NCBI GenBank assembly: GCA_947425245.1
Contig: CANDYU010000001.1
Location: forward strand, 63,028-127,027
Reading direction: 5' to 3'
Length of the DNA: 64,000 bases
DNA from: an uncultured Candidatus Saccharibacteria bacterium
GTDB lineage: Bacteria; Patescibacteriota; Saccharimonadia; Saccharimonadales; Saccharimonadaceae
In this document: positions 1 through 64,000 of the stretch, piece after piece
How positions within the stretch are numbered: position 1 is the stretch's first letter
Layout of the letters: each line of letters opens with the position of its first letter
Notes under the pieces: model-generated
The model's database searches: none
The model's input: the letters and a program-made list of their open reading frames with translations, nothing else
Told to the model about the DNA's origin: nothing
Translations under genes and position numbers: made by a program

Positions 1-641
1 TGGCGGAGAAACTCATCCACAGCGTGCGACGAGCCGGGGAGTTCGGGGTTGTTATAGTCGTGGACGAGCATGACTCCTTGGGGCGAGAGGCGTGGCGAGA
101 CTAAATGAAGACTGGTTTTAATGGAGCCATAGAGGTCACCATCAAGAAAAGCGAAGGCAATTTTAGAAGGGAGATCTTTATCAGTAAGTTCGTTGAACCA
201 GGCTTTTTTTACGATGATGTTATGAAGACCAGCTTTCTTGATCTTGGTGATTACTTCACGCTTAGTAACGAGGAGCTCGCCGGCCTGGAAGTTTTGGCCA
301 GCACCAGAGGAATCTTCGGAAGTCTTAGTGGGGAGACCGGCGAATGAGTCATAAATCCACAGTTTTTTAGCAGTTTTCCACTGATTTTCCACAGGTTTTC
401 CACAGGATGAAGAGGAGAGCTGATAATTCCCCAGTTCGGGGTCGGACGGATTAGAGGAGTCAGAGGGGCTGGACCTGGTGGTAGCTGGAAAATGTTGGGC
501 AAGCAGTTTACCGAGGAGGATTGAGGTGTCGCCTCGGTAACAGCCTAATTCGACATAGTCTCCTTCTATAGTAAGGGTTTTGGTGGCGAGTTCGAGGATA
601 ATTTGGGTCTCCTCGGTGGTGACTTGATCGTTTGTTGACAT
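1..641 (-). CDS. Class I SAM-dependent methyltransferase, TylF/MycF (macrocin-O-methyltransferase)-like; C-terminus lies beyond the window edge
   Basis: My own reverse-strand translation from the ATG at 639-641 is open to the window edge, so it is absent from the ORF track. Motifs: EGDYVELGCYRGDTS, LWIYDSFAGLP, AFAFLDGDLYGS, GVMLVHDYN. A low-complexity insert of about 45 aa carries three TTTTCCAC(A/T) repeats. Confidence 0.6.
   Translation of the reverse strand, partial: MSTNDQVTTEETQIILELATKTLTIEGDYVELGCYRGDTSILLGKLLAQHFPATTRSSPSDSSNPSDPELGNYQLSSSSCGKPVENQWKTAKKLWIYDSFAGLPTKTSEDSSGAGQNFQAGELLVTKREVITKIKKAGLHNIIVKKAWFNELTDKDLPSKIAFAFLDGDLYGSIKTSLHLVSPRLSPQGVMLVHDYNNPELPGSSHAVDEFLR
375..405. 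repeat. Three DnaA-box-like 9-mers (TTTTCCACT, TTTTCCACA, TTTTCCACA) at 11-bp spacing inside the methyltransferase ORF
   Basis: Direct reading: starts at 375, 386 and 397. The same 9-mer occurs in the dnaA flanks. Confidence 0.6.
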
Positions 642-676
642 TTTTAGTAATCTGTGATATAATGAAGTTAATAGAA

Positions 677-1876
677 CTAGGTATTGGGGTTTTCTTGGCG
701 GGAGAGGAGGATTTTGGCACGGCGAATCATGGCGTCAGTTTCGTTAGTCTGGATGACGTAAATCGGAAGGGAAGATTTGGCCGAGATATCAATGTGTTGG
801 TGGTCGCCAAGACCAGCGTTGTTTTTTGTGTCGTTGAGGTGGAAGTTAAGATAGCCGAGGCCAGAGACGACATCGCGGCGGACTTCAGCATTGCGTTCGC
901 CGATTGTGGCGGTGAAGACGAGAGCATCAACGCCCTGCATGGAAGCTACCATCTCGCCGATGGCTCGCTGGATGCGGTAAATATACATGTCGTAAGCCAG
1001 CTGGGCACGGGGGTGATCAGCACGGGCTTCGATAATCTCCCGCAGGTCGCTGCTGATACCGCTGACGCCTAGGAGGCCACACTGACGGTTGAGGTACTCT
1101 TCGACTGCTTCTTCGTTGAAACCTAGCTCGTGCTGAACGGCGATGGCGGCGGCAGGATCGATGTCACCGGACCGGGTTGCCATCATGATGCCTTCGAGCG
1201 GAGTGTAGCCCATGGTAGTGTCGTAGGAATAGCCATTTTTAATCGCGGTAAGAGAGGCTCCGGAGCCGAGGTGACAGGCGACGATACGTGGTACTAGGAG
1301 ATCATTGTCACGCATGTAGTTGCGGACTGCACCCATAGAGAGGCCATGATAACCATAACGTTTAATCTCGGCACGGTCAGCAAGGTCAATATCAAGGGCA
1401 TAATACTTATGAACATCATCACGAGTATGGTGGAAGTGGGAGTCGGAGATGATGACGACCGGAGTGTTAGGAAAGGCCTTGACACAGTTAGAGATTTCGG
1501 TAGCGATAATTGGAACATGGAGCGGGGCACGGCGTTTCTCTTCCTCGAGTCGGCGTAAACAGTCGTCGTCGACAATGTAATCGTCGTTAAAAAACTCGCC
1601 GGTGGCAACGACGCGGGCGAGAATTGCTTCAAGTTCGGCGTTAGGGCTTAACATTCCTTCGGCAAAAAGGATGTCGCGAGTGTAGCGAATGGTGTCGGAA
1701 ATACGCTTAAAACCGTCGGTGAGCTTTTTCTTGTGGCCGTTTGGAAGCTTATAGGTACAAATAAGACGCTTGTCTTCGGTTTCAAAATGCAAAGAACAGA
1801 GTTGTTCCTCGTCACGATAGAGGGCATACTTGCGAGAAGATGACCCTGGGTTGGTAACTAAAAATAGTTTATCCAT
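677..1876 (-). CDS. ackA: Acetate kinase
   Basis: ORF 677..2122, trimmed to the internal Met at 1876 (MDKLFLVTNPGSSSRKYALY). The NPGSSS phosphate-binding motif and the YGYHGLS and HLGSGAS motifs are typical of AckA. The upstream 82 codons overlap the divergent promoter region. Confidence 0.85.
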   Translation of the reverse strand: MDKLFLVTNPGSSSRKYALYRDEEQLCSLHFETEDKRLICTYKLPNGHKKKLTDGFKRISDTIRYTRDILFAEGMLSPNAELEAILARVVATGEFFNDDYIVDDDCLRRLEEEKRRAPLHVPIIATEISNCVKAFPNTPVVIISDSHFHHTRDDVHKYYALDIDLADRAEIKRYGYHGLSMGAVRNYMRDNDLLVPRIVACHLGSGASLTAIKNGYSYDTTMGYTPLEGIMMATRSGDIDPAAAIAVQHELGFNEEAVEEYLNRQCGLLGVSGISSDLREIIEARADHPRAQLAYDMYIYRIQRAIGEMVASMQGVDALVFTATIGERNAEVRRDVVSGLGYLNFHLNDTKNNAGLGDHQHIDISAKSSLPIYVIQTNETDAMIRRAKILLSRQENPNT

Positions 1877-1954
1877 AACACGGCTCCTTTTCCCTATTGT
1901 AGCATAGTTTAAGGTTTGGCTAGTGAGCAGGCAGAATGATGTTATACTGAAAGC

Positions 1955-3364
1955 ATGAAGAAGAGCGTAATGAGGAAGATACTGACCGGGGCGTTGTTTA
2001 TCTTGCCGGTGGTGTTTTTTGGAGTTTGTTATTTTTTGATGACGGTATGGGGTGAGGATATTATTCAAGGGGCAGGGACGACGCCGGATGTTTGGAATGA
2101 CATCAAGGGGGCGTTTATGCATAATTCGCGGCTGAGCGATATGTATGCGTGGACGGTGATTAACTTCTTTGATTTTCAGTATAGCTTTGGGGTGGACACG
2201 ATTTTTCGGCTGATTGATGTCGTGATGGCGGTGGGGATATTCTATCTGATGACAAGCATGATGCTGGGGAGGAGGCCGAAGTGGAAGCTAGAGGATGCGT
2301 TACTGTTTGGGCTGAGCTTTTTAGCGGTGATGTTGACGCCACACGGGTATACTATGTACAGAGGTTTTTCGGTGATACATAATTACTTGATTATTGGGCT
2401 GTCTACTGTAGGGTTCGGGATGCCGTTTGTGAGGAGCTATACGGGCGAGGAGGTGCCGAAACTGTATCAGAAATGGTGGTTCGCGTTGGTGATTGGGCTG
2501 GTTTTTGGGATGTCGTCGAATATTACGCCGGTTGCGTTCTTGATTTGGTTTGTGTTGATGAAAGTCTGGCAGGGTTGGCGAGAAAAGGCTTGGAAGAAGG
2601 TGTGGAGGTTGCCGGCTTGGCAGGTTTGGATGCTAGCCGGGATGGTGATTACGGTCGCGATTGCGTATGTTTTTGGGGCTGGGGTGTCGACATACGCGAA
2701 TAATCCAGTATACACGGAAACTTATGATTATGTCGCGGTGAATGAAATATTCACGAGCTTTGGTAGTTCCCTAGTGCGGATTGCGAAACATATTGCTGTG
2801 AACTTCGGATACTGCTTCGGGATGGTGGGTGCTATGGCGGTAATTTTGGGTGGACTAGCAATAGTGGTAGCCAAGATAACAAAAAAGGAGCTAAAGATTT
2901 GGCCAAAAGAGACGGCGAGTCGGCGAGTAATCGGGGCGAATTTGGGGTTTGCGGCGGTATATTTGTTATGCGGTTCACAGATTACCTTACCGGTGCGGTT
3001 GGCCTTGCCGGCGTATCTGGCGTTGGTGGTGGCCCTAGGAGTGCTGGTGAAGGGGTGGTGGATTGAGAGCGGCGTGCTAGACGAGAAGGTTCTCGAGCCG
3101 ATGCTGAGCGTCTTGGCGGTGGGACTGATGGTGCTGATAGTGGTGTTTAAGGCGGAATTTGCGATAGAATACCGCGGACCGATGAGACAAGCGTTCGAGA
3201 CGATTAGGAAGTCGACGGATGAGACGGTTTGTTTAAGCCCAGAAATTGCGAAACCAAAAAAGCTGCCCTTTGTTAATTTGGGGCAGGATGAAACTTTTGG
3301 GGAGTGGGCGTTGCCACACATGACAGTTTATCGGAAGAAAGTGGAATATTGTTCCCAATATTGA
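1955..3364 (+). CDS. Polytopic integral membrane protein of unknown function (GT-C-like topology possible)
   Basis: 469-aa ORF with at least 10 hydrophobic segments. I recognise no catalytic motif. Confidence 0.5.
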   Translation: MKKSVMRKILTGALFILPVVFFGVCYFLMTVWGEDIIQGAGTTPDVWNDIKGAFMHNSRLSDMYAWTVINFFDFQYSFGVDTIFRLIDVVMAVGIFYLMTSMMLGRRPKWKLEDALLFGLSFLAVMLTPHGYTMYRGFSVIHNYLIIGLSTVGFGMPFVRSYTGEEVPKLYQKWWFALVIGLVFGMSSNITPVAFLIWFVLMKVWQGWREKAWKKVWRLPAWQVWMLAGMVITVAIAYVFGAGVSTYANNPVYTETYDYVAVNEIFTSFGSSLVRIAKHIAVNFGYCFGMVGAMAVILGGLAIVVAKITKKELKIWPKETASRRVIGANLGFAAVYLLCGSQITLPVRLALPAYLALVVALGVLVKGWWIESGVLDEKVLEPMLSVLAVGLMVLIVVFKAEFAIEYRGPMRQAFETIRKSTDETVCLSPEIAKPKKLPFVNLGQDETFGEWALPHMTVYRKKVEYCSQY

Positions 3365-3454
3365 TGGGTATGGAAAAGCCCGAGGATAGGGACGATACGA
3401 ATGAGTATCAATCTCGCACGAATGAGTGCACCTCGAGCTTTTGATTTCAGTGGT

Positions 3455-4033
3455 TTAGTTGATGATCAACTCTGCAAGCTCGGCTTCGGTAAAACCAAAG
3501 CGATCCTGCAAAAGCCGGCACACGAAGTCCTTCGGCCAGTACAGCCAGCGAACCGCATGCCATGCGGTAAGGACCTCCTTGACCATCCCCTTATCGACGG
3601 GACGATCAATGTATGACGCCAGATGATGCACGCCATCACAATCAGAACGATTGCAGAGCGTAAATTCGTATCCTTCACCCGAAATCTTTTGTTCGCTATA
3701 GTTCCACCAGCCGTACTCATCCCGACGATTGTTCAGGAGGATGGTGTATTCCTCGGCGGAGTGGGCCCGAGCCTCTTTCCCGAAGGAAAGCAGCCACATC
3801 AGCAGGTCGTCGTTCCTGTGCGGAACTTTGAGCTTGTCGATGCTAGGCTTTGAGCCATTACAAGACACTATAAAAGCGTCCCCTGGCTTCACATTGGCAC
3901 GGTCGGCGACTTTTTCTCCCTTCCAGAAGATGGTCAGCTGACCCTTCGGGTTATAGCAATAAGTTGTAGACATGCTATTACCTACTCTCTCCTGGTGAGC
4001 GATTTCCTTGACGAATAATCTCTGGTTTGCCAT
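3455..4033 (-). CDS. Hypothetical cytoplasmic protein
   Basis: 192-aa ORF with no recognisable motifs. It is an isolated gene followed by about 390 bp of non-coding DNA. An alternative start at MSTTYCY is possible. Confidence 0.4.
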   Translation of the reverse strand: MANQRLFVKEIAHQERVGNSMSTTYCYNPKGQLTIFWKGEKVADRANVKPGDAFIVSCNGSKPSIDKLKVPHRNDDLLMWLLSFGKEARAHSAEEYTILLNNRRDEYGWWNYSEQKISGEGYEFTLCNRSDCDGVHHLASYIDRPVDKGMVKEVLTAWHAVRWLYWPKDFVCRLLQDRFGFTEAELAELIIN

Positions 4034-4357
4034 AATGTTCTTTCCCTACTACCCGGTTCCCAGCCGGCGTTCGTTCTCGAATGATAAACTGACAAAGATT
4101 TACCATTCTTGCCCCGCCGGGGCTGAGCATTCCTGTATTTTTGTGGGTAGCACAAGAAAGCTATCGAAAAACTAAAACCACTTTCAATGTACTTAAGCCC
4201 TTCTAAGGCATTGTCAGTTCTACGTAGTAGAGCTGGGTTATATAGATATAACCGTAAGCCTTATCAAGCTTATGTTTACATTGTAGCACAGACGATGAAA
4301 ATTGTCAATGGTTTTTATAGTTAATTTGCAAAAATGGAAATAAACTTGGGAAACAAT

Positions 4358-4384
4358 GAAAAGTACCCATTGCTGGGTACTTTT
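4358..4384 (-). terminator. Rho-independent terminator downstream of dnaK
   Basis: Hairpin AAAGTACCCA-ttgc-TGGGTACTTT followed by a T-run on the minus strand. Confidence 0.6.
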
Positions 4385-4420
4385 AGCGGGTCGTTCCCTG
4401 CCGAAATTGGCGATGGGGGA

Positions 4421-6319
<1,899 letters not shown>

Positions 6320-6338
6320 AAAATTTCCTTTCTTTAAT

Positions 6339-6486
6339 AACTAGTTGAGAGTAGCTAGGCTACCATTCTTTTCGGGACACGCTCGTGCCGGCCTGTCGTT
6401 ACAGGCGGCTTACTCGCTTCGCCCGGCTCCCGTTGTCGCCGGAGATTCCCGAGAAAGAACCGTAGCCTAGTTGCTCGCAGCTAGTT
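6339..6486. repeat. Long imperfect hairpin element (about 148 nt) in the dnaK 5' leader
   Basis: Outer arms AACTAG..TAGCTAGGCTAC..TCGGGA pair with TCCCGA..GTAGCCTAG..CTAGTT. The inner hairpin GCCTGT-CGTT-ACAGGC matches the one in the 17138-17265 element. Confidence 0.5.
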
Positions 6487-6523
6487 CTTAAATAAATGCA
6501 ATTCTTATTTCAATGTTATATCA

Positions 6524-6550
6524 TTAGCAGTCGTATGTCAAGACTGCTAA
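6524..6550. promoter_or_regulatory. CIRCE-like HrcA operator (TTAGCAGTC-N9-GACTGCTAA)
   Basis: A 9-N9-9 inverted repeat that closely matches the CIRCE consensus TTAGCACTC-N9-GAGTGCTAA, located upstream of dnaK. Confidence 0.8.
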
Positions 6551-6558
6551 TTAAGATA

Positions 6559-6587
6559 ATTGTAGCAAATTGGCAGTCGAGTGTCAA
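6559..6587 (-). promoter_or_regulatory. Putative sigma-70-type dnaK promoter interleaved with the CIRCE pair
   Basis: On the minus strand a TTGACA (6582-6587) lies inside the spacer of the upstream CIRCE. It is followed by a 17-nt spacer and TACAAT (6559-6564). Confidence 0.5.
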
Positions 6588-6596
6588 GAGTGCTAA
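6570..6596. promoter_or_regulatory. Second CIRCE-like operator (TTGGCAGTC-N9-GAGTGCTAA)
   Basis: Same 9-N9-9 architecture, 19 bp from the first copy. Confidence 0.7.
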
Positions 6597-6790
6597 TTTA
6601 TGATTACAAGAACGGTGGAGAAAAGCGGCAAGAGCGGTAATATGCCGTTACGTAAACGGTAGAGCAAAGTGTCAATAATACTAATGTGCTTGGCATGAAC
6701 GATAGAAAAGCCTCCAGGAGGAATCGCTGGGGGCTGAGTTTAGAGGTTACGCAGATTAGAAAGAATAATAGAATGCAAAGAGAAAGCATA

Positions 6791-7387
6791 TTACAGATTC
6801 TCTAAATTCAAAATGTGGTTAAATTTACCGCTGGTTACTCCTTCATACTGAAGTTGGATAAATTTTTCGCTCACGATGTTGCCGCACCAAGCGTCGATAC
6901 CGACATTAATGAGCGGTTCGCCGTTCGAGAGCTGACGGGTGCGCCAGAAGCCATGAGCATGAGCACAGAGAGCAGGCATAGGAACGGAGAAACCAATGAC
7001 ATCCTTAGGACGGTGGGCGATACGCCAGGTTCGACCGCCGATTTCGACAAATTGAAAACCGGTGAAGACTTCTAGGCGGTTGCGGTGGTTCGGTAAGCGT
7101 TTAAAGGCTTCGTCGGCAAAATTTTCAATATGTTGTTCTTTATTACCGCAGATAATAAAGAGGCGGCAATCGGGCAGTTGGTCATAAAACTGAAGGTACT
7201 TAGCGTCTGTAATCAAATCGCCAAGAAGGTAAAGTTCATCATTTATGCCAATTTGGGCGTGGCACTGAGCGAGAAAATGCCGCTGGAGTTCTTCGGGAGA
7301 GAAACCCCGGTAGTAAGACGGATTGCCTGGGGCAGGGATTTCGCCAACATGAAGGTCGGCGCTGAAAAATTTAGACATTTTGGTCAC
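6791..7387 (-). CDS. Metallophosphoesterase (calcineurin-like)
   Basis: Motifs FSADLHVG, LLGDL, GNKE and HAHGF match the order of metallophosphoesterase metal-binding motifs. Confidence 0.75.
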   Translation of the reverse strand: MTKMSKFFSADLHVGEIPAPGNPSYYRGFSPEELQRHFLAQCHAQIGINDELYLLGDLITDAKYLQFYDQLPDCRLFIICGNKEQHIENFADEAFKRLPNHRNRLEVFTGFQFVEIGGRTWRIAHRPKDVIGFSVPMPALCAHAHGFWRTRQLSNGEPLINVGIDAWCGNIVSEKFIQLQYEGVTSGKFNHILNLENL

Positions 7388-7539
7388 CTCTTTCTGATAA
7401 GATACGACTATTACTAGTGATAAACGTTTTTATTATATACAGAAAGCTGATTTTGTCAAGAGAGTAACAATGAGCTGGGCGGTATTCTAGTAAGGATGGG
7501 TTGTGCTGTAGGGGTAAGAGCTGATAGAATAAGGAGAAG

Positions 7540-8220
7540 ATGACTAAAGATACGAATTCTGGGCAAAAGAGAAATTGGCGGAAAATTTTTAATCAGGTAG
7601 TACTATTGTTTTTGATTGGGTGTATTTTTGGGACATATTACGAAGAAATTATTACGATTTTTAAGAATTTTTGGGGGACGGGACAGATTATTTGGGAGTC
7701 TCGGCGGGGGTTATTATATGGGCCATTTTCGCCGGTGTATGGGATTGGGGCGGTGTTGATTTATTTGGTGTTTTATTTGCCAAAATTGAAATGGTGGCAG
7801 TGTCTGGGGTTCGGAGCGTTGTTTGGGGGTGCGTTAGAATTTGGGCTGAGCGTGGTGCAGGAATGGATGTTTGGGACGATTTCTTGGGATTATTCGGATC
7901 GGCCGCTGAATATTGCGGGGCGAACAACAATTCCCTATATGCTGTTTTGGGGAGTATTGGTCATGCTGCTGGCGAGGTGGGTTTGTCCGTGGTTGGATGA
8001 GATATATAAGAAGTTGCCGGAGAAAAATGTGAATCTGGCATGTGCGATTATTGCAGCGGTACTGATGGCGGATATTGGAATTTCCCTGCTAGCGGCGGCA
8101 AGACAGTCGGCAAGGCGAGCGGGCGACCCGGCAGACAATCCGATTGAGGTAGTGCTGGATAAATATTATGATGATGAGAGAATGAGCAAAACTTACCGGA
8201 ATACGAGGGTGGCGGAATAA
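7540..8220 (+). CDS. Membrane protein, DUF1113/CmpB-like (putative ABC-transporter type IV family)
   Basis: About 5 TM segments and the YGPFSPVYGIGAV motif. The family call is from memory only. Confidence 0.45.
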   Translation: MTKDTNSGQKRNWRKIFNQVVLLFLIGCIFGTYYEEIITIFKNFWGTGQIIWESRRGLLYGPFSPVYGIGAVLIYLVFYLPKLKWWQCLGFGALFGGALEFGLSVVQEWMFGTISWDYSDRPLNIAGRTTIPYMLFWGVLVMLLARWVCPWLDEIYKKLPEKNVNLACAIIAAVLMADIGISLLAAARQSARRAGDPADNPIEVVLDKYYDDERMSKTYRNTRVAE

Positions 8221-8239
8221 TTTGCTGGGGGCGGGCAGA

Positions 8240-9421
8240 ATGGCGTATAATTGGGATATGAGTGAAGTATTAAAGCATACAAACGAAGCAAGCAGGGAGA
8301 AGTCAGAAGATTTGACGGATGTGGCCGGGATTGTGGAACTGGTACGGAATGGATTAGCAAGAGCCAATAACGAGAGAGGCGGCTTAGCGGAGCTTGGGCC
8401 TAAGGAGGGGCGGTTTGAGGTATTTAGACTGCCAGAGGCGATTACGAAAAGGTATGAGTTTCTAACGAAGTTGCCGAAAAATGTAGCTGTCATGGGTGGG
8501 ATGGCACGAAGTATTGCACGCGAGATAATTACTGGAGACCGGGAACCGATTCGGGATATTGACCTGGTGAATATATTAGGGTCGGACGGGGAGAGTTATA
8601 ACGACTGGAAGACGCTGGATAGTTTGGCGGCGGAGTATATGCCGGACGACTATGCGTTCGGACATGGAATCCAGAGTGAGACGCTAGAAAGATATTTTGG
8701 GACGCGGGATTTTACGATTAATGAAGCCTTGGTGATGAATGGAGCTTTGGTTGTTAGTAGTCAGGCGTATGATGATTTGCAAGAGAATATTATTCGACCG
8801 ACAGAATATGAGCAGCCGGACAGCAGAAGGCCGGCGTCGGGTCGGTTGGCGTTACGGGCGTTAACGATGCAGACGGTGTTGCGTGAATGTACGAGTTCAT
8901 ATCCGTTGATTGAGGATATGAATATAGATAGCGACTATATTGGGTCGTTTGATGTGGCAGTGCAGCTGAATAAGGCGATGGGTCGCGGAGCGGAGACGGC
9001 GGAGAGATTTACGGAGCTTTTGGCGGATTATAATATTATTCCGGCGGAGTTGGGCGGAAAGCCAAAGGCGACGGCACGTTATCTGTTAAAATATCGGGTG
9101 TATAATTTTGAGTTTCGGGCGAATGGTGATAAGCGGGTGAGCGAGAAGCAGCATTCAAGCAAAGAAGGCGGATTTTATCAGCCGGGAGTGGCCTCGACGG
9201 TTTACCATGCGACCGATCCGGCGATTCAGGAGGCACTTGAGGAGTACGATGACGATATCCGGACAGAGCGGCGGGATGGGCATTATACCCAAGAGGAGTT
9301 TGACGAAATTAACCGGCAACAGTATGAGGGTTGTGACGATGACAGCTGGGATGACGATGATGAGTGGAGGGATTGGGATGAATACGAAGATGATGCCTAT
9401 GACGAAGACGAGGAGGATTAG
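8240..9421 (+). CDS. Nucleotidyltransferase of the CCA-adding/poly(A) polymerase head-domain family, with an extremely acidic C-terminal tail
   Basis: Motifs MGGMARSIAREI..IRDIDLV and RDFTINEA. The last roughly 40 aa are rich in D, E and W. The start is moved to the ATG at 8240 because the ORF track begins at a TTG. Confidence 0.55.
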   Translation: MAYNWDMSEVLKHTNEASREKSEDLTDVAGIVELVRNGLARANNERGGLAELGPKEGRFEVFRLPEAITKRYEFLTKLPKNVAVMGGMARSIAREIITGDREPIRDIDLVNILGSDGESYNDWKTLDSLAAEYMPDDYAFGHGIQSETLERYFGTRDFTINEALVMNGALVVSSQAYDDLQENIIRPTEYEQPDSRRPASGRLALRALTMQTVLRECTSSYPLIEDMNIDSDYIGSFDVAVQLNKAMGRGAETAERFTELLADYNIIPAELGGKPKATARYLLKYRVYNFEFRANGDKRVSEKQHSSKEGGFYQPGVASTVYHATDPAIQEALEEYDDDIRTERRDGHYTQEEFDEINRQQYEGCDDDSWDDDDEWRDWDEYEDDAYDEDEED

Positions 9422-9434
9422 CTCGGAAAGGTGG

Positions 9435-9463
9435 TTGACAGGAGTAAAGAGGTTCGCTATAAT
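9435..9463 (+). promoter_or_regulatory. Consensus sigma-70 promoter upstream of nusA
   Basis: TTGACA (9435-9440), a 17-nt spacer, then TATAAT (9458-9463). Confidence 0.6.
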
Positions 9464-9556
9464 TAAGGTATACTGATATTGACCGACCCGAAAAGGGGCG
9501 GTTTTTCGTTTGGGAGAGATCCTGAGGCGAAAAGTTTAAATAGATAAGGAGAGTAA

Positions 9557-10705
9557 ATGGAAGGTTTAGACCTGCGGCAGTTAAGTGCGATGACGAAAGT
9601 GATTGCAGAGGAAAAAGGTCTGCCGGAAGACACAATATTAGAGGTCGTACAGATGGCAATTGCGGCGGCGTGGCGTAAAGATCACGGTGATAAGGAGATG
9701 AATGTACGAGCTTTATTAGATACGAATACTGGTAAGGCTACCGTGTTTATTGAGCGTGAGGTAATTGAAGACGGTTTAGCCTATAATCCGGCAACCGAGA
9801 TTCCACTAGCTGAAGCAAAGGCGATTAAGCCGGAAGCCGAGATTGGCGATCTAGTTGAAGAATCAGAGGAGGTGACAGACTTTGGTCGCGTGGCGGCAAT
9901 GACAGCAAAACAAGTAGTTGTGCAGAGGTTGCGCGAGGCAGAGCGAGACGCGGTCTTGTCGGAGTTTGAGGACAAGATTGGCACAGTAATGACAGGTGTG
10001 GTGTCTCGTGTTGAGCCGAGAGTAATTAAGATTGATCTGGGGAAGGCTCAGGGTATTATGCCAAAGAGCGAACAGATTGATGGCGAAGTGTTTGGAGTGG
10101 GTGACCGAGTTAAGGTTTATCTCAAGGGGGTGGAGCATGATGACATGCGAGCTCAGTTGATTTTGTCACGAGGTAGTGCGGAGTTTATTGAGTATCTATT
10201 CCGCCAGGAAGTGCCAGAGCTGGAGACTGGATCAGTAGAGATTAAGGGGATTGCTCGCGAAGCGGGACGCCGGACGAAGATTGCGGTAGTATCAACGGTG
10301 CCAGGAGTGGATCCGGTGGGAACCTTTGTGGGTGGACGCGGTATGCGGGTACAGGCCATCATGAACGAGATTGGTGATCGAGAAAAGATTGATATTATTA
10401 ACTGGAGCGAGAATCCGTCGGAATATATTCGTGAGGCTCTTAGTCCGGCCGAGGTAGTTAAAGTAGAAATTGATGGCAAGAAAGCGAAGGTTTTTGTCAC
10501 CGAAGATCAGCAGTCAATTGCGATTGGTCGTCAGGGGCAAAATGTGCGGCTGGCTTCGAAGTTAACTGGATATGACCTTGATATTCAGCTGGCAAAGGCA
10601 CCGGAAAAGAAGAAACGGAAAAATGCGGAAGATTCCCTCTTGAATGCCTTGAGTCAAAGCGACGAAGAGGCCGAGGAGACATCAGAAGGTGGCGAAACGG
10701 AGTAG
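9557..10705 (+). CDS. nusA: Transcription termination/antitermination factor NusA
   Basis: 382 aa with an N-terminal domain, an S1 domain and two KH domains (GRQGQNVRLASKLTG). Confidence 0.95.
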   Translation: MEGLDLRQLSAMTKVIAEEKGLPEDTILEVVQMAIAAAWRKDHGDKEMNVRALLDTNTGKATVFIEREVIEDGLAYNPATEIPLAEAKAIKPEAEIGDLVEESEEVTDFGRVAAMTAKQVVVQRLREAERDAVLSEFEDKIGTVMTGVVSRVEPRVIKIDLGKAQGIMPKSEQIDGEVFGVGDRVKVYLKGVEHDDMRAQLILSRGSAEFIEYLFRQEVPELETGSVEIKGIAREAGRRTKIAVVSTVPGVDPVGTFVGGRGMRVQAIMNEIGDREKIDIINWSENPSEYIREALSPAEVVKVEIDGKKAKVFVTEDQQSIAIGRQGQNVRLASKLTGYDLDIQLAKAPEKKKRKNAEDSLLNALSQSDEEAEETSEGGETE

Positions 10706-10727
10706 ATTAGGCTCTTAACACGAGAAG

Positions 10728-10750
10728 TCCGCCCTTCGGGGCGGATTTTT
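10728..10750 (+). terminator. Rho-independent terminator after nusA
   Basis: TCCGCCC-ttcg-GGGCGGA followed by TTTTT. Confidence 0.75.
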
Positions 10751-10949
10751 GGTAGGTTTTTGGGAGTGGGGTTTTGGTAGATTTTTTGCAGGTTTTTGTC
10801 TGATTTGTCAATGTTGATAAAAGTTGGGTTTTATTTCGGAATGTTTACACAGATGTGGAAAAGTAGAAGAAGAGTTGTTCGGTTTTTGATGGTTTGGGAA
10901 ATTAAGGGTTGGACGGAAGTGACGTATTTTGGGTATTTTAGTATTGAAG

Positions 10950-11172
10950 CTTATCTAACCTAGTACGCCAGACAACGGATGGGGAAAGCACCCCAACGGT
11001 GATTTGGGCCGTTAGAAGGATGAATACTGTTCGAGAAAAAGAAATTGTATCCGGTTTGTCCTTGAGTGTTATCCTCATAAACAGATGCTGATGTCGCTGA
11101 CCAGTAGCGGCTATAGTTCCCCATCCGGCGTGTTGAGCCGTAATAATGAGAGACATACCCGCTACGGACGAT
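10950..11172 (-). repeat. Lectin-like (FISUMP C-terminal half) cassette E; promoterless with no start codon
   Basis: The hand-translated frame is open for 70 codons: IVRSGYVSHYYGSTRRMGNYSRYWSATSASVYEDNTQGQTGYNFFFSNSIHPSNGPNHRWGAFPIRCLAY*. It has the conserved head GTCCGTAGCGGG and the tail ...CCCCATCCGTTGTCTGGCGTACTAGGTTAGATAAG. Confidence 0.7.
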
Positions 11173-11226
11173 TCTTGGTTAATTAACAAGAAAGTTGACA
11201 GAATTAACAGAGGTAAAATGAAGTTG

Positions 11227-11249
11227 AACCCGTATAGGCTATACGGGTT
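11227..11249. repeat. Perfect 10-N-10 palindrome AACCCGTATAG-g-CTATACGGGTT
   Basis: Direct reading. Related copies lie at 11502-11524 and, degenerate, at 63522-63539. Each sits next to a cassette head. Confidence 0.7.
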
Positions 11250-11277
11250 GGAGTAAAAGGTACGATGGGATTTTTCA

Positions 11278-11503
11278 CTTATCTAACCTAGTACGCCAGA
11301 CAACGGATGGGGAAACCGTACCAACGACTGTCCGGGCCGCTCGACGGGCCGACGCCGCTAGCATTGAAACCGAGGTTGTAACCTGCCAAACCAGCAGACC
11401 CATTGTAGTAAATGGGCGAAGCCGTAGGAGACCAAATGTAGCCAGAGATGCCAAGATGCCGGGCAGAGCCGTAGAGGTGAGAGACGTTCCCGCTACGGAC
11501 GAA
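11278..11503 (-). repeat. Lectin-like cassette D; promoterless
   Basis: FVRSGNVSHLYGSARHLGISGYIWSPTASPIYYNGSAGLAGYNLGFNASGVGPSSGPDSRWYGFPIRCLAY*, closely related at the nucleotide level to cassettes A, C and G. Confidence 0.7.
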
Positions 11504-11524
11504 CCCGTATAGACTATACGGGTT
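11502..11524. repeat. Palindrome AACCCGTATAG-a-CTATACGGGTT abutting the head of cassette D
   Basis: Direct reading. Confidence 0.7.
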
Positions 11525-11586
11525 GGATTTAGAATTACCTCTGTTATTTTGGTTGATTTTTCGGTTAATTGAGCGATATTGATTAC

Positions 11587-11896
11587 TTCGTCCGTAGCGG
11601 ATATGTTTATCGCACTCACAGCTCCGTTCGATATTTCGGCCTCGGCGGTTATGGCTGGTCCAGTACTACTTCCTCAATATACTATGACGGAACAACTGGA
11701 TTAGCAGATTATTACCTCACTTTCTATGTTAGCGATGTCCGCCCATCAGACGGTCCATTCTATCGTTATTATGGTTTCCCCATCCGTTGTCCACGCTCCT
11801 GACGTCGCTGACAGAAGCTCGCTCTCTCGGAAATAAAAATGTAAACATTTTTGCTTCTCTCGAGAGCTCCTCAGTTGGCGTACTAGGTTAGATAAG
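11587..11896 (+). repeat. Lectin-like cassette B (diverged), head-to-head with D; its conserved tail is split by an 84-nt insertion
   Basis: FVRSGYVYRTHSSVRYFGLGGYGWSSTTSSIYYDGTTGLADYYLTFYVSDVRPSDGPFYRYYGFPIRCPRS* with the stop at 11800-11802. The tail remnant TGGCGTACTAGGTTAGATAAG resumes at 11876. Confidence 0.7.
11792..11875 (+). repeat. 84-nt hairpin-forming insertion inside the conserved cassette tail (between ..CCGTTGTC and TGGCGTAC..)
   Basis: An almost identical insertion occupies the same position in cassette G (63746-63828). It contains the nested hairpin AGCTCGCTCTCTCGGAA..AAAATG-taaa-CATTTT.. Confidence 0.65.
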
Positions 11897-12049
11897 ATTG
11901 GATATTAGCATTTCACCTGCGAGGGTGGTTGGTTTTCTAGTCTGGTGACGCTCTCTTCGTCTAAAGACTCAGACTCGCGTCAGCCTAGAATGATCAAGAC
12001 TAGAAAACCCAACCACACCTTCGACGCGGTGAAATGACAATATTTAATC
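11896..12049. repeat. Long imperfect hairpin element (about 154 nt) immediately 3' of the cassette B tail
   Basis: Arms CATTTCAC..GGTGGTTGGTTTTCTAGTC pair with GACTAGAAAACCCAACCACACC..GTGAAATG. Confidence 0.5.
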
Positions 12050-12147
12050 TACTGTGGGGTTGTGTGATGGAAGATTTTAGCGTCTATAGTTAATCTGGAA
12101 AGCCAAAATGGAACCGCAATCGGGGGGGCGATGTACGGTTCCATTTT

Positions 12148-12223
12148 GGTTGCGGGAGTTGGATTTGAACCAACGACCTTTTGGTTATGAGCCAAACGAG
12201 CTACCAGGCTGCTCTATCCCGCG
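12148..12223 (-). tRNA. Initiator tRNA-fMet (anticodon CAT), CCA encoded
   Basis: The reverse complement reads CGCGGGATAGAGCAGCCTGGTAGCTCGTTTGGCTCATAACCAAAAGGTCGTTGGTTCAAATCCAACTCCCGCAACCA. It has the C1xA72 mismatch and is near-identical to E. coli tRNA-fMet as I recall it. Confidence 0.9.
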
Positions 12224-12264
12224 ATATTCTTAAACGGTAGAACAATCTCCGCAGTACATGTTCA

Positions 12265-12292
12265 TTATATATCACATTTTTTACTGAGTCAA
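12265..12292 (-). promoter_or_regulatory. Putative promoter of tRNA-fMet
   Basis: On the minus strand: TTGACT, a 16-nt spacer, then TATAAT, about 35 nt upstream of the tRNA 5' end. Confidence 0.5.
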
Positions 12293-12445
12293 TAGTTTTT
12301 CTTAAAAAAGTCCATGATTCTACAAACAAAAGGTTTGCTTAATTAATCCAAAAAGAGTTAATTGAGATGGCTCCTTGAGGATTGATAATCGATTAGTATA
12401 AATATAATATTGACACCGGTTAAGCCCCCTAAAGTACAGGGCAAC

Positions 12446-12671
12446 CTTATCTAACCTAGTACGCCAGACAACGAATGGGGAAAGCGTTCCAACGATGGTA
12501 CGGGCCGTTCGACGGGTTGACGCCACTAGCATTGAAATTGAGGTTGTAACCTGTCAAAGCAGCAGACCCATTGTTGTAAACGGGCGAAGCCGTAGTGGAC
12601 CAATTGTAGCCATTGATGCCAAGGTTCCGGGCAGAGCCGTTGTCGCGACGGACGACCCCGCTACGGACGAA
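12446..12671 (-). repeat. Lectin-like cassette A, the most Asn/adenine-rich copy (TR-like); its head overlaps the stop codon of the upstream membrane-protein gene
   Basis: FVRSGVVRRDNGSARNLGINGYNWSTTASPVYNNGSAALTGYNLNFNASGVNPSNGPYHRWNAFPIRCLAY*, with 12 AAY codons. It is the only copy with CCCCATTCGTTGTC in place of CCCCATCCGTTGTC in the tail. Confidence 0.7.
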
Positions 12672-14316
12672 GACTGTGCTTAGGGGATGCGAAAATGATG
12701 AGAAGAAGAGGTGGAAGGAGATAGATATGGAGGGCGTTAGGCAGGCCGGCGAAGAAGTTAAGAGTAACAAGATAGGCGAGAATGAGGCTAATGAGGAGAG
12801 GGAGGGCGGGGTTGGACCAGAAGAGGGATTTTGGTGGGCGATTGGAATGGCGAAGCGGGAGGGGCGAGAAAGCCACGATCAGTACAAAGATAATAATGAT
12901 AATTCCGATGAGGCCGAGCTCGAGGAGGAGGCTGAAAAATTGGTTTTGGACGATTTCTTTGGGGCTGGTGACGCGATCGGGAAAGCGGGCGTGCATGGCA
13001 CTGCCAGCACCACCTAGGCCAACGCCGAATAGGATACTGGCGGGGGTGTCAAGCCAAGTGTCAATAGCGGTACCAGTGAGATTGAGGCGAATGTTGGTTG
13101 ATTCGGCGACGTAGCCATCGAAAATCGCAGAATCGGTGGGGGTGGGGCCGGAGGAATCTGACGATTCGGGGGGATTTTCTAAGGAGCTGGATGAGTTCGT
13201 GGGCTCAGCGTCAGATTGAGCGGAGCTGCGAGGACGAAGATCAATAAGGCCAAGTGAGAGCTGGTGAAGGGACTTGGCGGCACCGGAAAGAAAAGAGTCG
13301 TGAGTTGGGCCGATGACGGTGAAAAAGCCTTGGACAGTAAGAGTAAAGAGGAAGGAGAGGACAGGGATAAGAATGAGGGTAAGGATGGGTCGGGCAAAGC
13401 GACGACGGTAGAGGAGAAAACAGGAAAAGGCAAAGAGAGCGATGGCATAGGCATAGATTGCTCCGCGAGAGAAAGTGAGGAAGAGGGTGGAGGAAAAGAA
13501 GAAGGTAATAAGGATAAGGAGGGCGGTAGTACGCTTGGAGGAGTGGTGGCAGGGGGAGACGAGGAGGTAGAGTGCCGTCAGGGTTGGGGCGAGGAGGAGG
13601 TTGCCCATGAATTGGGGCTCGATGGCAAAACCGGAGGGGTGCGGAAAGCCGAAGGACTGAGAAACACAACCGAGACAAAGAAGGCTGGATTCGCGACCGA
13701 TACCGGCGAGGTCGAGAAAGCACTGGATCCAGCAGAAGAGGCAGACGAGTGCACTAAAGAGAAAAAATGATTTTAAGAGGAGACGGGAGAAGTTTTTGGG
13801 GGGAGTGAGGAGGGGTAGAATGTAAATTAATGAGAAAATGGCAAAGAAGAGCAGCCAAATAATGCCGGCGGTGAGAATGGCTCGGAGGGGATTGGGCGAC
13901 CAGAAGGCGGAGATAGTGGCGTAGAACGGGAATAGGGAGAGGAGAAAGAACCGGCGATCAGAAATGCCAGTAAAATTGGTGGTGAAGAGTTTTTTGAGGC
14001 TGAGGAGGGAGGATCTGGCGATACTTTGAGGATTTTTAGTACTTTGAAGACTTTTTTTACTTTGAAGTTTATCGGCACTTTGAAGATTTTTGGTACTTTG
14101 AGACCGGTTGGGGTTTTGTAGGAAAAGTGCGATGAAACTGAGAAAATCGAAGATGACTAGCCAAATGAGCGGAAGAGAGAGCTCGAAGTTCATGGTTTGG
14201 TTGGAACCGAGGCGGATTATGGGATAGTAAGAAAAGAAGAGGACGCCCGGAAGAAGGAGAATCAGGAAGAGGATGGCTTTTCTAAGGATTGATGATGGTT
14301 CTTTGGTTGGTTTCAT
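12661..14316 (-). CDS. O-antigen ligase/polymerase-like (Wzy_C family) polytopic membrane protein
   Basis: 551 aa with at least 10 TM segments and a LTFSRGAIYAYAIALF-type Wzy_C signature. It lies in the glycan locus. Confidence 0.7.
   Translation of the reverse strand: MKPTKEPSSILRKAILFLILLLPGVLFFSYYPIIRLGSNQTMNFELSLPLIWLVIFDFLSFIALFLQNPNRSQSTKNLQSADKLQSKKSLQSTKNPQSIARSSLLSLKKLFTTNFTGISDRRFFLLSLFPFYATISAFWSPNPLRAILTAGIIWLLFFAIFSLIYILPLLTPPKNFSRLLLKSFFLFSALVCLFCWIQCFLDLAGIGRESSLLCLGCVSQSFGFPHPSGFAIEPQFMGNLLLAPTLTALYLLVSPCHHSSKRTTALLILITFFFSSTLFLTFSRGAIYAYAIALFAFSCFLLYRRRFARPILTLILIPVLSFLFTLTVQGFFTVIGPTHDSFLSGAAKSLHQLSLGLIDLRPRSSAQSDAEPTNSSSSLENPPESSDSSGPTPTDSAIFDGYVAESTNIRLNLTGTAIDTWLDTPASILFGVGLGGAGSAMHARFPDRVTSPKEIVQNQFFSLLLELGLIGIIIIIFVLIVAFSPLPLRHSNRPPKSLFWSNPALPLLISLILAYLVTLNFFAGLPNALHIYLLPPLLLIIFASPKHSLRP
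14022..14110. repeat. In-frame tandem repeat of about 18 bp, roughly 5 copies (TACTTTGAAG-core), inside the ligase-like gene
   Basis: Direct reading. It encodes QSTKNLQSADKLQSKKSLQSTKNPQS. Confidence 0.65.
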
Positions 14317-15686
14317 AGTTTCGTTCCCTCCTGGGGTTTAAGGTTTTGTGATTTTGATGATTGTTCGGAAAATGCGGAGACGAGTTGGGAGATGTTGGAG
14401 CGGAAATGTTTGGAGGAGAACTTCGTGGCGGTGCTTGAGACGGCGGAACGGCTGTAGTCGGAGGATTGGAAGGATTTAAGGGCTTTCGCGAGGGATTCGG
14501 GGGTTTGTTTGGCAAAAAAGAGGCCGTTCTTCCCTGGCTGGATGATGTCTTGGCTGCCGCCGGCTTTGTAGGCGATGACTGGGCAGCCGGCAGCAAGGGC
14601 TTCAACTGCAGCGATACCGAATGGTTCGAGGCTGGGGAAAATGTAGGCGGTGGCGGATTGGAGGTATTGCGAGAGCTCTTTAGCGTCGAGCCAAGGAATA
14701 AAATGAATAAGAGGGGTGGCGAGAGTCTCGAGATGATGATGTTCAGGGCCGTCACCAATGACGACTAGGCGTTTCTGGGCCAAAATGCAACCCTTAATAG
14801 CAAGGTCGACGCGTTTCCAGGTTACCTGGCGACAAGAAATGACGAAGTATGGCTCATTTCTAGAGACCGTCGTAGGAGTGGATTCGGTACTCCTGTGGAA
14901 AAGTTGTGGAAAAAATGTGGAAAAAATGTGGATTTTTGTGGAGAAATTCGGGTTTTTGGTGGATTTCTTGTGGATTTCTTGTGGATTTTTGTGGAGAAGT
15001 TCGGATTTTTGGTGGATTTCTTGTGGATTTCTTGTGGATTTTTGTGGAGAAGTTGTGGAAAAGGGTGAGAAACGACTAATATCAACAGGGGGAGCTATGA
15101 TTTTGGCGTCGCGGTGGTAAAACTGTTTAATCTGGGCGGCGGCGTAGCTAGAAATCGTCACGAATTGGTCGGGTCGCTGGGCGGCTCGGAAATCGGCCTG
15201 GCGAAGAGGCTTAATAAGGCATTTCAGGGCGAGGCGGACGAGAGGATTCAGAAAGCCGAAACCGGGATTTTTGATGTATTGGTCGTACATTTGCCAGTAA
15301 TATTGGGTGGGGACATGGCAATAACAGATGTGATAATTGGTCTTCACAGCCTTCGCCTCAGCACCCGTGACCGAGATGACTAGGTCGTAGTGGCTGAGGT
15401 CGAGATGCGAGAAATAGAGAGCCCGAAGAGGGCCAAGGAGCTTGCGAAGGCAGGCAGGAAAGAGGTTGAGCCAACCGGTGCGGACGATGGCTGTATTAAA
15501 CCAGGCGATTTTCTTGGGGCGATATTGAGAAGTGTAAATTGGGGCGTCGGGATACATCTGGTGTAGTTCGAGGAGGACTTTTTCGGCACCGCCAGGGGTA
15601 GTGAGCCAGTCACAGACGAGAGCGATGGAGGGGTCGGGGGTTGATTTTTTGGCAGTTTTGGTCGTTTTAGAGCGAGATTTGGACAT
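14313..15686 (-). CDS. Glycosyltransferase family 4 (GT-B fold) with a repeat-encoded insert in the interdomain linker
   Basis: N-terminal LVCDWLTTPGGAEKV and C-terminal EPFGIAAVEALAAGCPVIA motifs. The start overlaps the downstream gene (ATGA). Confidence 0.8.
   Translation of the reverse strand: MSKSRSKTTKTAKKSTPDPSIALVCDWLTTPGGAEKVLLELHQMYPDAPIYTSQYRPKKIAWFNTAIVRTGWLNLFPACLRKLLGPLRALYFSHLDLSHYDLVISVTGAEAKAVKTNYHICYCHVPTQYYWQMYDQYIKNPGFGFLNPLVRLALKCLIKPLRQADFRAAQRPDQFVTISSYAAAQIKQFYHRDAKIIAPPVDISRFSPFSTTSPQKSTRNPQEIHQKSELLHKNPQEIHKKSTKNPNFSTKIHIFSTFFPQLFHRSTESTPTTVSRNEPYFVISCRQVTWKRVDLAIKGCILAQKRLVVIGDGPEHHHLETLATPLIHFIPWLDAKELSQYLQSATAYIFPSLEPFGIAAVEALAAGCPVIAYKAGGSQDIIQPGKNGLFFAKQTPESLAKALKSFQSSDYSRSAVSSTATKFSSKHFRSNISQLVSAFSEQSSKSQNLKPQEGTKL
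14894..15062. repeat. Array of 14 same-orientation DnaA-box-like 9-mers ((T/G)GTGGA(A/T/G)(A/T)(A/T)) with 10-11 bp phasing, including a 53-bp higher-order duplication, in frame within the GT4 gene
   Basis: Box starts read at 14894, 14905, 14916, 14927, 14937, 14958, 14969, 14980, 14990, 15011, 15022, 15033, 15043 and 15054. Confidence 0.7.
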
Positions 15687-17110
15687 TATTTCGCCCCTTT
15701 GCGGAAGAGGACGGCCCAGAAAGTCTTAAACATAATACGAAAGTCGAGGCTCATGGACCAGTTTTGGATATAGTAAAGATCAAGAGCTCGGCGTTCTTCA
15801 AAGGAAATGTCGCGGCGGCCGGAGACTTGGGCGAGGCCGGTGACGCCGGACTTAACGGAGAGGAGGAGGGAGCGGTCGCCGTAATGATGAAGTTCGCCCG
15901 GAACGAGAGCACGAGGTCCGACTAGCGAAATGTCGCCGCGAAGGACATTGAAAAGTTGGGGTAGCTCGTCGAGCGAAGTGGCACGGAGAAAATGGCCGAG
16001 TTTTGTAATACGAGGATCGTTCGGAATCATGTCGCCGTTCTTGCGGTATTTTTTTATGAGATGGGGCTTGCCCATTTTAGTAAAGGCTTCTTCGGGAGAG
16101 AGGCCGGAATATTCGGGTTTCATGGAGCGGAACTTATAGATTTTAAAACGATGATCGTAGCGGGAGAGGCGGGTTTCGGCATAGATGGGCGAAGCGGTGG
16201 GGTCGGAGAATTTTTCGATAAGCCAAATAATCGCCATGGGGATAGCGGCAATGATAAGAACGAGAGTACTAATAACGAGATCACAGGCACGCTTGGCGAT
16301 CTTTGCACTGCCAGCCAGGGGTGTAACACGGACAAAAATTGAGGGAGTGTCGCCGATTAGCTCGAGGTCGCCCATTTGTGAGGTCAACATGGCATTCGAG
16401 GGGACGAAATAGTAGAGGAGATGGTGGTTAATTGATTGACGATAGACATATTCAGTGCGGCGATCGTCGGTTTGGAAAATAACATCGGGCTTCGTGCGAC
16501 GAAGGGCCTCTTTAAGCGAAGAATATTGTTTCCGGCGAAGGTCTTTAGGGATAAACTTAGCCCCAGCGACAACGCCGGCTAACGAAAAACCAGATTCGGG
16601 GAAGGCGGAGATGTAGTTTGCGAGGTATTCGGTGTTTTTGCTATTGCCGATGATGACGGCACGGAGGGTGACTTTACGGGTCTTAAAGGTGTGGCTACGG
16701 ATTAGGCGGATTAAGCCACGGAAGAGGCAGAGGCTGAGAAAACAGGTCAAAACGGCATAGAGAACCATGATGCGGACTGGGAAAAGGTCGACATGGAAGA
16801 AAAAATCGTAGCTGATAATCGCCATCATACCAACGACTGAGGCAAGAAAGAGTCGGCCGAACTCTGACCAGCGGCTATGCTTCAGGAAGATGGATTTACT
16901 ATAGAGGCCAAAGGCGGCAAGAACCACTAAATATACAGGTAGAAGAACGAGAATGGAAAGAACGAAGTCAAGAGGCTCAGCTTTAAAGTAGAAAGGGCGT
17001 TGGTCGAGATGAATGCGAATCAAGTAGGCTACCAAAAAGGAGAGCAAAATTGCACAGGCGTCTCCGAGCACTAGAAAAAAATGAAAAATCAGCCCAAAAT
17101 CTCTCCTCAT
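15686..17110 (-). CDS. Polyprenyl-phosphate hexose-1-phosphate transferase (WbaP/EpsB-like initiating sugar transferase)
   Basis: 474 aa with N-terminal TM segments and a C-terminal bacterial sugar transferase domain (LDELPQLFNVLRGDISLVGPRA, GVTGLAQVSGRR). Confidence 0.9.
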   Translation of the reverse strand: MRRDFGLIFHFFLVLGDACAILLSFLVAYLIRIHLDQRPFYFKAEPLDFVLSILVLLPVYLVVLAAFGLYSKSIFLKHSRWSEFGRLFLASVVGMMAIISYDFFFHVDLFPVRIMVLYAVLTCFLSLCLFRGLIRLIRSHTFKTRKVTLRAVIIGNSKNTEYLANYISAFPESGFSLAGVVAGAKFIPKDLRRKQYSSLKEALRRTKPDVIFQTDDRRTEYVYRQSINHHLLYYFVPSNAMLTSQMGDLELIGDTPSIFVRVTPLAGSAKIAKRACDLVISTLVLIIAAIPMAIIWLIEKFSDPTASPIYAETRLSRYDHRFKIYKFRSMKPEYSGLSPEEAFTKMGKPHLIKKYRKNGDMIPNDPRITKLGHFLRATSLDELPQLFNVLRGDISLVGPRALVPGELHHYGDRSLLLSVKSGVTGLAQVSGRRDISFEERRALDLYYIQNWSMSLDFRIMFKTFWAVLFRKGAK

Positions 17111-17137
17111 GTAGTTTATTATAACACAAAGCTTCGT

Positions 17138-17265
17138 CTTTATTACTTCGCAAGCTTCTTCTCGGACCGGATGTCACGCCATCCCGTCGTTACGGGTGGC
17201 GTGCGTCCTACGCCCTCCCTCGTAAGGTCCGGGAGTTCCTCTAAGAAGCTCATGAAGTAATAAAG
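17138..17265. repeat. Long imperfect hairpin element (about 128 nt) in the divergent wbaP-like/galE promoter region
   Basis: CTTTATTACTTC/GAAGTAATAAAG and AGCTTCTT/AAGAAGCT form the outer stems. The core TCGGACCGGATGTC...GAGTTCCTCT is shared with the 59497-59859 element. The inner hairpin is CCCGT-CGTT-ACGGG. Confidence 0.55.
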
Positions 17266-17315
17266 ATAGAGGCTTCGTTTGTGCTATAATTAATCTAATA
17301 ATTCTTGGAGGAAAT

Positions 17316-18335
17316 ATGGCAAAGGGACAGATTTTGATTACTGGAGGGACAGGGTATATTGGCTCGCATGCGGCGATAGAATTGATTCAGGCGGGTTATA
17401 AGGTAAAAATATTAGACAACCTATACAATAGTAAAATTACGGTTTTGGATCAGATTGAGAAGATTACTGGGGTGAGGCCGGAGTTTTATGAAGTTGATAT
17501 TCGGGACGCGGTGGAGCTCGCAAAGGTTTTTGAGAAAAATAGCTTCGATACGGTAATGCATTTTGCGGGTTTGAAGGCGGTAGGAGAATCGGTTAAGCAG
17601 CCGCTTCGATATTATGAGAATAATGTGGGCGGGACGATTAACCTGCTGGAGTGTATGGAAGAATATGGGGTGGACAATATAGTATTTTCGTCTTCGGCAA
17701 CGGTGTATGGCGATCAGGGCGAGAAGAAATGCTCAGAGGAGATGGAGACAGGGCGAGGGCTGACGAATCCGTACGGACGAACGAAATATATGATTGAAGA
17801 GATTTTGAAAGATACGGCAGTAGCGAATCCAAAGTTTCGGGCAGTGATCTTAAGGTATTTTAATCCGATTGGGGCTCATCAGTCAGGGCTTTTGGGCGAA
17901 AATCCGAATGATAAGCCGAATAACTTGATGCCATTTATTATGAAGGTGGCGACGGGCGAAATTCCGGAGTTGACGGTGTTTGGAAATGATTATGACACTA
18001 AAGATGGGACTTGTCGACGGGATTACATTCATGTGGTGGATTTGGCAAAAGGACATGTCGCGGCGGTCGAGAAGATTGACGAGGGGGAGCAAGTAAAGGT
18101 TTATAACTTGGGGTCAGGCGAAGGGACTTCGGTGTTGGAGATGGTAAAAGCGTTTTCGGAAGCGAGTGGAAAAGCTTTGCCGCACAAAATCGTGGGGAGG
18201 AGGGCTGGTGATTTGGCGGTAATTTGTGCAGATCCAGGAAAGGCGGAGCGGGAGCTAGGATGGAAAGTGGAGCTTTCGATTGCTGAAGCAATGCAAGATA
18301 CACTGAGGTATTTGGGGATGGAGGTGGAGGGGTAA
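17316..18335 (+). CDS. galE: UDP-glucose 4-epimerase
   Basis: 339 aa with ITGGTGYIGSH and the YGRTK catalytic motif. Confidence 0.95.
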   Translation: MAKGQILITGGTGYIGSHAAIELIQAGYKVKILDNLYNSKITVLDQIEKITGVRPEFYEVDIRDAVELAKVFEKNSFDTVMHFAGLKAVGESVKQPLRYYENNVGGTINLLECMEEYGVDNIVFSSSATVYGDQGEKKCSEEMETGRGLTNPYGRTKYMIEEILKDTAVANPKFRAVILRYFNPIGAHQSGLLGENPNDKPNNLMPFIMKVATGEIPELTVFGNDYDTKDGTCRRDYIHVVDLAKGHVAAVEKIDEGEQVKVYNLGSGEGTSVLEMVKAFSEASGKALPHKIVGRRAGDLAVICADPGKAERELGWKVELSIAEAMQDTLRYLGMEVEG

Positions 18336-18375
18336 GTTGAGGTTCTTTGGGTTTATTGAGGCGTAGCAATAGATC

Positions 18376-19674
18376 TCAGGAACGAAAATGGGCATAAAGT
18401 CGCCAAGCGAGAGTGAAAACAGGGAGGCCAAGGTGGAGGGATTGCATGGCCAGTAGGTCACGCTTGGTGCGAAGGGGGTTTTTTAGGATGTCGGCTTGGT
18501 GGGATTTGAGATAGGTGACGGTTTCTCGGCGGATTTTACGGAAATTGGACTTTTGTTCGGGGGTTTCGGGCTTTGCGAAGATGATCTGTCGCAAGATGCT
18601 GAAACGGGCGTGCATGCGACGAAGTTTTAGGGCATTTTCGAGGGTTTTGAAGCTTTCAGTAGAGTTTTGGGTGGAGAGCTTTAGGTCTTCAGGGTTTTTG
18701 GCGGAGTTTTGGGGTTTTTCAGGGGTGGAATACTCCCAGTCAGTAGTATTTTTCGGGTTTTTCGACTGACTGGTAGGGTTTAGTTCCCAGTCGGTAGTAA
18801 TTTGGGGATTTTGCGACTGACCGGTAATATGGTAAAAAATGGCGATATTATCACACATTTGGTCGGTTAAGTCGATAAGGTCGAGCTTCGCGGGACGGAA
18901 GGTTTGGTGGATGATTGAGCTGGGATTTTGGTAATATTTATAGAGTGGCTCGGGGAGAAAGGCGACCTGGTCACACTGGAGGATGAGGCGGTAAGTCGTT
19001 CCGACATCTTCGTAGAGCTTGCCGACAGGATAGCGGACCGTCTCGAAGAGTTCGGCTGCGTAAAGCTTGCCACAGGCCATGAGAGTGAAATCGCGTTCAC
19101 AAAGCATGTTGATGAGACAATTGGCTTGGTCGAGAAGGTGGGGCTGGGGAGCGGATGATGATTGCGGGTTGGTGGCTGGGTTGCCGGCGAGAGGCCGAAC
19201 GAAGCTTCGCTCGGAGCCGTCAGGAAAGACTTCGGCGAAAGAACAGATGGAAAGCTTTAGGGGAGGAGTTCGAGACTTGGAAGTGGAGTCTTGGCCAAGC
19301 TGGGTAATAAAGAGGGACTGATAAAGCTTTTCGATCATGGTGTGGTCAAGAAAATCATCGGAATCGACAAAAGTGACATGACTGCCACGCATGAGGCTGA
19401 GACCAGTATTACGGGCGGCAGAGAGGCCTTGGTTTTTCTGGTGAATAACCTTGATACGAGAGTCTTTACGGGCGAGTTGGTCGCATAATTCCCCGCTGCG
19501 ATCAGTCGAGCCGTCATTGATGAGGAGAATCTCGAGATTTTGGTAAGTTTGTTTCATGACAGAATTCAGGCAGCGTTCGAGGGTGGATTCGACATTATAG
19601 ACGGGGATGATGACGGAAATGAGGGGACGGTGATTCGGGCTTGGAGAGGCTTGAGATTTGGAGGATTTTGGCAT
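18376..19674 (-). CDS. Glycosyltransferase family 2 with a repeat-containing insertion
   Basis: Motifs ISVIIPVYNVE..LINDGSTD..DSDD. Confidence 0.8.
   Translation of the reverse strand: MPKSSKSQASPSPNHRPLISVIIPVYNVESTLERCLNSVMKQTYQNLEILLINDGSTDRSGELCDQLARKDSRIKVIHQKNQGLSAARNTGLSLMRGSHVTFVDSDDFLDHTMIEKLYQSLFITQLGQDSTSKSRTPPLKLSICSFAEVFPDGSERSFVRPLAGNPATNPQSSSAPQPHLLDQANCLINMLCERDFTLMACGKLYAAELFETVRYPVGKLYEDVGTTYRLILQCDQVAFLPEPLYKYYQNPSSIIHQTFRPAKLDLIDLTDQMCDNIAIFYHITGQSQNPQITTDWELNPTSQSKNPKNTTDWEYSTPEKPQNSAKNPEDLKLSTQNSTESFKTLENALKLRRMHARFSILRQIIFAKPETPEQKSNFRKIRRETVTYLKSHQADILKNPLRTKRDLLAMQSLHLGLPVFTLAWRLYAHFRS
18734..18832. repeat. Tandem duplication of about 50 bp, in frame within the GT2 gene
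   Basis: TCCCAGTC(A/G)GTAGTA..CGACTGAC(T/C)GGTA occurs twice. It encodes QSQNPQITTDWELNPTSQSKNPKNTTDWEYS. Confidence 0.6.
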
Positions 19675-19676
19675 GG

Positions 19677-20918
19677 CTAGAAGCGAGATCTTAGCTCTTC
19701 AAACTTGGCAAGGGCGGCAGCGATGGTCTTGTCCATGTCATAGTAAGCATACTCGCCGAGGCGGCCGCCGAAGACGACATTTTTTTCATTAGCAGCGAGA
19801 GATTGATATTCGGTCAGTTTAAGACGATCTTTGGCGGTGTTGACTGGGTAATAAGGCTCTTCGCCGAGTTGCCAGGTTTTACTATATTCGCGGACGATGA
19901 CGGTTTTGCCGGAAGCAGGAGCATAAGCAGTGTTGGCAAAATCAGGGTTAGAGGCTCGCTCGGGGTGGAAGTGCTTAAACTCGTGGATACGGGTGTACTT
20001 TGGCTCGAGATCGGCATAGTTCATGACTGGACAACCCTGAAAATCATCCACATCGAGGACCTCTTTTTTGAAGTCAAGACTACGCCATTTTAACTCGCCA
20101 AACTGATAGCTATAGTAGCGGTCGATAGGGCCAGTATAGATAGTAAGGATACCGGAAGATTTAAGGTCCTGGATCGCTGGGTCATCAAAATAGTCGGTCT
20201 CGAGACGTACTTCAAGATTATCACCGCAACTCTTTACCATAGCTTCAAACCAAGCATTGTAGCCGTCGACAGGGAGACCTTCGTAAGTGTCGTTAAAATA
20301 GCGATTGTCGTAATTATAGCGAACTGGGAGACGCTTGATGATTTCGGGAGAAAGTTCTTCGGCGGGAGTTTGCCATTGCTTCGCGGTGTAGTTTTTAATA
20401 AAGGCATCGAAAAGGGGCTTGCCGATGAGGGAGATTCCCTGTTCGACGAGGTTTTGGGGTTCGATGGAATCTTTGCCGAATTGCTCTTCAGCGATGTCAT
20501 GTTTGGCAATTTGGTCGGCGATTTTGAGCTTTGCTTCATCAGGAGTGTAGGCGGCACGGAAGAATTGGTTAATAGTGCCGAGGTTGATGGGGAGGGGGTA
20601 GACGACGCCATCATGCGTAGTGTAGACATGATGAATATAGTTCGTAAACTTAGTAAAGCGATTGACGTAGTCCCAGACTTCAGGGATTGAGGTGTGGAAG
20701 AGGTGGGCTCCGTATTTATGGCATTCGATGCCAGTTTCGGAGTCAAATTCGGAGTAGCAGTTGCCGCCGAGGTGATGACGCTTGTCAATGACGAGAACCT
20801 TTTTACCGAGTTCATGGATGAGACGCTCAGCCATAGTAAGACCGAAGAGGCCGGCACCGACGATTAGGACATCGGGATGAGCGTTTAAGACTGGTTGGTT
20901 GTTCTCGGTTTGATTCAT
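19677..20918 (-). CDS. glf: UDP-galactopyranose mutase
   Basis: 413 aa with VLIVGAGLFGL..GGNCYSE..YGAHLFHT. Confidence 0.95.
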   Translation of the reverse strand: MNQTENNQPVLNAHPDVLIVGAGLFGLTMAERLIHELGKKVLVIDKRHHLGGNCYSEFDSETGIECHKYGAHLFHTSIPEVWDYVNRFTKFTNYIHHVYTTHDGVVYPLPINLGTINQFFRAAYTPDEAKLKIADQIAKHDIAEEQFGKDSIEPQNLVEQGISLIGKPLFDAFIKNYTAKQWQTPAEELSPEIIKRLPVRYNYDNRYFNDTYEGLPVDGYNAWFEAMVKSCGDNLEVRLETDYFDDPAIQDLKSSGILTIYTGPIDRYYSYQFGELKWRSLDFKKEVLDVDDFQGCPVMNYADLEPKYTRIHEFKHFHPERASNPDFANTAYAPASGKTVIVREYSKTWQLGEEPYYPVNTAKDRLKLTEYQSLAANEKNVVFGGRLGEYAYYDMDKTIAAALAKFEELRSRF

Positions 20919-20951
20919 CGGTACCTCCTTGGTTTTATTAAGCTGGGTTAA

Positions 20952-21941
20952 CTATTGCCAGAGATTTTCATAGGCCTTAGCAACCTCTTCTGGACTGCCT
21001 TCGGCGGCAACTTTGCCTTGTTCAATTAAGATAGCACGGTCGCAGAAGCGGCGGACATTCTCCATAGAGTGGGTAACGAGGATGACGGTTTGGCCGCCGT
21101 GGAGACTGGCGAAATAGTCGTTACATTTCCCCTGGAACTCGGCATCGCCAACCGCTAGAACTTCGTCAAGGATGAGAATATCACCACGTGCTCGGATGGC
21201 GATAGAAAAGGCGAGGCGGACTTGCATACCAGAAGAGTAGTTCTTTAGTTTGGCATCCATGAAAGGCTCTAGTTCGGCGAAATGAACGATTTCGTCGTAC
21301 ATGGCGTCCATTTCTTTGTTGGAGAACCCGAGTAGAGCACCGTTTAGATAGACATTTTCACGGCCGGTTAATTCGGGGTTAAAGCCAACGCCGAGCTCAA
21401 TGAACGGGACGAGGGTGCCGTTGACCTCAATTTTGCCGCTGTCGGGGATGTAGATTTGGGCGAGGAGCTTTAGTAAAGTAGACTTACCAGAGCCGTTGCG
21501 ACCGACAATGCCGACGAATTCGCCCTTTTTTACCTCAAAATCAATACCGCTCAACACCTTGTGTTCAGTGTAACCTTTAACGCCTTTGAGCCAATTAAAA
21601 ATGGCTTGTTTGAGGCCAGAGGCACGCTCAGTGGGGAGATGGAAGCTTTTATGGAGACCAGTAACTTTAATAGCGTTTTCGGAGTTTTGCACTGGATTTT
21701 TCGCAGGTTTTTGCACAGAATCTTGGGCTTTTTGCACAATATTCTCGGAGTTTTCCTCAGGATTTGCACAGGTAGATGATTGATTATCCACAGGATTTCC
21801 ACTAATTTTATCTTGTTTTGCACAAGTTTTACACAGATTTTCCACAGGTTCAGTAGAATTAATGGCTTGTTTGGCTATGCCTATTGATTTTTTTTGGTTT
21901 TTGTGATATAATGGAGATTTGGGGTGTTTTTTCTTAGACAT
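20952..21941 (-). CDS. Polysaccharide/teichoic-acid export ABC transporter ATP-binding protein (Wzt/TagH-like) with a repeat-encoded N-terminal extension of about 90 aa
   Basis: Walker A GRNGSGKST, signature YSSGMQVRL and Walker B ILILDE. Confidence 0.9.
   Translation of the reverse strand: MSKKKHPKSPLYHKNQKKSIGIAKQAINSTEPVENLCKTCAKQDKISGNPVDNQSSTCANPEENSENIVQKAQDSVQKPAKNPVQNSENAIKVTGLHKSFHLPTERASGLKQAIFNWLKGVKGYTEHKVLSGIDFEVKKGEFVGIVGRNGSGKSTLLKLLAQIYIPDSGKIEVNGTLVPFIELGVGFNPELTGRENVYLNGALLGFSNKEMDAMYDEIVHFAELEPFMDAKLKNYSSGMQVRLAFSIAIRARGDILILDEVLAVGDAEFQGKCNDYFASLHGGQTVILVTHSMENVRRFCDRAILIEQGKVAAEGSPEEVAKAYENLWQ
21685..21846. repeat. Array of about 10 DnaA-box-like 9-mers (TTTT(G/C)CACA variants, including a perfect TTATCCACA at 21784-21792), largely 11-bp phased, inside the N-terminal extension of the ABC ATPase
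   Basis: Boxes read at 21685, 21709, 21730, 21762, 21784, 21795, 21816, 21827 and 21838. Confidence 0.65.
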
Positions 21942-22762
21942 TAGACCTCCTCGGCAAAGTGCTTAGATTTTTTACGGAAGAACAGGGAGGCGGCGATAAG
22001 CAGGACGATAACGATGAGAAACGGAACGAGGCGAAGTAAGGGGTTATTAATGACGCTCCAGGTCGTCATAGTGGCATCAGTGATGAGGGTATAGCGGACG
22101 TCTTGGATGACCTGGGCTATAGGGTTTAGCATGATAATGCGGCCAGCTAGAGCACCGAAGCTGCCGGAGCTGAGAACCATGGAGAGGGGGTAGATGATAG
22201 GGACGGCATAGAAAAGGGCTTGGATTAGGACGTCCCAGATCGAGGTAATGTCGCGATATTTAACATTGATAGCACCGAGAAGGAAGGAGATACCGAGCGA
22301 GAAGAGATAGAGCTCAAGGATTAAGAATGGGACGAGGAGCCAGGTCCAGGTCGGGGCGACGCCGTTGATGAGGGCGAAGATGATAATAACACAGAGGTTG
22401 ATGGCGAGGTTGATCAGGGCGGTAGAAGTGGCGGAGACGACGATGATGTATTTCGGGAAGCTGATTTTACGGATCAGGTCGCCGCGACCGACGATTGAGT
22501 TAATACCGAGGCCGGTACATTCAGTAAAGAAGTTCCAGAGGACGGTGCCGGTTAAGAGATAGACGGGGTAGTGGGGGATGTCGTTGCCGAAGTTGAGCAT
22601 CTTAGCAAAGACGATGTAAAGGATTGCAAACATAAGGAGGGGGCGTAAGACAGCCCAAGTGTAACCGAGGATTGAACCTTGGTAGCGGAGCTTAAAATCG
22701 GTTTTGACGAGTTCGCCCAACAAAATACGATTCTTTTGGCAAAGTATATTCGGAAATCCCAT
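21941..22762 (-). CDS. ABC-2 type polysaccharide export permease (Wzm/TagG-like)
   Basis: 273 aa with 6 TM segments and the LRYQGSILGYTWAVLRPL motif. It is translationally coupled to the ATPase gene. Confidence 0.85.
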   Translation of the reverse strand: MGFPNILCQKNRILLGELVKTDFKLRYQGSILGYTWAVLRPLLMFAILYIVFAKMLNFGNDIPHYPVYLLTGTVLWNFFTECTGLGINSIVGRGDLIRKISFPKYIIVVSATSTALINLAINLCVIIIFALINGVAPTWTWLLVPFLILELYLFSLGISFLLGAINVKYRDITSIWDVLIQALFYAVPIIYPLSMVLSSGSFGALAGRIIMLNPIAQVIQDVRYTLITDATMTTWSVINNPLLRLVPFLIVIVLLIAASLFFRKKSKHFAEEV

Positions 22763-22819
22763 AATTGGACTTATTATAGCATGAAAATGGTATTTTAGGG
22801 AGAATTGTGGCTGGGGAGG

Positions 22820-23851
22820 CTATTTTGGGTGACGGAGGCGACGACGGAAGTTGAGGAGGTTTTTAGTGAAGATTGGGGCATGCAGGACGCCTTGGAGGGC
22901 TAGCCATTCGAATTTGGTGAAGTTGGATTTTTTTAACCAGTGGTTTTGGGCGGCGAGACGTAGTTCGCTTCGCATGGTGCGGTAGAAATCTTTGGCTAAA
23001 GAGTGGTCGAGTCGCTGGAGGTTCCAGTGGTAGTTGCGGAACTTGGCGGCGGACATGAGGGGGGCGAGAGACTTCAAGAGGTTACGCTCCTCCAGAAAGT
23101 CGGCAATGCCGGCGTATTCTTCGACGACACAGAGGGCTTTGCCGGGATTATGGACGGAAGAGTTGGCGTTGTCGGTGCGATAGTGCAGGAAGGCTTCGTC
23201 GGTAAGGACGATTCGCTGGGCGGTGGCGAGGACCTTGAAATTAAAGCCGAGATCTTGATACGACGCCCCAGGGGTGGGGAGAAAACTGATATTATTTTCA
23301 AGGAGGAAGTCACGGCGGTAGATGGCGGACCAGATGGCAGGAGGGAGTCGGAAGAGTTTTTCGTAGAGCTTAGGGTGGCTAGGATTGTCGAACCAGGCGG
23401 GAGCGAGAGGAAGATTCGCGTCATGATTGGAGATAAGAGTGGTTTTTTTATCGAGTGGCCGATCGGTTTCGGAGGAGGTGGTCGATTCATAGTAATTCCC
23501 TCTTGCTACATCTGCTTCATGTTCTTTTGCAAGGGTATAGAGGGTGGCAAGAGCGTTTGATTCGAGCCAGTCGTCTGGTTCGAGGATGCCGATGTATTTA
23601 CCTTGGGCTTTTTTGAGTCCTTGGTTCATGGAGTCGCCATAGCCAGAGTTTGGTTTATCGATGATGATAATACGAGGGTCTTTTTTAGCGTAGGATTTAA
23701 TGATGTTTAGAGAATTGTCTGTCGAACCATCGTTGATACAGATGATTTCTAGGTCTTTCAGAGTTTGAGAAACGGCGGACGAGAGGGCTTGGTCGAGATA
23801 TGGTTCGACATTGTAGATGGGGATGAGGAGGGAGACGAGAGGGGCTTTCAT
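22820..23851 (-). CDS. Glycosyltransferase family 2
   Basis: Motifs VSLLIPIYNVE..INDGSTD..EPDDW. Confidence 0.85.
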   Translation of the reverse strand: MKAPLVSLLIPIYNVEPYLDQALSSAVSQTLKDLEIICINDGSTDNSLNIIKSYAKKDPRIIIIDKPNSGYGDSMNQGLKKAQGKYIGILEPDDWLESNALATLYTLAKEHEADVARGNYYESTTSSETDRPLDKKTTLISNHDANLPLAPAWFDNPSHPKLYEKLFRLPPAIWSAIYRRDFLLENNISFLPTPGASYQDLGFNFKVLATAQRIVLTDEAFLHYRTDNANSSVHNPGKALCVVEEYAGIADFLEERNLLKSLAPLMSAAKFRNYHWNLQRLDHSLAKDFYRTMRSELRLAAQNHWLKKSNFTKFEWLALQGVLHAPIFTKNLLNFRRRLRHPK

Positions 23852-23868
23852 AGATATTGGCTCTTATC

Positions 23869-24912
23869 TTACGACGCTCTGTATAGGACTTTGTGAGCTA
23901 AACGCGTAAGGCCAGTTTTTGCATGGATGAGGCTAATAATGATGCTAACTTTAAAGTAGCTATATTGGGTGAACATTTTATAAAATAGACGATCCTGACC
24001 ACGGAAATAGCGAAAAGTGAATTTTGAGTCTTCCTTAATGGGCTGAAAAATCTCTTTAAGCATTAGGTAGTACTCTTTGCGGTATTTACGTTGGATGTTT
24101 TGAAAAAAACCCATATTTGTCCACAAAACATGGATGTAGAGTTCTTCACGAACATTATCAAGGTAACCAGACTTTTTGATAATCTCGATCCCAGTCTTAC
24201 TGTTCTTTGCCATAAGTAGAAGTTTTTTGCCAGTAGCACTAGTGGAATTTCCTTGAGCATCATCATTGCGCCAGTGCACGAATGGTTCCTTAACAACCGA
24301 GATACGCTTAGCACGCGTCATTACGTCCATCATAAATGGAAAATCTTGATAGGAGGCACCGGCGGTATCGGGGATTTTAATCTTCTTAACGAATTTTGCA
24401 CGATAAATCGACGACCAAATTGAAGCATGAAAGCCGATAATTTTGGGCCACTCGGTAACATGAAAAGCTCCATCGGGTGCAAGGCTAAGGTCGATGCCGA
24501 ATAAGTTGCGATAGACTTCATCGCGAGCACCTACTGGTAGATTGGAGCAATACTTAGTAAACATACCTTTCGTGATATCGGTGTCGTGTTTTTTTGCGTC
24601 GGCATAGAGCTTTTCGTACATGTCAGGCTCAATCCAATCGTCACTCTCAATGATGCCGATATATTCACCTTTAGCAAGGTCGATTCCCTTGTTGACGGCT
24701 ACGCTGTATCCAGAATTAGGTTGATGAATCGCAACTACGCGGCTGTCTTGTTTAGCATATTGATCAACAATGGCTGGACAACCATCAGGAGAGCCATCAT
24801 CAACCAAGATTACTTCAATATCTTTTAGGGTTTGCCTTAAAATACTGTCAACACACTCACGAAGGTATTTTTCAACATTATAGATTGGCACAACAACAGA
24901 AACTTTAATCAT
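23869..24912 (-). CDS. Glycosyltransferase family 2
   Basis: Motifs VSVVVPIYNVE..VDDGSPD..ESDDW. Confidence 0.85.
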   Translation of the reverse strand: MIKVSVVVPIYNVEKYLRECVDSILRQTLKDIEVILVDDGSPDGCPAIVDQYAKQDSRVVAIHQPNSGYSVAVNKGIDLAKGEYIGIIESDDWIEPDMYEKLYADAKKHDTDITKGMFTKYCSNLPVGARDEVYRNLFGIDLSLAPDGAFHVTEWPKIIGFHASIWSSIYRAKFVKKIKIPDTAGASYQDFPFMMDVMTRAKRISVVKEPFVHWRNDDAQGNSTSATGKKLLLMAKNSKTGIEIIKKSGYLDNVREELYIHVLWTNMGFFQNIQRKYRKEYYLMLKEIFQPIKEDSKFTFRYFRGQDRLFYKMFTQYSYFKVSIIISLIHAKTGLTRLAHKVLYRAS

Positions 24913-24978
24913 AAAATGATTATAACATTGTTTTGGAAATATATAGATTCCAGTAAGATATGTTATAATGAGTGAGTT

Positions 24979-25971
24979 ATGAGGTTATTATCTGTCATTA
25001 TTCCGTCTTATAATACGGAGTTATATATTGAGCGGTGCTTAGATAGCTTGCTGTATGATGAAGAAATTATTGATAAGCTTGATATTATCATTGTAAATGA
25101 TGGTAGTAGTGACAAAACACCAAAGATTGCAAAAAAGTACCAAGAAAGTTTCCCAAAAACAATAACAGTAATAAATAAAGAGAATGGCGGTCATGGTTCG
25201 ACGGTTAATGCTGGACTTAAAATTGCTAAGGGTAAGTACTTAAAGATAATTGATTCAGACGATTGGGTAAATGTCTTTGATTTTAGTGATTTCGTAAAAA
25301 GACTAGAAGAAGTCGATGATGATTTGGTGATAACAGATTATGTTCAGAGTGTTTTGTATGATGGTATCGAAGATAGGGTTTCATTCTTCCATGGCGATGA
25401 TAGTTCTAAGCCGATTGATCAAATACGCGATATTTCGTGTCCTAATGGGGTGGATTTTGCGTTATCAATACATGCAATCACAGTAAAAACCGAAAAATTA
25501 AAAGAAGTATGGGGTGAGGGGCTGCTTGAACATACATTTTATGTTGATATGCAGTTTGCGGCAAAGGTATTAGAATGCACGAAGACCTTCCGGACTTTAG
25601 ACTATACAATTTATGTATATTTCATCGGCAGACCAGATCAAAGTGTGGCCGATTTTTTCAGGCGGAGAAGCGATCATGAGAGAGTGTTAAGATGGATTGT
25701 TACAGAACTTGATAGTGGTGAGGTCCAAGAGTCAGAGTTTTTGACTTTCATGCTGAAGTTAATGCTAAAATCAATGATTAATACTCATTATGAAGCATAT
25801 TATCAGACGCTTGAGGCAACTCGCGACCAGTTACAGGAAATATTCGATTTTGATGTTTTCCTTATGGCGAGGTGTCCAGATTTACATAATGGTTTATCAG
25901 CGGCATATGGCTTACGACGCCGTTTGTCGCCGATGCGAAGATTTTTGAAACGAAAATGGTTAACAATGTAA
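24979..25971 (+). CDS. Glycosyltransferase family 2
   Basis: Motifs LSVIIPSYNTE..VNDGSSD..DSDDW. Confidence 0.85.
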   Translation: MRLLSVIIPSYNTELYIERCLDSLLYDEEIIDKLDIIIVNDGSSDKTPKIAKKYQESFPKTITVINKENGGHGSTVNAGLKIAKGKYLKIIDSDDWVNVFDFSDFVKRLEEVDDDLVITDYVQSVLYDGIEDRVSFFHGDDSSKPIDQIRDISCPNGVDFALSIHAITVKTEKLKEVWGEGLLEHTFYVDMQFAAKVLECTKTFRTLDYTIYVYFIGRPDQSVADFFRRRSDHERVLRWIVTELDSGEVQESEFLTFMLKLMLKSMINTHYEAYYQTLEATRDQLQEIFDFDVFLMARCPDLHNGLSAAYGLRRRLSPMRRFLKRKWLTM

Positions 25972-25986
25972 GATTGAGAGGAGAAT

Positions 25987-27315
25987 ATGAAGAAATTGCA
26001 TGGGTTAGTAATTAGCTGGTATTATCCGCCAGTTAATTCTTCTGAAGGCTTAGTGACCTATAAGTTATTAAAAAACTCGAATTTTACTTATGATGTTTTT
26101 ACACGAAAGCCTCAAACTAATTCTGAAAATATATGGGATAGGGATGTTGAGGAATCTGAATTAACAGCTGATAATGTAACTATATACCAGAGTGAAGCAG
26201 ATAATGAAAAAGAATGGGTAGACGAAGCGGTGCGATTTTTTGAGCAACACGCCGACGAGTATGACTTTGTTATGTCACGTATCATGTCAAAAGATGCTCA
26301 TGTTGCGGCGGCAAGAATTAAAAATATGCACCCGGAGATTTTTTGGATAGCTTCGTTTGGTGATCCTCTAGTAGATTCGCCATATCTAGAGATCATAAAA
26401 AAGAGGAGTAATCCGTTTTTTTTGAAGCAGTATTATGTCAAGGAGTTACCTTCATTCCCTAAGCTATTAAGGTTGGCCATATCACCAACCCGAATAGCAA
26501 GAAAAAAGGTATGGGAAAAAGAACGAATTGAAAAAATGATTTTTCCTAACGAATGTAAGGCGGTGAATGATGAGACTTTTGAAAAAGCTGATTTGTTAGT
26601 TTTTAATAATCAGCAACAGTACGATTTGGCTTTTAGCGGAGAAAAGGCTAAATATCAACCAAAAGGAGTTGTTGTTTTTCATAGCTTTGATAAGAGCTTG
26701 TATCCGAAAACCGTTGAACCAAAAAATGACAATAAGATACATTTTGTTTATGTTGGACATTTGGACAGCCTGCGGAATGCAAAGTCTGTTTTTGACGCAT
26801 TAGGTATGATGAAGAAAAATGATTCGTTGCTAAGCGAGAAAGTGCACTTTGATTTTTATGGCCACATCGATGATATGGATAAAGTGGCAATTGTTGATAA
26901 TGAGATAGCCGATTTAGTATCACTGCATAAAAATATAACTTATCTTGAGAGTCTGAAAAAGATGAAAGAGGCTGACTGGCTAATTATGATTGATGCAAAT
27001 CTTAACAAGTTGTTAGATGAGTATATTTATTTACCAGCAAAGCTTATGGATTATTTTGGGGCAGGAAAAAACATTTTTGCAATTACGCAACTGAGAGGAA
27101 CGACCGCTGATGCTATGAAAAAGACTAGGGCTGGAAAGGTTGTAACGCATTGTGCGAGCGATGTTGCCCTATATCTTTCGAAGATAATTTATCAGAACTA
27201 CAATCCAGCGAAACGTAATGAGAAATCTCTGTCTGAGTATGATGCGGTTAATGTTGCTAAGATGTTTGATGAAATGGTTTTAGACGGGATACAGAAAGAA
27301 CAAAAGGGCTGCTAA
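25987..27315 (+). CDS. Putative glycosyltransferase or glycopolymer-modifying enzyme (GT-B-like), function uncertain
   Basis: 442-aa ORF within the glycan operon. It carries a WYYPPVNSSEG N-terminal motif but no firm family match from memory. Confidence 0.4.
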   Translation: MKKLHGLVISWYYPPVNSSEGLVTYKLLKNSNFTYDVFTRKPQTNSENIWDRDVEESELTADNVTIYQSEADNEKEWVDEAVRFFEQHADEYDFVMSRIMSKDAHVAAARIKNMHPEIFWIASFGDPLVDSPYLEIIKKRSNPFFLKQYYVKELPSFPKLLRLAISPTRIARKKVWEKERIEKMIFPNECKAVNDETFEKADLLVFNNQQQYDLAFSGEKAKYQPKGVVVFHSFDKSLYPKTVEPKNDNKIHFVYVGHLDSLRNAKSVFDALGMMKKNDSLLSEKVHFDFYGHIDDMDKVAIVDNEIADLVSLHKNITYLESLKKMKEADWLIMIDANLNKLLDEYIYLPAKLMDYFGAGKNIFAITQLRGTTADAMKKTRAGKVVTHCASDVALYLSKIIYQNYNPAKRNEKSLSEYDAVNVAKMFDEMVLDGIQKEQKGC

Positions 27316-27346
27316 GTCGCGTAAACAACAATTTAAAGGAGTTAGA

Positions 27347-28447
27347 ATGAAAAAAGTTTTTGTGGTGTTTGGAACAAGGCCAGAGGCTATAAAAATGGCA
27401 CCGGTTGTGAAGGAGCTACAAAAGCGTGATGGCATCCGGACCATTGTTTGTGTTACAGCACAACATAGAGCAATGCTGGATCAGGTGTTGGAGGTTTTTC
27501 ATATTAAGCCGGATTATGACCTGGATATTATGGAGCCTGGTCAAACCTTAACTACTATAACTACGAAAGTATTAACAAAACTCGAGAGCATTCTATTAGA
27601 TGAGCAGCCTGACATGATGTTGGTACATGGTGATACGACCACGGCAATGGCTGCTTCCCTGGCAGCATTTTATCAGCATATTCCGGTTGGTCATGTTGAA
27701 GCTGGGTTGCGAACTTACGATCTTTATTCCCCTTTTCCTGAAGAAATGAACCGACAGATTATTGACCGGATTGCATTTAGGCTGTATGCCCCAACAGATG
27801 CAAGCAAGTCACATCTTGAAGGTAATTTGAACAATGAACAGAAGATATTAGTTACTGGTAATACAGCAATTGATGCACTCAAAGCAACTGTGGGTGGTAA
27901 TTATACACATCCAGTACTGGGTTGGGTAGACGATAGACGCATGATTTTATTAACTACACATAGACGCGAAAATTTGGGGAAGCCAATGCGGCAGATTTTT
28001 GATGCTATCAATAGGGTTACAGCGGATTTTGAAGATGTTTGTGTGGTATATCCTATACATTTGAACCCTAAGATTCAAAGCTTAGCTCAAGAGATATTAT
28101 CAGACAATGCAAAAGTAAAGATTATTGACCCTCTTGATGTTTTAGATTTTCATAATTTCGCTAAGCGGGCTTATCTCATCCTTTCTGATAGTGGTGGCGT
28201 ACAAGAGGAGGCCCCTTCACTTAATACGCCTGTTTTGGTTTTGCGTGAAACGACTGAGCGTCCAGAAGGCATTAAGGCTGGAACACTAAAACTAGTAGGT
28301 ACGGAGTCTGAAAAAATCTATCGCGAAACTACACACTTGTTGAACGATAGTGCGAGTTATGAAAGAATGGCTAAGGCACGAAACCCATACGGTGATGGGT
28401 TTGCTAGTCGCTACATCGTGGATGATGTTATAGAATTTCTTAAATAG
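27347..28447 (+). CDS. wecB: UDP-N-acetylglucosamine 2-epimerase (non-hydrolysing)
   Basis: Motifs FGTRPEAIKMAPV, HVEAGLRT and DSGGVQEEAP. Confidence 0.93.
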   Translation: MKKVFVVFGTRPEAIKMAPVVKELQKRDGIRTIVCVTAQHRAMLDQVLEVFHIKPDYDLDIMEPGQTLTTITTKVLTKLESILLDEQPDMMLVHGDTTTAMAASLAAFYQHIPVGHVEAGLRTYDLYSPFPEEMNRQIIDRIAFRLYAPTDASKSHLEGNLNNEQKILVTGNTAIDALKATVGGNYTHPVLGWVDDRRMILLTTHRRENLGKPMRQIFDAINRVTADFEDVCVVYPIHLNPKIQSLAQEILSDNAKVKIIDPLDVLDFHNFAKRAYLILSDSGGVQEEAPSLNTPVLVLRETTERPEGIKAGTLKLVGTESEKIYRETTHLLNDSASYERMAKARNPYGDGFASRYIVDDVIEFLK

Positions 28448-28457
28448 TACAATGAGC

Positions 28458-28493
28458 AAAGTGCGACAGATGTAGTTTACTGTCGCACTTTTT
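28458..28493. terminator. Bidirectional terminator hairpin between the convergent wecB and lectin genes
   Basis: AAAGTGCGACAG-N10-CTGTCGCACTTT, flanked by A- and T-runs. Confidence 0.7.
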
Positions 28494-28504
28494 GAGCTGG
28501 CTAA

Positions 28505-30745
28505 CTATTTTACGAGTTGAAGTCTCCATTCTTGAGCTAACTGAGAATAGTTCTCCCAGAGCCAGATTTGGCTACCCATAGTTGTGGTCGCTCCAGCAAT
28601 GTCGACAACTCGATTATCAAGACAAGAAGAAACAATTTTATAGTGTCCGTTTGCCATCTTATTAAAGTGCCATCGTGTTGTGCAGTTGCTGGCCTGGGTT
28701 TGCGAATTAATTACTACATTGTTACCCATAGAACCGTTTTTATTTGTGATGGATAGGCTCTTGCTGGAGTTGAGATCGGTAAGAGTATAATCTCCTGTCA
28801 GTCTATTGTAGGTAATTTGCCATTTTTGTGCGCCTTGAGGATACTGCTCCCAAAGCCAAACATTGGCACCATTGGTTTTGCTTAAGCCGGAAACATCAAC
28901 AGCCCGACTATTGTCTGCCCCAGAGAGCAAAACATATATTCCTTCGTCAATATAATCATAGTTCGTTGTTGGCTTAAATGACCATTTTTGGCTATTAGAG
29001 TTGTTGGATGCCCATAACTGAATGTTGGTTCCGAAGCTATTGTTTCCGCCCTGCACATCAATTACTTGCCCAACTTTGCATGCAGACATGATAGTATATG
29101 AGGAATCATCCGTCGCGGGGATAATCTTCCAATAGTGACCACATGTCTCGTATTTATGCCAGACTTGAATATTTGCTCCTAGATTAGTAGATGCACCCGT
29201 AACTTCGAGTGTTTTACCAGATTCTATATTAGTTATGATATATGAATCGACACTTGGCTCGTAGACAAAGTGCCAGTTCTGAAAACCTCCGTAATAGTCT
29301 TCCCAGAGCTGAATATTAGCACCATCAGAATCATTTAGTCCTGCAACATCTAATGTGAGGTTAGCATTGAGATTGGTTTGAATCTTGTAATTAGCCTCCT
29401 GAACTGTTTGGCCAATATATGTTTGCCAAAGTTGGCTTTGTGAACCGATATATGAAGATAGAACGAGGTTAACGCCGTTTCGTATATCACTGCTAGTTGC
29501 GGTAATTACCATACCTTTTGCACACGAAGACTCAAAGACGAGACTGTTATCACTAGGTTGATAGATTTGCCACCGTTGAGCACAAGACGATGAGGGCTGA
29601 GAGATTTGGAGGTTTACACCATCAGCAATAGTTTCGGTCGCCGCACTAAGATTCAAATTAGAATTAATATCTACGATAGTAAAGTCTTGGGTTGTACTAT
29701 TATACACAACTCGCCAACGCTGAGCACCTTGGGGATACTGTTCCCACAGTTGAACATTTGTGCCATGATAATTCTGTAATCCGGAAACATCGAAAACGAA
29801 GCGTTTTGTTGATTCTGTTGAAGAAAAGCCATAAATCCCTTCGGGAATACTGGTTAGATACTCTTTACTAATTGCTTCTTGAGTATTCCCAAACCAATCT
29901 GTAAAGTAGAGGTAGAAGTTACGGTTTCCGTAAGCTGAACAGATATCTCCAGTACCATAACCAGCAGCAAGGGCAGAGGAGTTGGGTTGGTATGGAGTAT
30001 AGCGATAGAGGGATGAAGTTGCTCGATTCTCAATGAAGACCATACTACCACCACAGCCAGCTGAAGGGTTGTATTGGATATAGCTCATTTGGCCGGCTGG
30101 ATAGTTAGACCATCCACCATCTAAGACACTGCGGAACATAGCAGCGGCGTTGTGGACTTGGTTTTTGAAGCCATAGTATTTTGAGCTGCAGGCTGCAGTA
30201 TCTGGACAGCCATATCCGGTAGCGGAGCGGAATTGGTTGCTGTTTGGATAGCTATCGGTAATTAGGCTTTGCTCTTTTTCGAGAAGCACGAGGAGAACTT
30301 GGGGGTTAATACGATAATCTTGGGCGGCTTCGTAAATAATATCGGCGGCACTCTGCCCTTCTCCCGGGTTAAGAGCGGCACCATAAACGGTTCCATCACC
30401 AAAACGCTCTTCGGCTAAACAGACGAAGTGTCCATTTTCAAAATGCCAATCGGTGTTTGGGTAGGCAGCCTTCAGTTGTAGATATTGATTGTAGTTAGTA
30501 TTATTACAGTTCCCTTTTGTATTAAGGAAGTTTTGAATATCGGCACGCGACATCGAATTGTAATTTGCCATCACGCTATCACTGATAATGTTCCCAGCAT
30601 TAAAGCCGCTGGTTGTTGCCGCAGAAGAGCGTTGCATCCCGTGCATAGCTAAGAATGAAAGGGTTGTAATCATACAGAAGATAAAGAGTACAATAAACAT
30701 TGTATAATACTTACGCAGGTTGTCGGTTAGGGATTTTAGATTCAT
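28505..30745 (-). CDS. Secreted or anchored protein: a conserved N-terminal wall-associated domain followed by three ricin-type beta-trefoil lectin domains
   Basis: N-terminal TM or signal sequence. Nine QxW-type repeats are present (e.g. NVQLWEQYPQGAQRWRV, NIQLWEDYYGGFQNWHF, NVWLWEQYPQGAQKWQI), which gives 3 domains of 3 subdomains each. Confidence 0.8.
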   Translation of the reverse strand: MNLKSLTDNLRKYYTMFIVLFIFCMITTLSFLAMHGMQRSSAATTSGFNAGNIISDSVMANYNSMSRADIQNFLNTKGNCNNTNYNQYLQLKAAYPNTDWHFENGHFVCLAEERFGDGTVYGAALNPGEGQSAADIIYEAAQDYRINPQVLLVLLEKEQSLITDSYPNSNQFRSATGYGCPDTAACSSKYYGFKNQVHNAAAMFRSVLDGGWSNYPAGQMSYIQYNPSAGCGGSMVFIENRATSSLYRYTPYQPNSSALAAGYGTGDICSAYGNRNFYLYFTDWFGNTQEAISKEYLTSIPEGIYGFSSTESTKRFVFDVSGLQNYHGTNVQLWEQYPQGAQRWRVVYNSTTQDFTIVDINSNLNLSAATETIADGVNLQISQPSSSCAQRWQIYQPSDNSLVFESSCAKGMVITATSSDIRNGVNLVLSSYIGSQSQLWQTYIGQTVQEANYKIQTNLNANLTLDVAGLNDSDGANIQLWEDYYGGFQNWHFVYEPSVDSYIITNIESGKTLEVTGASTNLGANIQVWHKYETCGHYWKIIPATDDSSYTIMSACKVGQVIDVQGGNNSFGTNIQLWASNNSNSQKWSFKPTTNYDYIDEGIYVLLSGADNSRAVDVSGLSKTNGANVWLWEQYPQGAQKWQITYNRLTGDYTLTDLNSSKSLSITNKNGSMGNNVVINSQTQASNCTTRWHFNKMANGHYKIVSSCLDNRVVDIAGATTTMGSQIWLWENYSQLAQEWRLQLVK

Positions 30746-31320
30746 AGTTCTACCTCGTCTGTAATGGTTCCGGTTTTTTGGTCGCTGGAAATCCTGATAT
30801 TAATTTGATATTTGCCTGGGTTAAGGGTTACGGTTGGGATGTTGAAGGTTTGACATACTGAGGATGTTACATCCGCAATGGCTGGAACTGTAGTCTTATA
30901 TTTAGATTGCCCGTTTTCATCAATGAGAGACAGTTCACAAGTCCCTTCCTTGGTTAGATATTGATTAATCATGGTAGAAATTATAAGCATACCCTCATTA
31001 ACGCCACGATATGTCACAGAGCCAGTCAATTCGTCGAGCTGGTTAGGATCTTCCCCTTCAAATTGGACAACTTTATCGTCCGGTTCTGGTGTTTTATCTT
31101 CGGGATCGTCCTTATCGGAATTACTGTTTGGATCTGGTTGGGAGTCGGGACTATTAGTGTTTGATTGGTCAGGGTTATCGGTTTCCGGGTCGGGTGTTTT
31201 TGTCACAAAAATACAAGTTACTACTACGGCGATAACAATAATGATTAGTGTAAGGATGACCCATGGTTGGCGGTAAAATGGCGTACTTCGCCCTGATTTT
31301 TTCGTTTTTGTTTTTGTCAT
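30742..31320 (-). CDS. Membrane-anchored protein with an acidic Pro/Asp/Asn-rich linker, unknown function
   Basis: 192 aa with one N-terminal TM segment. It overlaps the lectin gene start (ATGA), which suggests translational coupling. Confidence 0.5.
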   Translation of the reverse strand: MTKTKTKKSGRSTPFYRQPWVILTLIIIVIAVVVTCIFVTKTPDPETDNPDQSNTNSPDSQPDPNSNSDKDDPEDKTPEPDDKVVQFEGEDPNQLDELTGSVTYRGVNEGMLIISTMINQYLTKEGTCELSLIDENGQSKYKTTVPAIADVTSSVCQTFNIPTVTLNPGKYQINIRISSDQKTGTITDEVEL

Positions 31321-31513
31321 GACATTTTTCTCCTATTTTTAGTGTAACAATGGATTTTTATCATGTCAACCTCCGGTTATTTAATTTTATAATCTGTATA
31401 AGCGGAGTATAACAAAGCTCGAGAAAAAATAGCAACCATAAGTATAATGTTTTATAAAAGTTGCTTGATTTTGAGAAAGTTTTTAGGGTAGTTTTAACTT
31501 TTTTATGAGAGAA

Positions 31514-31840
31514 TCATGAGAGGTCAAGACCTAAAATATCAGCGGCTTGACGAAGAATCTCAGCTTCGGCTGGGGAGACAGTCAAAAGACGCTCCTTAAA
31601 GAAATCGACGGTTTCGGGGTGGCGAAAGTTAAGAATCTCGAGAGAGCGGGCGGCACCAGGAGTTTTTTTCACAACACCCTTGGCGACGAGGTTATCGATA
31701 TGTTCCGCAACTGCAGATACAGACGAGAGGCCGAGTGCGGTCATAATTTCACGATAACTGGGTGATTCCCCCCTGGTGGCAGTGAAATCGTTTATAAAAT
31801 CTACAATAAGCGTTTGTTTTTTCGTCAATTTCATCATCAT
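31514..31840 (-). CDS. LexA-type winged-helix DNA-binding domain protein lacking the S24 peptidase domain
   Basis: LTKKQTLIVDFINDFTATRGESPSYREIMTALGLSSVSAVAEHIDNLVAKGVVKK resembles the LexA N-terminal domain. The protein is only 108 aa. Confidence 0.6.
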   Translation of the reverse strand: MMMKLTKKQTLIVDFINDFTATRGESPSYREIMTALGLSSVSAVAEHIDNLVAKGVVKKTPGAARSLEILNFRHPETVDFFKERLLTVSPAEAEILRQAADILGLDLS

Positions 31841-31892
31841 ATGTTATAATTAAGTATAGATTAGAAGGTCGAATAGGTCAACGGAAGGTTAA

Positions 31893-33662
31893 ATGGTCAA
31901 AACAACAATTGACGGATTAGCGGTGCGATCACAAAGTAGTGCACCAAAGATGGATACTCGGACTACTGTTCAGCGGCGGACGGTGAGTGATTTTGTAGTG
32001 CAAAAACAACCTAATAGCATGGGGGCGGTCAGTAAGGCTACACAGCATAGCGGTAAGAAGCGGATGATGAGTGATTTTGGTAGTGATGGTATAATGAAAC
32101 GGCTAGGAGCCGGTACGAGTCGCAGAAAAGTTGCAACCGTGTCTTTGGCTGATGATTTCTTAAGTCCAGTAAGCGGATTTAGTTTGGGGAGCCCTGAGGA
32201 GATTGAGAGCTTTTCGAAGGCGGACGACTCCGACTGGTCCGAATTATTGGCGGGGTTAACTGAGGATGGGGGGATTGATGCTTTGGAGGATGAACCTGAA
32301 CAGGAGCCAAAGAAGCGTAAAAAGACTAAGAAAAGTAAGAATAAGCGACATATTGGTCGAAAGATTTTTGCGACTTTATTTATAATGTTATGTGTGGCTG
32401 GTGGGGTCTTGTATATATGGGGAGATAGCTTGATTTCTAAGTTAACTAATGGAAACTCTGGTTTGTTTGGCACTTTTATGTCATTAATGTCGGAGGAGGT
32501 ACCGTTTAAAGCTGATGCCAATGGTAGGACAAATGTCTTAGTTTTTGGAACTGAGGGATACAATATGAACGGTGACTCTTACGGCGGTGTACAGCATGAC
32601 GGTGCACAGCTGACCGACTCTATTATGGTGGTTAGTTTTGATCAAAAAACTAAGGATATTGCTTTGCTGAGTTTACCGAGAGACTTAAAGGTTTCTATGG
32701 CCTGTTCAGCCGGAAAAATTAATGAGGTTTATTGGTGCCACAATCAGGCTGGCGATGCTGAGGAGGCGGGAGCACAGGCTTTAATGTCTCAGATTGGTCA
32801 GATATTGGGGATTGAACTGCAGTATTGGGTTCATGTAAACTGGGCTTCGGTGGTAGATATTGTGGATACTTTGGGTGGCATTACGGTAACTTTGGATGAG
32901 GATATTGAGGACTATTATAGTACTGGCGTGGTAATTCAAGCTGGCGTACCAACGACTTTAGACGGAATTGGAGCCGTTGCTTTGGCTCGGGCGAGGTATG
33001 GGACGAACGGTGGAGACTTTACGCGTGGGAATTCGCAACAGAAGATTGTGGAGGCAATCACGAGAAAACTGATTGAAAATGGGATAGGGTTTAACGAGAC
33101 CCTAGGACTACTAAACATCTTAGGAGATAATTTACGAACAAACTTCTCTTCCGATAATATTAAGTCTGGTATGCATTTGTTGGCAGGATTTGATCCAGCT
33201 AATATTCGCAGCGTACCACTAATGGATTATGAGAACCAGGTGTATTATGTCACCACAGCAACTATTAATAATATATCGTATGTAATTCCCTCTGCTGGTC
33301 AAAGCAATTATACGCAGATTCAGCAATATGTTAGAAAGAAATTTAGTAGTAATCCTGCGATGCGTGAGGGGGCACAGATTGCCGTGTTTAATGCCACGAG
33401 TGGAAGCGGAGTAGCAGGCGTGGAGATGAAAAGGTTAGAGAATGACGGGTTTAGTGTATTGATGATTAGCGACGCGGCGTTGGATGATTGTAATGAACAA
33501 TATTGTGTGTTCGCACTGAATGATAATATGCCGGGAACAAAAGCAGCCTTGGAGCAGCGTTATCAGACAACAATTAGGTCAGCCAGCGAAGTACCGGCAG
33601 ATATTTGGCCAGGCGATGCTGATTTTATCGTGATAATTGGGTCAGTATCGGAAGAAATGTAG
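31893..33662 (+). CDS. LytR-CpsA-Psr (LCP) family glycopolymer-peptidoglycan ligase with a C-terminal LytR_C-like domain
   Basis: TM anchor plus TNVLVFGTEG..DSIMVVSFD..LLSLPRDL and the R..YG...GDF.R motif. Confidence 0.85.
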   Translation: MVKTTIDGLAVRSQSSAPKMDTRTTVQRRTVSDFVVQKQPNSMGAVSKATQHSGKKRMMSDFGSDGIMKRLGAGTSRRKVATVSLADDFLSPVSGFSLGSPEEIESFSKADDSDWSELLAGLTEDGGIDALEDEPEQEPKKRKKTKKSKNKRHIGRKIFATLFIMLCVAGGVLYIWGDSLISKLTNGNSGLFGTFMSLMSEEVPFKADANGRTNVLVFGTEGYNMNGDSYGGVQHDGAQLTDSIMVVSFDQKTKDIALLSLPRDLKVSMACSAGKINEVYWCHNQAGDAEEAGAQALMSQIGQILGIELQYWVHVNWASVVDIVDTLGGITVTLDEDIEDYYSTGVVIQAGVPTTLDGIGAVALARARYGTNGGDFTRGNSQQKIVEAITRKLIENGIGFNETLGLLNILGDNLRTNFSSDNIKSGMHLLAGFDPANIRSVPLMDYENQVYYVTTATINNISYVIPSAGQSNYTQIQQYVRKKFSSNPAMREGAQIAVFNATSGSGVAGVEMKRLENDGFSVLMISDAALDDCNEQYCVFALNDNMPGTKAALEQRYQTTIRSASEVPADIWPGDADFIVIIGSVSEEM

Positions 33663-33675
33663 GGCGATAGATGAG

Positions 33676-33704
33676 AAAACCGGCTCCTAACGAGCCGGTT
33701 TTTG
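33676..33704. terminator. Bidirectional terminator between the LCP gene and jag
   Basis: AAAACCGGCTC-ctaac-GAGCCGGTTTTT. Confidence 0.7.
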
Positions 33705-33725
33705 TTGTGTGGTTAGAGAGATTTG

Positions 33726-34193
33726 TTAGTCGCTAAGAGATTTTTTCTCAACGATTAGCACACGGTCGTGGCCTTCACCTTCTGAGTGCGTTGTTATGTC
33801 GGAGTAATCCCTGGCAACCTTGTGAACAATGCGACGATCGGCGGCGTTAAGATTGAGATGTTTAGATTGTCCGGTTTGACGAACTTCGCGAATCCATTCC
33901 TCGGCTTGTTCAGCAATACGTTCAGCACGCTGGCGTTTGTAATCAGCAACATCAACACTAACACGAACGAGGGCTGCGTCACGACCAATGAGGGCTTGCG
34001 AAACTATGTGTTGCAAAGCACGCAGATTGTTTGCTTCCCTACCGATTAGGAGGGAGTTCATGGAGGTTGATGGAATCGACAGCTGAATGACTTCATCTTC
34101 AACGGTTGAATCAACGGCGACATTGATACCAAAGAATGATAATAAGTCTTCAAGATATTTTGTTGCAAATCTAATTGACTCGTCTTTATTCAT
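33726..34193 (-). CDS. jag: Jag/KhpB-like RNA-binding protein (KH plus R3H domains)
   Basis: R3H segment LNAADRRIVHKVA..THSEGEGHDRVLIV, and a conserved position downstream of yidC. Confidence 0.85.
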   Translation of the reverse strand: MNKDESIRFATKYLEDLLSFFGINVAVDSTVEDEVIQLSIPSTSMNSLLIGREANNLRALQHIVSQALIGRDAALVRVSVDVADYKRQRAERIAEQAEEWIREVRQTGQSKHLNLNAADRRIVHKVARDYSDITTHSEGEGHDRVLIVEKKSLSD

Positions 34194-34201
34194 ATATTCT
34201 C

Positions 34202-35269
34202 CTATTTACGTTTTCTTGAATGACCGCGCTTACTACTTTTAGCAGTAATACGAGTTACCTTGACACCATTTTTTGGGGTTTTAACAACTTCAGCTTCCTC
34301 AATCTTATTAAGTTCCTTGATAATTCTCTTGTCAGCGGAAATCTCCATCTCGGAAGTTTTACGATTCAAGAGGTACTTTTGTTGTGCTCCAGTAATAAGG
34401 TTGCTGATCATATAGTAGAAAACTAGAGCACCCGGAAGATTAATCATAACAATGAACATCATGATAGGCATGGTTTTTGACATTTGACTACTCATAATAG
34501 TATTAAGTTCGGCTTGGTCAGGCTCTTTGCCGTCGGCAGCTTCTTTCATGAGTTGCCTAAAAGTGCGTGATTTGGCAGATTTTTTAGATGGGAGCTGCTG
34601 AGAAGAAATCCAATACTGCGTTAAGGCAGACAAAATGGCAAAAAGCATCATTATGAGGGCGTCGGTCGAAGTAAAACCTGGTCTCTGATCAAGATTGAGA
34701 AAATTGAAGAGCTTGGGGTGAAAATCGTAGGTTACTTCTGGGATTTTGGAGATTTTGTCATTGATTTCCTCTTCACTACCACCCTCGGAGCGGATTTGCT
34801 TTACCTCTTCAGTATATCGAAGATAGGGTTGTTGGAGGTTGATTACTTCATTAATACGCTCAATTTCGCGAATTGGAGCATAGGCTCGACGCTCAAGGTT
34901 GTCGTCAGGCGTGGGTAAAACCATAACTCGCACCGCGGTATAAAGGGCGATAAAAATCGGAAGCTGAATAAAGAGAGTCAGCATTGAGCGAAATGGCTTA
35001 ATATTATTACGTTTATAAAGATCCATCATTTGAAGTGACTCTAGTTGACGGTTGCCGTTGCAATTCTTTTTAATCTCAGCTAGCTCTGGCTGGATTTTTC
35101 GCATAAGGCGGGTTTGATGCATCTGTTGTTTAACTAGGGGCCAGAGGAGAATCTTTACTAAAATTGTAAAGAGGATGATTGCGAGACCAAAATCACCAAC
35201 TACGCCGTAAATGACAAAAAGGATGTTTGTGATTGGGCGAACAATCACCATATCAATTAACTCGAACAT
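34202..35269 (-). CDS. yidC: Membrane protein insertase YidC
   Basis: 355 aa with the PLVKQQMHQTRLMRKIQPELAEIKK motif and 5 TM segments. It lies in rnpA-yidC-jag synteny. Confidence 0.9.
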   Translation of the reverse strand: MFELIDMVIVRPITNILFVIYGVVGDFGLAIILFTILVKILLWPLVKQQMHQTRLMRKIQPELAEIKKNCNGNRQLESLQMMDLYKRNNIKPFRSMLTLFIQLPIFIALYTAVRVMVLPTPDDNLERRAYAPIREIERINEVINLQQPYLRYTEEVKQIRSEGGSEEEINDKISKIPEVTYDFHPKLFNFLNLDQRPGFTSTDALIMMLFAILSALTQYWISSQQLPSKKSAKSRTFRQLMKEAADGKEPDQAELNTIMSSQMSKTMPIMMFIVMINLPGALVFYYMISNLITGAQQKYLLNRKTSEMEISADKRIIKELNKIEEAEVVKTPKNGVKVTRITAKSSKRGHSRKRK

Positions 35270-35310
35270 GTGATTATTATAACATACTTGACGCCCCTAT
35301 GGGGAGATTC

Positions 35311-36444
35311 CTATCCTAATGAACGCTTCAAAAGAGGGATTTTGCGAATCAAGATTGTTAAAGCGAGGCTAAGGCCAAGCACAAAAGCCGTATAGAGAAT
35401 AACCCCAATAAAGGATACTATGAACGGGACCGAGTTTGAGAGCGGGTTGGCATAGCGTAAAATAAAGTCACCGAAGAAGACAGTTAGGGAATAGATAATG
35501 AGCATATGAATTAGATAGATTCCTAAGGTATGGCATGAGATGGTACGAAGTATAATATTGTCTTTGTGCCAGTTGAGGCAGAGTAGGAAGATTGATAGTG
35601 TAGCAATAAGGGCGAAGATTGTATCGTATCCATACCAAATGTTATCCCAAATTTGCTTGGAGGCTTTAGAATAAAGCATACCTACGCCAAAGAGACCTAC
35701 CCAACCGATGATTAAACCGATAATAGCGATAAGGTTGCGTTTTTTTGCAGGAATGGCCTTAATTTTATCAAAATAATAAGCCACGACACCGCCGAGACAG
35801 AAGTAGGCAAAGGTGTGGCCATAGATACCACGGAAGGGGTTAAAGATATTAAGAAAGTTTGTGTCAGTGTAGATTATACCTTGGTGGGCGATGAAATTGG
35901 AATAGAAAGTCATAAGGAGATTCAGTAGGGCATTGCCAAAAGTAAAGAGGATACAAATACAGGTAAAGAATAAGAAGGCTTGGCGATAATGGTCGTAGGT
36001 AATTTTAAGGAGTGGGTAGAAAATATAGAGGCAAATTAGTGCACCCATGTACCAAAGATGGGTAACGCCATATTTGAGTGAGGTGACGGTATTTATTAGG
36101 CCGTCCGTTGCTAATTGGTCGCGATGGAGCAAGACCAAGAAAGCTAGGGTGGCAATGTACCAAAAAATAGTAATAAGGAAAAACTTAATGATTTTCTTAA
36201 AATGCTTCTTAAGATTAAAAGGACGACTGAGTAAAAGATAGCCGTTGGCAAAAAAGAAAAGCGGGACGCAGACGGCAATGATTGAGCGAAGGGCGTAGTG
36301 AATATAAAAACTAGTGCCGGCTTCAGATAAGGCAACATTGGCGATGTGGGCCGTGCAATGACAAAGAACAACAAAAGAAATAGCTATTGTTTCGAGCAGA
36401 TCAATCCAGGCGATACGGGAAGAGGGTTTGGTTTTTGCCGACAT
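35311..36444 (-). CDS. Acyltransferase family 3 (OafA/YrhL-like O-acyltransferase) membrane protein
   Basis: 377 aa with about 10 TM segments and IAWIDLLETIAISFVVLCHC at the N-terminus. It is AT-richer by eye than its neighbours. Confidence 0.75.
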   Translation of the reverse strand: MSAKTKPSSRIAWIDLLETIAISFVVLCHCTAHIANVALSEAGTSFYIHYALRSIIAVCVPLFFFANGYLLLSRPFNLKKHFKKIIKFFLITIFWYIATLAFLVLLHRDQLATDGLINTVTSLKYGVTHLWYMGALICLYIFYPLLKITYDHYRQAFLFFTCICILFTFGNALLNLLMTFYSNFIAHQGIIYTDTNFLNIFNPFRGIYGHTFAYFCLGGVVAYYFDKIKAIPAKKRNLIAIIGLIIGWVGLFGVGMLYSKASKQIWDNIWYGYDTIFALIATLSIFLLCLNWHKDNIILRTISCHTLGIYLIHMLIIYSLTVFFGDFILRYANPLSNSVPFIVSFIGVILYTAFVLGLSLALTILIRKIPLLKRSLG

Positions 36445-36450
36445 ATATAA

Positions 36451-36807
36451 TTACTCCTGATTATGGGTTTCGATTAGGCTTCTCTGCAAAAGATCATGAA
36501 TGAAACGGCGGAGTTCACGAAATGGCATAGTGCTGACGGATTTATTATAAATCACAAAAACACAGTCTTGTTCAGCGGAAAACTCGGGTAATTCGAGGCG
36601 GATAGCCTCATAAACTCGGCGACGAATGCGATTTCGCCCAACGGCCGATCGGAGGACTTTTTTAGAAATCACAACACTGAAGCGTTGAAAGTGACGAGTG
36701 TTTGGCACATATACTAGCGACATGAGCGGCGTGCGTATAGTCTTCCCTTTTTGATAAGCATGTCGTACTCCTCCGCGAGAATGGAAACGATATTTTTGTG
36801 AAAGCAT
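36451..36807 (-). CDS. rnpA: Ribonuclease P protein component
   Basis: 118 aa with the VVISKKVLRSAVGRNRIRRRVYEAIR motif, downstream of rpmH. Confidence 0.9.
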   Translation of the reverse strand: MLSQKYRFHSRGGVRHAYQKGKTIRTPLMSLVYVPNTRHFQRFSVVISKKVLRSAVGRNRIRRRVYEAIRLELPEFSAEQDCVFVIYNKSVSTMPFRELRRFIHDLLQRSLIETHNQE

Positions 36808-36851
36808 AAGTTAATTTTAACATAAAACTAGCCTCCTAAAGAGGCTAGTTT

Positions 36852-36989
36852 TTAGGCGGTTAAACGAGCACGGCCTTTAATACGGCGGCGTTTTAGGACC
36901 TTTTGGCCATTTTTAGTGCTATTTCGCTTCATGAAACCATGCTCAACCTTACGTTGACGCTTGTGTGGTTGGTAAGTACGCTTTGGCAT
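36852..36989 (-). CDS. rpmH: 50S ribosomal protein L34
   Basis: Not in the ORF track because it is under 60 aa. My translation is [45 protein letters not shown]. Confidence 0.95.
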
Positions 36990-37037
36990 ATTAATTATCT
37001 TTCTCTATTAACAAATTCTTGTCCTAGTATACATTAG

Positions 37038-37190
37038 ATTTCCACTTTTTTCAAGGAGTTTTCCACATATTTAATAGGTATATCGTGCTTATGGTGGAAA
37101 AGTAGTTCCCTGTTTTGGATAGCTAAATTATAACATGTTTGAGGAAAACGGGGGAAACTGTGGAAAAGTCGGGAAAAGTTTGATATAATC
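37038..37190. promoter_or_regulatory. rpmH-dnaA intergenic DnaA-box cluster and dnaA promoter (possible oriC part 1)
   Basis: Boxes ATTTCCACT (37038), TTTTCCACA (37059), GGTGGAAAA (37093) and TGTGGAAAA (37159). A TGaTATAAT extended -10 lies at 37181-37189. Confidence 0.6.
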
Positions 37191-37219
37191 AGGGTAAGTT
37201 AAGGAGGAGTTAAGGGGTC

Positions 37220-38614
37220 ATGTTTGACGTGTGGAAGAATGTGCTGGCCGAAGTCGAGCAGACTATTCCACGCGAGCAATTTTTGACCTGGTTTACCGGT
37301 ACAGAACTGGCTGAGATTAACGATGGGGTAATTGTCGTAGGTGTACCGAATGTTTTTAAGATTAAACAGTTACAAGTAAAATATTCGGGAGTTCTAAAGG
37401 ATGCTTTTGAACATAATAATATTCCGGTAAAAGAGTTAAAATACGTCGTTCAGAGTAACACGAAGCAGAAGGTTAGGGCACGCGAGGTTCCAGTAAGGGA
37501 GGTTCCCTCTTCGCGACCAATCATATCAACTCCGACACATGTATCAAACTCGGTGTCGGATACTGTGTCAAGTTCGTCGGGATTGAATATCTTTAAGACT
37601 GGTTTAAATCCGAAATATAGCTTGGATAATTTTGTGATTGGGTCGAATAACGACCTAGCGGTTAGCGTAGCACGGAATATTATTGAAGCACCGGGAGAAA
37701 AGTATAATCCGTTTTTCCTGTACGGTGGTCCGGGGTTAGGTAAAACGCATCTAGTACAGGCAATTGGGAATGAATTATTAAGGAAGAATCCAAAAATGCG
37801 GATTTTTTATACGCCAGTCTCGGGGTTTTATTCGGATTTTATTAAGTCGGTTACCAATAAGAAAGGTGACGAGTTTCGACAAAAGTTCAAGAAACTTGAC
37901 GTATTGATTATTGATGACTTCCAGATGATTATGGGGAAAGATCAGTCACAGGTAGAGTTTTTTGATATTTTTAATGACTTATATGGGATCAATAAACAGA
38001 TTATCGTCACTTCGGATCGGTTACCAAATCAGATTAAATCGGTTGATGAGCGGTTAGCCTCGAGGTTGACTTGGGCAGGGGCGTATGATTTGCAGTTGCC
38101 GGGGTTTGAAGATAAATGTGCAATTCTAAAATCGAAGGCAGAGTTTATTGGGGCGGAGATTGAGGATGCGGCGATTGAGTATCTAGCAGAAAATGTGAGG
38201 ACTAATATCCGAGACCTTGAGGGTGAGTTTAATCATTTGCTGGCGATGGCGGACCTAAAGAATATGACTCCACTGGAAGTTATCAATGAGGGATATGTTA
38301 ATACGGCTAAAAATCCGCAAAACAAAACGGTTTCCCCAAAACAGGTGATTGATAAGGTAGCAAAGTTCTATCAAATGACACCTAAGGAAATGTGCAGTAA
38401 GAGTCGGGTGGCCCATATTAAGAATGCAAGGCAGGTGGCGATGTATATATTGTCAAAGGAGTTGGGGATGAGTACACCTAAGATTGCCCTAGAGGTTGGA
38501 GTGAAAGACCACACGACTGTGATGCATGGAGTGAGGAAAATTGAGGGGGATTTAAAATTAAACTTTGCACTGCGTGATCAGATCGCGGCGTTACGCGAGA
38601 AGCTGTATGCTTAG
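37220..38614 (+). CDS. dnaA: Chromosomal replication initiator DnaA
   Basis: 464 aa with Walker A GGPGLGKTHL and a C-terminal DnaA-box-binding domain (HTTVMHGVRKI). Confidence 0.97.
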   Translation: MFDVWKNVLAEVEQTIPREQFLTWFTGTELAEINDGVIVVGVPNVFKIKQLQVKYSGVLKDAFEHNNIPVKELKYVVQSNTKQKVRAREVPVREVPSSRPIISTPTHVSNSVSDTVSSSSGLNIFKTGLNPKYSLDNFVIGSNNDLAVSVARNIIEAPGEKYNPFFLYGGPGLGKTHLVQAIGNELLRKNPKMRIFYTPVSGFYSDFIKSVTNKKGDEFRQKFKKLDVLIIDDFQMIMGKDQSQVEFFDIFNDLYGINKQIIVTSDRLPNQIKSVDERLASRLTWAGAYDLQLPGFEDKCAILKSKAEFIGAEIEDAAIEYLAENVRTNIRDLEGEFNHLLAMADLKNMTPLEVINEGYVNTAKNPQNKTVSPKQVIDKVAKFYQMTPKEMCSKSRVAHIKNARQVAMYILSKELGMSTPKIALEVGVKDHTTVMHGVRKIEGDLKLNFALRDQIAALREKLYA

Positions 38615-38957
38615 TTGGATGGTGGATTTTTGTAAGAATGGTTGGGTTGATAGGGGTGATTTGACTTTTTTAAGTTCTAGTTTTTTAAAAACCGAACGCT
38701 TGTTCGGGTGGGTTGTGGATAACATGTGTGAAAGTGTGTGGGGAAATTCGTGGGAAACATGTGTGAAAGTTTCCACATGTGGCGGTTTTTATGAACTTTT
38801 GCACAAATTTTGGGGAAAAGTTTGGGTTATTCGCAGGATTGGTGGAAAGTTTTACGGGTGGATTTGCACAGTAAATTACCCCTGTTTTTATGGTAGTTTT
38901 GCACATTTTCCACAAAGCCTACTACTACAACTACTAAATATTTAGGAAGGAAGAAAA
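38615..38957. promoter_or_regulatory. dnaA-dnaN intergenic region with DnaA boxes (candidate oriC)
   Basis: A perfect TGTGGATAA at 38714-38722, GTTTCCACA at 38769, GGTGGAAAG at 38841 and TTTTCCACA at 38906, ending in an AT-rich stretch. ORF 38565..38945 merely reads through these boxes. Confidence 0.6.
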
Positions 38958-40064
38958 ATGGAGATTAAAATTATTCAAGAAAAGTTAGCAAAGGCACTAA
39001 ATAATGTGAGTCGGGTGGCAGCAGGGTCTAGAGCATCATTGCCTATTCTCAATAATGTCCTTATTAGAGTAGACGATAATAAGGTAAGTTTAACGACAAC
39101 TAATTTAGATATGGCAGTGGTTAGTTTTTTACCGGCACGTCAATGTAAAAATGGGGTAGTAACTGTACCGGCACGGTTGATTGCAGAGTTTGTGGGAAAC
39201 CTACCTAAGGGTGAGGTGGTAGAGATTAATGGCACTGAGGATAAAGTAGTAGTTAAGGCGAGTGGATATAGTTCAACGATTAACGGGGCGTCGGCGGAGG
39301 ATTTTCCAGAATTACCGGAAATTGATGTGGAAAAGGTGGTGAAGTTTCAGATGGGGGTGGATGATTTTAAAGATGGTTTGTCGCAGGTGATGATTGCGGC
39401 AAGTAATGATACGACACGACCGGCATTAACGGGTGTATATTTTAACACTTTTGAAGGGGAACTTTATTTAGCAGCGACGGATGGGTATAGGTTGGCGGAG
39501 CGGAAATTTATCAGTAAAGTGAATAGCGAAGTAAGAGCGATTGTACCAGCAGCAAGCTTACAGGAGGTTCTTAGGAGCTTGAACGATGACGTGGATGAGA
39601 TTGAGATATGGTTTGATGAGACGCAGGTAAGGTTTCGTTTGGGTGATATCGAGATTACTTCTAAGTTGATTGATGGCTCGTTCCCTGATTATAGGCAGTT
39701 AATTCCAAAACAAACGGAGATTGAGGTCGGTCTTAAGAAGGATGAGTTAGTGCGAATTACAAAGTTGGCGGCATTGTTTGCGAAAGAGGTGGGCGGGTCG
39801 ATTACCTGTGAGGCTAATGTTGAAAACGGAAACTTCATAGTTGCGTCGGTAGCGAATGAATTAGGAGAAAATAAATCGGAAATTAAGGCGACGGTGGAGA
39901 CTGATGGAAAGGTGACGTTAAATTCGCGGTTCTTGTTGGATGCACTAAATGCCTTAAATGGAAGCGAGGTAGAGTTTGGGTTTTCAAATCGGTTAGATCC
40001 AGTAGTTTTGAGGGTGAAAAAAGCGGATAATTATGTGCATATCGTGATGCCGCTGAAGAGTTAG
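38958..40064 (+). CDS. dnaN: DNA polymerase III beta sliding clamp
   Basis: 368 aa with three-domain clamp architecture (LTTTNLDMA, LAATDGYRLA), in dnaA-dnaN-recF synteny. Confidence 0.95.
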   Translation: MEIKIIQEKLAKALNNVSRVAAGSRASLPILNNVLIRVDDNKVSLTTTNLDMAVVSFLPARQCKNGVVTVPARLIAEFVGNLPKGEVVEINGTEDKVVVKASGYSSTINGASAEDFPELPEIDVEKVVKFQMGVDDFKDGLSQVMIAASNDTTRPALTGVYFNTFEGELYLAATDGYRLAERKFISKVNSEVRAIVPAASLQEVLRSLNDDVDEIEIWFDETQVRFRLGDIEITSKLIDGSFPDYRQLIPKQTEIEVGLKKDELVRITKLAALFAKEVGGSITCEANVENGNFIVASVANELGENKSEIKATVETDGKVTLNSRFLLDALNALNGSEVEFGFSNRLDPVVLRVKKADNYVHIVMPLKS

Positions 40065-40066
40065 AT

Positions 40067-41077
40067 ATGGTAGTCGAGAGTGTAAAGCTGGCGAACTTTC
40101 GTAGTCACGAAATAATGCAGGTGAAGTTTTTTCCACAGACGACAACGATAGTTGGGGAAAACGGGAGCGGTAAGACTTCGATTTTAGAAGCTGTGTACGA
40201 GGCTTTACAAGGGAAAAGTTTTCGGGCGGTGGATAGGGAGATTTTGCGAAGGGGGGCGGAGTTTTATCGGGTGGAGTTGAATTATCGAGATGGACGTAGG
40301 ATAGTGGTGGTTTATGATGGAGCGAAGAAGGAGTTTTTAGTTGAGGATAGGAAGGCGAGGAGGTTGCCGAAGAAGGTGAAATATCCAATTGTATTGTTTG
40401 AGCCGGATGATTTGAATCTTGTGGGGAGCAGTCCGACGAGCCGGCGGGGGTATTTTGATAGGGTCTTTAATCAGCTGTCAGATCAGTATGGAGTAGCACT
40501 TAATAGGTACAATAAGGCGTTGCGACAGCGAAATGAACTCTTGAAGCAGGAAGTAGTTAATATTGGGGATTTGTTTTCTTGGGATGTGCTTCTAACGAAA
40601 TATGGGGCGGAGTTACGAGACCTGAGGAAAAGCTTTGTGGAAAAGATAAGTGAGAAATACACAGAAGTGTACCGGTCGATTGCGGAGAATGCGGATGAAG
40701 TGAGGCTGGAGTATGTTACGGAGGTGGAGTCGGAGAGTGAGTTTTTAAAACGGTTGGAGGCAGACTTTGAGAGAGATAAAATCTTGGGGCATACGGGGTT
40801 TGGAGTGCACCATGATAATTATGAGTTCGTTTTTAATGGGGTGAAAGCGGACGGTTCGGCGAGTCGGGGTGAGGTGAGGTCGATGGTGATTGCACTGAAG
40901 TTTATCGAGGCGGAGATGATTGTGGGGAGGCTTGGGCAGGTGCCGGTGGTGTTACTGGACGATGTGTTTTCGGAATTGGATGAGACGAGGCAGAAATGTT
41001 TGGTGAAGAACTTTAGAAATAATCAGGTTATTTTGACGAGCGTTGGAGAAGGAGATATTGAGATTAGTGGGGAGTAG
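40067..41077 (+). CDS. recF: DNA replication/repair protein RecF
   Basis: Walker A GENGSGKTSILEA, an SMC-like signature and the C-terminal LLDDVFSELD. Confidence 0.9.
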   Translation: MVVESVKLANFRSHEIMQVKFFPQTTTIVGENGSGKTSILEAVYEALQGKSFRAVDREILRRGAEFYRVELNYRDGRRIVVVYDGAKKEFLVEDRKARRLPKKVKYPIVLFEPDDLNLVGSSPTSRRGYFDRVFNQLSDQYGVALNRYNKALRQRNELLKQEVVNIGDLFSWDVLLTKYGAELRDLRKSFVEKISEKYTEVYRSIAENADEVRLEYVTEVESESEFLKRLEADFERDKILGHTGFGVHHDNYEFVFNGVKADGSASRGEVRSMVIALKFIEAEMIVGRLGQVPVVLLDDVFSELDETRQKCLVKNFRNNQVILTSVGEGDIEISGE

Positions 41078-41096
41078 TTCCCTGGCGGAGTGGCTT

Positions 41097-41792
41097 TTAG
41101 AGGTTTACCTGTCGATAAGTGTAGCGATAGTTTGAGAGATCATAGCCGAGACTGGAGAGCTTGTCTTGGACATTTTTCTTAACTTTATTGGAAAAGGTTG
41201 GTTCTCGACTAGTAATAATGAGGCAGAGATTATTTCCACAATCTGGGGAGTAGTTATAATCAATAGAAAAAGAATTACAGTTTAAGCGGTTGGCAGGTTT
41301 TCCACAGACGGAGAATTGAATAGGTACGAGGGTTTTAATGGATAGTTTTTTGATAAAATCTTCGGCGGTGTTGTCTTGGTCGATGGTGAGGTTGGAGGTC
41401 GTTTTTGCGACATCCCAATACTGATAGCCGCTGTTAGTAAGAAGAAGGTTAAGTGATTCTTGATAGGATTGGTCAATATAGATATTCCAGTTGTCGTTTT
41501 TGGGTGTGAGGTAGGTAAATAGATTGGTGACTTTGCCGTATTCGAGATTGATGGTAAGAGTCTTGGTTTCAAATTCGTTGGCGGAAATGGTGACTTCGAT
41601 GTCCTCTTGGGGTCTGAGGTTATAGAGGCCGTTTTGGTAAGGTGTGCCGTTGATGAGAATAGTAGCATCGGTGGGGGCGATTTGGATTATTAGGGTAGCG
41701 GAGTGGAAATAGTGCCAGAGGGCAATAAAAATAAGGATGAGACATGCAGCGGCAAATATGAGACACTTTGTTTTAGTTGATAGCTTATTCAT
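41097..41792 (-). CDS. Bitopic membrane protein with a PEGA-like beta-sandwich segment; last gene of the T4SS operon
   Basis: 231 aa with an N-terminal TM segment and IQIAPTDATILINGTPYQNGLYNL, which resembles a PEGA domain. Confidence 0.45.
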   Translation of the reverse strand: MNKLSTKTKCLIFAAACLILIFIALWHYFHSATLIIQIAPTDATILINGTPYQNGLYNLRPQEDIEVTISANEFETKTLTINLEYGKVTNLFTYLTPKNDNWNIYIDQSYQESLNLLLTNSGYQYWDVAKTTSNLTIDQDNTAEDFIKKLSIKTLVPIQFSVCGKPANRLNCNSFSIDYNYSPDCGNNLCLIITSREPTFSNKVKKNVQDKLSSLGYDLSNYRYTYRQVNL

Positions 41793-41794
41793 GC

Positions 41795-42748
41795 TTAATC
41801 TCCGTTAAAGTAATTATTGGCGAGGTCAAGAATCTCTATAGGCGTGTCTGGGGTATTGTAGACAGTGAGAAGTAGTTCGGGATCACTGATGAGTTCCCAG
41901 GAGTTGTTGGACTTCTTGAGGATAGCATGATATGATACATAATCACTATAATCACCGTCAATTGGAATTAGCTGTTTTATTGTGGTGTAATAGTAGTCGC
42001 CAGAAGTTTGACCCTTCTGTATTTCTATGTTACTCATATTTGAATAGCCAGTTTGTAGAAACTTATACGGATCATTGTGTGTGTTTTCTTGGAAACGGCC
42101 GATGAAGGCATTGGTGTAATCATTAAAGATGATGTCGTATAATGGAAGAGTAACATTAGCTTTGTTTGCGAGATCTTTAAGAATAGTGCGGGCAGAATTG
42201 ACGGCTATGTAGTCGTCTTTCTTAATTGGGTCAATAGTGATTTCTAAAGACGAGAAGTTTTCATTAAAATTATAAGAGATTGTATAGGAGGCAACTTTTG
42301 TACTGTATGGGAGATAGGTTATAAGTGGGTATTTTTGGGCAAGTTGCTGATTAGAATCGGTATCTACTTCATTACTAATAGTATTTATGTCTCCGAAAAT
42401 GAGATTTATTTCTTCGTTGGTTGCTACGGTGGGGATGAGGATGTTGACATAATTGAGATTATACTCATTAATATTAAAAATAGATTCGGTGTAAAGATAG
42501 CCATTAAGAAAAGTTTGAATGGTGTGATTCCCTGGTGTGAGGAAGAGTTTTGAATTATTGACGTTTTTATTATTTCCGTCTAGGAAAACTTGAGCGTTGA
42601 GAGGTTCGACATAAAAAGATACTTCGAATTTTCCGGAACGACTAATAAGTAGTATAGATGAGAGTGTAATGATGGCAAGAACGAAGATGATAAAAGATAT
42701 GATTGCAGTTCTTGCTCGTTTGGTTTGGAGAATTTCTTGCCAGTTCAT
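41795..42748 (-). CDS. Bitopic membrane protein with a PEGA-like segment; T4SS operon
   Basis: 317 aa with an N-terminal TM segment and FYVEPLNAQVFLDGNNK..LTPGNHTIQ. Confidence 0.45.
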   Translation of the reverse strand: MNWQEILQTKRARTAIISFIIFVLAIITLSSILLISRSGKFEVSFYVEPLNAQVFLDGNNKNVNNSKLFLTPGNHTIQTFLNGYLYTESIFNINEYNLNYVNILIPTVATNEEINLIFGDINTISNEVDTDSNQQLAQKYPLITYLPYSTKVASYTISYNFNENFSSLEITIDPIKKDDYIAVNSARTILKDLANKANVTLPLYDIIFNDYTNAFIGRFQENTHNDPYKFLQTGYSNMSNIEIQKGQTSGDYYYTTIKQLIPIDGDYSDYVSYHAILKKSNNSWELISDPELLLTVYNTPDTPIEILDLANNYFNGD

Positions 42749-42769
42749 AAATACTGTTCCTTTTTGGAG

Positions 42770-44668
42770 TTATTTTTCGTTAACTTGTTGTTCGCAGACT
42801 TTGTAGCGTGTTGATCTGGGCTTTTCAGTGTAGCTGAAGTGCATAATGTCAATATTGCTTCCGAAGCAGCCTCCCCAATAAAAACCATGGTCATACCAAA
42901 TCTGGACGATTTGATCGTTAATATGGAATGATCTAGTGTCACTAGGATTGTAAACGGATATGTTGCTAGTGTTTGAATAGTATGGGTTGTCGGCTGAGTT
43001 AATATCGATAGCGACACCGAATGAGTGTTGCGATAATGAGCTGCCACCGGTGACGATACGCCAGTTATAGGCGTAAGTGTCGCTACTTTTAACTCTAAAA
43101 CCAGCAGCGACCATGTCTTCAAAAACAGAAGTAATTTCACTAGCAAGCTTTTTGTGAACTGTTAAACGCATAGTGGTTTTTACGCCGGATTCGTTGAGGA
43201 TGGGGACCTCAATAGATGTGATGTATTGTTGCATGACGGATTCTCTGGTCGGGAAGCCATTTCCGTCAAAGAGCCAGGCGACACGCTCGTTGTTGGAGAT
43301 GTTGGCGGCTTCACCAATATTAGAGGCACCGGAAAGTGGAATACAGTTACTAGACATACCAAGGGACGGCGAATAATTTGTGAAGTTTTTAACGATAGCT
43401 TGGCCTTCGGGGGAGTTAACGAAAGTTTGGAGGGATTTAACGGAGTTTCGCATTCCTTCAATATTGCCATATCCAGCACCATTAACATTTCCTTGAACCC
43501 AAGTGGGGCCGATTTTTTCGAGGTAAGTAATGGGATCGGTAACGCCTAGGGCTTGGTCATGGTAGCCATTGGTGAGAGTCTTTCCATATTGTTGGAAGCC
43601 TTCACCGAGATTTTTACCTTGGATGTTAGCACCGCCAGCTGGTGTTCCGGGTGGGCAACCGTTCCCCCAAAAGTTGTTGCGTCCACAGACGCTGTTTGGA
43701 TCCTCGTAACGCATTTGGACTAGAATAGCGATCCATGGAGCACCAACGACACGACCGAGCTGGTAGGCGAGGTCACCGTAGTTTTCGAGAAGGGTTTTCA
43801 TTGATTCGCTGTCGCCGTCGGAAAAGGTAGCGGGCGGGAAGTCGGTGTATTGCTTGTCGGCGTTTTTGGCTTTCATAATAGCATTATAATCTCCGGTACC
43901 GACGAATTTACCGGATGCGGGAGCGGAGTAGGATTGGTATTTTTTGTAGATTTCTTTGGCGTAGTCGCGGCGTTTGTTAGCTTCTTGCCAGTTGCTTCGG
44001 GATGTAAGGCTTTGGACATAAGAATCTATTAAGGTGCTGGATCCACCATAGGCTCCTTCGACTATAACAAGAAAAAGATCCGAATAACTTTCAGCACCGG
44101 CTTCGCCAGTTTTGTTGTCAACATTATCGAGTTTACTGGCGAAGTTTTGAAATTGTTGTTCTTGGATAAGGTAGGTAAGTTCAATTTCGATTGCCTTACT
44201 GATGGCGTCGTCCGGAGCGTTGGTGTTACTCCAATAACCGTCGAGACCAGCTTGAGACATTAAACTCTGAAGGGTACTTTTTCGGCTACCACCCCATTGA
44301 ACGAGACCAATATAGCCACTGCTATTAACTACGAAAGGATTAAAAGTGCTCTCTTGTTGAAGATTTCCCATGATACCAGCGATAACGGCAATATTATCGG
44401 AAACTCCAGGTATATCAGCTTCTACGAAAAAATTCCAGATTTTGTCTGCGTTGGTAGTACCAGGGGCCGTAGAAGTGCTACTGCTAGGGGAACAGTCCTT
44501 TTGTCCGGAGGGGTCATAGTAATAAATGCCACTTTGGTTATAGAAATCAAGAGTACCAGAATCTATGGTTGCCGCGTAGCAACTTATTGAGTTAAGTAGG
44601 CTAAGGAAGAGGTAGAGTATCCCTAGAAAAAGAGGCCCCCTCACTTTAGACGATTGGATAATGGCCAT
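42770..44668 (-). CDS. Secreted bifunctional cell-wall hydrolase: N-terminal lysozyme/'phage tail lysozyme'-like domain plus C-terminal M15 (VanY-like) peptidase domain
   Basis: Start trimmed to MAIIQSSKV (44668), directly after the upstream stop. It has a signal peptide. Motifs: IMGNLQQESTFNP..GLVQWGGSRK near the N-terminus and SQHSFGVAIDIN..DIMHFSY near the C-terminus. Confidence 0.7.
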   Translation of the reverse strand: MAIIQSSKVRGPLFLGILYLFLSLLNSISCYAATIDSGTLDFYNQSGIYYYDPSGQKDCSPSSSTSTAPGTTNADKIWNFFVEADIPGVSDNIAVIAGIMGNLQQESTFNPFVVNSSGYIGLVQWGGSRKSTLQSLMSQAGLDGYWSNTNAPDDAISKAIEIELTYLIQEQQFQNFASKLDNVDNKTGEAGAESYSDLFLVIVEGAYGGSSTLIDSYVQSLTSRSNWQEANKRRDYAKEIYKKYQSYSAPASGKFVGTGDYNAIMKAKNADKQYTDFPPATFSDGDSESMKTLLENYGDLAYQLGRVVGAPWIAILVQMRYEDPNSVCGRNNFWGNGCPPGTPAGGANIQGKNLGEGFQQYGKTLTNGYHDQALGVTDPITYLEKIGPTWVQGNVNGAGYGNIEGMRNSVKSLQTFVNSPEGQAIVKNFTNYSPSLGMSSNCIPLSGASNIGEAANISNNERVAWLFDGNGFPTRESVMQQYITSIEVPILNESGVKTTMRLTVHKKLASEITSVFEDMVAAGFRVKSSDTYAYNWRIVTGGSSLSQHSFGVAIDINSADNPYYSNTSNISVYNPSDTRSFHINDQIVQIWYDHGFYWGGCFGSNIDIMHFSYTEKPRSTRYKVCEQQVNEK

Positions 44669-44669
44669 A

Positions 44670-45377
44670 TCAATCAATATCCTCGGCGGTGTTTGGAGAG
44701 ACGGTGACGATTGGTGAGTTGAGGTTAAATGAATCAATCCAGGCGTTAAGTTCGCTAGAATATTGGTTGAAGTTGTCGGTGTTAATAAAAACATAATCGG
44801 CGGCAGTGTCGGAGTCGGTGCGGTCAGCAATGGTGACCATATAACTGTAACCATAATCATCGGGGGAAAGCCGGATGGTTAAAGTGTAGGTTCGACCGTC
44901 AGAGACGTCAAGATTCATGTGATAGGTATAAGCAGGGTTGGGGAGTTTTTTGTAGGATGATTCGACGAGAACGCAAGCGAAAGTATTTTTATCGTAAAAG
45001 GTGTTTTCATGGGGTGCGGAAGCTATTGAATCTTGATCTAGAATGACCGAATTGAGGTTGGTATAGGTTTGGTTGGAGTTTGAATTACCAATAGAATAGT
45101 TGAGAAGATAGCGGTTTTCAAAATAGGTTGCTGGAGCAGTTTCTGGCTCTTCGGATTTTGGTGTATTGGCCTCAACAAGGAGAATGACGAGGGTAAAAAT
45201 AGATACGATGAAGGCAATTATTACGATAAAAGAGACAACTGGATGAGTATGGAGAAAATCACGAAGTTTGTCTTGAAATGTACGCCCATTAGTAGGGTTT
45301 TTTTGTGGTGGGGAAAAAAATGAGGAGGTTTGGGTTGAGAAAGGGTTTAGATTGGTTTGGCTTGTTGTACTTGTCAT
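44670..45377 (-). CDS. Bitopic membrane protein, positional analogue of VirB8/PrgL (function not established)
   Basis: 235 aa with a single TM segment after a roughly 50-aa cytoplasmic head. It lies between the two hydrolase genes. Confidence 0.4.
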   Translation of the reverse strand: MTSTTSQTNLNPFSTQTSSFFSPPQKNPTNGRTFQDKLRDFLHTHPVVSFIVIIAFIVSIFTLVILLVEANTPKSEEPETAPATYFENRYLLNYSIGNSNSNQTYTNLNSVILDQDSIASAPHENTFYDKNTFACVLVESSYKKLPNPAYTYHMNLDVSDGRTYTLTIRLSPDDYGYSYMVTIADRTDSDTAADYVFINTDNFNQYSSELNAWIDSFNLNSPIVTVSPNTAEDID

Positions 45378-47290
45378 TATTTTTTAATCCCGTGTAAATT
45401 GTCGCACTTTAGTCCAGCATCTAGGAAATGTTGTGGGGGATAAGCACTGTTGCCCCATCCTGCCGAGTCGGCAGTCATCCAGTTACCGTCGGCGTCAACT
45501 CCTACGATACCGATATAGTGTCCACCGCTTGAGAATGGAGGATTATTGTTTCCGGTACCAGTAGCACCAGAAGTGTGAATCATCCAGCCATCGGCAAGGG
45601 CGGCTTCGATGACACCAATACAGCTCGATCGACTAGTGCTGAAGTCGTAGTATTGAACGCCGTAATGCTGAGCGAGAACGGCGGTGATGCTATGGGAACT
45701 ACCCTGACCAGGAACATGCATGCGGGCCTTACCGGCGACATCGGCGGTGTCGGCGGGGGTAATTTCTTGACCAAGAATAGCAGTAATCATCATAGCAAAA
45801 GAGGCTGGTCCGCAACCGGAACCTGCGATGGTGTCAAAGTAGTCATTAACTGGGCCATAGATACCGAGATCTCCATAGGCTAGAGGTCCCCACGGTTCAT
45901 CAGTTTGGAAATATTGAGGGACGCCCTCGCCATTATAGGTGCGGATACAGTCGATTAGGGTACTACGCCGTGAGTTCATACCGACGACGGCTTCATGAAT
46001 GGTTTGGGCGAAGAGTTCGTTCCCTTTGCCAGAAGTCGGGTGGACGTCGAGTTGGCCACTTTCATTTTTAACGTAGGTTTCGGGGCCTTCTGGTTGGGAG
46101 GTAACAGCATTTTCCCAATCAGCAACGAAGACATTTTTATTTTCGGCGGCAAGGGAGTCAAAAAGAAGGTTGTTTTGGGCATAATCATGGGCACCGAGGG
46201 AGAAATTGTTAACGAAGATGACTATACGGTCGAGGCCAGCGATATTAATGACTTTTTGGGCTGACTCTTGGGAGACATGGTCGGTATTGGTGCCAAGAGC
46301 AAAAACAATGATGTCGCGAGGGTTCGTCATTTGTTCAAGGATTTCGACACCTGCATCAAATTGACGGCTAACTGCGGCATTGATTTGGACTTCGGGTAAG
46401 AGTTTTCTAATTTCGGCTTCGGCACCAACGGTGATTGAATCACCAATGATGACGACATTTGAACCATCTTCTTCTGTGGTGCTGGAAGAACCGGGGTTGG
46501 TGAAAATCTTACCTTTGAATTGGTCGTAGTATGTATGGGCGGTGGCTGTTCTGGTGGATAATGTGTTGTCTCTAGGACCTTCGTAATTGGTGAAAATCCA
46601 TTGAGCTGCTTCATCAACGGTGGTTGTGCTGTAAAAACCAAGATATTCGTTTTCGAGCTCGTATTTTACGTATTCTAACTCGAGTGCAATAAGTTCACGG
46701 GCGACATCTTCCCCGGCGAGTTCGATAAACTTATCTCCATCGATAGTATAACCGACACTATATGTTTCTCGATTGAAGAAATATTCTAAGAGATTAGAGT
46801 TTTTGCTTTGGATATATTTCATAAAACCTTGTCGTCGCGTATGATATGACCATTGCACGAGCCCAATACCATAGCCGTTAACCGTGCTATCATTAACTAG
46901 GTCCATGTTTGGATGGCCTAAATAGCCATTACCACCAACACTTCCTACTTCGTGTTGTACTGGGTTGAAATAGTTGGATTCGTGTGCCATGTTTCCCATG
47001 ATCCCGGCGGCTTGCTCTTCGGTCATGAAGCTTGTGAGACCACTCCAGACCATTTCGGCAGCTTTTCCACCTGCAACATTAATATCGCCAGTGTAGCAGT
47101 TGCGAGCTTTGCTACCGACTGGGTTGTAGTAGTGGATGTCGCTTGCGTTGAAAAAGTTGAGGGTTGCACTGTCGAGGGAGGCACCAAAACACTGATCGCA
47201 AAGAAGAAAGCTAAGGAGGAGACAGAGTGCACTTTGGAGGAGACGGGGGAGGTGTTTTGGGATTCTTTTACATTTTTGGAGGAATATCAT
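45377..47290 (-). CDS. Secreted trifunctional cell-wall hydrolase: lysozyme-like, SGNH/GDSL hydrolase and C39/CHAP-like cysteine peptidase domains
   Basis: Signal peptide, then IMGNMAHESNYFNP..GLVQWSYHTRR, VVIIGDSITVG, GSGCGPASFAMMI and GGHYIGIVG. Confidence 0.7.
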   Translation of the reverse strand: MIFLQKCKRIPKHLPRLLQSALCLLLSFLLCDQCFGASLDSATLNFFNASDIHYYNPVGSKARNCYTGDINVAGGKAAEMVWSGLTSFMTEEQAAGIMGNMAHESNYFNPVQHEVGSVGGNGYLGHPNMDLVNDSTVNGYGIGLVQWSYHTRRQGFMKYIQSKNSNLLEYFFNRETYSVGYTIDGDKFIELAGEDVARELIALELEYVKYELENEYLGFYSTTTVDEAAQWIFTNYEGPRDNTLSTRTATAHTYYDQFKGKIFTNPGSSSTTEEDGSNVVIIGDSITVGAEAEIRKLLPEVQINAAVSRQFDAGVEILEQMTNPRDIIVFALGTNTDHVSQESAQKVINIAGLDRIVIFVNNFSLGAHDYAQNNLLFDSLAAENKNVFVADWENAVTSQPEGPETYVKNESGQLDVHPTSGKGNELFAQTIHEAVVGMNSRRSTLIDCIRTYNGEGVPQYFQTDEPWGPLAYGDLGIYGPVNDYFDTIAGSGCGPASFAMMITAILGQEITPADTADVAGKARMHVPGQGSSHSITAVLAQHYGVQYYDFSTSRSSCIGVIEAALADGWMIHTSGATGTGNNNPPFSSGGHYIGIVGVDADGNWMTADSAGWGNSAYPPQHFLDAGLKCDNLHGIKK

Positions 47291-50022
47291 GCGATGAGGC
47301 TCCGGTCGCGTAGGGTTGCTCGCGTGTCGGTATAGAGGTAGTTGTCGGTAATAATAGCAATAGTAGTATTGTTGTCAAGGTCGGTGGAGGATGGGTTTGC
47401 GAATAGAGGGGTGTTTTCGGCGTCGAGACGAGCGATAATTTCGGCACTGGTCTCGGGTTCGCTAGCTTTGTCGGTGAGGGCGATGCGGGTGCTGGCATCA
47501 TAACCGTCGAGGAGTTGGTAGTATTCTACAACGGCGAGAACTAATTCGGCATCATCTTTGCTGACCCCGGAGATGCGGGCGAGGATGCCGGAAGGCGAAT
47601 TGTCAGTAGGGTTTTTAGCTTCGTATTCTTCGAGGAACTGGGCAACTAGGCTCTTTTGGTCGCCACCAAAAGCACCTATTTGTGCGAGGGAGCGTTGCTC
47701 TTGGACGAAGTGCTGATAATATTTCATCTCACGATTCCAGAAGTTAGAGTTTTTCTCGGTGTAGCCACAGTATTCACCGGTGGCCCATTTGTAATTGTTG
47801 AAAGAATTAACGCTGTTTAAGATGTTGATAATATCACCGATGACGGGTGTAGAATTGAGGAAGTCGTTACCTTTTTCTAATGCACTCATAATTCCAGCAT
47901 CGGCCATACCCCAAGGTGAAGTACGCTTGTCGCAAAAAGTGATTTTTTTAGCTAAGTTGCTGTCTTCTTTGATTGAGCAGCTACCGTTACGGCAATCGAG
48001 TTGGGATGTAATAACTCTTTCGTATTCAGGGTCGTCTGGAGTGACATTGAGCATGGAGGTATCAGTAACGGTGACGCCATCACAATACATGGAGCCGTCG
48101 AGACCGATTTCTTCCATTTGGGGGCAGTCGCCATGGGAAGTTAGGTAGGCACTTTCGTCGCCAACGGCGGATACGGTGCCGGTGATGGTGCTGAGGGACT
48201 TGGCTGTGGTACGCATGATGGTGCCGATGGTTGAGGTGGTGTTAGAGGTGAAAATGGGGAGCAATGAGTAGGCAATGCTGCCAAGGAAGGTGTTTTTTGA
48301 GGTGATGTCGAAGGGGCTACGCTTTAGGCGGTCAACTTCGGCATCGAGGGCGGCGATTTGGTTGCTGTATTGGCTATATTGAGCAATCTTGGTACTAGAA
48401 GCGGGGGCTTGACCGTTGGCGGATTGGGCGAGCATGAGGTTCATACCGGCTCCGCGAGCAAATGCGTTGCCAGCTGGGATACCGGTGAGCTCGGTTATGC
48501 TGTTAACGAAGAAGGTACGGGCGATGGTGGGGATCATAAAGCTGAGGAAGGCACCTACGGCGACGCTACCGATAGCGGCTGCACCGAGTTTAAGGGCGTA
48601 ACCACCAATAACGGAGAGACCGCCGGTAGCGAAGGATAGGCCGATGGAAACGATGGAGGCGACAGATTCGGTGGCTTGGCTGGTGCTACAAACAGCAATT
48701 GAGGCGCCGGTCATCGCTAAGGCACTAAGGGCGGTTTTGCCGAGGCGTTCAAGAGAGTAGTTTGCGGCGGAGGCTTGGTTGACGGGTGCTCCGCTCATGA
48801 CAACTTGGACACCGTTGGCTTCGGCGGGTGAACCGGTTTCGGTGATGGTGGGGAGGGAGGTTTCGGCGTTGAGATAAGATGAGCCATTATAGTTGATAGG
48901 TTTTGAGTAATCCTCAATAGTTGTGGTGGCGGGGGTGATAAAGAAGTTGAGGAAGGAATTGATTGCGGAAGAGTCTCCATGGCCGGCTTTCATTTTGCTG
49001 ACATTTTCGATGAGACCCATGAAATAGGAGTAGGATTGGAATCGTTCCATGGCGGAAGCGACGGAAGAGACTAGGCTGGCAACCTTTAGAGCGGTACATC
49101 CCCAGTTTATGGCATGGGAGGCATTGGATACGGCTTGAGAGACATTGGATATTTGATTAATATAATTACTAGCTTTAGCGTTGGCAGTTTCTAAATTGTC
49201 ATCAACACTAACTTTAGAGTCACTGTCTTCGCGTCTATAAACGGTTTCGGTAGTACTATTGTCGGGGTCATCGGGGTCGGTTGTAGTTTCTTCATCTTGG
49301 TAGGTGGTAGTGATATTAGTACTACCACCGTCTAGTTCATCTGTCATGATGTTGCGGAACTCGAGTTCGTCAGCTTCGGTGTCCCCGGTTTGAGTGTAGT
49401 TGCTGTATAGATTGCGGCTGATGTTGACGCTTTGGTATGTGGTGTCGGCTGGCATGTCATAGAAATCAATGACATTGCCATAGCGTGAGTCGATAACATC
49501 GGCACGGAACTCATAGTTACTGTTATAACTATTCATAAAATCATCAACACCGATAACTTCATCACCCCAGTTTAAGGCGTTGCCATTGACTTCAATACCG
49601 TTGCTGTTGAGCTGTTTGCTGAATTGTTCGGAGATTGACTTGTAGGGTTTTGTCCAAGCTGGCCCGCTGTTATTATTGGTGCCGTTATAGCGGAGGGCAT
49701 ATCTAATGAGGTTGGCGGAAATGGTCTTTGAAGTGGCGTTTTGGGTGTTGGTTGCACTAGTGAAAAGGGATTCGATAGCGGGAGCGAGTAAGGTATTTGA
49801 GGAGCCGAGGAAGGCACCACCCCCTACAAAGAGCATGGCAATAGAGATGATGGCGGCAAGACCTTTTTTCTTCCCTTTCATGGTGAAGCGGTTTTGGGTG
49901 GGGGCTAAGGAGGAGCGACCGCTGCCAGTGTAGAGCGAGTTAGGAGTATCAGAAACGGAGCCAGATTCGAGTGATCGGCTGGCGGCGTTTTCTGAATTTC
50001 TTAGTAGATTTATACCGGACAT
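47287..50022 (-). CDS. Large (911 aa) membrane protein of the T4SS operon, unknown role
   Basis: An N-terminal TM segment, a central block of Gly/Ala-rich TM helices and Cys-rich distal domains. It is translationally coupled on both sides. Confidence 0.5.
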   Translation of the reverse strand: MSGINLLRNSENAASRSLESGSVSDTPNSLYTGSGRSSLAPTQNRFTMKGKKKGLAAIISIAMLFVGGGAFLGSSNTLLAPAIESLFTSATNTQNATSKTISANLIRYALRYNGTNNNSGPAWTKPYKSISEQFSKQLNSNGIEVNGNALNWGDEVIGVDDFMNSYNSNYEFRADVIDSRYGNVIDFYDMPADTTYQSVNISRNLYSNYTQTGDTEADELEFRNIMTDELDGGSTNITTTYQDEETTTDPDDPDNSTTETVYRREDSDSKVSVDDNLETANAKASNYINQISNVSQAVSNASHAINWGCTALKVASLVSSVASAMERFQSYSYFMGLIENVSKMKAGHGDSSAINSFLNFFITPATTTIEDYSKPINYNGSSYLNAETSLPTITETGSPAEANGVQVVMSGAPVNQASAANYSLERLGKTALSALAMTGASIAVCSTSQATESVASIVSIGLSFATGGLSVIGGYALKLGAAAIGSVAVGAFLSFMIPTIARTFFVNSITELTGIPAGNAFARGAGMNLMLAQSANGQAPASSTKIAQYSQYSNQIAALDAEVDRLKRSPFDITSKNTFLGSIAYSLLPIFTSNTTSTIGTIMRTTAKSLSTITGTVSAVGDESAYLTSHGDCPQMEEIGLDGSMYCDGVTVTDTSMLNVTPDDPEYERVITSQLDCRNGSCSIKEDSNLAKKITFCDKRTSPWGMADAGIMSALEKGNDFLNSTPVIGDIINILNSVNSFNNYKWATGEYCGYTEKNSNFWNREMKYYQHFVQEQRSLAQIGAFGGDQKSLVAQFLEEYEAKNPTDNSPSGILARISGVSKDDAELVLAVVEYYQLLDGYDASTRIALTDKASEPETSAEIIARLDAENTPLFANPSSTDLDNNTTIAIITDNYLYTDTRATLRDRSLIA

Positions 50023-50028
50023 AGAGGG

Positions 50029-51888
50029 TTACTTTCTGTCCTCCGGACGAGTAGTGATGAGTGATTCTTCGGTCTCGGAAGCGATGATTTGGATATGGAC
50101 ATGGTTGCTGCCGGCGAAGAAGAGGCCGTGACCAACTGGGAAGTTGGAGAGGCGTTTCTTTTCTTCGGCGGTAAGTTTAAAGACATCGCTAAGAACATCG
50201 ACAGCAGAGGCTGATTGTTTAAGGAGGAGTTGCATAGAGGAGTTGGCAACAATAGCACGTCCCATCTTGCTGCTCATGAAGTCTTCAACATCTTGGGTAA
50301 TAGTAGTGAGACCGAGGTAATATTTACGGGCACGCTTAGCGAGACTGAAGAGGAAGTTGGCAGAGTCGTCATATTTCATAAGTTGCCAAGCCTCATCAAC
50401 AATGAGGAGGCGACGCTTTTGGTCGGCACGGACGATGTTCCAGATATGGGAAAGGATAATATACATGGCGACTGGACGAAGTTCGTCTTCAAGGTCGCGA
50501 ATATTAAAGACGACCATTTGGTTGTTGATGTCGACATTGGATTGTTGGGAGAAAATCCCAGCGAAGGTACCAGAAGTGTATTTACGGAGGCGCTGGGCGA
50601 GGTTTGGTCCGCTACCACCCATGTGAAGAAGGGTGTCGTAGAGGTTGTTGATGGTCGGGGGTGGGGATTGGTGGGTGAGTGGATCACTAGTAATACCGGC
50701 ACGGGCGTAAGTATCAATCAGGGCTTGATCAAGGTCGGCTTCTTCGTTAGCACTGAGGGCGGGGACGACTTGGCCGTTGGCGGCGATTTGGTTACCGCCG
50801 AGCATAAGACGGAAGAGACCGTGAAGGGTGACGAGGTTTGAACGGAGGGCGTCGTTGGCATCTTCGCTGTCGACGACTTTTGGTAAATCGAAAGGATTAA
50901 TACGGACATCGGAGTTAAGAGAGAGGCGGATATAGCTGCCACCAACAGCGTCGCAAAGACGCTGGTATTCGTTTTCGGGGTCGATAATAAGGATTTCGGC
51001 TCCAATCATCATGGAACGAAGAGCCTCAAGCTTCACGGCGAAGGATTTACCAGCACCGGATTTTGCGAAAACGACGAGGTTGGCGTTTTCAAGACTGAAG
51101 CGGTCGAAGATAACGAGGCCATTGTTATGCATATTGACACCATAGAGGATGCCTTTTTCTTGGGTAAGATCGGCCGATGTAAAAGGAAAACAGGTTGAGA
51201 TAGCACCAGTGTTCATGTTGCGGCGAATCTGGAGTTGATCGGTACATTGAGGCATACAGCTGTTCATTCCCTGCTCTTGTTGGGAACTGGCTACCTTGCT
51301 GAAGACCATTTGTTGACCAAGTAGGGTTTCAATTTTGTGCTGAACGAAGTTTAGCTCGTCGAGTGAGTCAGCCCAGAGTGTAATATAGAGCCCAAAACGG
51401 AAGAACTTTTCGGCACCGACTTGGAGTTGGTCACGAAGTTCTTCGGCGTCGCGAATGGCGGCCTCAAGCTCAGGATCGCGAATCTTCCCCTTTTCAGCGT
51501 TAACACTGTAGCTGGCCTCGAGTTGGGTGACCTTTTTACGGAGGTTTTTCATGACTACGGTCGTTTCGACTGGATAGACGTACATGGAAACATCGAGGAC
51601 CTCGTCAATATTGATAAGACCGGAAATCCAACCAGTATAGAGGCTGCGAGGGTAGCCGTAGACATAGATTGTGCGACCGTATTTTGTACCAAGACGGAAA
51701 TAGCTGGAGTGGATTTCGATTGAGCTAGGGGAGATGAGGTCGCGCAAAGTCGTTACGCCTTGTTCGAAGGCTTGTTGAATCTCGGCGGCTTCAGCGGCCT
51801 GGGAGCGGGCGGCGATTTCAGCAGCACTGGCTTCGGCTTGGCGAATACGCTCGGCTTCTTTTCTGGCTTGTCGTTCTTTCCTACCCAT
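50029..51888 (-). CDS. virB4: VirB4/TraE/PrgJ-family T4SS ATPase
   Basis: Walker A FAKSGAGKSF and Walker B RLLIVDEAW. The N-terminal segment FRLGTKYGRTIYVYGYPRSLYTGW is typical of Gram-positive VirB4 proteins. Confidence 0.88.
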   Translation of the reverse strand: MGRKERQARKEAERIRQAEASAAEIAARSQAAEAAEIQQAFEQGVTTLRDLISPSSIEIHSSYFRLGTKYGRTIYVYGYPRSLYTGWISGLINIDEVLDVSMYVYPVETTVVMKNLRKKVTQLEASYSVNAEKGKIRDPELEAAIRDAEELRDQLQVGAEKFFRFGLYITLWADSLDELNFVQHKIETLLGQQMVFSKVASSQQEQGMNSCMPQCTDQLQIRRNMNTGAISTCFPFTSADLTQEKGILYGVNMHNNGLVIFDRFSLENANLVVFAKSGAGKSFAVKLEALRSMMIGAEILIIDPENEYQRLCDAVGGSYIRLSLNSDVRINPFDLPKVVDSEDANDALRSNLVTLHGLFRLMLGGNQIAANGQVVPALSANEEADLDQALIDTYARAGITSDPLTHQSPPPTINNLYDTLLHMGGSGPNLAQRLRKYTSGTFAGIFSQQSNVDINNQMVVFNIRDLEDELRPVAMYIILSHIWNIVRADQKRRLLIVDEAWQLMKYDDSANFLFSLAKRARKYYLGLTTITQDVEDFMSSKMGRAIVANSSMQLLLKQSASAVDVLSDVFKLTAEEKKRLSNFPVGHGLFFAGSNHVHIQIIASETEESLITTRPEDRK

Positions 51889-52930
51889 TATTTTCTCCTT
51901 TGGTGCCTTTCTTAACGTAAAGATTGGCGAGTTTACTAAAATCTACTAGTGGTTCACGGACGGCGGTGTCGGGGTTGTTGAAGTTATAGAAGAGTTGGCT
52001 GAGTTCGCGGGTGTTGAGGCGGACGGATTTGATACCAATATTATATAAACCGGAAATAACTGATTCGACACGGTTGTTTAGTTCGTCGATAGCTTTGTTG
52101 TATATGTCACGGTTGATACGGGTGACGCCGGGATTCTTATTCTTGCTCATGACTTTGAGGAAGTTTTTGGTTTCTTCGACGGCACGCTCGAGGTCGGCAG
52201 AGGCGTAGTATGGAATAACCACAAAGAAGGATTTATCCATGATATTAGCGGCTTGGGAGAGTTGGCTAATGAAGTTAATATAGTCATCCATGAGTACACC
52301 GAGGAGCATGTTGTCGTTGTTGCGACGGAGCTGACTGAGGCGATCGATGTATGGGCCAATGTCGACACGCTGGGAGCGGACGAGGATTTGGACGGTGAAG
52401 TTTAGGGAGTTGAGGAAGTTTTGGTAGCTATATTCGACACCTTCGCGTTCTTGCTCAGACATAAGATCGAAGTTGATTGATTGGCAAGCAACGACGGCAC
52501 GGAAGGATCCGTCTTTCATGATAATTATGCTATCACGAAGTTCGGAGAAGAGGAGGGTGGCTTGGGTAGAGATAGGGTTCTCAACAACCTTGGGAGGTTC
52601 GGGGAGGTTTTGTTCTGGGGTAGCGGCGACTGCCTGGGTGGGTTGGACAGCTCCAGGGAGAGGTTGAATTGATTGGGGCGAAAACGGGGCGGCAGGAGTA
52701 GAAGTTTGGGATATGGTAGCTGGCATTGGTGTAGTAGGGGTTGGTTGGGCGGTGGGGTATGTGGAGGGCGAGAGAGCGGTCTGAGTAGCAGGATAGGGTT
52801 GGGCGGCTGGCATGGATAGGGGTTGAGCAACGGGGTTTGCGACAGCCATAGCCCGAGCTTCAGCACCAGCACCGTAATTTTGGGGTGTTGGTTGACCTTG
52901 AGGAATGTTGTTATAATTTCGTGGGTCCAT
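51881..52930 (-). CDS. T4SS-associated protein: Pro/Gln/Ala-rich N-terminus plus a C-terminal region resembling a non-ATPase VirB4 N-domain
   Basis: The segment IIMKDGSFRAVVACQSINFDLMSEQEREGV..VQILVRSQRVD parallels the N-terminal layout of VirB4 proteins. There is no Walker motif. It overlaps the virB4 start by 8 nt. Confidence 0.4.
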   Translation of the reverse strand: MDPRNYNNIPQGQPTPQNYGAGAEARAMAVANPVAQPLSMPAAQPYPATQTALSPSTYPTAQPTPTTPMPATISQTSTPAAPFSPQSIQPLPGAVQPTQAVAATPEQNLPEPPKVVENPISTQATLLFSELRDSIIIMKDGSFRAVVACQSINFDLMSEQEREGVEYSYQNFLNSLNFTVQILVRSQRVDIGPYIDRLSQLRRNNDNMLLGVLMDDYINFISQLSQAANIMDKSFFVVIPYYASADLERAVEETKNFLKVMSKNKNPGVTRINRDIYNKAIDELNNRVESVISGLYNIGIKSVRLNTRELSQLFYNFNNPDTAVREPLVDFSKLANLYVKKGTKGENNG

Positions 52931-52938
52931 ATAGCTCC

Positions 52939-53700
52939 TTAATGTAGTGGTATGATTGTTTCGGTGTTAGAGTTTTGTGAAAGCGAAAGGCGGTTTAGTT
53001 CATCGGAATTCGGTTGGATAACGGTAGGGGAGATAGTATCTTCGGGGGTTAGAGGTTGGAGGACTCGTTCGTGACTGATGGTCGGGGCGGGGGCGACATT
53101 CTCAAAGCTGTGAGCGGAGTTTTGGATTGCGGTACGCATTTGGTTAATGGCAGCTTGGTGTCTTTCTTCTTGTTCTTGATTAATGAGATGGCCGAGACGA
53201 GAGGTATTTGAGCTGTCGAACATGTCGGTAGTATTGTAGGCTTCGGCATAGAACTCATCACGCATAGGCGAGTTGGTGTTCTTAATAGCGAAGCCTTCCG
53301 AGTCGACGATTTCGGCAAGAAATGAGAGACGATGGTTAGCTTCCTCTTCGGTAATATTGCGGACGCGTGAAGCTTCGACTTTTTTCGGAGTGGTAATTTT
53401 TATTGTAGATTCGCTTTGGCCAGGAACCCAGAAGCGTTTGTTGGGTTTTGTGTAGAAAGAGATAAGGGCGGCTAAGTAAGTTTCCATGGGTTGGTCCTTT
53501 TTAAGTGGGAGAGCGAGGATGATAAAGAAGAGAGCGATAGGGATAGGGATAATTGCGAGAAGGGAGAAGATTTGGAACAAGGCAAAAGCTAACGCAATCA
53601 TGCCGAAAGCGATCATAAGATAGATGAACTGTCGGAAGCTAAAAGGGCCGAGAAGTTTATCGTCCGCTTCGACATCTTGTGGTACTTTATAAGTCGCCAT
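52939..53700 (-). CDS. PrgI-family (VirB3-like) T4SS membrane protein
   Basis: MATYKVPQDVEADDKLLGPFSFRQFIYL followed by two TM helices. This is the PrgI-family hallmark as I recall it. Confidence 0.65.
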   Translation of the reverse strand: MATYKVPQDVEADDKLLGPFSFRQFIYLMIAFGMIALAFALFQIFSLLAIIPIPIALFFIILALPLKKDQPMETYLAALISFYTKPNKRFWVPGQSESTIKITTPKKVEASRVRNITEEEANHRLSFLAEIVDSEGFAIKNTNSPMRDEFYAEAYNTTDMFDSSNTSRLGHLINQEQEERHQAAINQMRTAIQNSAHSFENVAPAPTISHERVLQPLTPEDTISPTVIQPNSDELNRLSLSQNSNTETIIPLH

Positions 53701-53816
53701 ATGATTCTATTTTATCATGGATGGGAGAGAAAATATAGTAATATGCCCACCAAAATATAACACCTCCTATGATATATAGAATATATGATGATCTGATAGT
53801 TTGTCAAGCAAAGTTT

Positions 53817-56800
53817 TTAAAGGTAAGCGTTGAGATAGCTAGTAATCTCTTCTCGGAGTTGATCGAGGCGTTGATCTTCCCCATCGTCGATGATGCCGAA
53901 CGATTGGTTAAAGGCTTGTTGGGAGTATTGGTAAGCGATTGAGTCGATAATGTCGTCGATGTCTGGAGCGATAGAGGTAAGTCCAGGGTTGTTGTGGGCA
54001 TAGCTTCTTAAGAGTTCGGAGACGGCATGGAAATCATTGGAGCTATGGAGGATATCCTCGACCTGTTGCATGATGTGGGCGGCACTACTGATGTTGGCGA
54101 CATAATCGTTACGATCGTTACTACGCTGTAATTGGTTGTTGAAATTATTGAGGGTGGGGTTGCTGTTTGGTGATGAGTTGTTGGAATCGGAGGACGGGGC
54201 GACAATGTTGGGGAGGGGCAGATCGCTATTTTCGGCATTGGAGTTGTTGGTGTCGTTAGTACCACCGAAGGGGATGCCGCCATTGTTTTGAGAGGCGTGA
54301 GGACGGACTGGGGGAGGGGTGGGGTGGCTAGTGGTGTAGTTGGCCTTGGCTTGTTGGATGTTTTTCTGGGCGTTGGCGATAACAGCTCTGTGGGTGTTGT
54401 AATCTTTAACATCGAAGATATCGTTGTCGGGGTTGAGGCGGTCTTCGAAAGCGAGAGCTTCGTTGAAGTTTTCTTCACCTATGTTACCGAGGGCTATGGC
54501 GAGGTTATTGATAGCGTCGTAGCCGTCTGGTTTGATGTTTTCACTCATGTTTGGAGTGATATTACGGTTAAGCATACCGGTGAGTTTGCGAGCGGCACGA
54601 GGTAGGATGCTGTGTTTTACGAAATTGCGACGCTGTTCGGTGGTGGCTTGGTTGGCGGCGATTTCTTGCCAGGTTTTTTTACCGTTTTGGTCAGTGACAA
54701 GCTGGAGACCTTTGAGATGACCACCGTTCACATCGCGGTAACCTTCAATGTCGGCATCGCTGATTAGGTCGTCGAAACGTTTGCCAGGTTCGGTAGCGGT
54801 GAGGCTGGAGATGAGGGCGGCCCAGGTATTAATAGCATAGGCGTCGTTTTGGAAGAAGGAGCCTGGTTTGGTAGCGACGGAGAGGCTTTGGAGGTTAGCG
54901 ATATGGTATTGGCCAATAGTGTTGATGTAGCCGAGGTTAGCTTGGCTAGTAAGCATAGGAGTTACTTCGGCAGCATGGTCTTTATAACGAGAGTCGAGCA
55001 TGGCGGCGGAGATAGTGCTATGGAATTGGCGGAGAATACCAGGGGCGGTGCCGGTTGAAGCATCTCCGGTACCATAGCTAATGTTGTAACGGCGGTTGAT
55101 GGGGTCACCAACATTAATGGTTTTGATAAGCATTTCTTTCATGTAAGCAGCATCGTCAGCGTAGACGCGTTGGATAGTGTCGCCCTTATCGTCTTTAATC
55201 TCCATATAGCGAATACGTGTGTAGTTTTTCTGTTCTTCATCAGAGAGGTTGTCGTAAGCTTCTTTTTCGATTTCTTGGCCGGTCGTAACATGGCGGGCGA
55301 TGTATTTATCCCATTTTCGGCTACGGGCTGCATGTTCGTCGCTGAGGAAGTTGTAGTTCATGTCTTCGAGTTTTTCCCCGTTTTCGTCGAGTTCGACACC
55401 ATCATCGTTGACGGCACCCTTATCAAGAGACATGGCACGGAAGCCGCGTTTGTCGATGTTGAACTTGTTCATGACGATACCAACTTCACGACGACGACGG
55501 CCTTCGATCTCGGAGCTGCGGAGGAGGACTTGTCCCATGATGGTGGATTCGCCAATATGTCCGAGGCTACCGGTGGCGTTTTTGATTAGGCGGTTAAACT
55601 CAGTACTATTACCTCGGCTGTGATTCTTGACGGCGTCGAGATAGCCCTTGAGCAAGAATGACTGATCGCCTTGGGCAATGTTTTCAGCACGGAACTGTTG
55701 CATCATGGCTTCATAATAAGCTTGGCCGTGTTGGTAACCGAGACTTTGTTCTTCTCGCTTAGTGCCGGCTAGGTTGCTTTCGAAAATATCACCGTATTCA
55801 GACAGTGTATTATCAAGATTCTTTTGGGCGGTACTGGCTAAGGTATCTTGGAGGCTAGCTTCCTTAAGGAGTTGGGTGGTTTTTGAGGCTTTCTTCTTCC
55901 ATTGGTCGAGACCATCCTTACTGCGACCATCATAAGAGCTGGCTTCAAGAAGAGCACGGGTTTTGGCGCGACTGGCAAAGGTGCGAGTTCCGGCGTCAAT
56001 TTTGAGATTACGCATTTCCTGTTTGTAGGCGAGGTAATTGCGGAGGCGAGAACCGTTCAAGGTATTGTTAGAGGCAAGATAGCGACGGCGGGCAACTTCG
56101 GCGTGGGAGTTGGCCCAGTTTCCGACGCCACCGTAGATTGGTTTGGCGGCGGTACCAAGGGCGGCACTGACCTTGCCGAGTATGGTGCCAGACATTTTGA
56201 GGAGGGAGGTGGCCATGAAGAGTGGTAGGACACGAAGGCCGAGACCGATAAGGATGCGGAACATGCTTCCGTCGGCTGAAGTAATGATAGCCCAGCTGGC
56301 GAGTTTTGAGGCACCAAAAAGGAAGCTAAACATGGGGAAGAAAATGAGCATTTGGAATAATAAGTCTTTCCACTTTTTAAACCAACGTTCAGTATTCGGT
56401 AGGAGATAGCAGACGAAGGCGAGTGGGGCGATCATGATGAGGATGAGGATGACGCCTTGGCGGAGAGCGATAGTTAGGAGACCAATGAGGGCGGATAGTA
56501 GAGCTCCAAAGATGAGGATGGCAAACATCCAGAGGAGGTGGCCAACGCCACCGGAAGCGACAGTGGCTGCCCAGGCAAGTGTGGCACCGCCGGCAAAGTA
56601 GGCGGCCATTTCGGACCAGCTAACTTGGGCGATTGGGTCTTCGGTGAGATGAATAGCGTCTTGAACCTCACTAAAGGCATCCATGAGGCTGCTACCAACT
56701 ATATTGCTAACATCAACGGCTAAGACGGTAATGATGTAGCTGAGATTAACAAGGATGGCGGCGATGATGACTCGGGGGAGGACGCGTTTAATGCCGTAAT

Positions 56801-57326
56801 TACTAATCCCGAAGCCGGTGATTTGGGAATAAATAACAATGAGCATAAAGATGACAAAGATGATGTTGGTGATGTTTCTAACATATTGCCAGAGGAGAAA
56901 GACGGGGGATTCGCGGTCGGTCGAGATGGGGTGGACGATGAGGAGTTCGTCGATGATTTGGTAAATCCCGTCGACGGCCTTCCCTGCTACGGATAGTGCA
57001 CTACAAAGGATCCAGGAGAGTGCACCGGATTGATCCTGGCAGATGGTTTTTCCTTCGATAAGGTTTTCTTCGTCGTCGATACTATCCTCGTCGTTGATGC
57101 TGTCTTCGTTGGGGTTTTCGTTTTCGGTGTTTTCACCGTCTTCGATTTCAGTTTCGAGAAGCTCATCCGGGTTGATGGTCGTGGTGGTTAAGGCTGGGGT
57201 GGTCGGTTGGACGATGGGTTGAGCGTCAAGAGCAGTAGCCTTGATTGAGATGAGGAAAAGGTCGGCAAAAAGAATGACAAATACAGAGAGGATAGAAAAG
57301 ATGGATTTTCGTGCTAAAAACTTCAT
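53817..57326 (-). CDS. Giant (1169 aa) VirB6/TrbL/PrgH-like polytopic T4SS channel protein with a C-terminal soluble extension of about 700 aa
   Basis: Signal or TM segment, an acidic stretch, at least 6 TM helices (residues about 130-400) and a long hydrophilic C-terminus. It is the first gene of the operon and is divergent from the pilin genes. Confidence 0.6.
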   Translation of the reverse strand: MKFLARKSIFSILSVFVILFADLFLISIKATALDAQPIVQPTTPALTTTTINPDELLETEIEDGENTENENPNEDSINDEDSIDDEENLIEGKTICQDQSGALSWILCSALSVAGKAVDGIYQIIDELLIVHPISTDRESPVFLLWQYVRNITNIIFVIFMLIVIYSQITGFGISNYGIKRVLPRVIIAAILVNLSYIITVLAVDVSNIVGSSLMDAFSEVQDAIHLTEDPIAQVSWSEMAAYFAGGATLAWAATVASGGVGHLLWMFAILIFGALLSALIGLLTIALRQGVILILIMIAPLAFVCYLLPNTERWFKKWKDLLFQMLIFFPMFSFLFGASKLASWAIITSADGSMFRILIGLGLRVLPLFMATSLLKMSGTILGKVSAALGTAAKPIYGGVGNWANSHAEVARRRYLASNNTLNGSRLRNYLAYKQEMRNLKIDAGTRTFASRAKTRALLEASSYDGRSKDGLDQWKKKASKTTQLLKEASLQDTLASTAQKNLDNTLSEYGDIFESNLAGTKREEQSLGYQHGQAYYEAMMQQFRAENIAQGDQSFLLKGYLDAVKNHSRGNSTEFNRLIKNATGSLGHIGESTIMGQVLLRSSEIEGRRRREVGIVMNKFNIDKRGFRAMSLDKGAVNDDGVELDENGEKLEDMNYNFLSDEHAARSRKWDKYIARHVTTGQEIEKEAYDNLSDEEQKNYTRIRYMEIKDDKGDTIQRVYADDAAYMKEMLIKTINVGDPINRRYNISYGTGDASTGTAPGILRQFHSTISAAMLDSRYKDHAAEVTPMLTSQANLGYINTIGQYHIANLQSLSVATKPGSFFQNDAYAINTWAALISSLTATEPGKRFDDLISDADIEGYRDVNGGHLKGLQLVTDQNGKKTWQEIAANQATTEQRRNFVKHSILPRAARKLTGMLNRNITPNMSENIKPDGYDAINNLAIALGNIGEENFNEALAFEDRLNPDNDIFDVKDYNTHRAVIANAQKNIQQAKANYTTSHPTPPPVRPHASQNNGGIPFGGTNDTNNSNAENSDLPLPNIVAPSSDSNNSSPNSNPTLNNFNNQLQRSNDRNDYVANISSAAHIMQQVEDILHSSNDFHAVSELLRSYAHNNPGLTSIAPDIDDIIDSIAYQYSQQAFNQSFGIIDDGEDQRLDQLREEITSYLNAYL

Positions 57327-57492
57327 TTGTCAAACATCCCAATAAATCCCAATGCAGGGTTATGACCTAATTATAGCACACATAAGCATGATAGTCAATA
57401 TAAAATATGTAATTTTGTCTAGTTTGTCAATGGTTATGCTTAAAAACGGATGAGTGGTGGATTTTCGGGTGAAATAATGCTAGAATGGTGGC

Positions 57493-58176
57493 ATGATGAA
57501 GAAGTTTTTGGCGTTTTTTGGGGTAATAGCTACAGTATGGATGGGCCTTTTAGTATTAAATCCGACAAATGTTTTTGCGGCGAGGGGTCAATGTAGTGAG
57601 GGGTTCTTGGGTTTTCGTCCTTGGTACGATGGACTTTGTAGTGGGGGTGAGATTGAACAGCCACAGGGTGAAGATGAGCTAATTACCTATGCTTGGACGG
57701 TTGCTTTGAATATCTTGGTGGATTTGTTAGTAGCTGTGGGGTATTTGGCCTTAGGGTTTGTGGTGTATGGTGGGTATTTATATATTATGTCGCAAGGAGA
57801 TCCGGGCAAGTTGGCAAAGGGTAAAAAGACATTAACTTCGGCAATTATCGGAACGATTATTGCTATGGTGGCGTCGATTGCGGTGAATACTTTGAAGGTG
57901 GTATTAGGAATTAATACTAATGGGTGGAATCAGGGCGAGATTACGCAGGATCAGATTTCTAATCTTTTCTCGTGGGTTTATACGGTAGGGGGGATTGTGG
58001 CGGTGATTTTTATCGTGAAGGGGGCGTTAGAGTATATGATATCGCATGGGGATCCAGGTAAGGCACGATCGGCAACGCAAACGATTCTTTATGCGGTGGT
58101 GGGTCTGATTATTGTGTTGTTAGCGGCGGCGATTACGACGTTTGTGATTACATCGGTTAGTGGAAACTTGCAATAG
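57493..58176 (+). CDS. T4SS pilin (TrbC/VirB2-like), duplicated-domain form
   Basis: Signal peptide, a Cys pair, and two copies of the TM-SxGDPGK-basic-TM module (MSQGDPGKLAKGKK and ISHGDPGKARSA). Confidence 0.75.
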   Translation: MMKKFLAFFGVIATVWMGLLVLNPTNVFAARGQCSEGFLGFRPWYDGLCSGGEIEQPQGEDELITYAWTVALNILVDLLVAVGYLALGFVVYGGYLYIMSQGDPGKLAKGKKTLTSAIIGTIIAMVASIAVNTLKVVLGINTNGWNQGEITQDQISNLFSWVYTVGGIVAVIFIVKGALEYMISHGDPGKARSATQTILYAVVGLIIVLLAAAITTFVITSVSGNLQ

Positions 58177-58187
58177 GAAGGAGGAGT

Positions 58188-58577
58188 ATGAGGAAGATTT
58201 TAGTAGTGATGGGGTTGTTGGTATTATCAGTGTTGGGATTGGGGGTCTTGGTTAATTCCCCAGTGATGGCCTTATCGAATGTTTGTGATGATCCGGACAT
58301 TGCGGAGGATTTAAAGGAGGCGGCGGGGTGTGAGCTGGATAGTAATGATAACGTCTTGAATGTAGTAGTGGGGCTGATTGAGGTGGCGTTAGGGTTGTTT
58401 GGGCTAATCGGGGTGGGGGTAATTGTGTATGGGGCTTTGATTTATACGACTAGTGTTGGCGATACTGGTAAAACAGCAAAAGCGAAGAATATTATATTGT
58501 ATGGAATAGTAGGGTTAGTAGTGTCGATGTTGGCTTTTGCGGTCGTGCGGTTCGTTTCCGCAGTAATTGGCGGGTAA
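58188..58577 (+). CDS. T4SS pilin (TrbC/VirB2-like)
   Basis: Signal peptide, a Cys pair, then TM-TSVGDTGKTAKAKN-TM. Confidence 0.75.
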   Translation: MRKILVVMGLLVLSVLGLGVLVNSPVMALSNVCDDPDIAEDLKEAAGCELDSNDNVLNVVVGLIEVALGLFGLIGVGVIVYGALIYTTSVGDTGKTAKAKNIILYGIVGLVVSMLAFAVVRFVSAVIGG

Positions 58578-58647
58578 AAATATAGACATTTTATATTTTA
58601 TGATGTATTATGGTAGTAATTATAGATAATTGGAAAGGAATAATTTA

Positions 58648-59049
58648 ATGAAGAAAGTAGTTTTAAGTGTAATTGCTACAGTATTGATGGTCCTTGGTTT
58701 GACTAGTGTTGCAACGCTTTCTCCAGCTTATGCAACTGTAATTTGTCCGGATGGACAGACAGCAGATAATATTGGTCAGTGTGATGGATGGGATAATGAC
58801 CATGGTATTTCTGAAAATAGTGATTTGATGGGCACCTTGACGACGATTATTAACGTCGTGGTTGGTGTAATTGGCTTTGTCGCTGTGGCGATGATTGTGA
58901 TGGGTGGTATTGGTTTTGCTACTTCTCAGGGTGATGCTGGTAAGACTACAAAAGCTCGTAACACTATTCTTTATGGCGTAGTTGGTTTAGTGGTTGCTAT
59001 GTTGGCGTTTGCTGTGGTCAACTTCGTACTTGGTGCAATCTTCAAATAA
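58648..59049 (+). CDS. T4SS pilin (TrbC/VirB2-like)
   Basis: The ATG at 58648 follows a GGAAAGGA RBS. Signal peptide, a Cys pair, then TM-TSQGDAGKTTKARN-TM. Confidence 0.75.
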   Translation: MKKVVLSVIATVLMVLGLTSVATLSPAYATVICPDGQTADNIGQCDGWDNDHGISENSDLMGTLTTIINVVVGVIGFVAVAMIVMGGIGFATSQGDAGKTTKARNTILYGVVGLVVAMLAFAVVNFVLGAIFK

Positions 59050-59074
59050 TAACTTAATTTTGCTGGTATAGTAA

Positions 59075-59491
59075 ATGAAGATTAAAGCTTTAGTTATGGC
59101 TGGCGTGATGACACTGATGGGGGCGGTTGGTGTCATTGCTGTTTCAGGGGGGGCTTGGGCAACGATTACATGTCCGACGGGGAGCTTGCACGCAAATAAA
59201 GAGAAGCCAAGCCTGGCGGAATGTAACTTGCCAAACAAAGAGGAGGGGGATCCAGAGTTAATTGATACTGTGATTACGATTATTAATGTCATTGTAGGTT
59301 TTGTTGCAGTGATTGCGGTGATTGCTATTGTGATTGGTGGTATCTATTATGTTATTTCGGTTGGGGATTCGAGTAAGACGACTAAGGGTAAGAATGCAAT
59401 CCTGTACGGGATTGTTGGGTTGGTTATTTCCCTTCTGGCTTTTGCGATTGTGAACTTTGTGTTGACGGCGGTGTTTGGACCAAAGGGTTAG
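59075..59491 (+). CDS. T4SS pilin (TrbC/VirB2-like)
   Basis: Signal peptide, a Cys pair, then TM-ISVGDSSKTTKGKN-TM. Confidence 0.75.
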   Translation: MKIKALVMAGVMTLMGAVGVIAVSGGAWATITCPTGSLHANKEKPSLAECNLPNKEEGDPELIDTVITIINVIVGFVAVIAVIAIVIGGIYYVISVGDSSKTTKGKNAILYGIVGLVISLLAFAIVNFVLTAVFGPKG

Positions 59492-59496
59492 TATAA

Positions 59497-59859
59497 GGAT
59501 ATCCCACTAGAATTAATATAAGTATACTCCCAGAGTTTTGGTTACTTGTTTTCGGACCGGATGTCGTGTCGTCCCGTCTGACCGAAGGTCAGAACTCCGG
59601 GCGTCGATTCGGAAGCAGGAATGTTACACATTCCTGCTTCACTCATCTCCTGGGAGAAGCGTCACGGGCGACACGCAACCTACGACCAACGCGACTAAAG
59701 TCGCTACCAGCTGGGCGTCACCTCAAGATAAAGAATGCGAAGCATTCTTTATCTATTCGGTTCCTACGGCTGGACGGTCGTAAGCTCCGAGAGTTCCTCT
59801 AACAAGCAACCAAAACTCTGGGAAGATACTTATACCAATCCTAGTTCTGGTGGGATACC
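59497..59859. repeat. Giant imperfect hairpin element (about 363 nt) between the pilin operon and cassette C
   Basis: The outer arms of about 55 bp (GGATATCCCAC..CCCAGAGTTTTGGTTACTTGTT and its complement) enclose several perfect internal hairpins, e.g. GAAGCAGGAATG-ttaca-CATTCCTGCTTC. The core ends TCGGACCGGATGTC and GAGTTCCTCT are shared with 17138-17265. Confidence 0.55.
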
Positions 59860-59863
59860 TAAA

Positions 59864-60089
59864 CTTATCTAACCTAGTACGCCAGACAACGGATGGGGAA
59901 AGCGTACCAACGACGGTACGGGCCGTTCGACGGGCTGACGCCACTAGCATCGAAACCGAGGCTGTAACCTGCCAAACTAGCAGACCCATCGTTGTAAACG
60001 GGCGAAGCCGTAGTCGACCAATAGTAGCCATTGACGCCAAGATACCGGGCAGAGCCGTTGTCGCGACGGACGACCCCGCTACGGACGAA
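59864..60089 (-). repeat. Lectin-like cassette C; promoterless, located after the hsp20 terminator
   Basis: FVRSGVVRRDNGSARYLGVNGYYWSTTASPVYNDGSASLAGYSLGFDASGVSPSNGPYRRWYAFPIRCLAY*. It differs from cassette A at 17 of 216 nt. Confidence 0.7.
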
Positions 60090-60148
60090 GGGGTGGGCGG
60101 CTGGCCTAGGTTTATGGTGGATTACGGTGATGCGATATTGGGTAATGT

Positions 60149-60186
60149 CAAAAAACGCCGCGGCGTAAGGGCGTTGGCGTTTTTTG
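60149..60186. terminator. Terminator hairpin downstream of hsp20
   Basis: AAAAAACGCC...GGCGTTTTTT with an internal ACGCCG/CGGCGT stem. Confidence 0.6.
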
Positions 60187-60221
60187 ATGTGTGAGTTTGG
60201 TTGTTAACCGTAGTTGGTGAT

Positions 60222-60719
60222 TTAGTTGATTTGGATGATACGGTTAGTGTTTTGTTGCTCCTTGTCGAACATGATGGTAAGAACGCCATCCTTAAGTTCG
60301 GCACGGACGGTTCCCTCGTCTTCCTTGACGGGAACTGGCAGGGCGATAGTACGGGAGAACTCGCCCCAGTAACATTCTTGAATATGCCAGGCGGTGGTGT
60401 TTTCGTCTTCGCCGCCGCTGAGAATGCCAGAGATCGTGAGGATATTCTCGGAGATCGAGACATTGAGGTCGGATTTGGAAATGCCGGCCGTGCGGGCTTT
60501 AATTACTAGTTTGTCGGCGGTTTCATAGACATCTACGGCGAGTTGTCCTGGAAAGTCGTCGGTATTTTCCCACCCATCATCTCCCCCGTCTGATGGTTCA
60601 ACGTCGAGGGCAGCTTTTTCGGTTCGGTCGACGATTGGCGAAGTTTCGAAATCATCGGCGAAAGCGGCTGCTAGTTCATCTTCCATCAGCATGTCGTCAC
60701 TACTATTGGTACGAGCCAT
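60222..60719 (-). CDS. Hsp20/alpha-crystallin family small heat-shock protein
   Basis: LAVDVYETADKLVIKARTAGISKSDLNVSI...AELKDGVLTI alpha-crystallin domain. Confidence 0.88.
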   Translation of the reverse strand: MARTNSSDDMLMEDELAAAFADDFETSPIVDRTEKAALDVEPSDGGDDGWENTDDFPGQLAVDVYETADKLVIKARTAGISKSDLNVSISENILTISGILSGGEDENTTAWHIQECYWGEFSRTIALPVPVKEDEGTVRAELKDGVLTIMFDKEQQNTNRIIQIN

Positions 60720-60792
60720 TGCTTGAATTACCTCCGTTATATATTGTTATGCTTTATTATAGGGGAGAATTGCAGTAAAATCAATAGATATT

Positions 60793-61491
60793 ATGAATAA
60801 TGTTGTAAAAAACACAATGATAAAATGGCTACTAGACTTGGTGTGCCCACATATCTGTATGAATTGCGGTGAGGTGGGAGAAATATTGTGTGAATGTTGT
60901 AAAAATGACATGTTATTTTCACAAAAAATGGTTTGTCCATTGTGTAAGCAGGAGGTAGATGCTGGAAGGTGTAGTGAATGTGATCTTCCTTTTTCGGCTT
61001 TGTTTGTGGTGGGGTGGCGAGAAGGCGTTTTGGCGAAATTGACCAAGGATTATAAATATAGGTCACTGAGGGCGGCTGGAGAGGTTCTGGCAGATTGTTT
61101 GGCTTGGCGGATTGGTGAAAGGTTGGAGGAAGAGGAGGTGTTGGTAGTTCCCTTGCCAACGATTGGGAAGCATATTCGGCAGAGAGGGTTTGATCATACA
61201 GCGGATTTATCGAGGAAATTAGCGGCTAGGAAGGGGTGGGAATATTTGGAAGTGTTGGGCAGAGCGACAGATGCGGTGCAGGTTGGGGCGAATATGCAGA
61301 AAAGGCAAGAGCAAGCGGCAAAAACATATTGTACCTTGCGGCAGTTTGATTTGTATAAAACGCTGTTGTTGGTGGATGACGTTTGGACGAGTGGGGCGAG
61401 TATGCTGGCGGCGGCAAAAGTATTGCGTGAAGCAGGGGCGAAAAAGCTTGTGGCAGGAGTAATAATGACTGGTAAACCAGAAGATGAGTAA
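60793..61491 (+). CDS. comFC: ComF family protein (ComFC-like phosphoribosyltransferase with N-terminal zinc ribbons)
   Basis: CPHICMNCGE..CECC..CPLCKQ..CSEC Cys clusters plus a C-terminal PRT motif LLVDDVWTSGAS. Confidence 0.85.
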   Translation: MNNVVKNTMIKWLLDLVCPHICMNCGEVGEILCECCKNDMLFSQKMVCPLCKQEVDAGRCSECDLPFSALFVVGWREGVLAKLTKDYKYRSLRAAGEVLADCLAWRIGERLEEEEVLVVPLPTIGKHIRQRGFDHTADLSRKLAARKGWEYLEVLGRATDAVQVGANMQKRQEQAAKTYCTLRQFDLYKTLLLVDDVWTSGASMLAAAKVLREAGAKKLVAGVIMTGKPEDE

Positions 61492-61507
61492 CCAGAAGAC
61501 AGTGGAT

Positions 61508-61936
61508 TTAGCTAAGGAAATGAGAGAAGGTCTCTAGGAGACATGCGGTGGATTCTGGTTCGGAAGCTGGGGCGATAGAGTTGAGGACGAAGTTGACGAT
61601 AGCGTAAGCTAGGAAAGAGATGATAAGACCGAGTATGGCGTAGAGGATGGTATTTTTAGCATCGGTAACTTTTTTGCTATCGCCACCGGACATGATATAG
61701 CGTAAGCCTCCCCATACCAACATAACAACAGAGAGAATACCAACGATATAGAGGGCGGTGTTGGTGATTCGGGTGAAGATGCCGTCTGGTCCGATAAGTT
61801 CGGCGGGCATGCCGTCGGCACGGGCGGCTTCGGCTCCTTCTTGGACAGTGAGGGCCATAGCTTTTCCGGTACAGAGAGAAATCATGGTACAAACGCCGGT
61901 AACAATTTGTAGAACATTTTTTGTGAACTTCTTCAT
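61508..61936 (-). CDS. Fifth T4SS pilin paralogue (TrbC/VirB2-like)
   Basis: Signal peptide followed by TM-MSGGDSKKVTDAKN-TM. Confidence 0.7.
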   Translation of the reverse strand: MKKFTKNVLQIVTGVCTMISLCTGKAMALTVQEGAEAARADGMPAELIGPDGIFTRITNTALYIVGILSVVMLVWGGLRYIMSGGDSKKVTDAKNTILYAILGLIISFLAYAIVNFVLNSIAPASEPESTACLLETFSHFLS

Positions 61937-62057
61937 ATAAAATCTCGCAATTAACTTTATGCCAATAATGGCTTCCCTATTAATTACATTATAGCATAAT
62001 ATATAGGATATGGGCAGTAAATGAGTTATAATAAGAGGAAGAAACGAGTGAGGTAAG

Positions 62058-62768
62058 ATGAAAAAAGAGATTGTTGGGGTGATTGTGGTTTTGGTTTTGG
62101 GGGTGGCAGCAGTGATTGGATTGGGAGTGACAGGGATGGTGATTGATCAGGAGCAGGTGGTGGATGACCGGGTGGAACTTGAAGAATTGCCGAGACCGGA
62201 GTTGTCGGGTGGGATGAGGGGTGAGATGGGGATTGATAAGAATATTAATGAGGTAAGCCTAGATAGATATTTGGGGAGGGAGGATGTAGTCTATCGGGAT
62301 GTGAGGATGTTGGTAGATGAGGCGGTGTATGAAAATATCGGGGGTGATTCGTATTTGTCGGGGTATGTTGAAGGGTTTGAGGTGGTGCCGGCACCGCTGC
62401 TGGTAAATATTTCTGGGCTGCCGGAGGTGGTAGGAGAGACTTATCAGGGTAGCACATTGTTCACCGAGATGGATGGTTACTATAGTCCTAATTATGAAGA
62501 GTCGATGGAGATTTTGGAGTATTATTTTCCGAAGGATAAGAAGATATTTTTGATGTGTGGTGGGGGTGGGTATGCGGGAATGGTGAAGAACTTGTTGGTA
62601 GGATTGGGTTGGAAGGCGGATAATATATATAATGTCGGAGGATTTTGGTATTATGACGGTGAACATGGGGTGCAGGTTAAACATGTGGAGGGTGGGTTGA
62701 GTAAGTATGATTTTTGGAAGGTTCCCTATCATGATATTGAGTTCAGCTATTTAACCGAGAAGGAATAG
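62058..62768 (+). CDS. Membrane-anchored extracytoplasmic protein, possibly a rhodanese-like fold (low confidence)
   Basis: N-terminal TM segment. The FLMCGGGGYAGMV loop resembles a rhodanese active-site loop position but lacks the Arg. Confidence 0.35.
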   Translation: MKKEIVGVIVVLVLGVAAVIGLGVTGMVIDQEQVVDDRVELEELPRPELSGGMRGEMGIDKNINEVSLDRYLGREDVVYRDVRMLVDEAVYENIGGDSYLSGYVEGFEVVPAPLLVNISGLPEVVGETYQGSTLFTEMDGYYSPNYEESMEILEYYFPKDKKIFLMCGGGGYAGMVKNLLVGLGWKADNIYNVGGFWYYDGEHGVQVKHVEGGLSKYDFWKVPYHDIEFSYLTEKE

Positions 62769-62769
62769 G

Positions 62770-63264
62770 ATGAAAGGTACGAAGGGGTGTATAGTGCTGT
62801 TTGGGGGGATTTTGGTAGGGCTGTGTTTGGCGATTCTAGTTGGGTTGTTGGTCGTGGTGGGCGGTGGTGCGGATGAGCGAGGTAAAGAATTTCGTTTGGA
62901 GAGTAGGTTGTATGGTACGGGAGAGCTGATTGAGATTTCGGGGGAGGAATATATGGAGATGGTCGGTCGGGGCGAAAGCTTTTTGGTAGTGGCTAGGATG
63001 GAAGTTTGCCCGGCGGAGTTTCCGGTAACGGAGACAGTTAAGAGTTTTGCGGTGAAAGAGGGAGTGAAGGTTTATTCTTTGAAAGAGACGGAGTTTAAGA
63101 AAACGGATCTGGGGGAGAAGGTAAAATATTTACCATCGGTTATTGTGGTGAGGGATGGGGGGATAGCGGATTTTTTGGATGCGGAAGCGGATGAGGATTT
63201 GGGGGCGTATAAGAGTGAGGCGGAGCTTTTAGAGTGGTTGAGGAAGGTTGGAGTTGAGATTTAG
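62770..63264 (+). CDS. Membrane-anchored protein, possibly a thioredoxin-like fold (low confidence)
   Basis: N-terminal TM segment, 164 aa, adjacent to the previous gene (1 nt between its stop and this start). Confidence 0.35.
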   Translation: MKGTKGCIVLFGGILVGLCLAILVGLLVVVGGGADERGKEFRLESRLYGTGELIEISGEEYMEMVGRGESFLVVARMEVCPAEFPVTETVKSFAVKEGVKVYSLKETEFKKTDLGEKVKYLPSVIVVRDGGIADFLDAEADEDLGAYKSEAELLEWLRKVGVEI

Positions 63265-63300
63265 CATATAGAATATCCTAATGCTATGTTTGTTCTTACT

Positions 63301-63521
63301 CTAACCTAGTACGCCAGACAACGGATGGGGTTACCACGCATGCGGTATGCTGGACCATCGGATGTAAAAGATGAGGTCGAGATGAAGAAGTAATATGCGG
63401 AATTTGTAATTTTGACACCATCATCATAAAGCGGAGAGGCTGTAGTTGACCAGTTATAACCGCCATTTCCACTTCTCCAAGCTGCTCCTAAACCTAAATC
63501 TAGGACCCCGCTACGGACGAA
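63301..63521 (-). repeat. Lectin-like cassette F (diverged)
   Basis: FVRSGVLDLGLGAAWRSGNGGYNWSTTASPLYDDGVKITNSAYYFFISTSSFTSDGPAYRMRGNPIRCLAY*. Confidence 0.7.
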
Positions 63522-63540
63522 CTAGTATAGCCTATACAGA

Positions 63541-63846
63541 CTTGTCCGTAGCGGGCACATCTATCGCTACCTCGGCTCTGCCCGGTATCTTGGCTTTCGT
63601 GGCTACTATTGGTCGTCTACAGCTTCGCCCGTTTTCCACGATGGGTCTGCTGGTTTGGCAGTTTACGGCCTCGATTTTAATGCTAGTGGCGTCAACCCGT
63701 CGTATGACCCAGACGCTCGTTGGTACGGTTTCCCCATCCGTTGTCCACGTTCCTGACGTCGCTGACAGAAGCTCGCTCTCTCGGAAATAAAAATGTAAAC
63801 ATTTTTACTTCCGAGAGAGCTCCTCAGTTGGCGTACTAGGTTAGAT
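63541..63846 (+). repeat. Lectin-like cassette G, head-to-head with F across a 19-nt gap; its tail is split by an 83-nt insertion (63746-63828)
   Basis: LVRSGHIYRYLGSARYLGFRGYYWSSTASPVFHDGSAGLAVYGLDFNASGVNPSYDPDARWYGFPIRCPRS*. Confidence 0.7.
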
Positions 63847-64000
63847 GGCTAAACACACAAGCTGAATACACACTCCCACTATTCAACGCATAATATGAAA
63901 ATGTAGGTGGTCTCAAAAGTACCAGGATAATTAAATTGACTCGATGCACTGCCTATATATTTAGTGTTCAATAAATCCCGTTCTCAAATCTGTCAGATTG

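What the first reader, a model, noticed from the sequence alone, without database searches (positions are those of the whole stretch)
17138..17265. Family of long hairpin elements with a related core and covarying outer stems
The element at 17138-17265 (divergent wbaP-like/galE promoter region) and the element at 59497-59859 share core ends TCGGACCGGATGTC ... GAGTTCCTCT. Their closing stems are completely different in sequence yet fully complementary: CTTTATTACTTC..AGCTTCTT in one, CCCAGAGTTTTGGTTACTTGTT in the other.

The dnaK-leader element (6339-6486) shares with the 17138-17265 element the inner hairpin (G/C)C(C/T)GT-CGTT-AC(A/G)G(G/C), and again has a different outer stem.

Classical MITEs keep their termini and vary in the interior. 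The pattern here is the reverse and looks like selection for structure. Candidates are a structured RNA family, RNase III or antisense regulatory modules, or cruciform DNA sites. A fourth long hairpin (11896-12049) has a different core.
Basis: seen in the sequence. Interest (0 to 1): 0.65.

Follow-up and report, generated by a model that had tools for sequence, protein, structure and literature searches.

The report
Palindromic insertion elements of Saccharibacteria
The long hairpins are copies of a Y-shaped, GC-rich palindromic DNA element that is scattered through gut Saccharibacteria genomes and, in relatives, sits in frame inside essential genes, much like the "selfish" palindromes of Rickettsia; they are probably not a regulatory RNA family.

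Summary
E1 (17138-17265), E2 (59497-59859) and E3 (6339-6486) are the three most stable folds in the window. They share a three-way-junction core and have unrelated but complementary outer stems. E4 (11896-12049) is a different hairpin. Rfam has no match.

A motif scan of metagenomes, followed by a covariance model, found 14 family members in held DNA, all apparently from Saccharibacteria.
- Three are orthologous dnaK-leader copies (window, L034, L060).
- One lies in a queH-queA spacer.
- Eight lie in frame inside housekeeping genes (typA, obg, valS, queA at two sites, dnaX twice, once in antisense orientation). None has a stop codon in the frame used.

Relatives with about 90% identical DnaK have neither E1 nor E3.

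Covariation is strong: 91% of cells are paired, 17 of 24 pairs changed on both sides, and 0 of 500 shuffles reached this. G·U pairs are equally common on both strands.

The outer stems seem to be built from or extended into the local flanks (queH end, queA flank codons, the two -10 boxes around E1).

Best reading: a Rickettsia-palindromic-element-like insertion element with a conserved core and private stems, apparently undescribed for this phylum. A functional RNA role, for example in the dnaK leader, is not excluded.

The parts
17138..17265 (-). E1: family member between the divergent wbaP-like and galE genes. The core matched by the model is 17153-17249. The outer stem arms are 17137-17160 and 17243-17266.
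   Evidence: z = -11.2; 47.2 bits, E = 1.4e-9. It is identical in six assemblies of the species, except for a 34-nt deletion allele.
17118..17130 (-). Extended -10 box TTTGTGTTATAAT of the leaderless wbaP-like gene. It is the outermost left part of the large palindrome centred on E1.
   Evidence: Read. It pairs with 17278-17290 in the fold. Relatives have TGTTATAAT directly before the wbaP ATG.
17278..17290 (+). Extended -10 box TTTGTGCTATAAT before galE. It is an inverted near-copy (12 of 13 bases) of the wbaP box.
   Evidence: No counterpart was seen in the short galE-wbaP spacers of L035 (96 nt) and L037 (36 nt).
17131..17137 (+). GCTTCGT, the left copy of a 7-nt direct repeat flanking E1. 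The right copy is at 17272-17278. It may be a target duplication.
   Evidence: ACGAAGC on the other strand, shuffle p about 0.05. No such repeats were found at the other five intergenic copies, so this is inconclusive.
59497..59859 (-). E2: a core like that of E1, with further hairpins nested in the tips of both inner hairpins. The outer stem is about 45-55 bp (59506-59550 / 59801-59845). It lies between the last T4SS pilin gene and the tail of a minus-strand cassette gene.
   Evidence: (z = -14.4). Not matched by model R1 because of the nested inserts, so membership rests on identity with E1. Fixed within the species.
6339..6486 (-). E3: family member in the dnaK 5' leader, in sense orientation. 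The core matched by the model is 6363-6460.
   Evidence: 38.7 bits, E = 2.5e-7. Orthologous copies are in L034 and L060. It is absent from the leaders of L035, L037, L038, L039 and L040.
6513..6587 (-). Two promoter-like sites, each overlapping a CIRCE-type inverted repeat, upstream of E3. They place E3 inside the dnaK transcript.
   Evidence: (TTGACA-17-TACAAT and TTGACA-17-TAACAT) and the sequence.
11896..12049 (.). E4: a long imperfect hairpin with a different core. It is not a member of this family.
   Evidence: z = -7.4/-8.7. No hit with R1 or nhmmer.

Best explanation
E1, E2 and E3 are copies of a dispersed palindromic insertion element of Saccharibacteria.

Anatomy. It is a GC-rich core of about 90 nt that folds, on either strand, into a three-way junction. 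The junction has a closing helix (TTCTT...CCGARAAGAA), a variable hairpin A, and a hairpin B tipped by CCYGTAACGACRGG. A stem that is private to each locus closes the whole.

Where it lands. It inserts, or has inserted, at the DNA level into spacers, leaders and coding regions. Inside genes it persists only where it keeps the frame open, and it is translated as an extra loop.

Inferred steps.
- The private outer stem is made from the local flank, or grown into it, by fold-back (template-switch) copying at the hairpin.
- The same process, together with selection for a foldable element, keeps the two arms complementary while their sequence drifts at the neutral rate.
- Hairpin tips are preferred places for further insertions, as in E2.

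In this window the three copies are passengers. E3 rides in the dnaK 5' UTR. E1 sits between two divergent promoters, one of which may have arisen as the inverted copy of the other. E2 sits in a convergent 3' spacer.
For: Shown.
1. Family membership. Model R1 finds 14 members in held DNA with one architecture, and none in about 95 kb of five related loci.
2. Insertion state. L035, L037, L038, L039 and L040 (DnaK 89-91% identical) have short dnaK leaders without the element. L035 and L037 have galE-wbaP spacers of 96 and 36 nt against 205 nt here.
3. Coding copies. These are typA, obg, queA, dnaX and valS; a second queA site and a second, antisense, dnaX copy; and a class-V-aminotransferase-like fragment and others.
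4. Reading frames. The frame used has 0 stops in all coding copies, and two different frames are in use (PRNDG, PVTTG). The intergenic copies E1, E3 and L060 have stops in nearly every frame.
5. QueA alleles. The alignment shows one allele with no trace of the element at site 1 (P0179). It also shows deletion derivatives (P0133; P0177, which keeps a QEK remnant of the element's 3' end), nested insertions (P0157, P0214, P0216) and a frame-shifted version (P0178).
6. Covariation. 91.3% of cells are paired, 17 of 24 pairs have two-sided changes, 0 of 500 shuffles reach this, and slid controls give 38-58%.
7. No strand asymmetry. There are 31 G·U pairs on the sense strand and 30 on the antisense strand.
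8. Flank origin of the stems.
- In L063 the 5' arm consists of the last queH codons (KESEK, aligned with KDKKS/KDLKN). The 3' arm is its inverted copy. L068 and L069 have queH and queA 4 nt apart with no element.
- At queA site 1 the outer 10 bp are host codons on both sides, and they covary between alleles (ACG..CGG, GTG..CAT, GTG..TAT).
- Around E1 the palindrome runs on into both -10 boxes.
9. No Rfam family matches.
Against: - No transposase, recombinase or reverse transcriptase was seen in the window.
- No convincing target-site duplications were found.
- No recent filled/empty polymorphism was found. All copies examined are fixed and old: E1 and E2 are identical across samples. So mobility is inferred, not shown.
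- The E3 core is 90% identical to its L060 orthologue while four-fold sites of dnaK are saturated (43%). A neutral relic would not show that. It implies sequence constraint, conversion from other copies, or function.
- 7 of the 8 in-gene copies, and the dnaK-leader copy, are in sense orientation, which hints at a transcription-linked bias.
- For typA, both arms look inserted when compared with E. coli BipA. The flank-copy model is therefore documented at only two or three loci.
- Translation of the in-gene copies is inferred from open frames, not from proteomics.
Confidence: 0.55

Rival explanations
1. The element is a functional structured RNA. It would act as a cis-acting module in transcripts (for example stability, an RNase III site or a thermosensor in the dnaK leader), and selection would act on the RNA fold.
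For: - Covariation is strong.
- E3 is conserved at one position in the dnaK 5' UTR in three species whose neutral sites are saturated. Its core is 90% identical between the window and L060.
- Most copies are sense to a gene.
- The sense strand folds more stably in 7 of 10 copies.
- Several G·T pairs in the L069 queA stem lie on the sense strand.
Against: - The same element sits inside ORFs of unrelated housekeeping genes with the frame kept open in two different frames.
- One dnaX copy is antisense.
- E1 lies upstream of both flanking -10 boxes.
- G·U counts are equal on both strands, and one-sided (wobble) changes are rare compared with two-sided ones.
- Five related species manage dnaK without it.
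- No Rfam family matches.
Confidence: 0.2
2. Only the GC-rich core is mobile, and it homes into the tips of hairpins or palindromes that already exist (terminators, divergent promoter palindromes, β-hairpin codons). On this view the private stems are simply the old targets and need no special copying mechanism.
For: - Nested hairpins sit in the tips of both inner hairpins of E2 and in the hairpin-B tip of QueA P0157.
- The QueA allele without the element (L063) has a 6+6-bp palindrome ACGATA-T-TATCGT exactly at the insertion point.
- E1 sits at the centre of two inverted -10 boxes.
- E2 sits in a convergent 3' spacer, where terminators are expected.
Against: - The L068/L069 queH-queA junction has no counterpart of the 3' arm.
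- The dnaK leaders and galE-wbaP spacers of relatives show no hairpin of 25-45 bp.
- Stems of 25-55 bp are much longer than ordinary terminators.
- The pre-existing palindrome at queA is only 6 bp, against 10 bp or more in the filled alleles.
Confidence: 0.12
3. The hairpins are DNA-level functional sites. They would act as cruciforms or single-strand hairpins bound by a host protein (recombination, replication or nucleoid organisation), comparable to REP sites.
For: Both strands fold equally well, pairs are over 90% Watson-Crick, and the loop and junction sequences are conserved.
Against: A location inside essential ORFs and presence or absence between close species do not suit a required host site. 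No associated protein was identified.
Confidence: 0.08

Closest known systems
Rickettsia palindromic elements (RPE-1 to RPE-10; Ogata et al. 2000, 2002, as summarised in PMC10969869)
   Same: They are 100-150-bp hairpin-forming repeats. They are dispersed in a small-genome, host-dependent bacterium, occur both between genes and in frame inside unrelated housekeeping genes, are read through as extra peptide, and have no known transposase.
   Different: This is an unrelated phylum (Saccharibacteria/CPR). Here only the three-way-junction core of about 90 nt is shared, and the closing stem is private to each locus. To my knowledge RPE copies are alike along their whole length. Nested insertions at hairpin tips and covarying host flank codons are not part of the RPE description I could read. 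Sequence relatedness to RPEs was not tested.
Bacterial MITEs (Correia, ERIC, BOX, RUP and others; PMC10969869)
   Same: They are short, non-autonomous, able to form hairpins, and sometimes intragenic with an open frame.
   Different: MITEs are defined by conserved terminal inverted repeats, target-site duplications and a parent IS. Here the termini are the variable part, duplications are not supported, and no parent IS was seen.
REP / REPIN elements with RAYT transposases (PMC3733652 for REP classes; REPIN from my own knowledge)
   Same: They are palindromic and extragenic, and their hairpin structure is preserved by compensatory change.
   Different: REPs are 20-40 nt with a conserved GTAG/CGTC tag and stay outside genes. 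No RAYT gene was seen here. This element is larger, branched, and also occurs inside genes.
Coding palindromes of Nematomorpha mitochondria (PMC6649704, abstract seen); mitochondrial GC clusters and double-hairpin elements of fungi (my own knowledge)
   Same: They are inverted repeats embedded in protein-coding genes, with both arms translated. The GC-rich hairpin modules are thought to spread or grow at the DNA level.
   Different: Those are organelle genomes and have no shared three-way-junction core. I did not read the paper beyond its abstract.
Integron attC sites (my own knowledge)
   Same: They are defined by folded single-strand structure rather than by sequence.
   Different: In attC sites the base of the stem is conserved and the centre varies, which is the opposite of the pattern here. 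No integrase was seen.

Membership tests
Rickettsia palindromic elements (as a kind: in-frame selfish palindromes) | A dispersed repeat of about 100-150 bp that folds into a stable hairpin | tested here: met
   14 copies of 108-148 nt, plus E2 at 363 nt. Fold z-scores are -7 to -14.
Rickettsia palindromic elements (as a kind: in-frame selfish palindromes) | Copies inserted in frame inside unrelated housekeeping ORFs without disrupting them | tested here: met
   Met in relatives: typA, obg, queA (two sites), dnaX (two copies) and valS, with 0 stops in the frame used. No in-gene copy lies in this window; its three copies are intergenic.
Rickettsia palindromic elements (as a kind: in-frame selfish palindromes) | Sequence homology to RPE-1..10, or occurrence in Rickettsiales | not tested
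   No RPE sequence was compared. The host is Candidatus Saccharibacteria. I do not claim membership of the RPE sequence families, only of the same kind of element.
Rickettsia palindromic elements (as a kind: in-frame selfish palindromes) | The inserted peptide is actually translated and tolerated at the protein surface | tested here: inconclusive
   Open frames and conserved insert peptides support this. The insert lies between two predicted β-strands of QueA, but the model is poor (pLDDT 53). No proteomics data were available.
MITE | Terminal inverted repeats conserved among copies | tested here: not met
   Outer arms are unrelated between copies. Even orthologous arms are only 43-67% identical, while the core is 68-90%.
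MITE | Target-site duplications | tested here: inconclusive
   A 7-nt direct repeat flanks E1 (p about 0.05). Nothing was found at the five other intergenic copies.
MITE | A parent IS or transposase with matching ends | not testable with these tools
   No transposase domain was found in the ORFs of at least 129 aa that were scanned.
Any Rfam RNA family | Score at or above the family's gathering threshold | tested here: not met
   Only a tRNA passes in the window. The best sub-threshold hits are generic miRNA-precursor hairpins, at 28.6 bits against a threshold of 100.
REP/REPIN | A 20-40-nt unit with a GTAG/CGTC tag, extragenic, with a RAYT gene | tested here: not met
   The size, the branched core and the in-gene copies do not fit. 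No RAYT-like domain was seen in the window.

The most novel reading that the evidence does not exclude
The element may be a structure-defined mobile or self-extending DNA. A conserved three-way-junction core would be the only inherited part. Its closing stem would be templated anew from the insertion site by fold-back copying, that is, an inverted duplication of the target flank. This insertion signature is not described for bacterial mobile DNA. A by-product would be the creation of new inverted promoters (as perhaps for galE next to E1) and of new, co-varying peptide segments on both sides of a protein loop.
Probability: 0.25. Interest if true: 0.85.

Novelty: new variant of a known kind. 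Interest (0 to 1): 0.6.

Why it matters
In-frame palindromic elements were presented as a peculiarity of Rickettsia. A second, unrelated lineage of tiny-genome, host-dependent bacteria now appears to carry an analogous but differently built family (conserved branched core, private stems). That would make this a recurrent mode of genome and protein evolution in reduced genomes.

It also bears on three practical points:
- how long palindromes survive and co-evolve;
- why Saccharibacteria proteins carry odd GC-rich inserts;
- metagenome assembly and annotation, because contigs break or become chimeric at these hairpins.

I found no description of it for this phylum in the held literature. Absence from that library is not proof of novelty.

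Tried and rejected
Copy number and orientation in the window's own genome could not be measured.
- Genome-contig scan with CGTAAGNTCCGNGAGTTCCT. It gave only 27 chance hits in coding DNA of unrelated phyla, and the window's species is not in that collection.
- Viral-contig scan: no hits.
- RNA evidence. The 'RNA' runs are kept only as contigs at 3-7x depth, so they say nothing about transcript ends. They only confirmed the 34-nt deletion allele.
- MAFFT plus RNAalifold on all nine copies misaligned the 5' half. I built the model from the five most similar copies instead.
- E2 is not recognised by the model, and its nested hairpins are not family copies by that test.
- The peptide-profile search of 1.84 billion proteins gave only 11 hits, two of them translated CRISPR arrays.
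- The AlphaFold model of QueA is too poor to use.
- GC skew of short contigs against element orientation was uninformative.
- Rejected ideas:
  - self-cleaving ribozyme, SRP, 6S or Y-RNA-like RNA (no Rfam support);
  - retron or DGR accessory RNA (no reverse transcriptase nearby);
  - intron-like excision (frames are kept open, and deletion derivatives stay in frame).

Full report
**What is in the window**

In a sliding 160-nt fold of the whole window, E1 (17138-17265), E3 (6339-6486) and E2 (59497-59859) rank first to third, and E4 (11896-12049) ranks fifth. Fold z-scores against dinucleotide shuffles run from -7 to -14.

E1 and E2 share the exact 14-mer TCGGACCGGATGTC and the exact 10-mer GAGTTCCTCT. 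Each occurs only at these two places in 64 kb. Their inner helix differs by four two-sided changes in six pairs (ACGCCA/TGGCGT against GTGTCG/CGACAC). Their outer arms are unrelated but 87-88% complementary.

E2 is an E1-type core with extra hairpins nested in the tips of both inner hairpins. E3 shares the hairpin CCYGTCGTTACRGG and the overall three-way-junction plan. E4 is a different hairpin.

Rfam 15 gives only a tRNA at gathering scores. Below threshold it gives nothing but generic miRNA-precursor look-alikes.

**Organism and context**

The DnaK homologues that carry a name are labelled Candidatus Saccharibacteria. The species occurs in pig- and mouse-gut assemblies.

E3 lies on the transcribed strand between two promoter/CIRCE units (6513-6587) and the dnaK ribosome-binding site, so it is in the 5' UTR.

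E1 lies between two divergent extended -10 boxes. TTTGTGTTATAAT sits 7 nt before the leaderless wbaP-like ATG. TTTGTGCTATAAT sits before galE. E1 is therefore probably outside both mRNAs (read by eye).

E2 lies between the stop codon of the last of four T4SS pilin genes and the tail of a minus-strand cassette gene.

No transposase, integrase or reverse transcriptase domain was found in the ORFs of at least 129 aa that I scanned.

**Relatives: the elements are insertions**

Syntenic loci from species with 89-93% identical DnaK were fetched.
- L035, L037, L038, L039 and L040 have short dnaK leaders (about 30-50 nt after the -10 box) and no hairpin.
- L035 and L037 have galE-wbaP spacers of 96 and 36 nt, against 205 nt here, again with no hairpin.
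- L034 (DnaK 93%) has an orthologous element at the same place in the dnaK leader.

Within the species, E1 is identical in six assemblies. The exception is a 34-nt internal deletion between short direct repeats, also seen in a second data set. E2 is fixed too.

**The family**

I scanned the metagenome collection with a pattern taken from the conserved parts: TTCTT-N38-60-CYGTAACGACRG-N12-26-CCGARAA. It returned 21 loci. Six are true hairpin elements and the rest are chance matches.
- One (L060) is a third dnaK-leader orthologue.
- The other five lie inside long ORFs: TypA/BipA, Obg, QueA, DnaX and ValRS.

A covariance model was built from the five coding copies. With it I found in held DNA:
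- E1 and E3, and the L034 and L060 copies;
- a copy in the queH-queA spacer of L063;
- a second copy inside dnaX, this one antisense;
- three more copies in the queA genes of L068 and L069.

It found nothing in about 95 kb from the five relatives that lack E1 and E3.

All members share one plan:
- a private outer stem;
- a TTCTT/AAGAA helix;
- a closing helix, often with a tandem G·A;
- a variable hairpin A;
- a hairpin B tipped by GTAACGAC.

**Are the in-gene copies read through?**

The frame used has no stop codon in any coding copy. Two different frames are in use, giving ...EPRNDGR... or ...RPVTTGA.... In contrast, E1, E3 and L060 carry stops in nearly every frame.

The QueA alignment of 17 Saccharibacteria proteins shows two insertion hot spots and:
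- one allele with no trace of the element at site 1 (P0179);
- deletion derivatives that stay in frame (P0133; P0177, which keeps a QEK remnant of the element's 3' end);
- nested insertions (P0157, P0214, P0216);
- a frame-shifted yet open version (P0178).

Compared with solved structures, the Obg insert lies in the linker after the G domain. The TypA insert lies just before the residue that aligns with N248 of the BipA chain.

A profile of the insert peptide also picks up a class-V-aminotransferase-like fragment, an unannotated protein and an apparent QueA/ArgRS chimera.

Translation is thus inferred from the frames. It is not shown by proteomics.

**Structure conservation**

On the model-fitted alignment of 11 copies:
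- 91.3% of cells are standard pairs, against 73.7% in shuffles and 38-58% when partners are slid;
- 17 of 24 pairs show two-sided changes, in 48 cells;
- 0 of 500 shuffles reach this.

The alignment is fitted to the structure, which inflates the numbers somewhat, but the margin is large.

Four-fold degenerate sites of dnaK are only 43-49% identical among the window, L034 and L060. That is saturation. Against this background the orthologous outer arms are 43-67% identical yet still paired. The core is 90% identical for E3 against L060 and 68% for E3 against L034. So arm sequence drifts at about the neutral rate, pairing is kept, and the core is held.

**RNA or DNA?**

Points favouring DNA:
- G·U pairs are equally common when either strand is folded (31 against 30), and over 90% of pairs are Watson-Crick.
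- One-sided changes are rare next to two-sided ones.
- An antisense copy exists inside dnaX.
- E1 is probably not transcribed as part of a gene.

Points favouring RNA:
- 7 of the 8 in-gene copies and the dnaK-leader copy are sense.
- The sense strand folds somewhat better in 7 of 10 copies.
- The E3 core is far more conserved than neutral sites.

I weigh this as favouring a DNA-level element. An RNA role is not excluded, particularly in the dnaK leader.

**Where do the private stems come from?**

Three loci speak to this.
1. L063. The 5' arm (AGGAATCAGAAAAGG) consists of the last codons of queH (KESEK). These align with KDKKS/KDLKN in L068 and L069, where queH and queA are 4 nt apart with no element. 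The 3' arm is the inverted copy of that arm and has no counterpart in the empty sites.
2. queA site 1. The outer 10 bp of the stem are host codons on both sides (T/V-L-D/N ... I-K-R/H/Y). These align with residues of the allele without the element, which has only a 6+6-bp palindrome there. The paired codons covary between alleles: ACG..CGG in L055, GTG..CAT in L068, GTG..TAT in L069. Amino acids therefore change on both sides together.
3. E1. The palindrome runs on beyond the hairpin into the two -10 boxes, which are inverted near-copies. The relatives' spacers show no such second box.

This suggests that stems are built from, or grow into, the local flank by fold-back copying.

Two points count against generalising:
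- For typA, both arms look inserted relative to E. coli BipA.
- Target-site duplications are not supported.

**Comparison with known systems**

The closest known kind is the Rickettsia palindromic element: repeats of about 150 bp, many in frame inside unrelated metabolic genes (PMC10969869). The present family works like that but differs in phylum and in architecture. It has a conserved branched core, private stems, insertions at hairpin tips, and flank codons drawn into the stem.

It fails the defining features of MITEs (conserved termini) and of REP/REPINs, and it matches no Rfam family.

I found no description for Saccharibacteria in the held literature. Several earlier notes of this scan report the same phenomenon in other Saccharibacteria genomes. 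They are not independent evidence, but they agree with what I found before reading them.

**Verdict**

The best explanation is an RPE-like palindromic insertion element with a conserved core and locally templated stems (confidence 0.55).

Noticed in passing
window 10955, 11283, 11876(-), 12451, 59869, 63301, 63829(-): There are seven copies of a cassette tail, CTAACCTAGTACGCCAGACAACGGATGGGG. Read on the other strand it encodes ...PIRCLAY*, the end of a Fibrobacter-succinogenes-major-domain-like protein; a locus of a relative has such a gene. Strains differ at 59902-59918, inside one cassette. It looks like a silent-cassette or diversity-generating system. E2 and E4 each abut one tail.
   Followed up: partly
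window 1-64000; dnaA 37220-38614, dnaN 38958-40064, recF 40067-41077: GC skew on the + strand is about +0.26 over the whole window (G 29%, C 17%), whatever the gene orientation. It does not change sign at dnaA-dnaN-recF. The closely related L034 contig shows almost no skew.
   Followed up: no
window 4034-4300 (minus strand): Downstream of dnaK there is a near-consensus promoter (TTGACA...TGTGCTACAAT). It is followed by a leader of about 240 nt before the 192-aa ORF 3455-4033, which has no Pfam match. No Rfam hit. It may be an undescribed leader or riboswitch.
   Followed up: no
window 17182-17215: A 34-nt deletion allele of E1, between short TCCC direct repeats, removes half of hairpin B. It is present in assembly L003 and in run X5.
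   Followed up: partly
window 59491-59620; L065, L066; run X7 at 17036-17265: Assemblies tend to break inside or at the edge of these hairpins. One database protein (P0246) looks like a QueA/ArgRS chimera joined at the repeat. The elements therefore fragment and mis-join metagenome assemblies.
   Followed up: no
window 6513-6600: Upstream of dnaK there are two tandem promoter-like sites, each overlapping a CIRCE-type inverted repeat (TTAGCACTC-N9-GAGTGCTAA-like). The arrangement is conserved in all relatives examined.
   Followed up: partly
window 42770-59491: This is a type IV secretion cluster. It has a TraG/VirD4-like ATPase, a PrgI-like protein, two lysozyme/peptidase proteins, large ORFs of 911 and 1169 aa without Pfam matches, and four tandem T4SS-pilin paralogues.
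   Followed up: no
L037 and L039 11900-11975: A GC-rich structured spacer between dnaK and ackA in two relatives is the strongest fold in those loci. It is not matched by the family model.
   Followed up: no
P0241, P0244: Two 'proteins' hit by the insert-peptide profile are translated CRISPR arrays (repeat peptide ASTEPRHDGRGC). They are false positives caused by a similar GC-rich hairpin.
   Followed up: no

What the first reader, a model, noticed from the sequence alone, without database searches (positions are those of the whole stretch)
21685..21846. Second DnaA-box-like array, containing a perfect TTATCCACA, forms the N-terminal extension of the Wzt/TagH-like ABC ATPase
About ten TTTT(G/C)CACA-type 9-mers are present, several exactly 11 bp apart (21784/21795 and 21816/21827/21838). 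They include the E. coli-consensus box TTATCCACA at 21784-21792.

They lie within the first roughly 90 codons, a segment that canonical Wzt/TagH proteins lack. Their orientation relative to the gene is opposite to that in the GT4 array. The conserved entity is therefore the DNA motif, not the peptide.
Basis: seen in the sequence. Interest (0 to 1): 0.65.

Follow-up and report, generated by a model that had tools for sequence, protein, structure and literature searches.

The report
DnaA-box array written into wzt
A gene for a sugar-polymer export pump in a mouse-gut Saccharibacterium carries, inside its translated but floppy front end, a helically spaced row of ten binding-site words for the replication initiator DnaA. 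Related species keep this row as DNA rather than as peptide, so a replication-control type element seems to be hidden in coding sequence.

Summary
Window 21685-21846 holds ten DnaA-box words with at most one mismatch (six exact, including TTATCCACA). All are on one strand, and 0.18 are expected by chance. They sit at helical spacings in codons 32-86 of a 329-aa Wzt/TagH-type ABC ATPase.

The words are the same ones that flank dnaA 15 kb away. In eight orthologous genes the extension is made of the same 9-mer in all three reading frames. Val is GTG in 77% of cases, against 14% in the rest of the same genes. Spacing follows a 10.7-bp period, not a 3-bp one. Sequence information is confined to T-GTG-S-A-W-A-A. 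Across 109 homologues, extension length tracks the number of boxes (r = 0.86).

The array is very probably translated. A GGAGG-ATG start abuts the wzm stop in all ten loci, and there is no internal start. The peptide is predicted to be disordered. Reads show no length variation, so this is not a phase-variation locus.

The best reading is a DnaA-binding cluster of the B. subtilis DBC or E. coli datA kind, embedded in frame. DnaA binding and function are untested.

Two additions. A conserved antisense promoter-like element lies just downstream of the array on the box strand. Third-position GC skew does not switch at dnaA, so "origin-proximal" is unproven.

The parts
21685..21846 (+). Array of ten co-oriented DnaA boxes with at most one mismatch to TTWTNCACA (six exact). 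An eleventh 9-mer with two mismatches lies at 21795-21803. Neighbouring boxes are 2-3 bp apart or separated by one or more further helical turns.
21784..21792 (+). Perfect E. coli-type consensus box TTATCCACA. On the coding strand it reads GTG GAT AAT (Val-Asp-Asn).
21816..21846 (+). Three exact boxes at 11-bp steps. On the coding strand they occupy frames 2, 1 and 0 in turn and give the peptide PVENLCKTCAK.
20952..21941 (-). wzt/tagH-type ABC transporter ATPase, 329 aa. The nucleotide-binding domain starts at about residue 89.
21675..21941 (-). N-terminal extension (residues 1 to about 89). It is predicted to be disordered (pLDDT below 50 for residues 1-83), has no Pfam match, and varies in length between homologues.
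21939..21952 (-). Start codon ATG (21941-21939), overlapping the wzm stop (TAATG), preceded by GAGGAGG (21952-21946). The same junction is present in nine orthologous loci whatever the length of the extension.
21941..22762 (-). wzm, the ABC-2 type permease partner, translationally coupled to wzt.
21884..21912 (+). Antisense sigma-70-type promoter-like element: -35 TTGATT (21884-21889), 17-bp spacer, TG (21904-21905), -10 TATAAT (21907-21912). It is the other-strand reading of wzt codons 10-20 (P-L-Y-H-x3-K-K-S-I). The nearest box ends 37 bp upstream of the -35 on this strand.
36990..37219 (.). rpmH-dnaA gap with DnaA boxes TTTTCCACA at 37059(+) and 37159(-). A dnaA promoter-like site at 37161 overlaps the second box.
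37220..38614 (+). dnaA, with all four domains and the domain IV signature KDHTTVMHG.
38615..38957 (.). dnaA-dnaN gap with boxes TTATCCACA (38714, -), TTTTGCACA (38797 and 38897) and TTTTCCACA (38906), plus 8-of-9 matches. This is the presumed oriC.
14894..15062 (-). Sister array in the GT4 glycosyltransferase linker, in the opposite orientation relative to its gene.
353..404 (+). Sister array (three to four boxes) in an insertion of the TylF-like methyltransferase. The same site carries arrays in relatives L033, L035 and L047.

Best explanation
The segment is a cluster of DnaA boxes kept by selection on the DNA. It is written in frame into a part of wzt that encodes a dispensable, disordered N-terminal tail.

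Shown here:
- The words are this organism's own dnaA-flanking box words.
- They are co-oriented, and they sit 2-3 bp apart or at whole helical turns.
- They are preserved as DNA across species while the peptide, the box number and the box positions turn over.
- The segment is translated from the upstream coupled start.
- Its length is stable within populations.

Inferred:
- DnaA, probably in its ATP form, binds cooperatively along one face of the helix, as it does on double boxes and low-affinity arrays in E. coli.
- Together with the sister arrays in the GT4 and methyltransferase genes, the locus then acts as a non-origin DnaA-binding cluster. It would hold or inactivate DnaA near the dnaA/oriC region and so restrain re-initiation, in the way of B. 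subtilis DBCs and E. coli datA.
- The array sits in coding DNA because this compact genome has little intergenic space, and because both orientations of the box are free of stop codons in most frames.
For: Same words as the origin region:
- The word types TTTTCCACA, TTTTGCACA and TTATCCACA occur both in the gaps flanking dnaA and in the array.
- The oriC gaps of three relatives use TGTGGAAAA, TGTGCAAAA and TGTGTAAAA.

DNA-level selection in eight orthologous extensions:
- There are 52 exact boxes, all with TGTGNAWAA on the coding strand and none opposite.
- They fall in frames 2, 0 and 1 in the ratio 39:8:5.
- Val is GTG in 55 of 71 cases (77%), against 14% of 310 in the NBD core plus wzm on the same strand. 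GTG is 18% in other genes of the window.
- GAA is 85% against 53%, and GAT is 80% against 50%.
- T precedes GTG in 43 of 55 cases.

Anchoring on every GTG in the extensions puts the information only in T-GTG-S-A-W-A-A. The two variable positions are the W and N of the classical consensus.

Helical phasing: the vector strength of the spacings is 0.93 at 10.7 bp and 0.24 at 3 bp. Five of the nine gaps in the window are 2-3 bp. That is the spacing E. coli DnaA needs for in vivo binding (PMC11317965).

Three-box arrays with the same 11-bp phasing occur in non-coding DNA in many phyla.

Persistence in 109 homologues:
- There are 480 box-encoding peptides in 7082 extension residues, against 39 in 26126 core residues.
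- Extension length correlates with box count (r = 0.86).

The DnaA is canonical.

Synteny next to dnaA is kept. Arrays lie 15-51 kb from dnaA in the window and in two relatives.

Precedent: oriC-proximal DBCs restrain initiation in B. subtilis, and the authors predict the same for bacteria lacking SeqA/Hda (PMC3245932).
Against: - No binding data exist for any Saccharibacteria DnaA.
- The arrays are optional. 20 of 109 homologues have no box, and a relative with an ordinary oriC has a wzt without an array.
- Third-position GC skew keeps one sign on both sides of dnaA, here and in relatives. The functional origin may therefore not be at dnaA.
- The SNPs between strains are too few to show that boxes are protected. 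Two of six sites fall inside boxes, which cover 61% of the array.
- A purely local regulatory role would fit the same anatomy.
Confidence: 0.6

Rival explanations
1. Local transcriptional control. DnaA bound to the array regulates expression of the wzm-wzt exporter rather than replication. It could do so by gating the conserved antisense promoter that lies 14-37 bp downstream of the array on the box strand; the resulting RNA would cover the wzt ribosome-binding site and the end of wzm. Alternatively it could act as a roadblock to RNA polymerase reading wzm-wzt.
For: - A TTGAyT-17-TGnTATAAT element (10-11 of 12 matches, plus the extended -10) is present on the antisense strand at the same place in 6 of 6 orthologues that have the P/S-L-Y-H-x3-K-K-S-I head.
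- It is built from rare codons: TTA 6/6 against 12%, TCA 6/6 against 14%, ATA 5/5 against 7%.
- Only 12 sites of that quality occur in the 128 kb of both window strands, and most of those I checked sit just upstream of gene starts.
- Some B. subtilis DBCs regulate adjacent promoters: sda positively, and dnaA, ywlC and yydA negatively (PMC3245932).
- All boxes are co-oriented.
Against: - Arrays occur without the promoter (L002, L128), and heads occur with only one or two boxes.
- I saw no such promoter right next to the GT4 or methyltransferase arrays in the sequence read. The + strand promoter at 635-663 lies 231 bp from the methyltransferase array.
- No strand-resolved RNA data were available. 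Contigs from RNA libraries only show that the locus is covered.
- AT-rich rare codons near starts are common for reasons of translation.
Confidence: 0.2
2. No function. The arrays are a neutral or selfish by-product, for example an 11-bp minisatellite seeded from origin boxes and spread by slippage or gene conversion. They would be tolerated only where the protein is disordered.
For: - Number and position of boxes turn over quickly between species.
- Arrays are dispensable in some relatives.
- They sit only in tolerant segments: an N-terminal tail, an interdomain linker and a loop insertion.
- Degenerate T/G-rich remnants occur elsewhere, at 18640-18820 and 10746-10800.
Against: - Flanks and spacers are not repeated; only the 9-mer is. 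TRF finds only 74-80% matching units. The boxes are therefore not recent copies of one unit.
- Exact 9-mers persist at divergences where synonymous sites in the same gene no longer follow them.
- The pattern of variable positions is that of the DnaA-box consensus.
- There is no length variation within or between strains.
Confidence: 0.12
3. Contingency locus. An 11-bp repeat inside the reading frame lets slipped-strand mispairing switch wzt on and off (phase variation of a surface glycan).
For: - The 11-bp unit is not a multiple of three.
- The host genes are surface-glycan genes.
- Extension length differs between species.
- An earlier first-stage note (e1-4153961) suggested this.
Against: - Contigs from eleven public runs and raw reads at about 20x show only base substitutions in the array. 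There are no insertions, deletions or joints at 5% or more.
- The units are imperfect.
- Every homologue in hand is in frame.
Confidence: 0.03
4. Peptide-level repeat. The tail is selected as a low-complexity K/N/S/V/E-rich peptide, for example a spacer or interaction region, and the likeness to DnaA boxes is coincidental.
For: The tail is translated and is kept in most homologues. Its composition is similar across species.
Against: - The same DNA word is read in three frames as V-E/D/Q-N/K, C-G/A-K or L-C/W-K-T.
- Codons are fixed against the gene's own usage.
- Periodicity is 10.7 bp, not 3 bp.
- The opposite orientation of the word is used in the GT4 gene and gives unrelated peptides.
Confidence: 0.03

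Closest known systems
Bacillus subtilis DnaA-box clusters (DBCs) outside oriC (Ishikawa 2007, PMC2533591; Okumura 2012, PMC3245932)
   Same: - Clusters of many boxes matching the organism's own origin boxes.
- Located outside oriC, but mostly within tens of kb of it.
- Some are coupled to neighbouring promoters.
- Proposed to restrain initiation by holding DnaA in bacteria without SeqA/Hda.
   Different: - The six DBCs are intergenic. This array is in frame inside a translated ORF and dictates its peptide.
- Here the phasing is tighter and all boxes are co-oriented.
- Binding and phenotype are shown for DBCs and not here.
Escherichia coli datA (DnaA titration / datA-dependent DnaA-ATP hydrolysis)
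   Same: A non-origin cluster of DnaA boxes near the origin that lowers initiation potential (as summarised in PMC3245932; my knowledge for DDAH).
   Different: - datA is non-coding, has about five boxes and needs an IHF site. No IHF site was sought or seen here.
- Ten to eleven boxes are in coding DNA here.
E. coli double DnaA boxes and oriC low-affinity arrays (Stringer, Fitzgerald & Wade 2024, PMC11317965; Rozgaja 2011 from my knowledge)
   Same: Same-orientation boxes separated by 2-3 bp are the unit that DnaA binds in vivo. The window array has five such gaps, and the rest are whole helical turns.
   Different: Those sites are at promoters or in oriC. Here the arrangement extends over 162 bp of an ORF.
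Wzm-Wzt O-antigen exporter of Aquifex aeolicus (PDB 6AN5, 6OIH, 7K2T) and TagH/TarH
   Same: - The ATPase core aligns at E = 1e-59 to 1e-47.
- It is paired with an ABC-2 permease.
- It sits next to glf and glycosyltransferases.
   Different: The solved proteins start about 30 residues before the aligned block and have no such N-terminal tail. This protein has no C-terminal carbohydrate-binding domain.
Simple-sequence contingency loci of host-adapted bacteria (my knowledge)
   Same: Repeats with a unit that is not a multiple of three, inside surface-glycan genes.
   Different: The repeats here are imperfect, and no length polymorphism is seen in reads.

Membership tests
Non-origin DnaA-box cluster (B. 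subtilis DBC type) | Many boxes matching the organism's own origin-type DnaA box, clustered within a few hundred bp | tested here: met
   Ten boxes with at most one mismatch lie in 162 bp, against 0.18 expected. The words are the same as in the dnaA-flanking gaps.
Non-origin DnaA-box cluster (B. subtilis DBC type) | Lies outside oriC but near it | tested here: inconclusive
   The array is 15.3 kb from dnaA and the box-rich dnaA-dnaN gap, and synteny is kept in relatives. However, GC3 skew does not switch at dnaA, so the site of the functional origin is not confirmed.
Non-origin DnaA-box cluster (B. subtilis DBC type) | Intergenic location | tested here: not met
   The array occupies codons 32-86 of wzt. 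The upstream coupled start is conserved in ten loci.
Non-origin DnaA-box cluster (B. subtilis DBC type) | Stable DnaA occupancy in vivo, and early initiation when deleted | not testable with these tools
   This needs ChIP or DAP-seq and genetics.
E. coli datA | IHF-binding site required for DnaA-ATP hydrolysis | not tested
   No IHF or HU site model for this phylum was available.
Cooperative DnaA double-box site | Two same-orientation boxes 2-3 bp apart | tested here: met
   The gaps at 21685/21697/21709, 21751/21762 and 21816/21827/21838 are 2-3 bp. The rule is from PMC11317965.
Wzt/TagH ABC exporter ATPase | ABC_tran domain most similar to Wzt/TagH, with an adjacent ABC-2 permease gene | tested here: met
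   The Pfam ABC_tran domain covers residues 130-261. The best PDB matches are Wzt (E = 1e-59) and TagH/TarH. The upstream wzm gene is translationally coupled.
Phase-variable contingency locus | Repeat-length polymorphism within or between closely related populations | tested here: not met
   There are no indels or joints in raw reads at about 20x or in contigs from eleven runs.
Sigma-70-type promoter (antisense element 21884-21912) | -35 and -10 hexamers at 17 bp, conserved in orthologues | tested here: met
   The element matches 10 of 12 positions here and 11 of 12 in five orthologues, all with TGn.
Sigma-70-type promoter (antisense element 21884-21912) | A transcript that starts downstream of the -10 | not testable with these tools
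   Only unstranded contigs of RNA libraries were available.

The most novel reading that the evidence does not exclude
The array and the conserved antisense promoter form one module. DnaA, loaded on ten phased boxes inside the wzt reading frame, gates an antisense RNA across the wzt ribosome-binding site. The replication-initiation state of this tiny epibiont would then directly set export of its surface glycan. At the same time, the same boxes, together with those in the GT4 and methyltransferase genes, would buffer free DnaA. Three layers (peptide, initiator-binding sites, opposite-strand promoter) would be encoded in about 260 bp.
Probability: 0.15. Interest if true: 0.85.

Novelty: new variant of a known kind. 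Interest (0 to 1): 0.65.

Why it matters
DnaA-box clusters outside the origin are known regulators of initiation, but they are described as non-coding elements.

Here a whole clade of reduced-genome Saccharibacteria keeps such clusters inside translated sequence, so a DNA-binding motif dictates tens of residues of several envelope proteins.

If DnaA binds them, three things follow:
- This would be a clear natural case of overlapping codes, regulatory DNA written through a protein.
- It would be a likely main brake on initiation in organisms not known to have SeqA/Hda-type controls. Whether this genome encodes them was not checked.
- It would warn that "low-complexity linkers" in CPR proteins can be DNA elements.

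It also gives a direct handle for studying replication control in bacteria that are hard to grow.

I found no paper that mentions DnaA boxes in Saccharibacteria.

Tried and rejected
1. Internal start downstream of the array. There is no in-frame ATG before residue 211. The GTGs inside boxes lack a Shine-Dalgarno sequence. GGAGG-N4-5-ATG abuts the wzm stop in all ten loci, including a 249-aa homologue with no hidden array upstream.

2. Phase variation. No length variants were seen.

3. Peptide repeat. This is rejected by the codon, frame and periodicity tests.

4. Recent tandem duplication. Flanks are not conserved, and TRF identity is low.

5. SNP distribution between strains as a test of box protection. 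With only six sites it is uninformative.

6. Taxon frequencies from the genome-contig scan. It only shows that phased three-box arrays are mostly non-coding in other phyla, while in six of the nine Saccharibacteria-labelled loci they lie in open frames of more than 200 aa.

7. Rfam. Nothing was found in or next to wzt.

8. Genome-wide distribution of arrays and whole-chromosome skew.

9. Using the conserved head peptide as proof of translation. I dropped this argument, because the head itself looks conserved as DNA (an antisense promoter).

10. Coverage-slope (peak-to-trough) analysis on the one raw-read run. I judged it too weak at about 20x over 64 kb and did not run it.

Full report
**What is there**

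ORF 20952..21941 on the - strand encodes a 329-aa ABC ATPase.
- Pfam places the ABC_tran domain at residues 130-261.
- The closest solved structures are the Aquifex aeolicus O-antigen exporter ATPase Wzt (E = 1e-59), TagH/TarH, and mycobacterial RfbE. They align only from about residue 97-124 onward.
- An AlphaFold2 model built on 22 homologues gives pLDDT below 50 and no secondary structure for residues 1-83. The fold begins at residue 89.
- The gene follows wzm (ABC-2 permease) and precedes glf (UDP-galactopyranose mutase), inside a 12-36 kb glycan cluster.
- The sequence is found in mouse-gut metagenomes, and relatives are labelled Candidatus Saccharibacteria.

On the + strand, 21685-21846 carries ten 9-mers with at most one mismatch to TTWTNCACA.
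- Six are exact, including TTATCCACA at 21784.
- None is on the other strand.
- 0.18 are expected per 162 bp per strand.
- In the whole window, TTTTSCACA occurs 21 times against 1.5 expected.
- Successive starts are 12, 12, 21, 21, 11, 22, 32, 11 and 11 bp apart.
- The array fills codons 32-86.
- The coding strand reads TGTGNAWAA. The GT4 array at 14894-15062 has the opposite orientation relative to its gene.

**Are these DnaA boxes?**

- The window contains rnpA-rpmH, dnaA (37220-38614), dnaN and recF.
- Both gaps flanking dnaA carry TTTTCCACA, TTTTGCACA and TTATCCACA.
- Three relatives have the same gap architecture, with TGTGGAAAA, TGTGCAAAA and TGTGTAAAA.
- The DnaA is full-length. Its best structural match is B. 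subtilis DnaA (E = 8e-76), and it has the KDHTTVMHG signature of the DNA-binding domain. Reading that motif as the base-contacting one rests on my knowledge of the E. coli domain IV-DNA structure.
Among the 119 loci returned, most are in short-ORF, evidently non-coding DNA of many phyla (TGTGGATAACC-type arrays). In six of the nine Saccharibacteria-labelled loci, the match lies in an open frame of more than 200 aa.
- Phased co-oriented box arrays are therefore a common bacterial architecture. Their placement inside genes is the unusual part.

**DNA or peptide?**

I fetched the DNA of seven further array-bearing orthologous wzt genes, giving eight extensions with the window.
- The eight extensions hold 52 exact boxes, all with the same orientation, in frames 2, 0 and 1 in the ratio 39:8:5.
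- The same word is read as V-E/D/Q-N/K, C-G/A-K or L-C-K-T.
- Valine is GTG in 77% of 71 cases. It is GTG in 14% of 310 cases in the ATPase core plus wzm on the same strand, where C-ending codons dominate.
- GAA, GAT, CAA and AAA are also enriched, and T precedes GTG in 43 of 55 cases.
- Aligning on every GTG in the extensions puts information only in T-GTG-S-A-W-A-A. The two tolerant positions are exactly the W and N of the classical consensus, and the flanks are nearly free.
- Spacings give a vector strength of 0.93 at 10.7 bp and 0.24 at 3 bp.
- In 109 homologues, extension length (10-150 aa) correlates with the number of box-encoding peptides (r = 0.86, about 8 aa per box).
- Such peptides are about 45 times denser in extensions than in cores (480 in 7082 residues against 39 in 26126). 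62 homologues have three or more and 20 have none.
- A relative without the extension has no boxes there.

**Is the array translated?**

In all ten loci, the ATG follows or overlaps the wzm stop and is preceded by GGAGG. This holds whether the extension is 10 or 150 residues.
- No in-frame ATG occurs before residue 211.
- The box-internal GTGs have no ribosome-binding site.
- Every array-bearing homologue is in frame.
- Contigs from transcriptomic libraries span wzm, the junction and the array without a break. They carry no strand information, and DNA carry-over cannot be excluded.
- I therefore take the tail as translated and disordered. The box orientations used are stop-free in the frames used, and TGTGGATAA, which would give TAA in frame 0, appears only in frame 2.

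**Stability**

- Contigs from eleven runs and about 20x of raw reads from a related strain show only substitutions. There are no insertions, deletions or joints at 5% or more.
- Tandem Repeats Finder reports only 74-80% matching units.
- This argues against slipped-strand phase variation.
- Together with the free flanks, it also argues against a recent expansion of one unit.

**Mechanism**

The steps shown are listed above. The steps inferred are as follows.
- DnaA binds the row cooperatively. Five gaps are 2-3 bp, the spacing required for in vivo binding of E. coli DnaA (PMC11317965), and the others keep the boxes on one face of the helix.
- With the sister arrays in the GT4 linker and in the methyltransferase insertion, the locus behaves like the oriC-proximal DnaA-box clusters of B. 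subtilis. The methyltransferase site also carries arrays in relatives L033, L035 and L047, which lie 39-51 kb from dnaA where the distance could be measured.
- The B. subtilis clusters restrain initiation, and the authors expect the same in bacteria without SeqA/Hda (PMC3245932).
- I put 0.6 on this reading as a whole. I put more on "DNA-level DnaA-box array under selection" and less on the titration role.

**A second layer**

- The only conserved peptide of the tail, P/S-L-Y-H-x3-K-K-S-I at codons 10-20, reads on the other strand as TTGAyT-17 bp-TGnTATAAT.
- That is 10 of 12 matches here and 11 of 12 in five orthologues, always with a 17-bp spacer whose sequence varies.
- It is made of rare codons: TTA 6/6, TCA 6/6, ATA 5/5.
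- Only 12 sites of that quality exist in both strands of the window, and most of those I checked are just upstream of gene starts.
- On that strand the array lies 14-37 bp upstream of the -35. An RNA starting near 21919 would cover the wzt ribosome-binding site.
- This makes DnaA-controlled antisense transcription a serious rival or an added function.
- Against it, two orthologues have arrays without this element, and no stranded RNA data were available.

**A caveat on "origin-proximal"**

- GC skew at third codon positions, expressed on the + strand, is +0.13 to +0.81 for all 35 genes tested. This holds for both gene orientations and on both sides of dnaA.
- Loci from relatives show the same sign.
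- The expected switch at an origin is absent within 64 kb.
- The dnaA-dnaN gap looks like an origin by gene order and boxes, but its function as the origin is not confirmed.

**Comparison and novelty**

- The element works like a DBC or datA-type cluster, but it fails the "intergenic" criterion of those families.
- The host protein is an ordinary Wzt/TagH-type ATPase with an added tail.
- Searches of the held literature found nothing on DnaA boxes in Saccharibacteria, and only E. coli ChIP examples of single intragenic sites.
- Earlier notes of this scan describe the sister arrays and reach a similar reading. I treated them as leads and re-derived the evidence for wzt independently.
- I class this as a new variant of a known kind.

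Noticed in passing
window 21884-21912 (+); L001, L003, L125, L126, L127 at wzt codons 5-19: A conserved antisense sigma-70-type promoter-like element (TTGAyT-17-TGnTATAAT). It is encoded by the only conserved peptide of the tail (P/S-L-Y-H-x3-K-K-S-I) and built from rare codons. It would drive an RNA across the wzt ribosome-binding site.
   Followed up: partly
window 1-64000; L129-L131, L001, L002: Third-position GC skew is strongly positive on the + strand (+0.13 to +0.81) for all 35 genes tested, regardless of orientation and on both sides of dnaA. Relatives show the same sign. No skew switch is seen at the dnaA/oriC-like locus.
   Followed up: partly
window 635-663 (+): A perfect consensus promoter (TTGACA-17-TGaTATAAT) lies across the start codon of the TylF-like methyltransferase ORF and points into the 3' end of the acetate kinase gene on the other strand. 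Relatives L033 and L047 have a similar divergent promoter upstream of their methyltransferase.
   Followed up: partly
window 37159-37190: The dnaA promoter-like site (TGGAAA-17-TGnTATAAT) has its -35 overlapped by the DnaA box at 37159-37167. This is the classic layout for autoregulation.
   Followed up: no
window 18640-18820 and 10746-10800: T/G-rich low-complexity stretches that look like decayed boxes (TTTTGCGACTG, TTTTTCGACTG, TTTTTTGCAGG). One lies in the GT2 ORF 18376..19674 and one just after the nusA terminator.
   Followed up: no
L129 11373-11723, L130 11346-11684, L131 11364-11699: Gene callers annotate a 111-116-aa ORF across the box-rich dnaA-dnaN gap in relatives. This is probably a false gene that stays open because the boxes are stop-free.
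   Followed up: no
L074 (Oligoflexus), L099 (uncultured bacterium), L122 (Hydrogenedentota), L124 (Riflebacteria), L023, L032: Three-box phased arrays also fall inside long open frames (284-548 aa) in a few non-Saccharibacteria genomes. These are possible further in-frame arrays in other phyla.
   Followed up: no
window 14022-14101: An 18-bp in-frame tandem repeat (4.4 copies, K-x-L-Q-S units) in the Wzy_C/O-antigen-ligase-like ORF. It is not box-like.
   Followed up: no
P0046, P0059-P0061, P0078, P0113 (short wzt homologues): Homologues without box arrays share another short N-terminal motif (Q/H-C-x-D-N-V-H/C-T-N). Whether it is a DNA-level or a peptide-level element was not examined.
   Followed up: no
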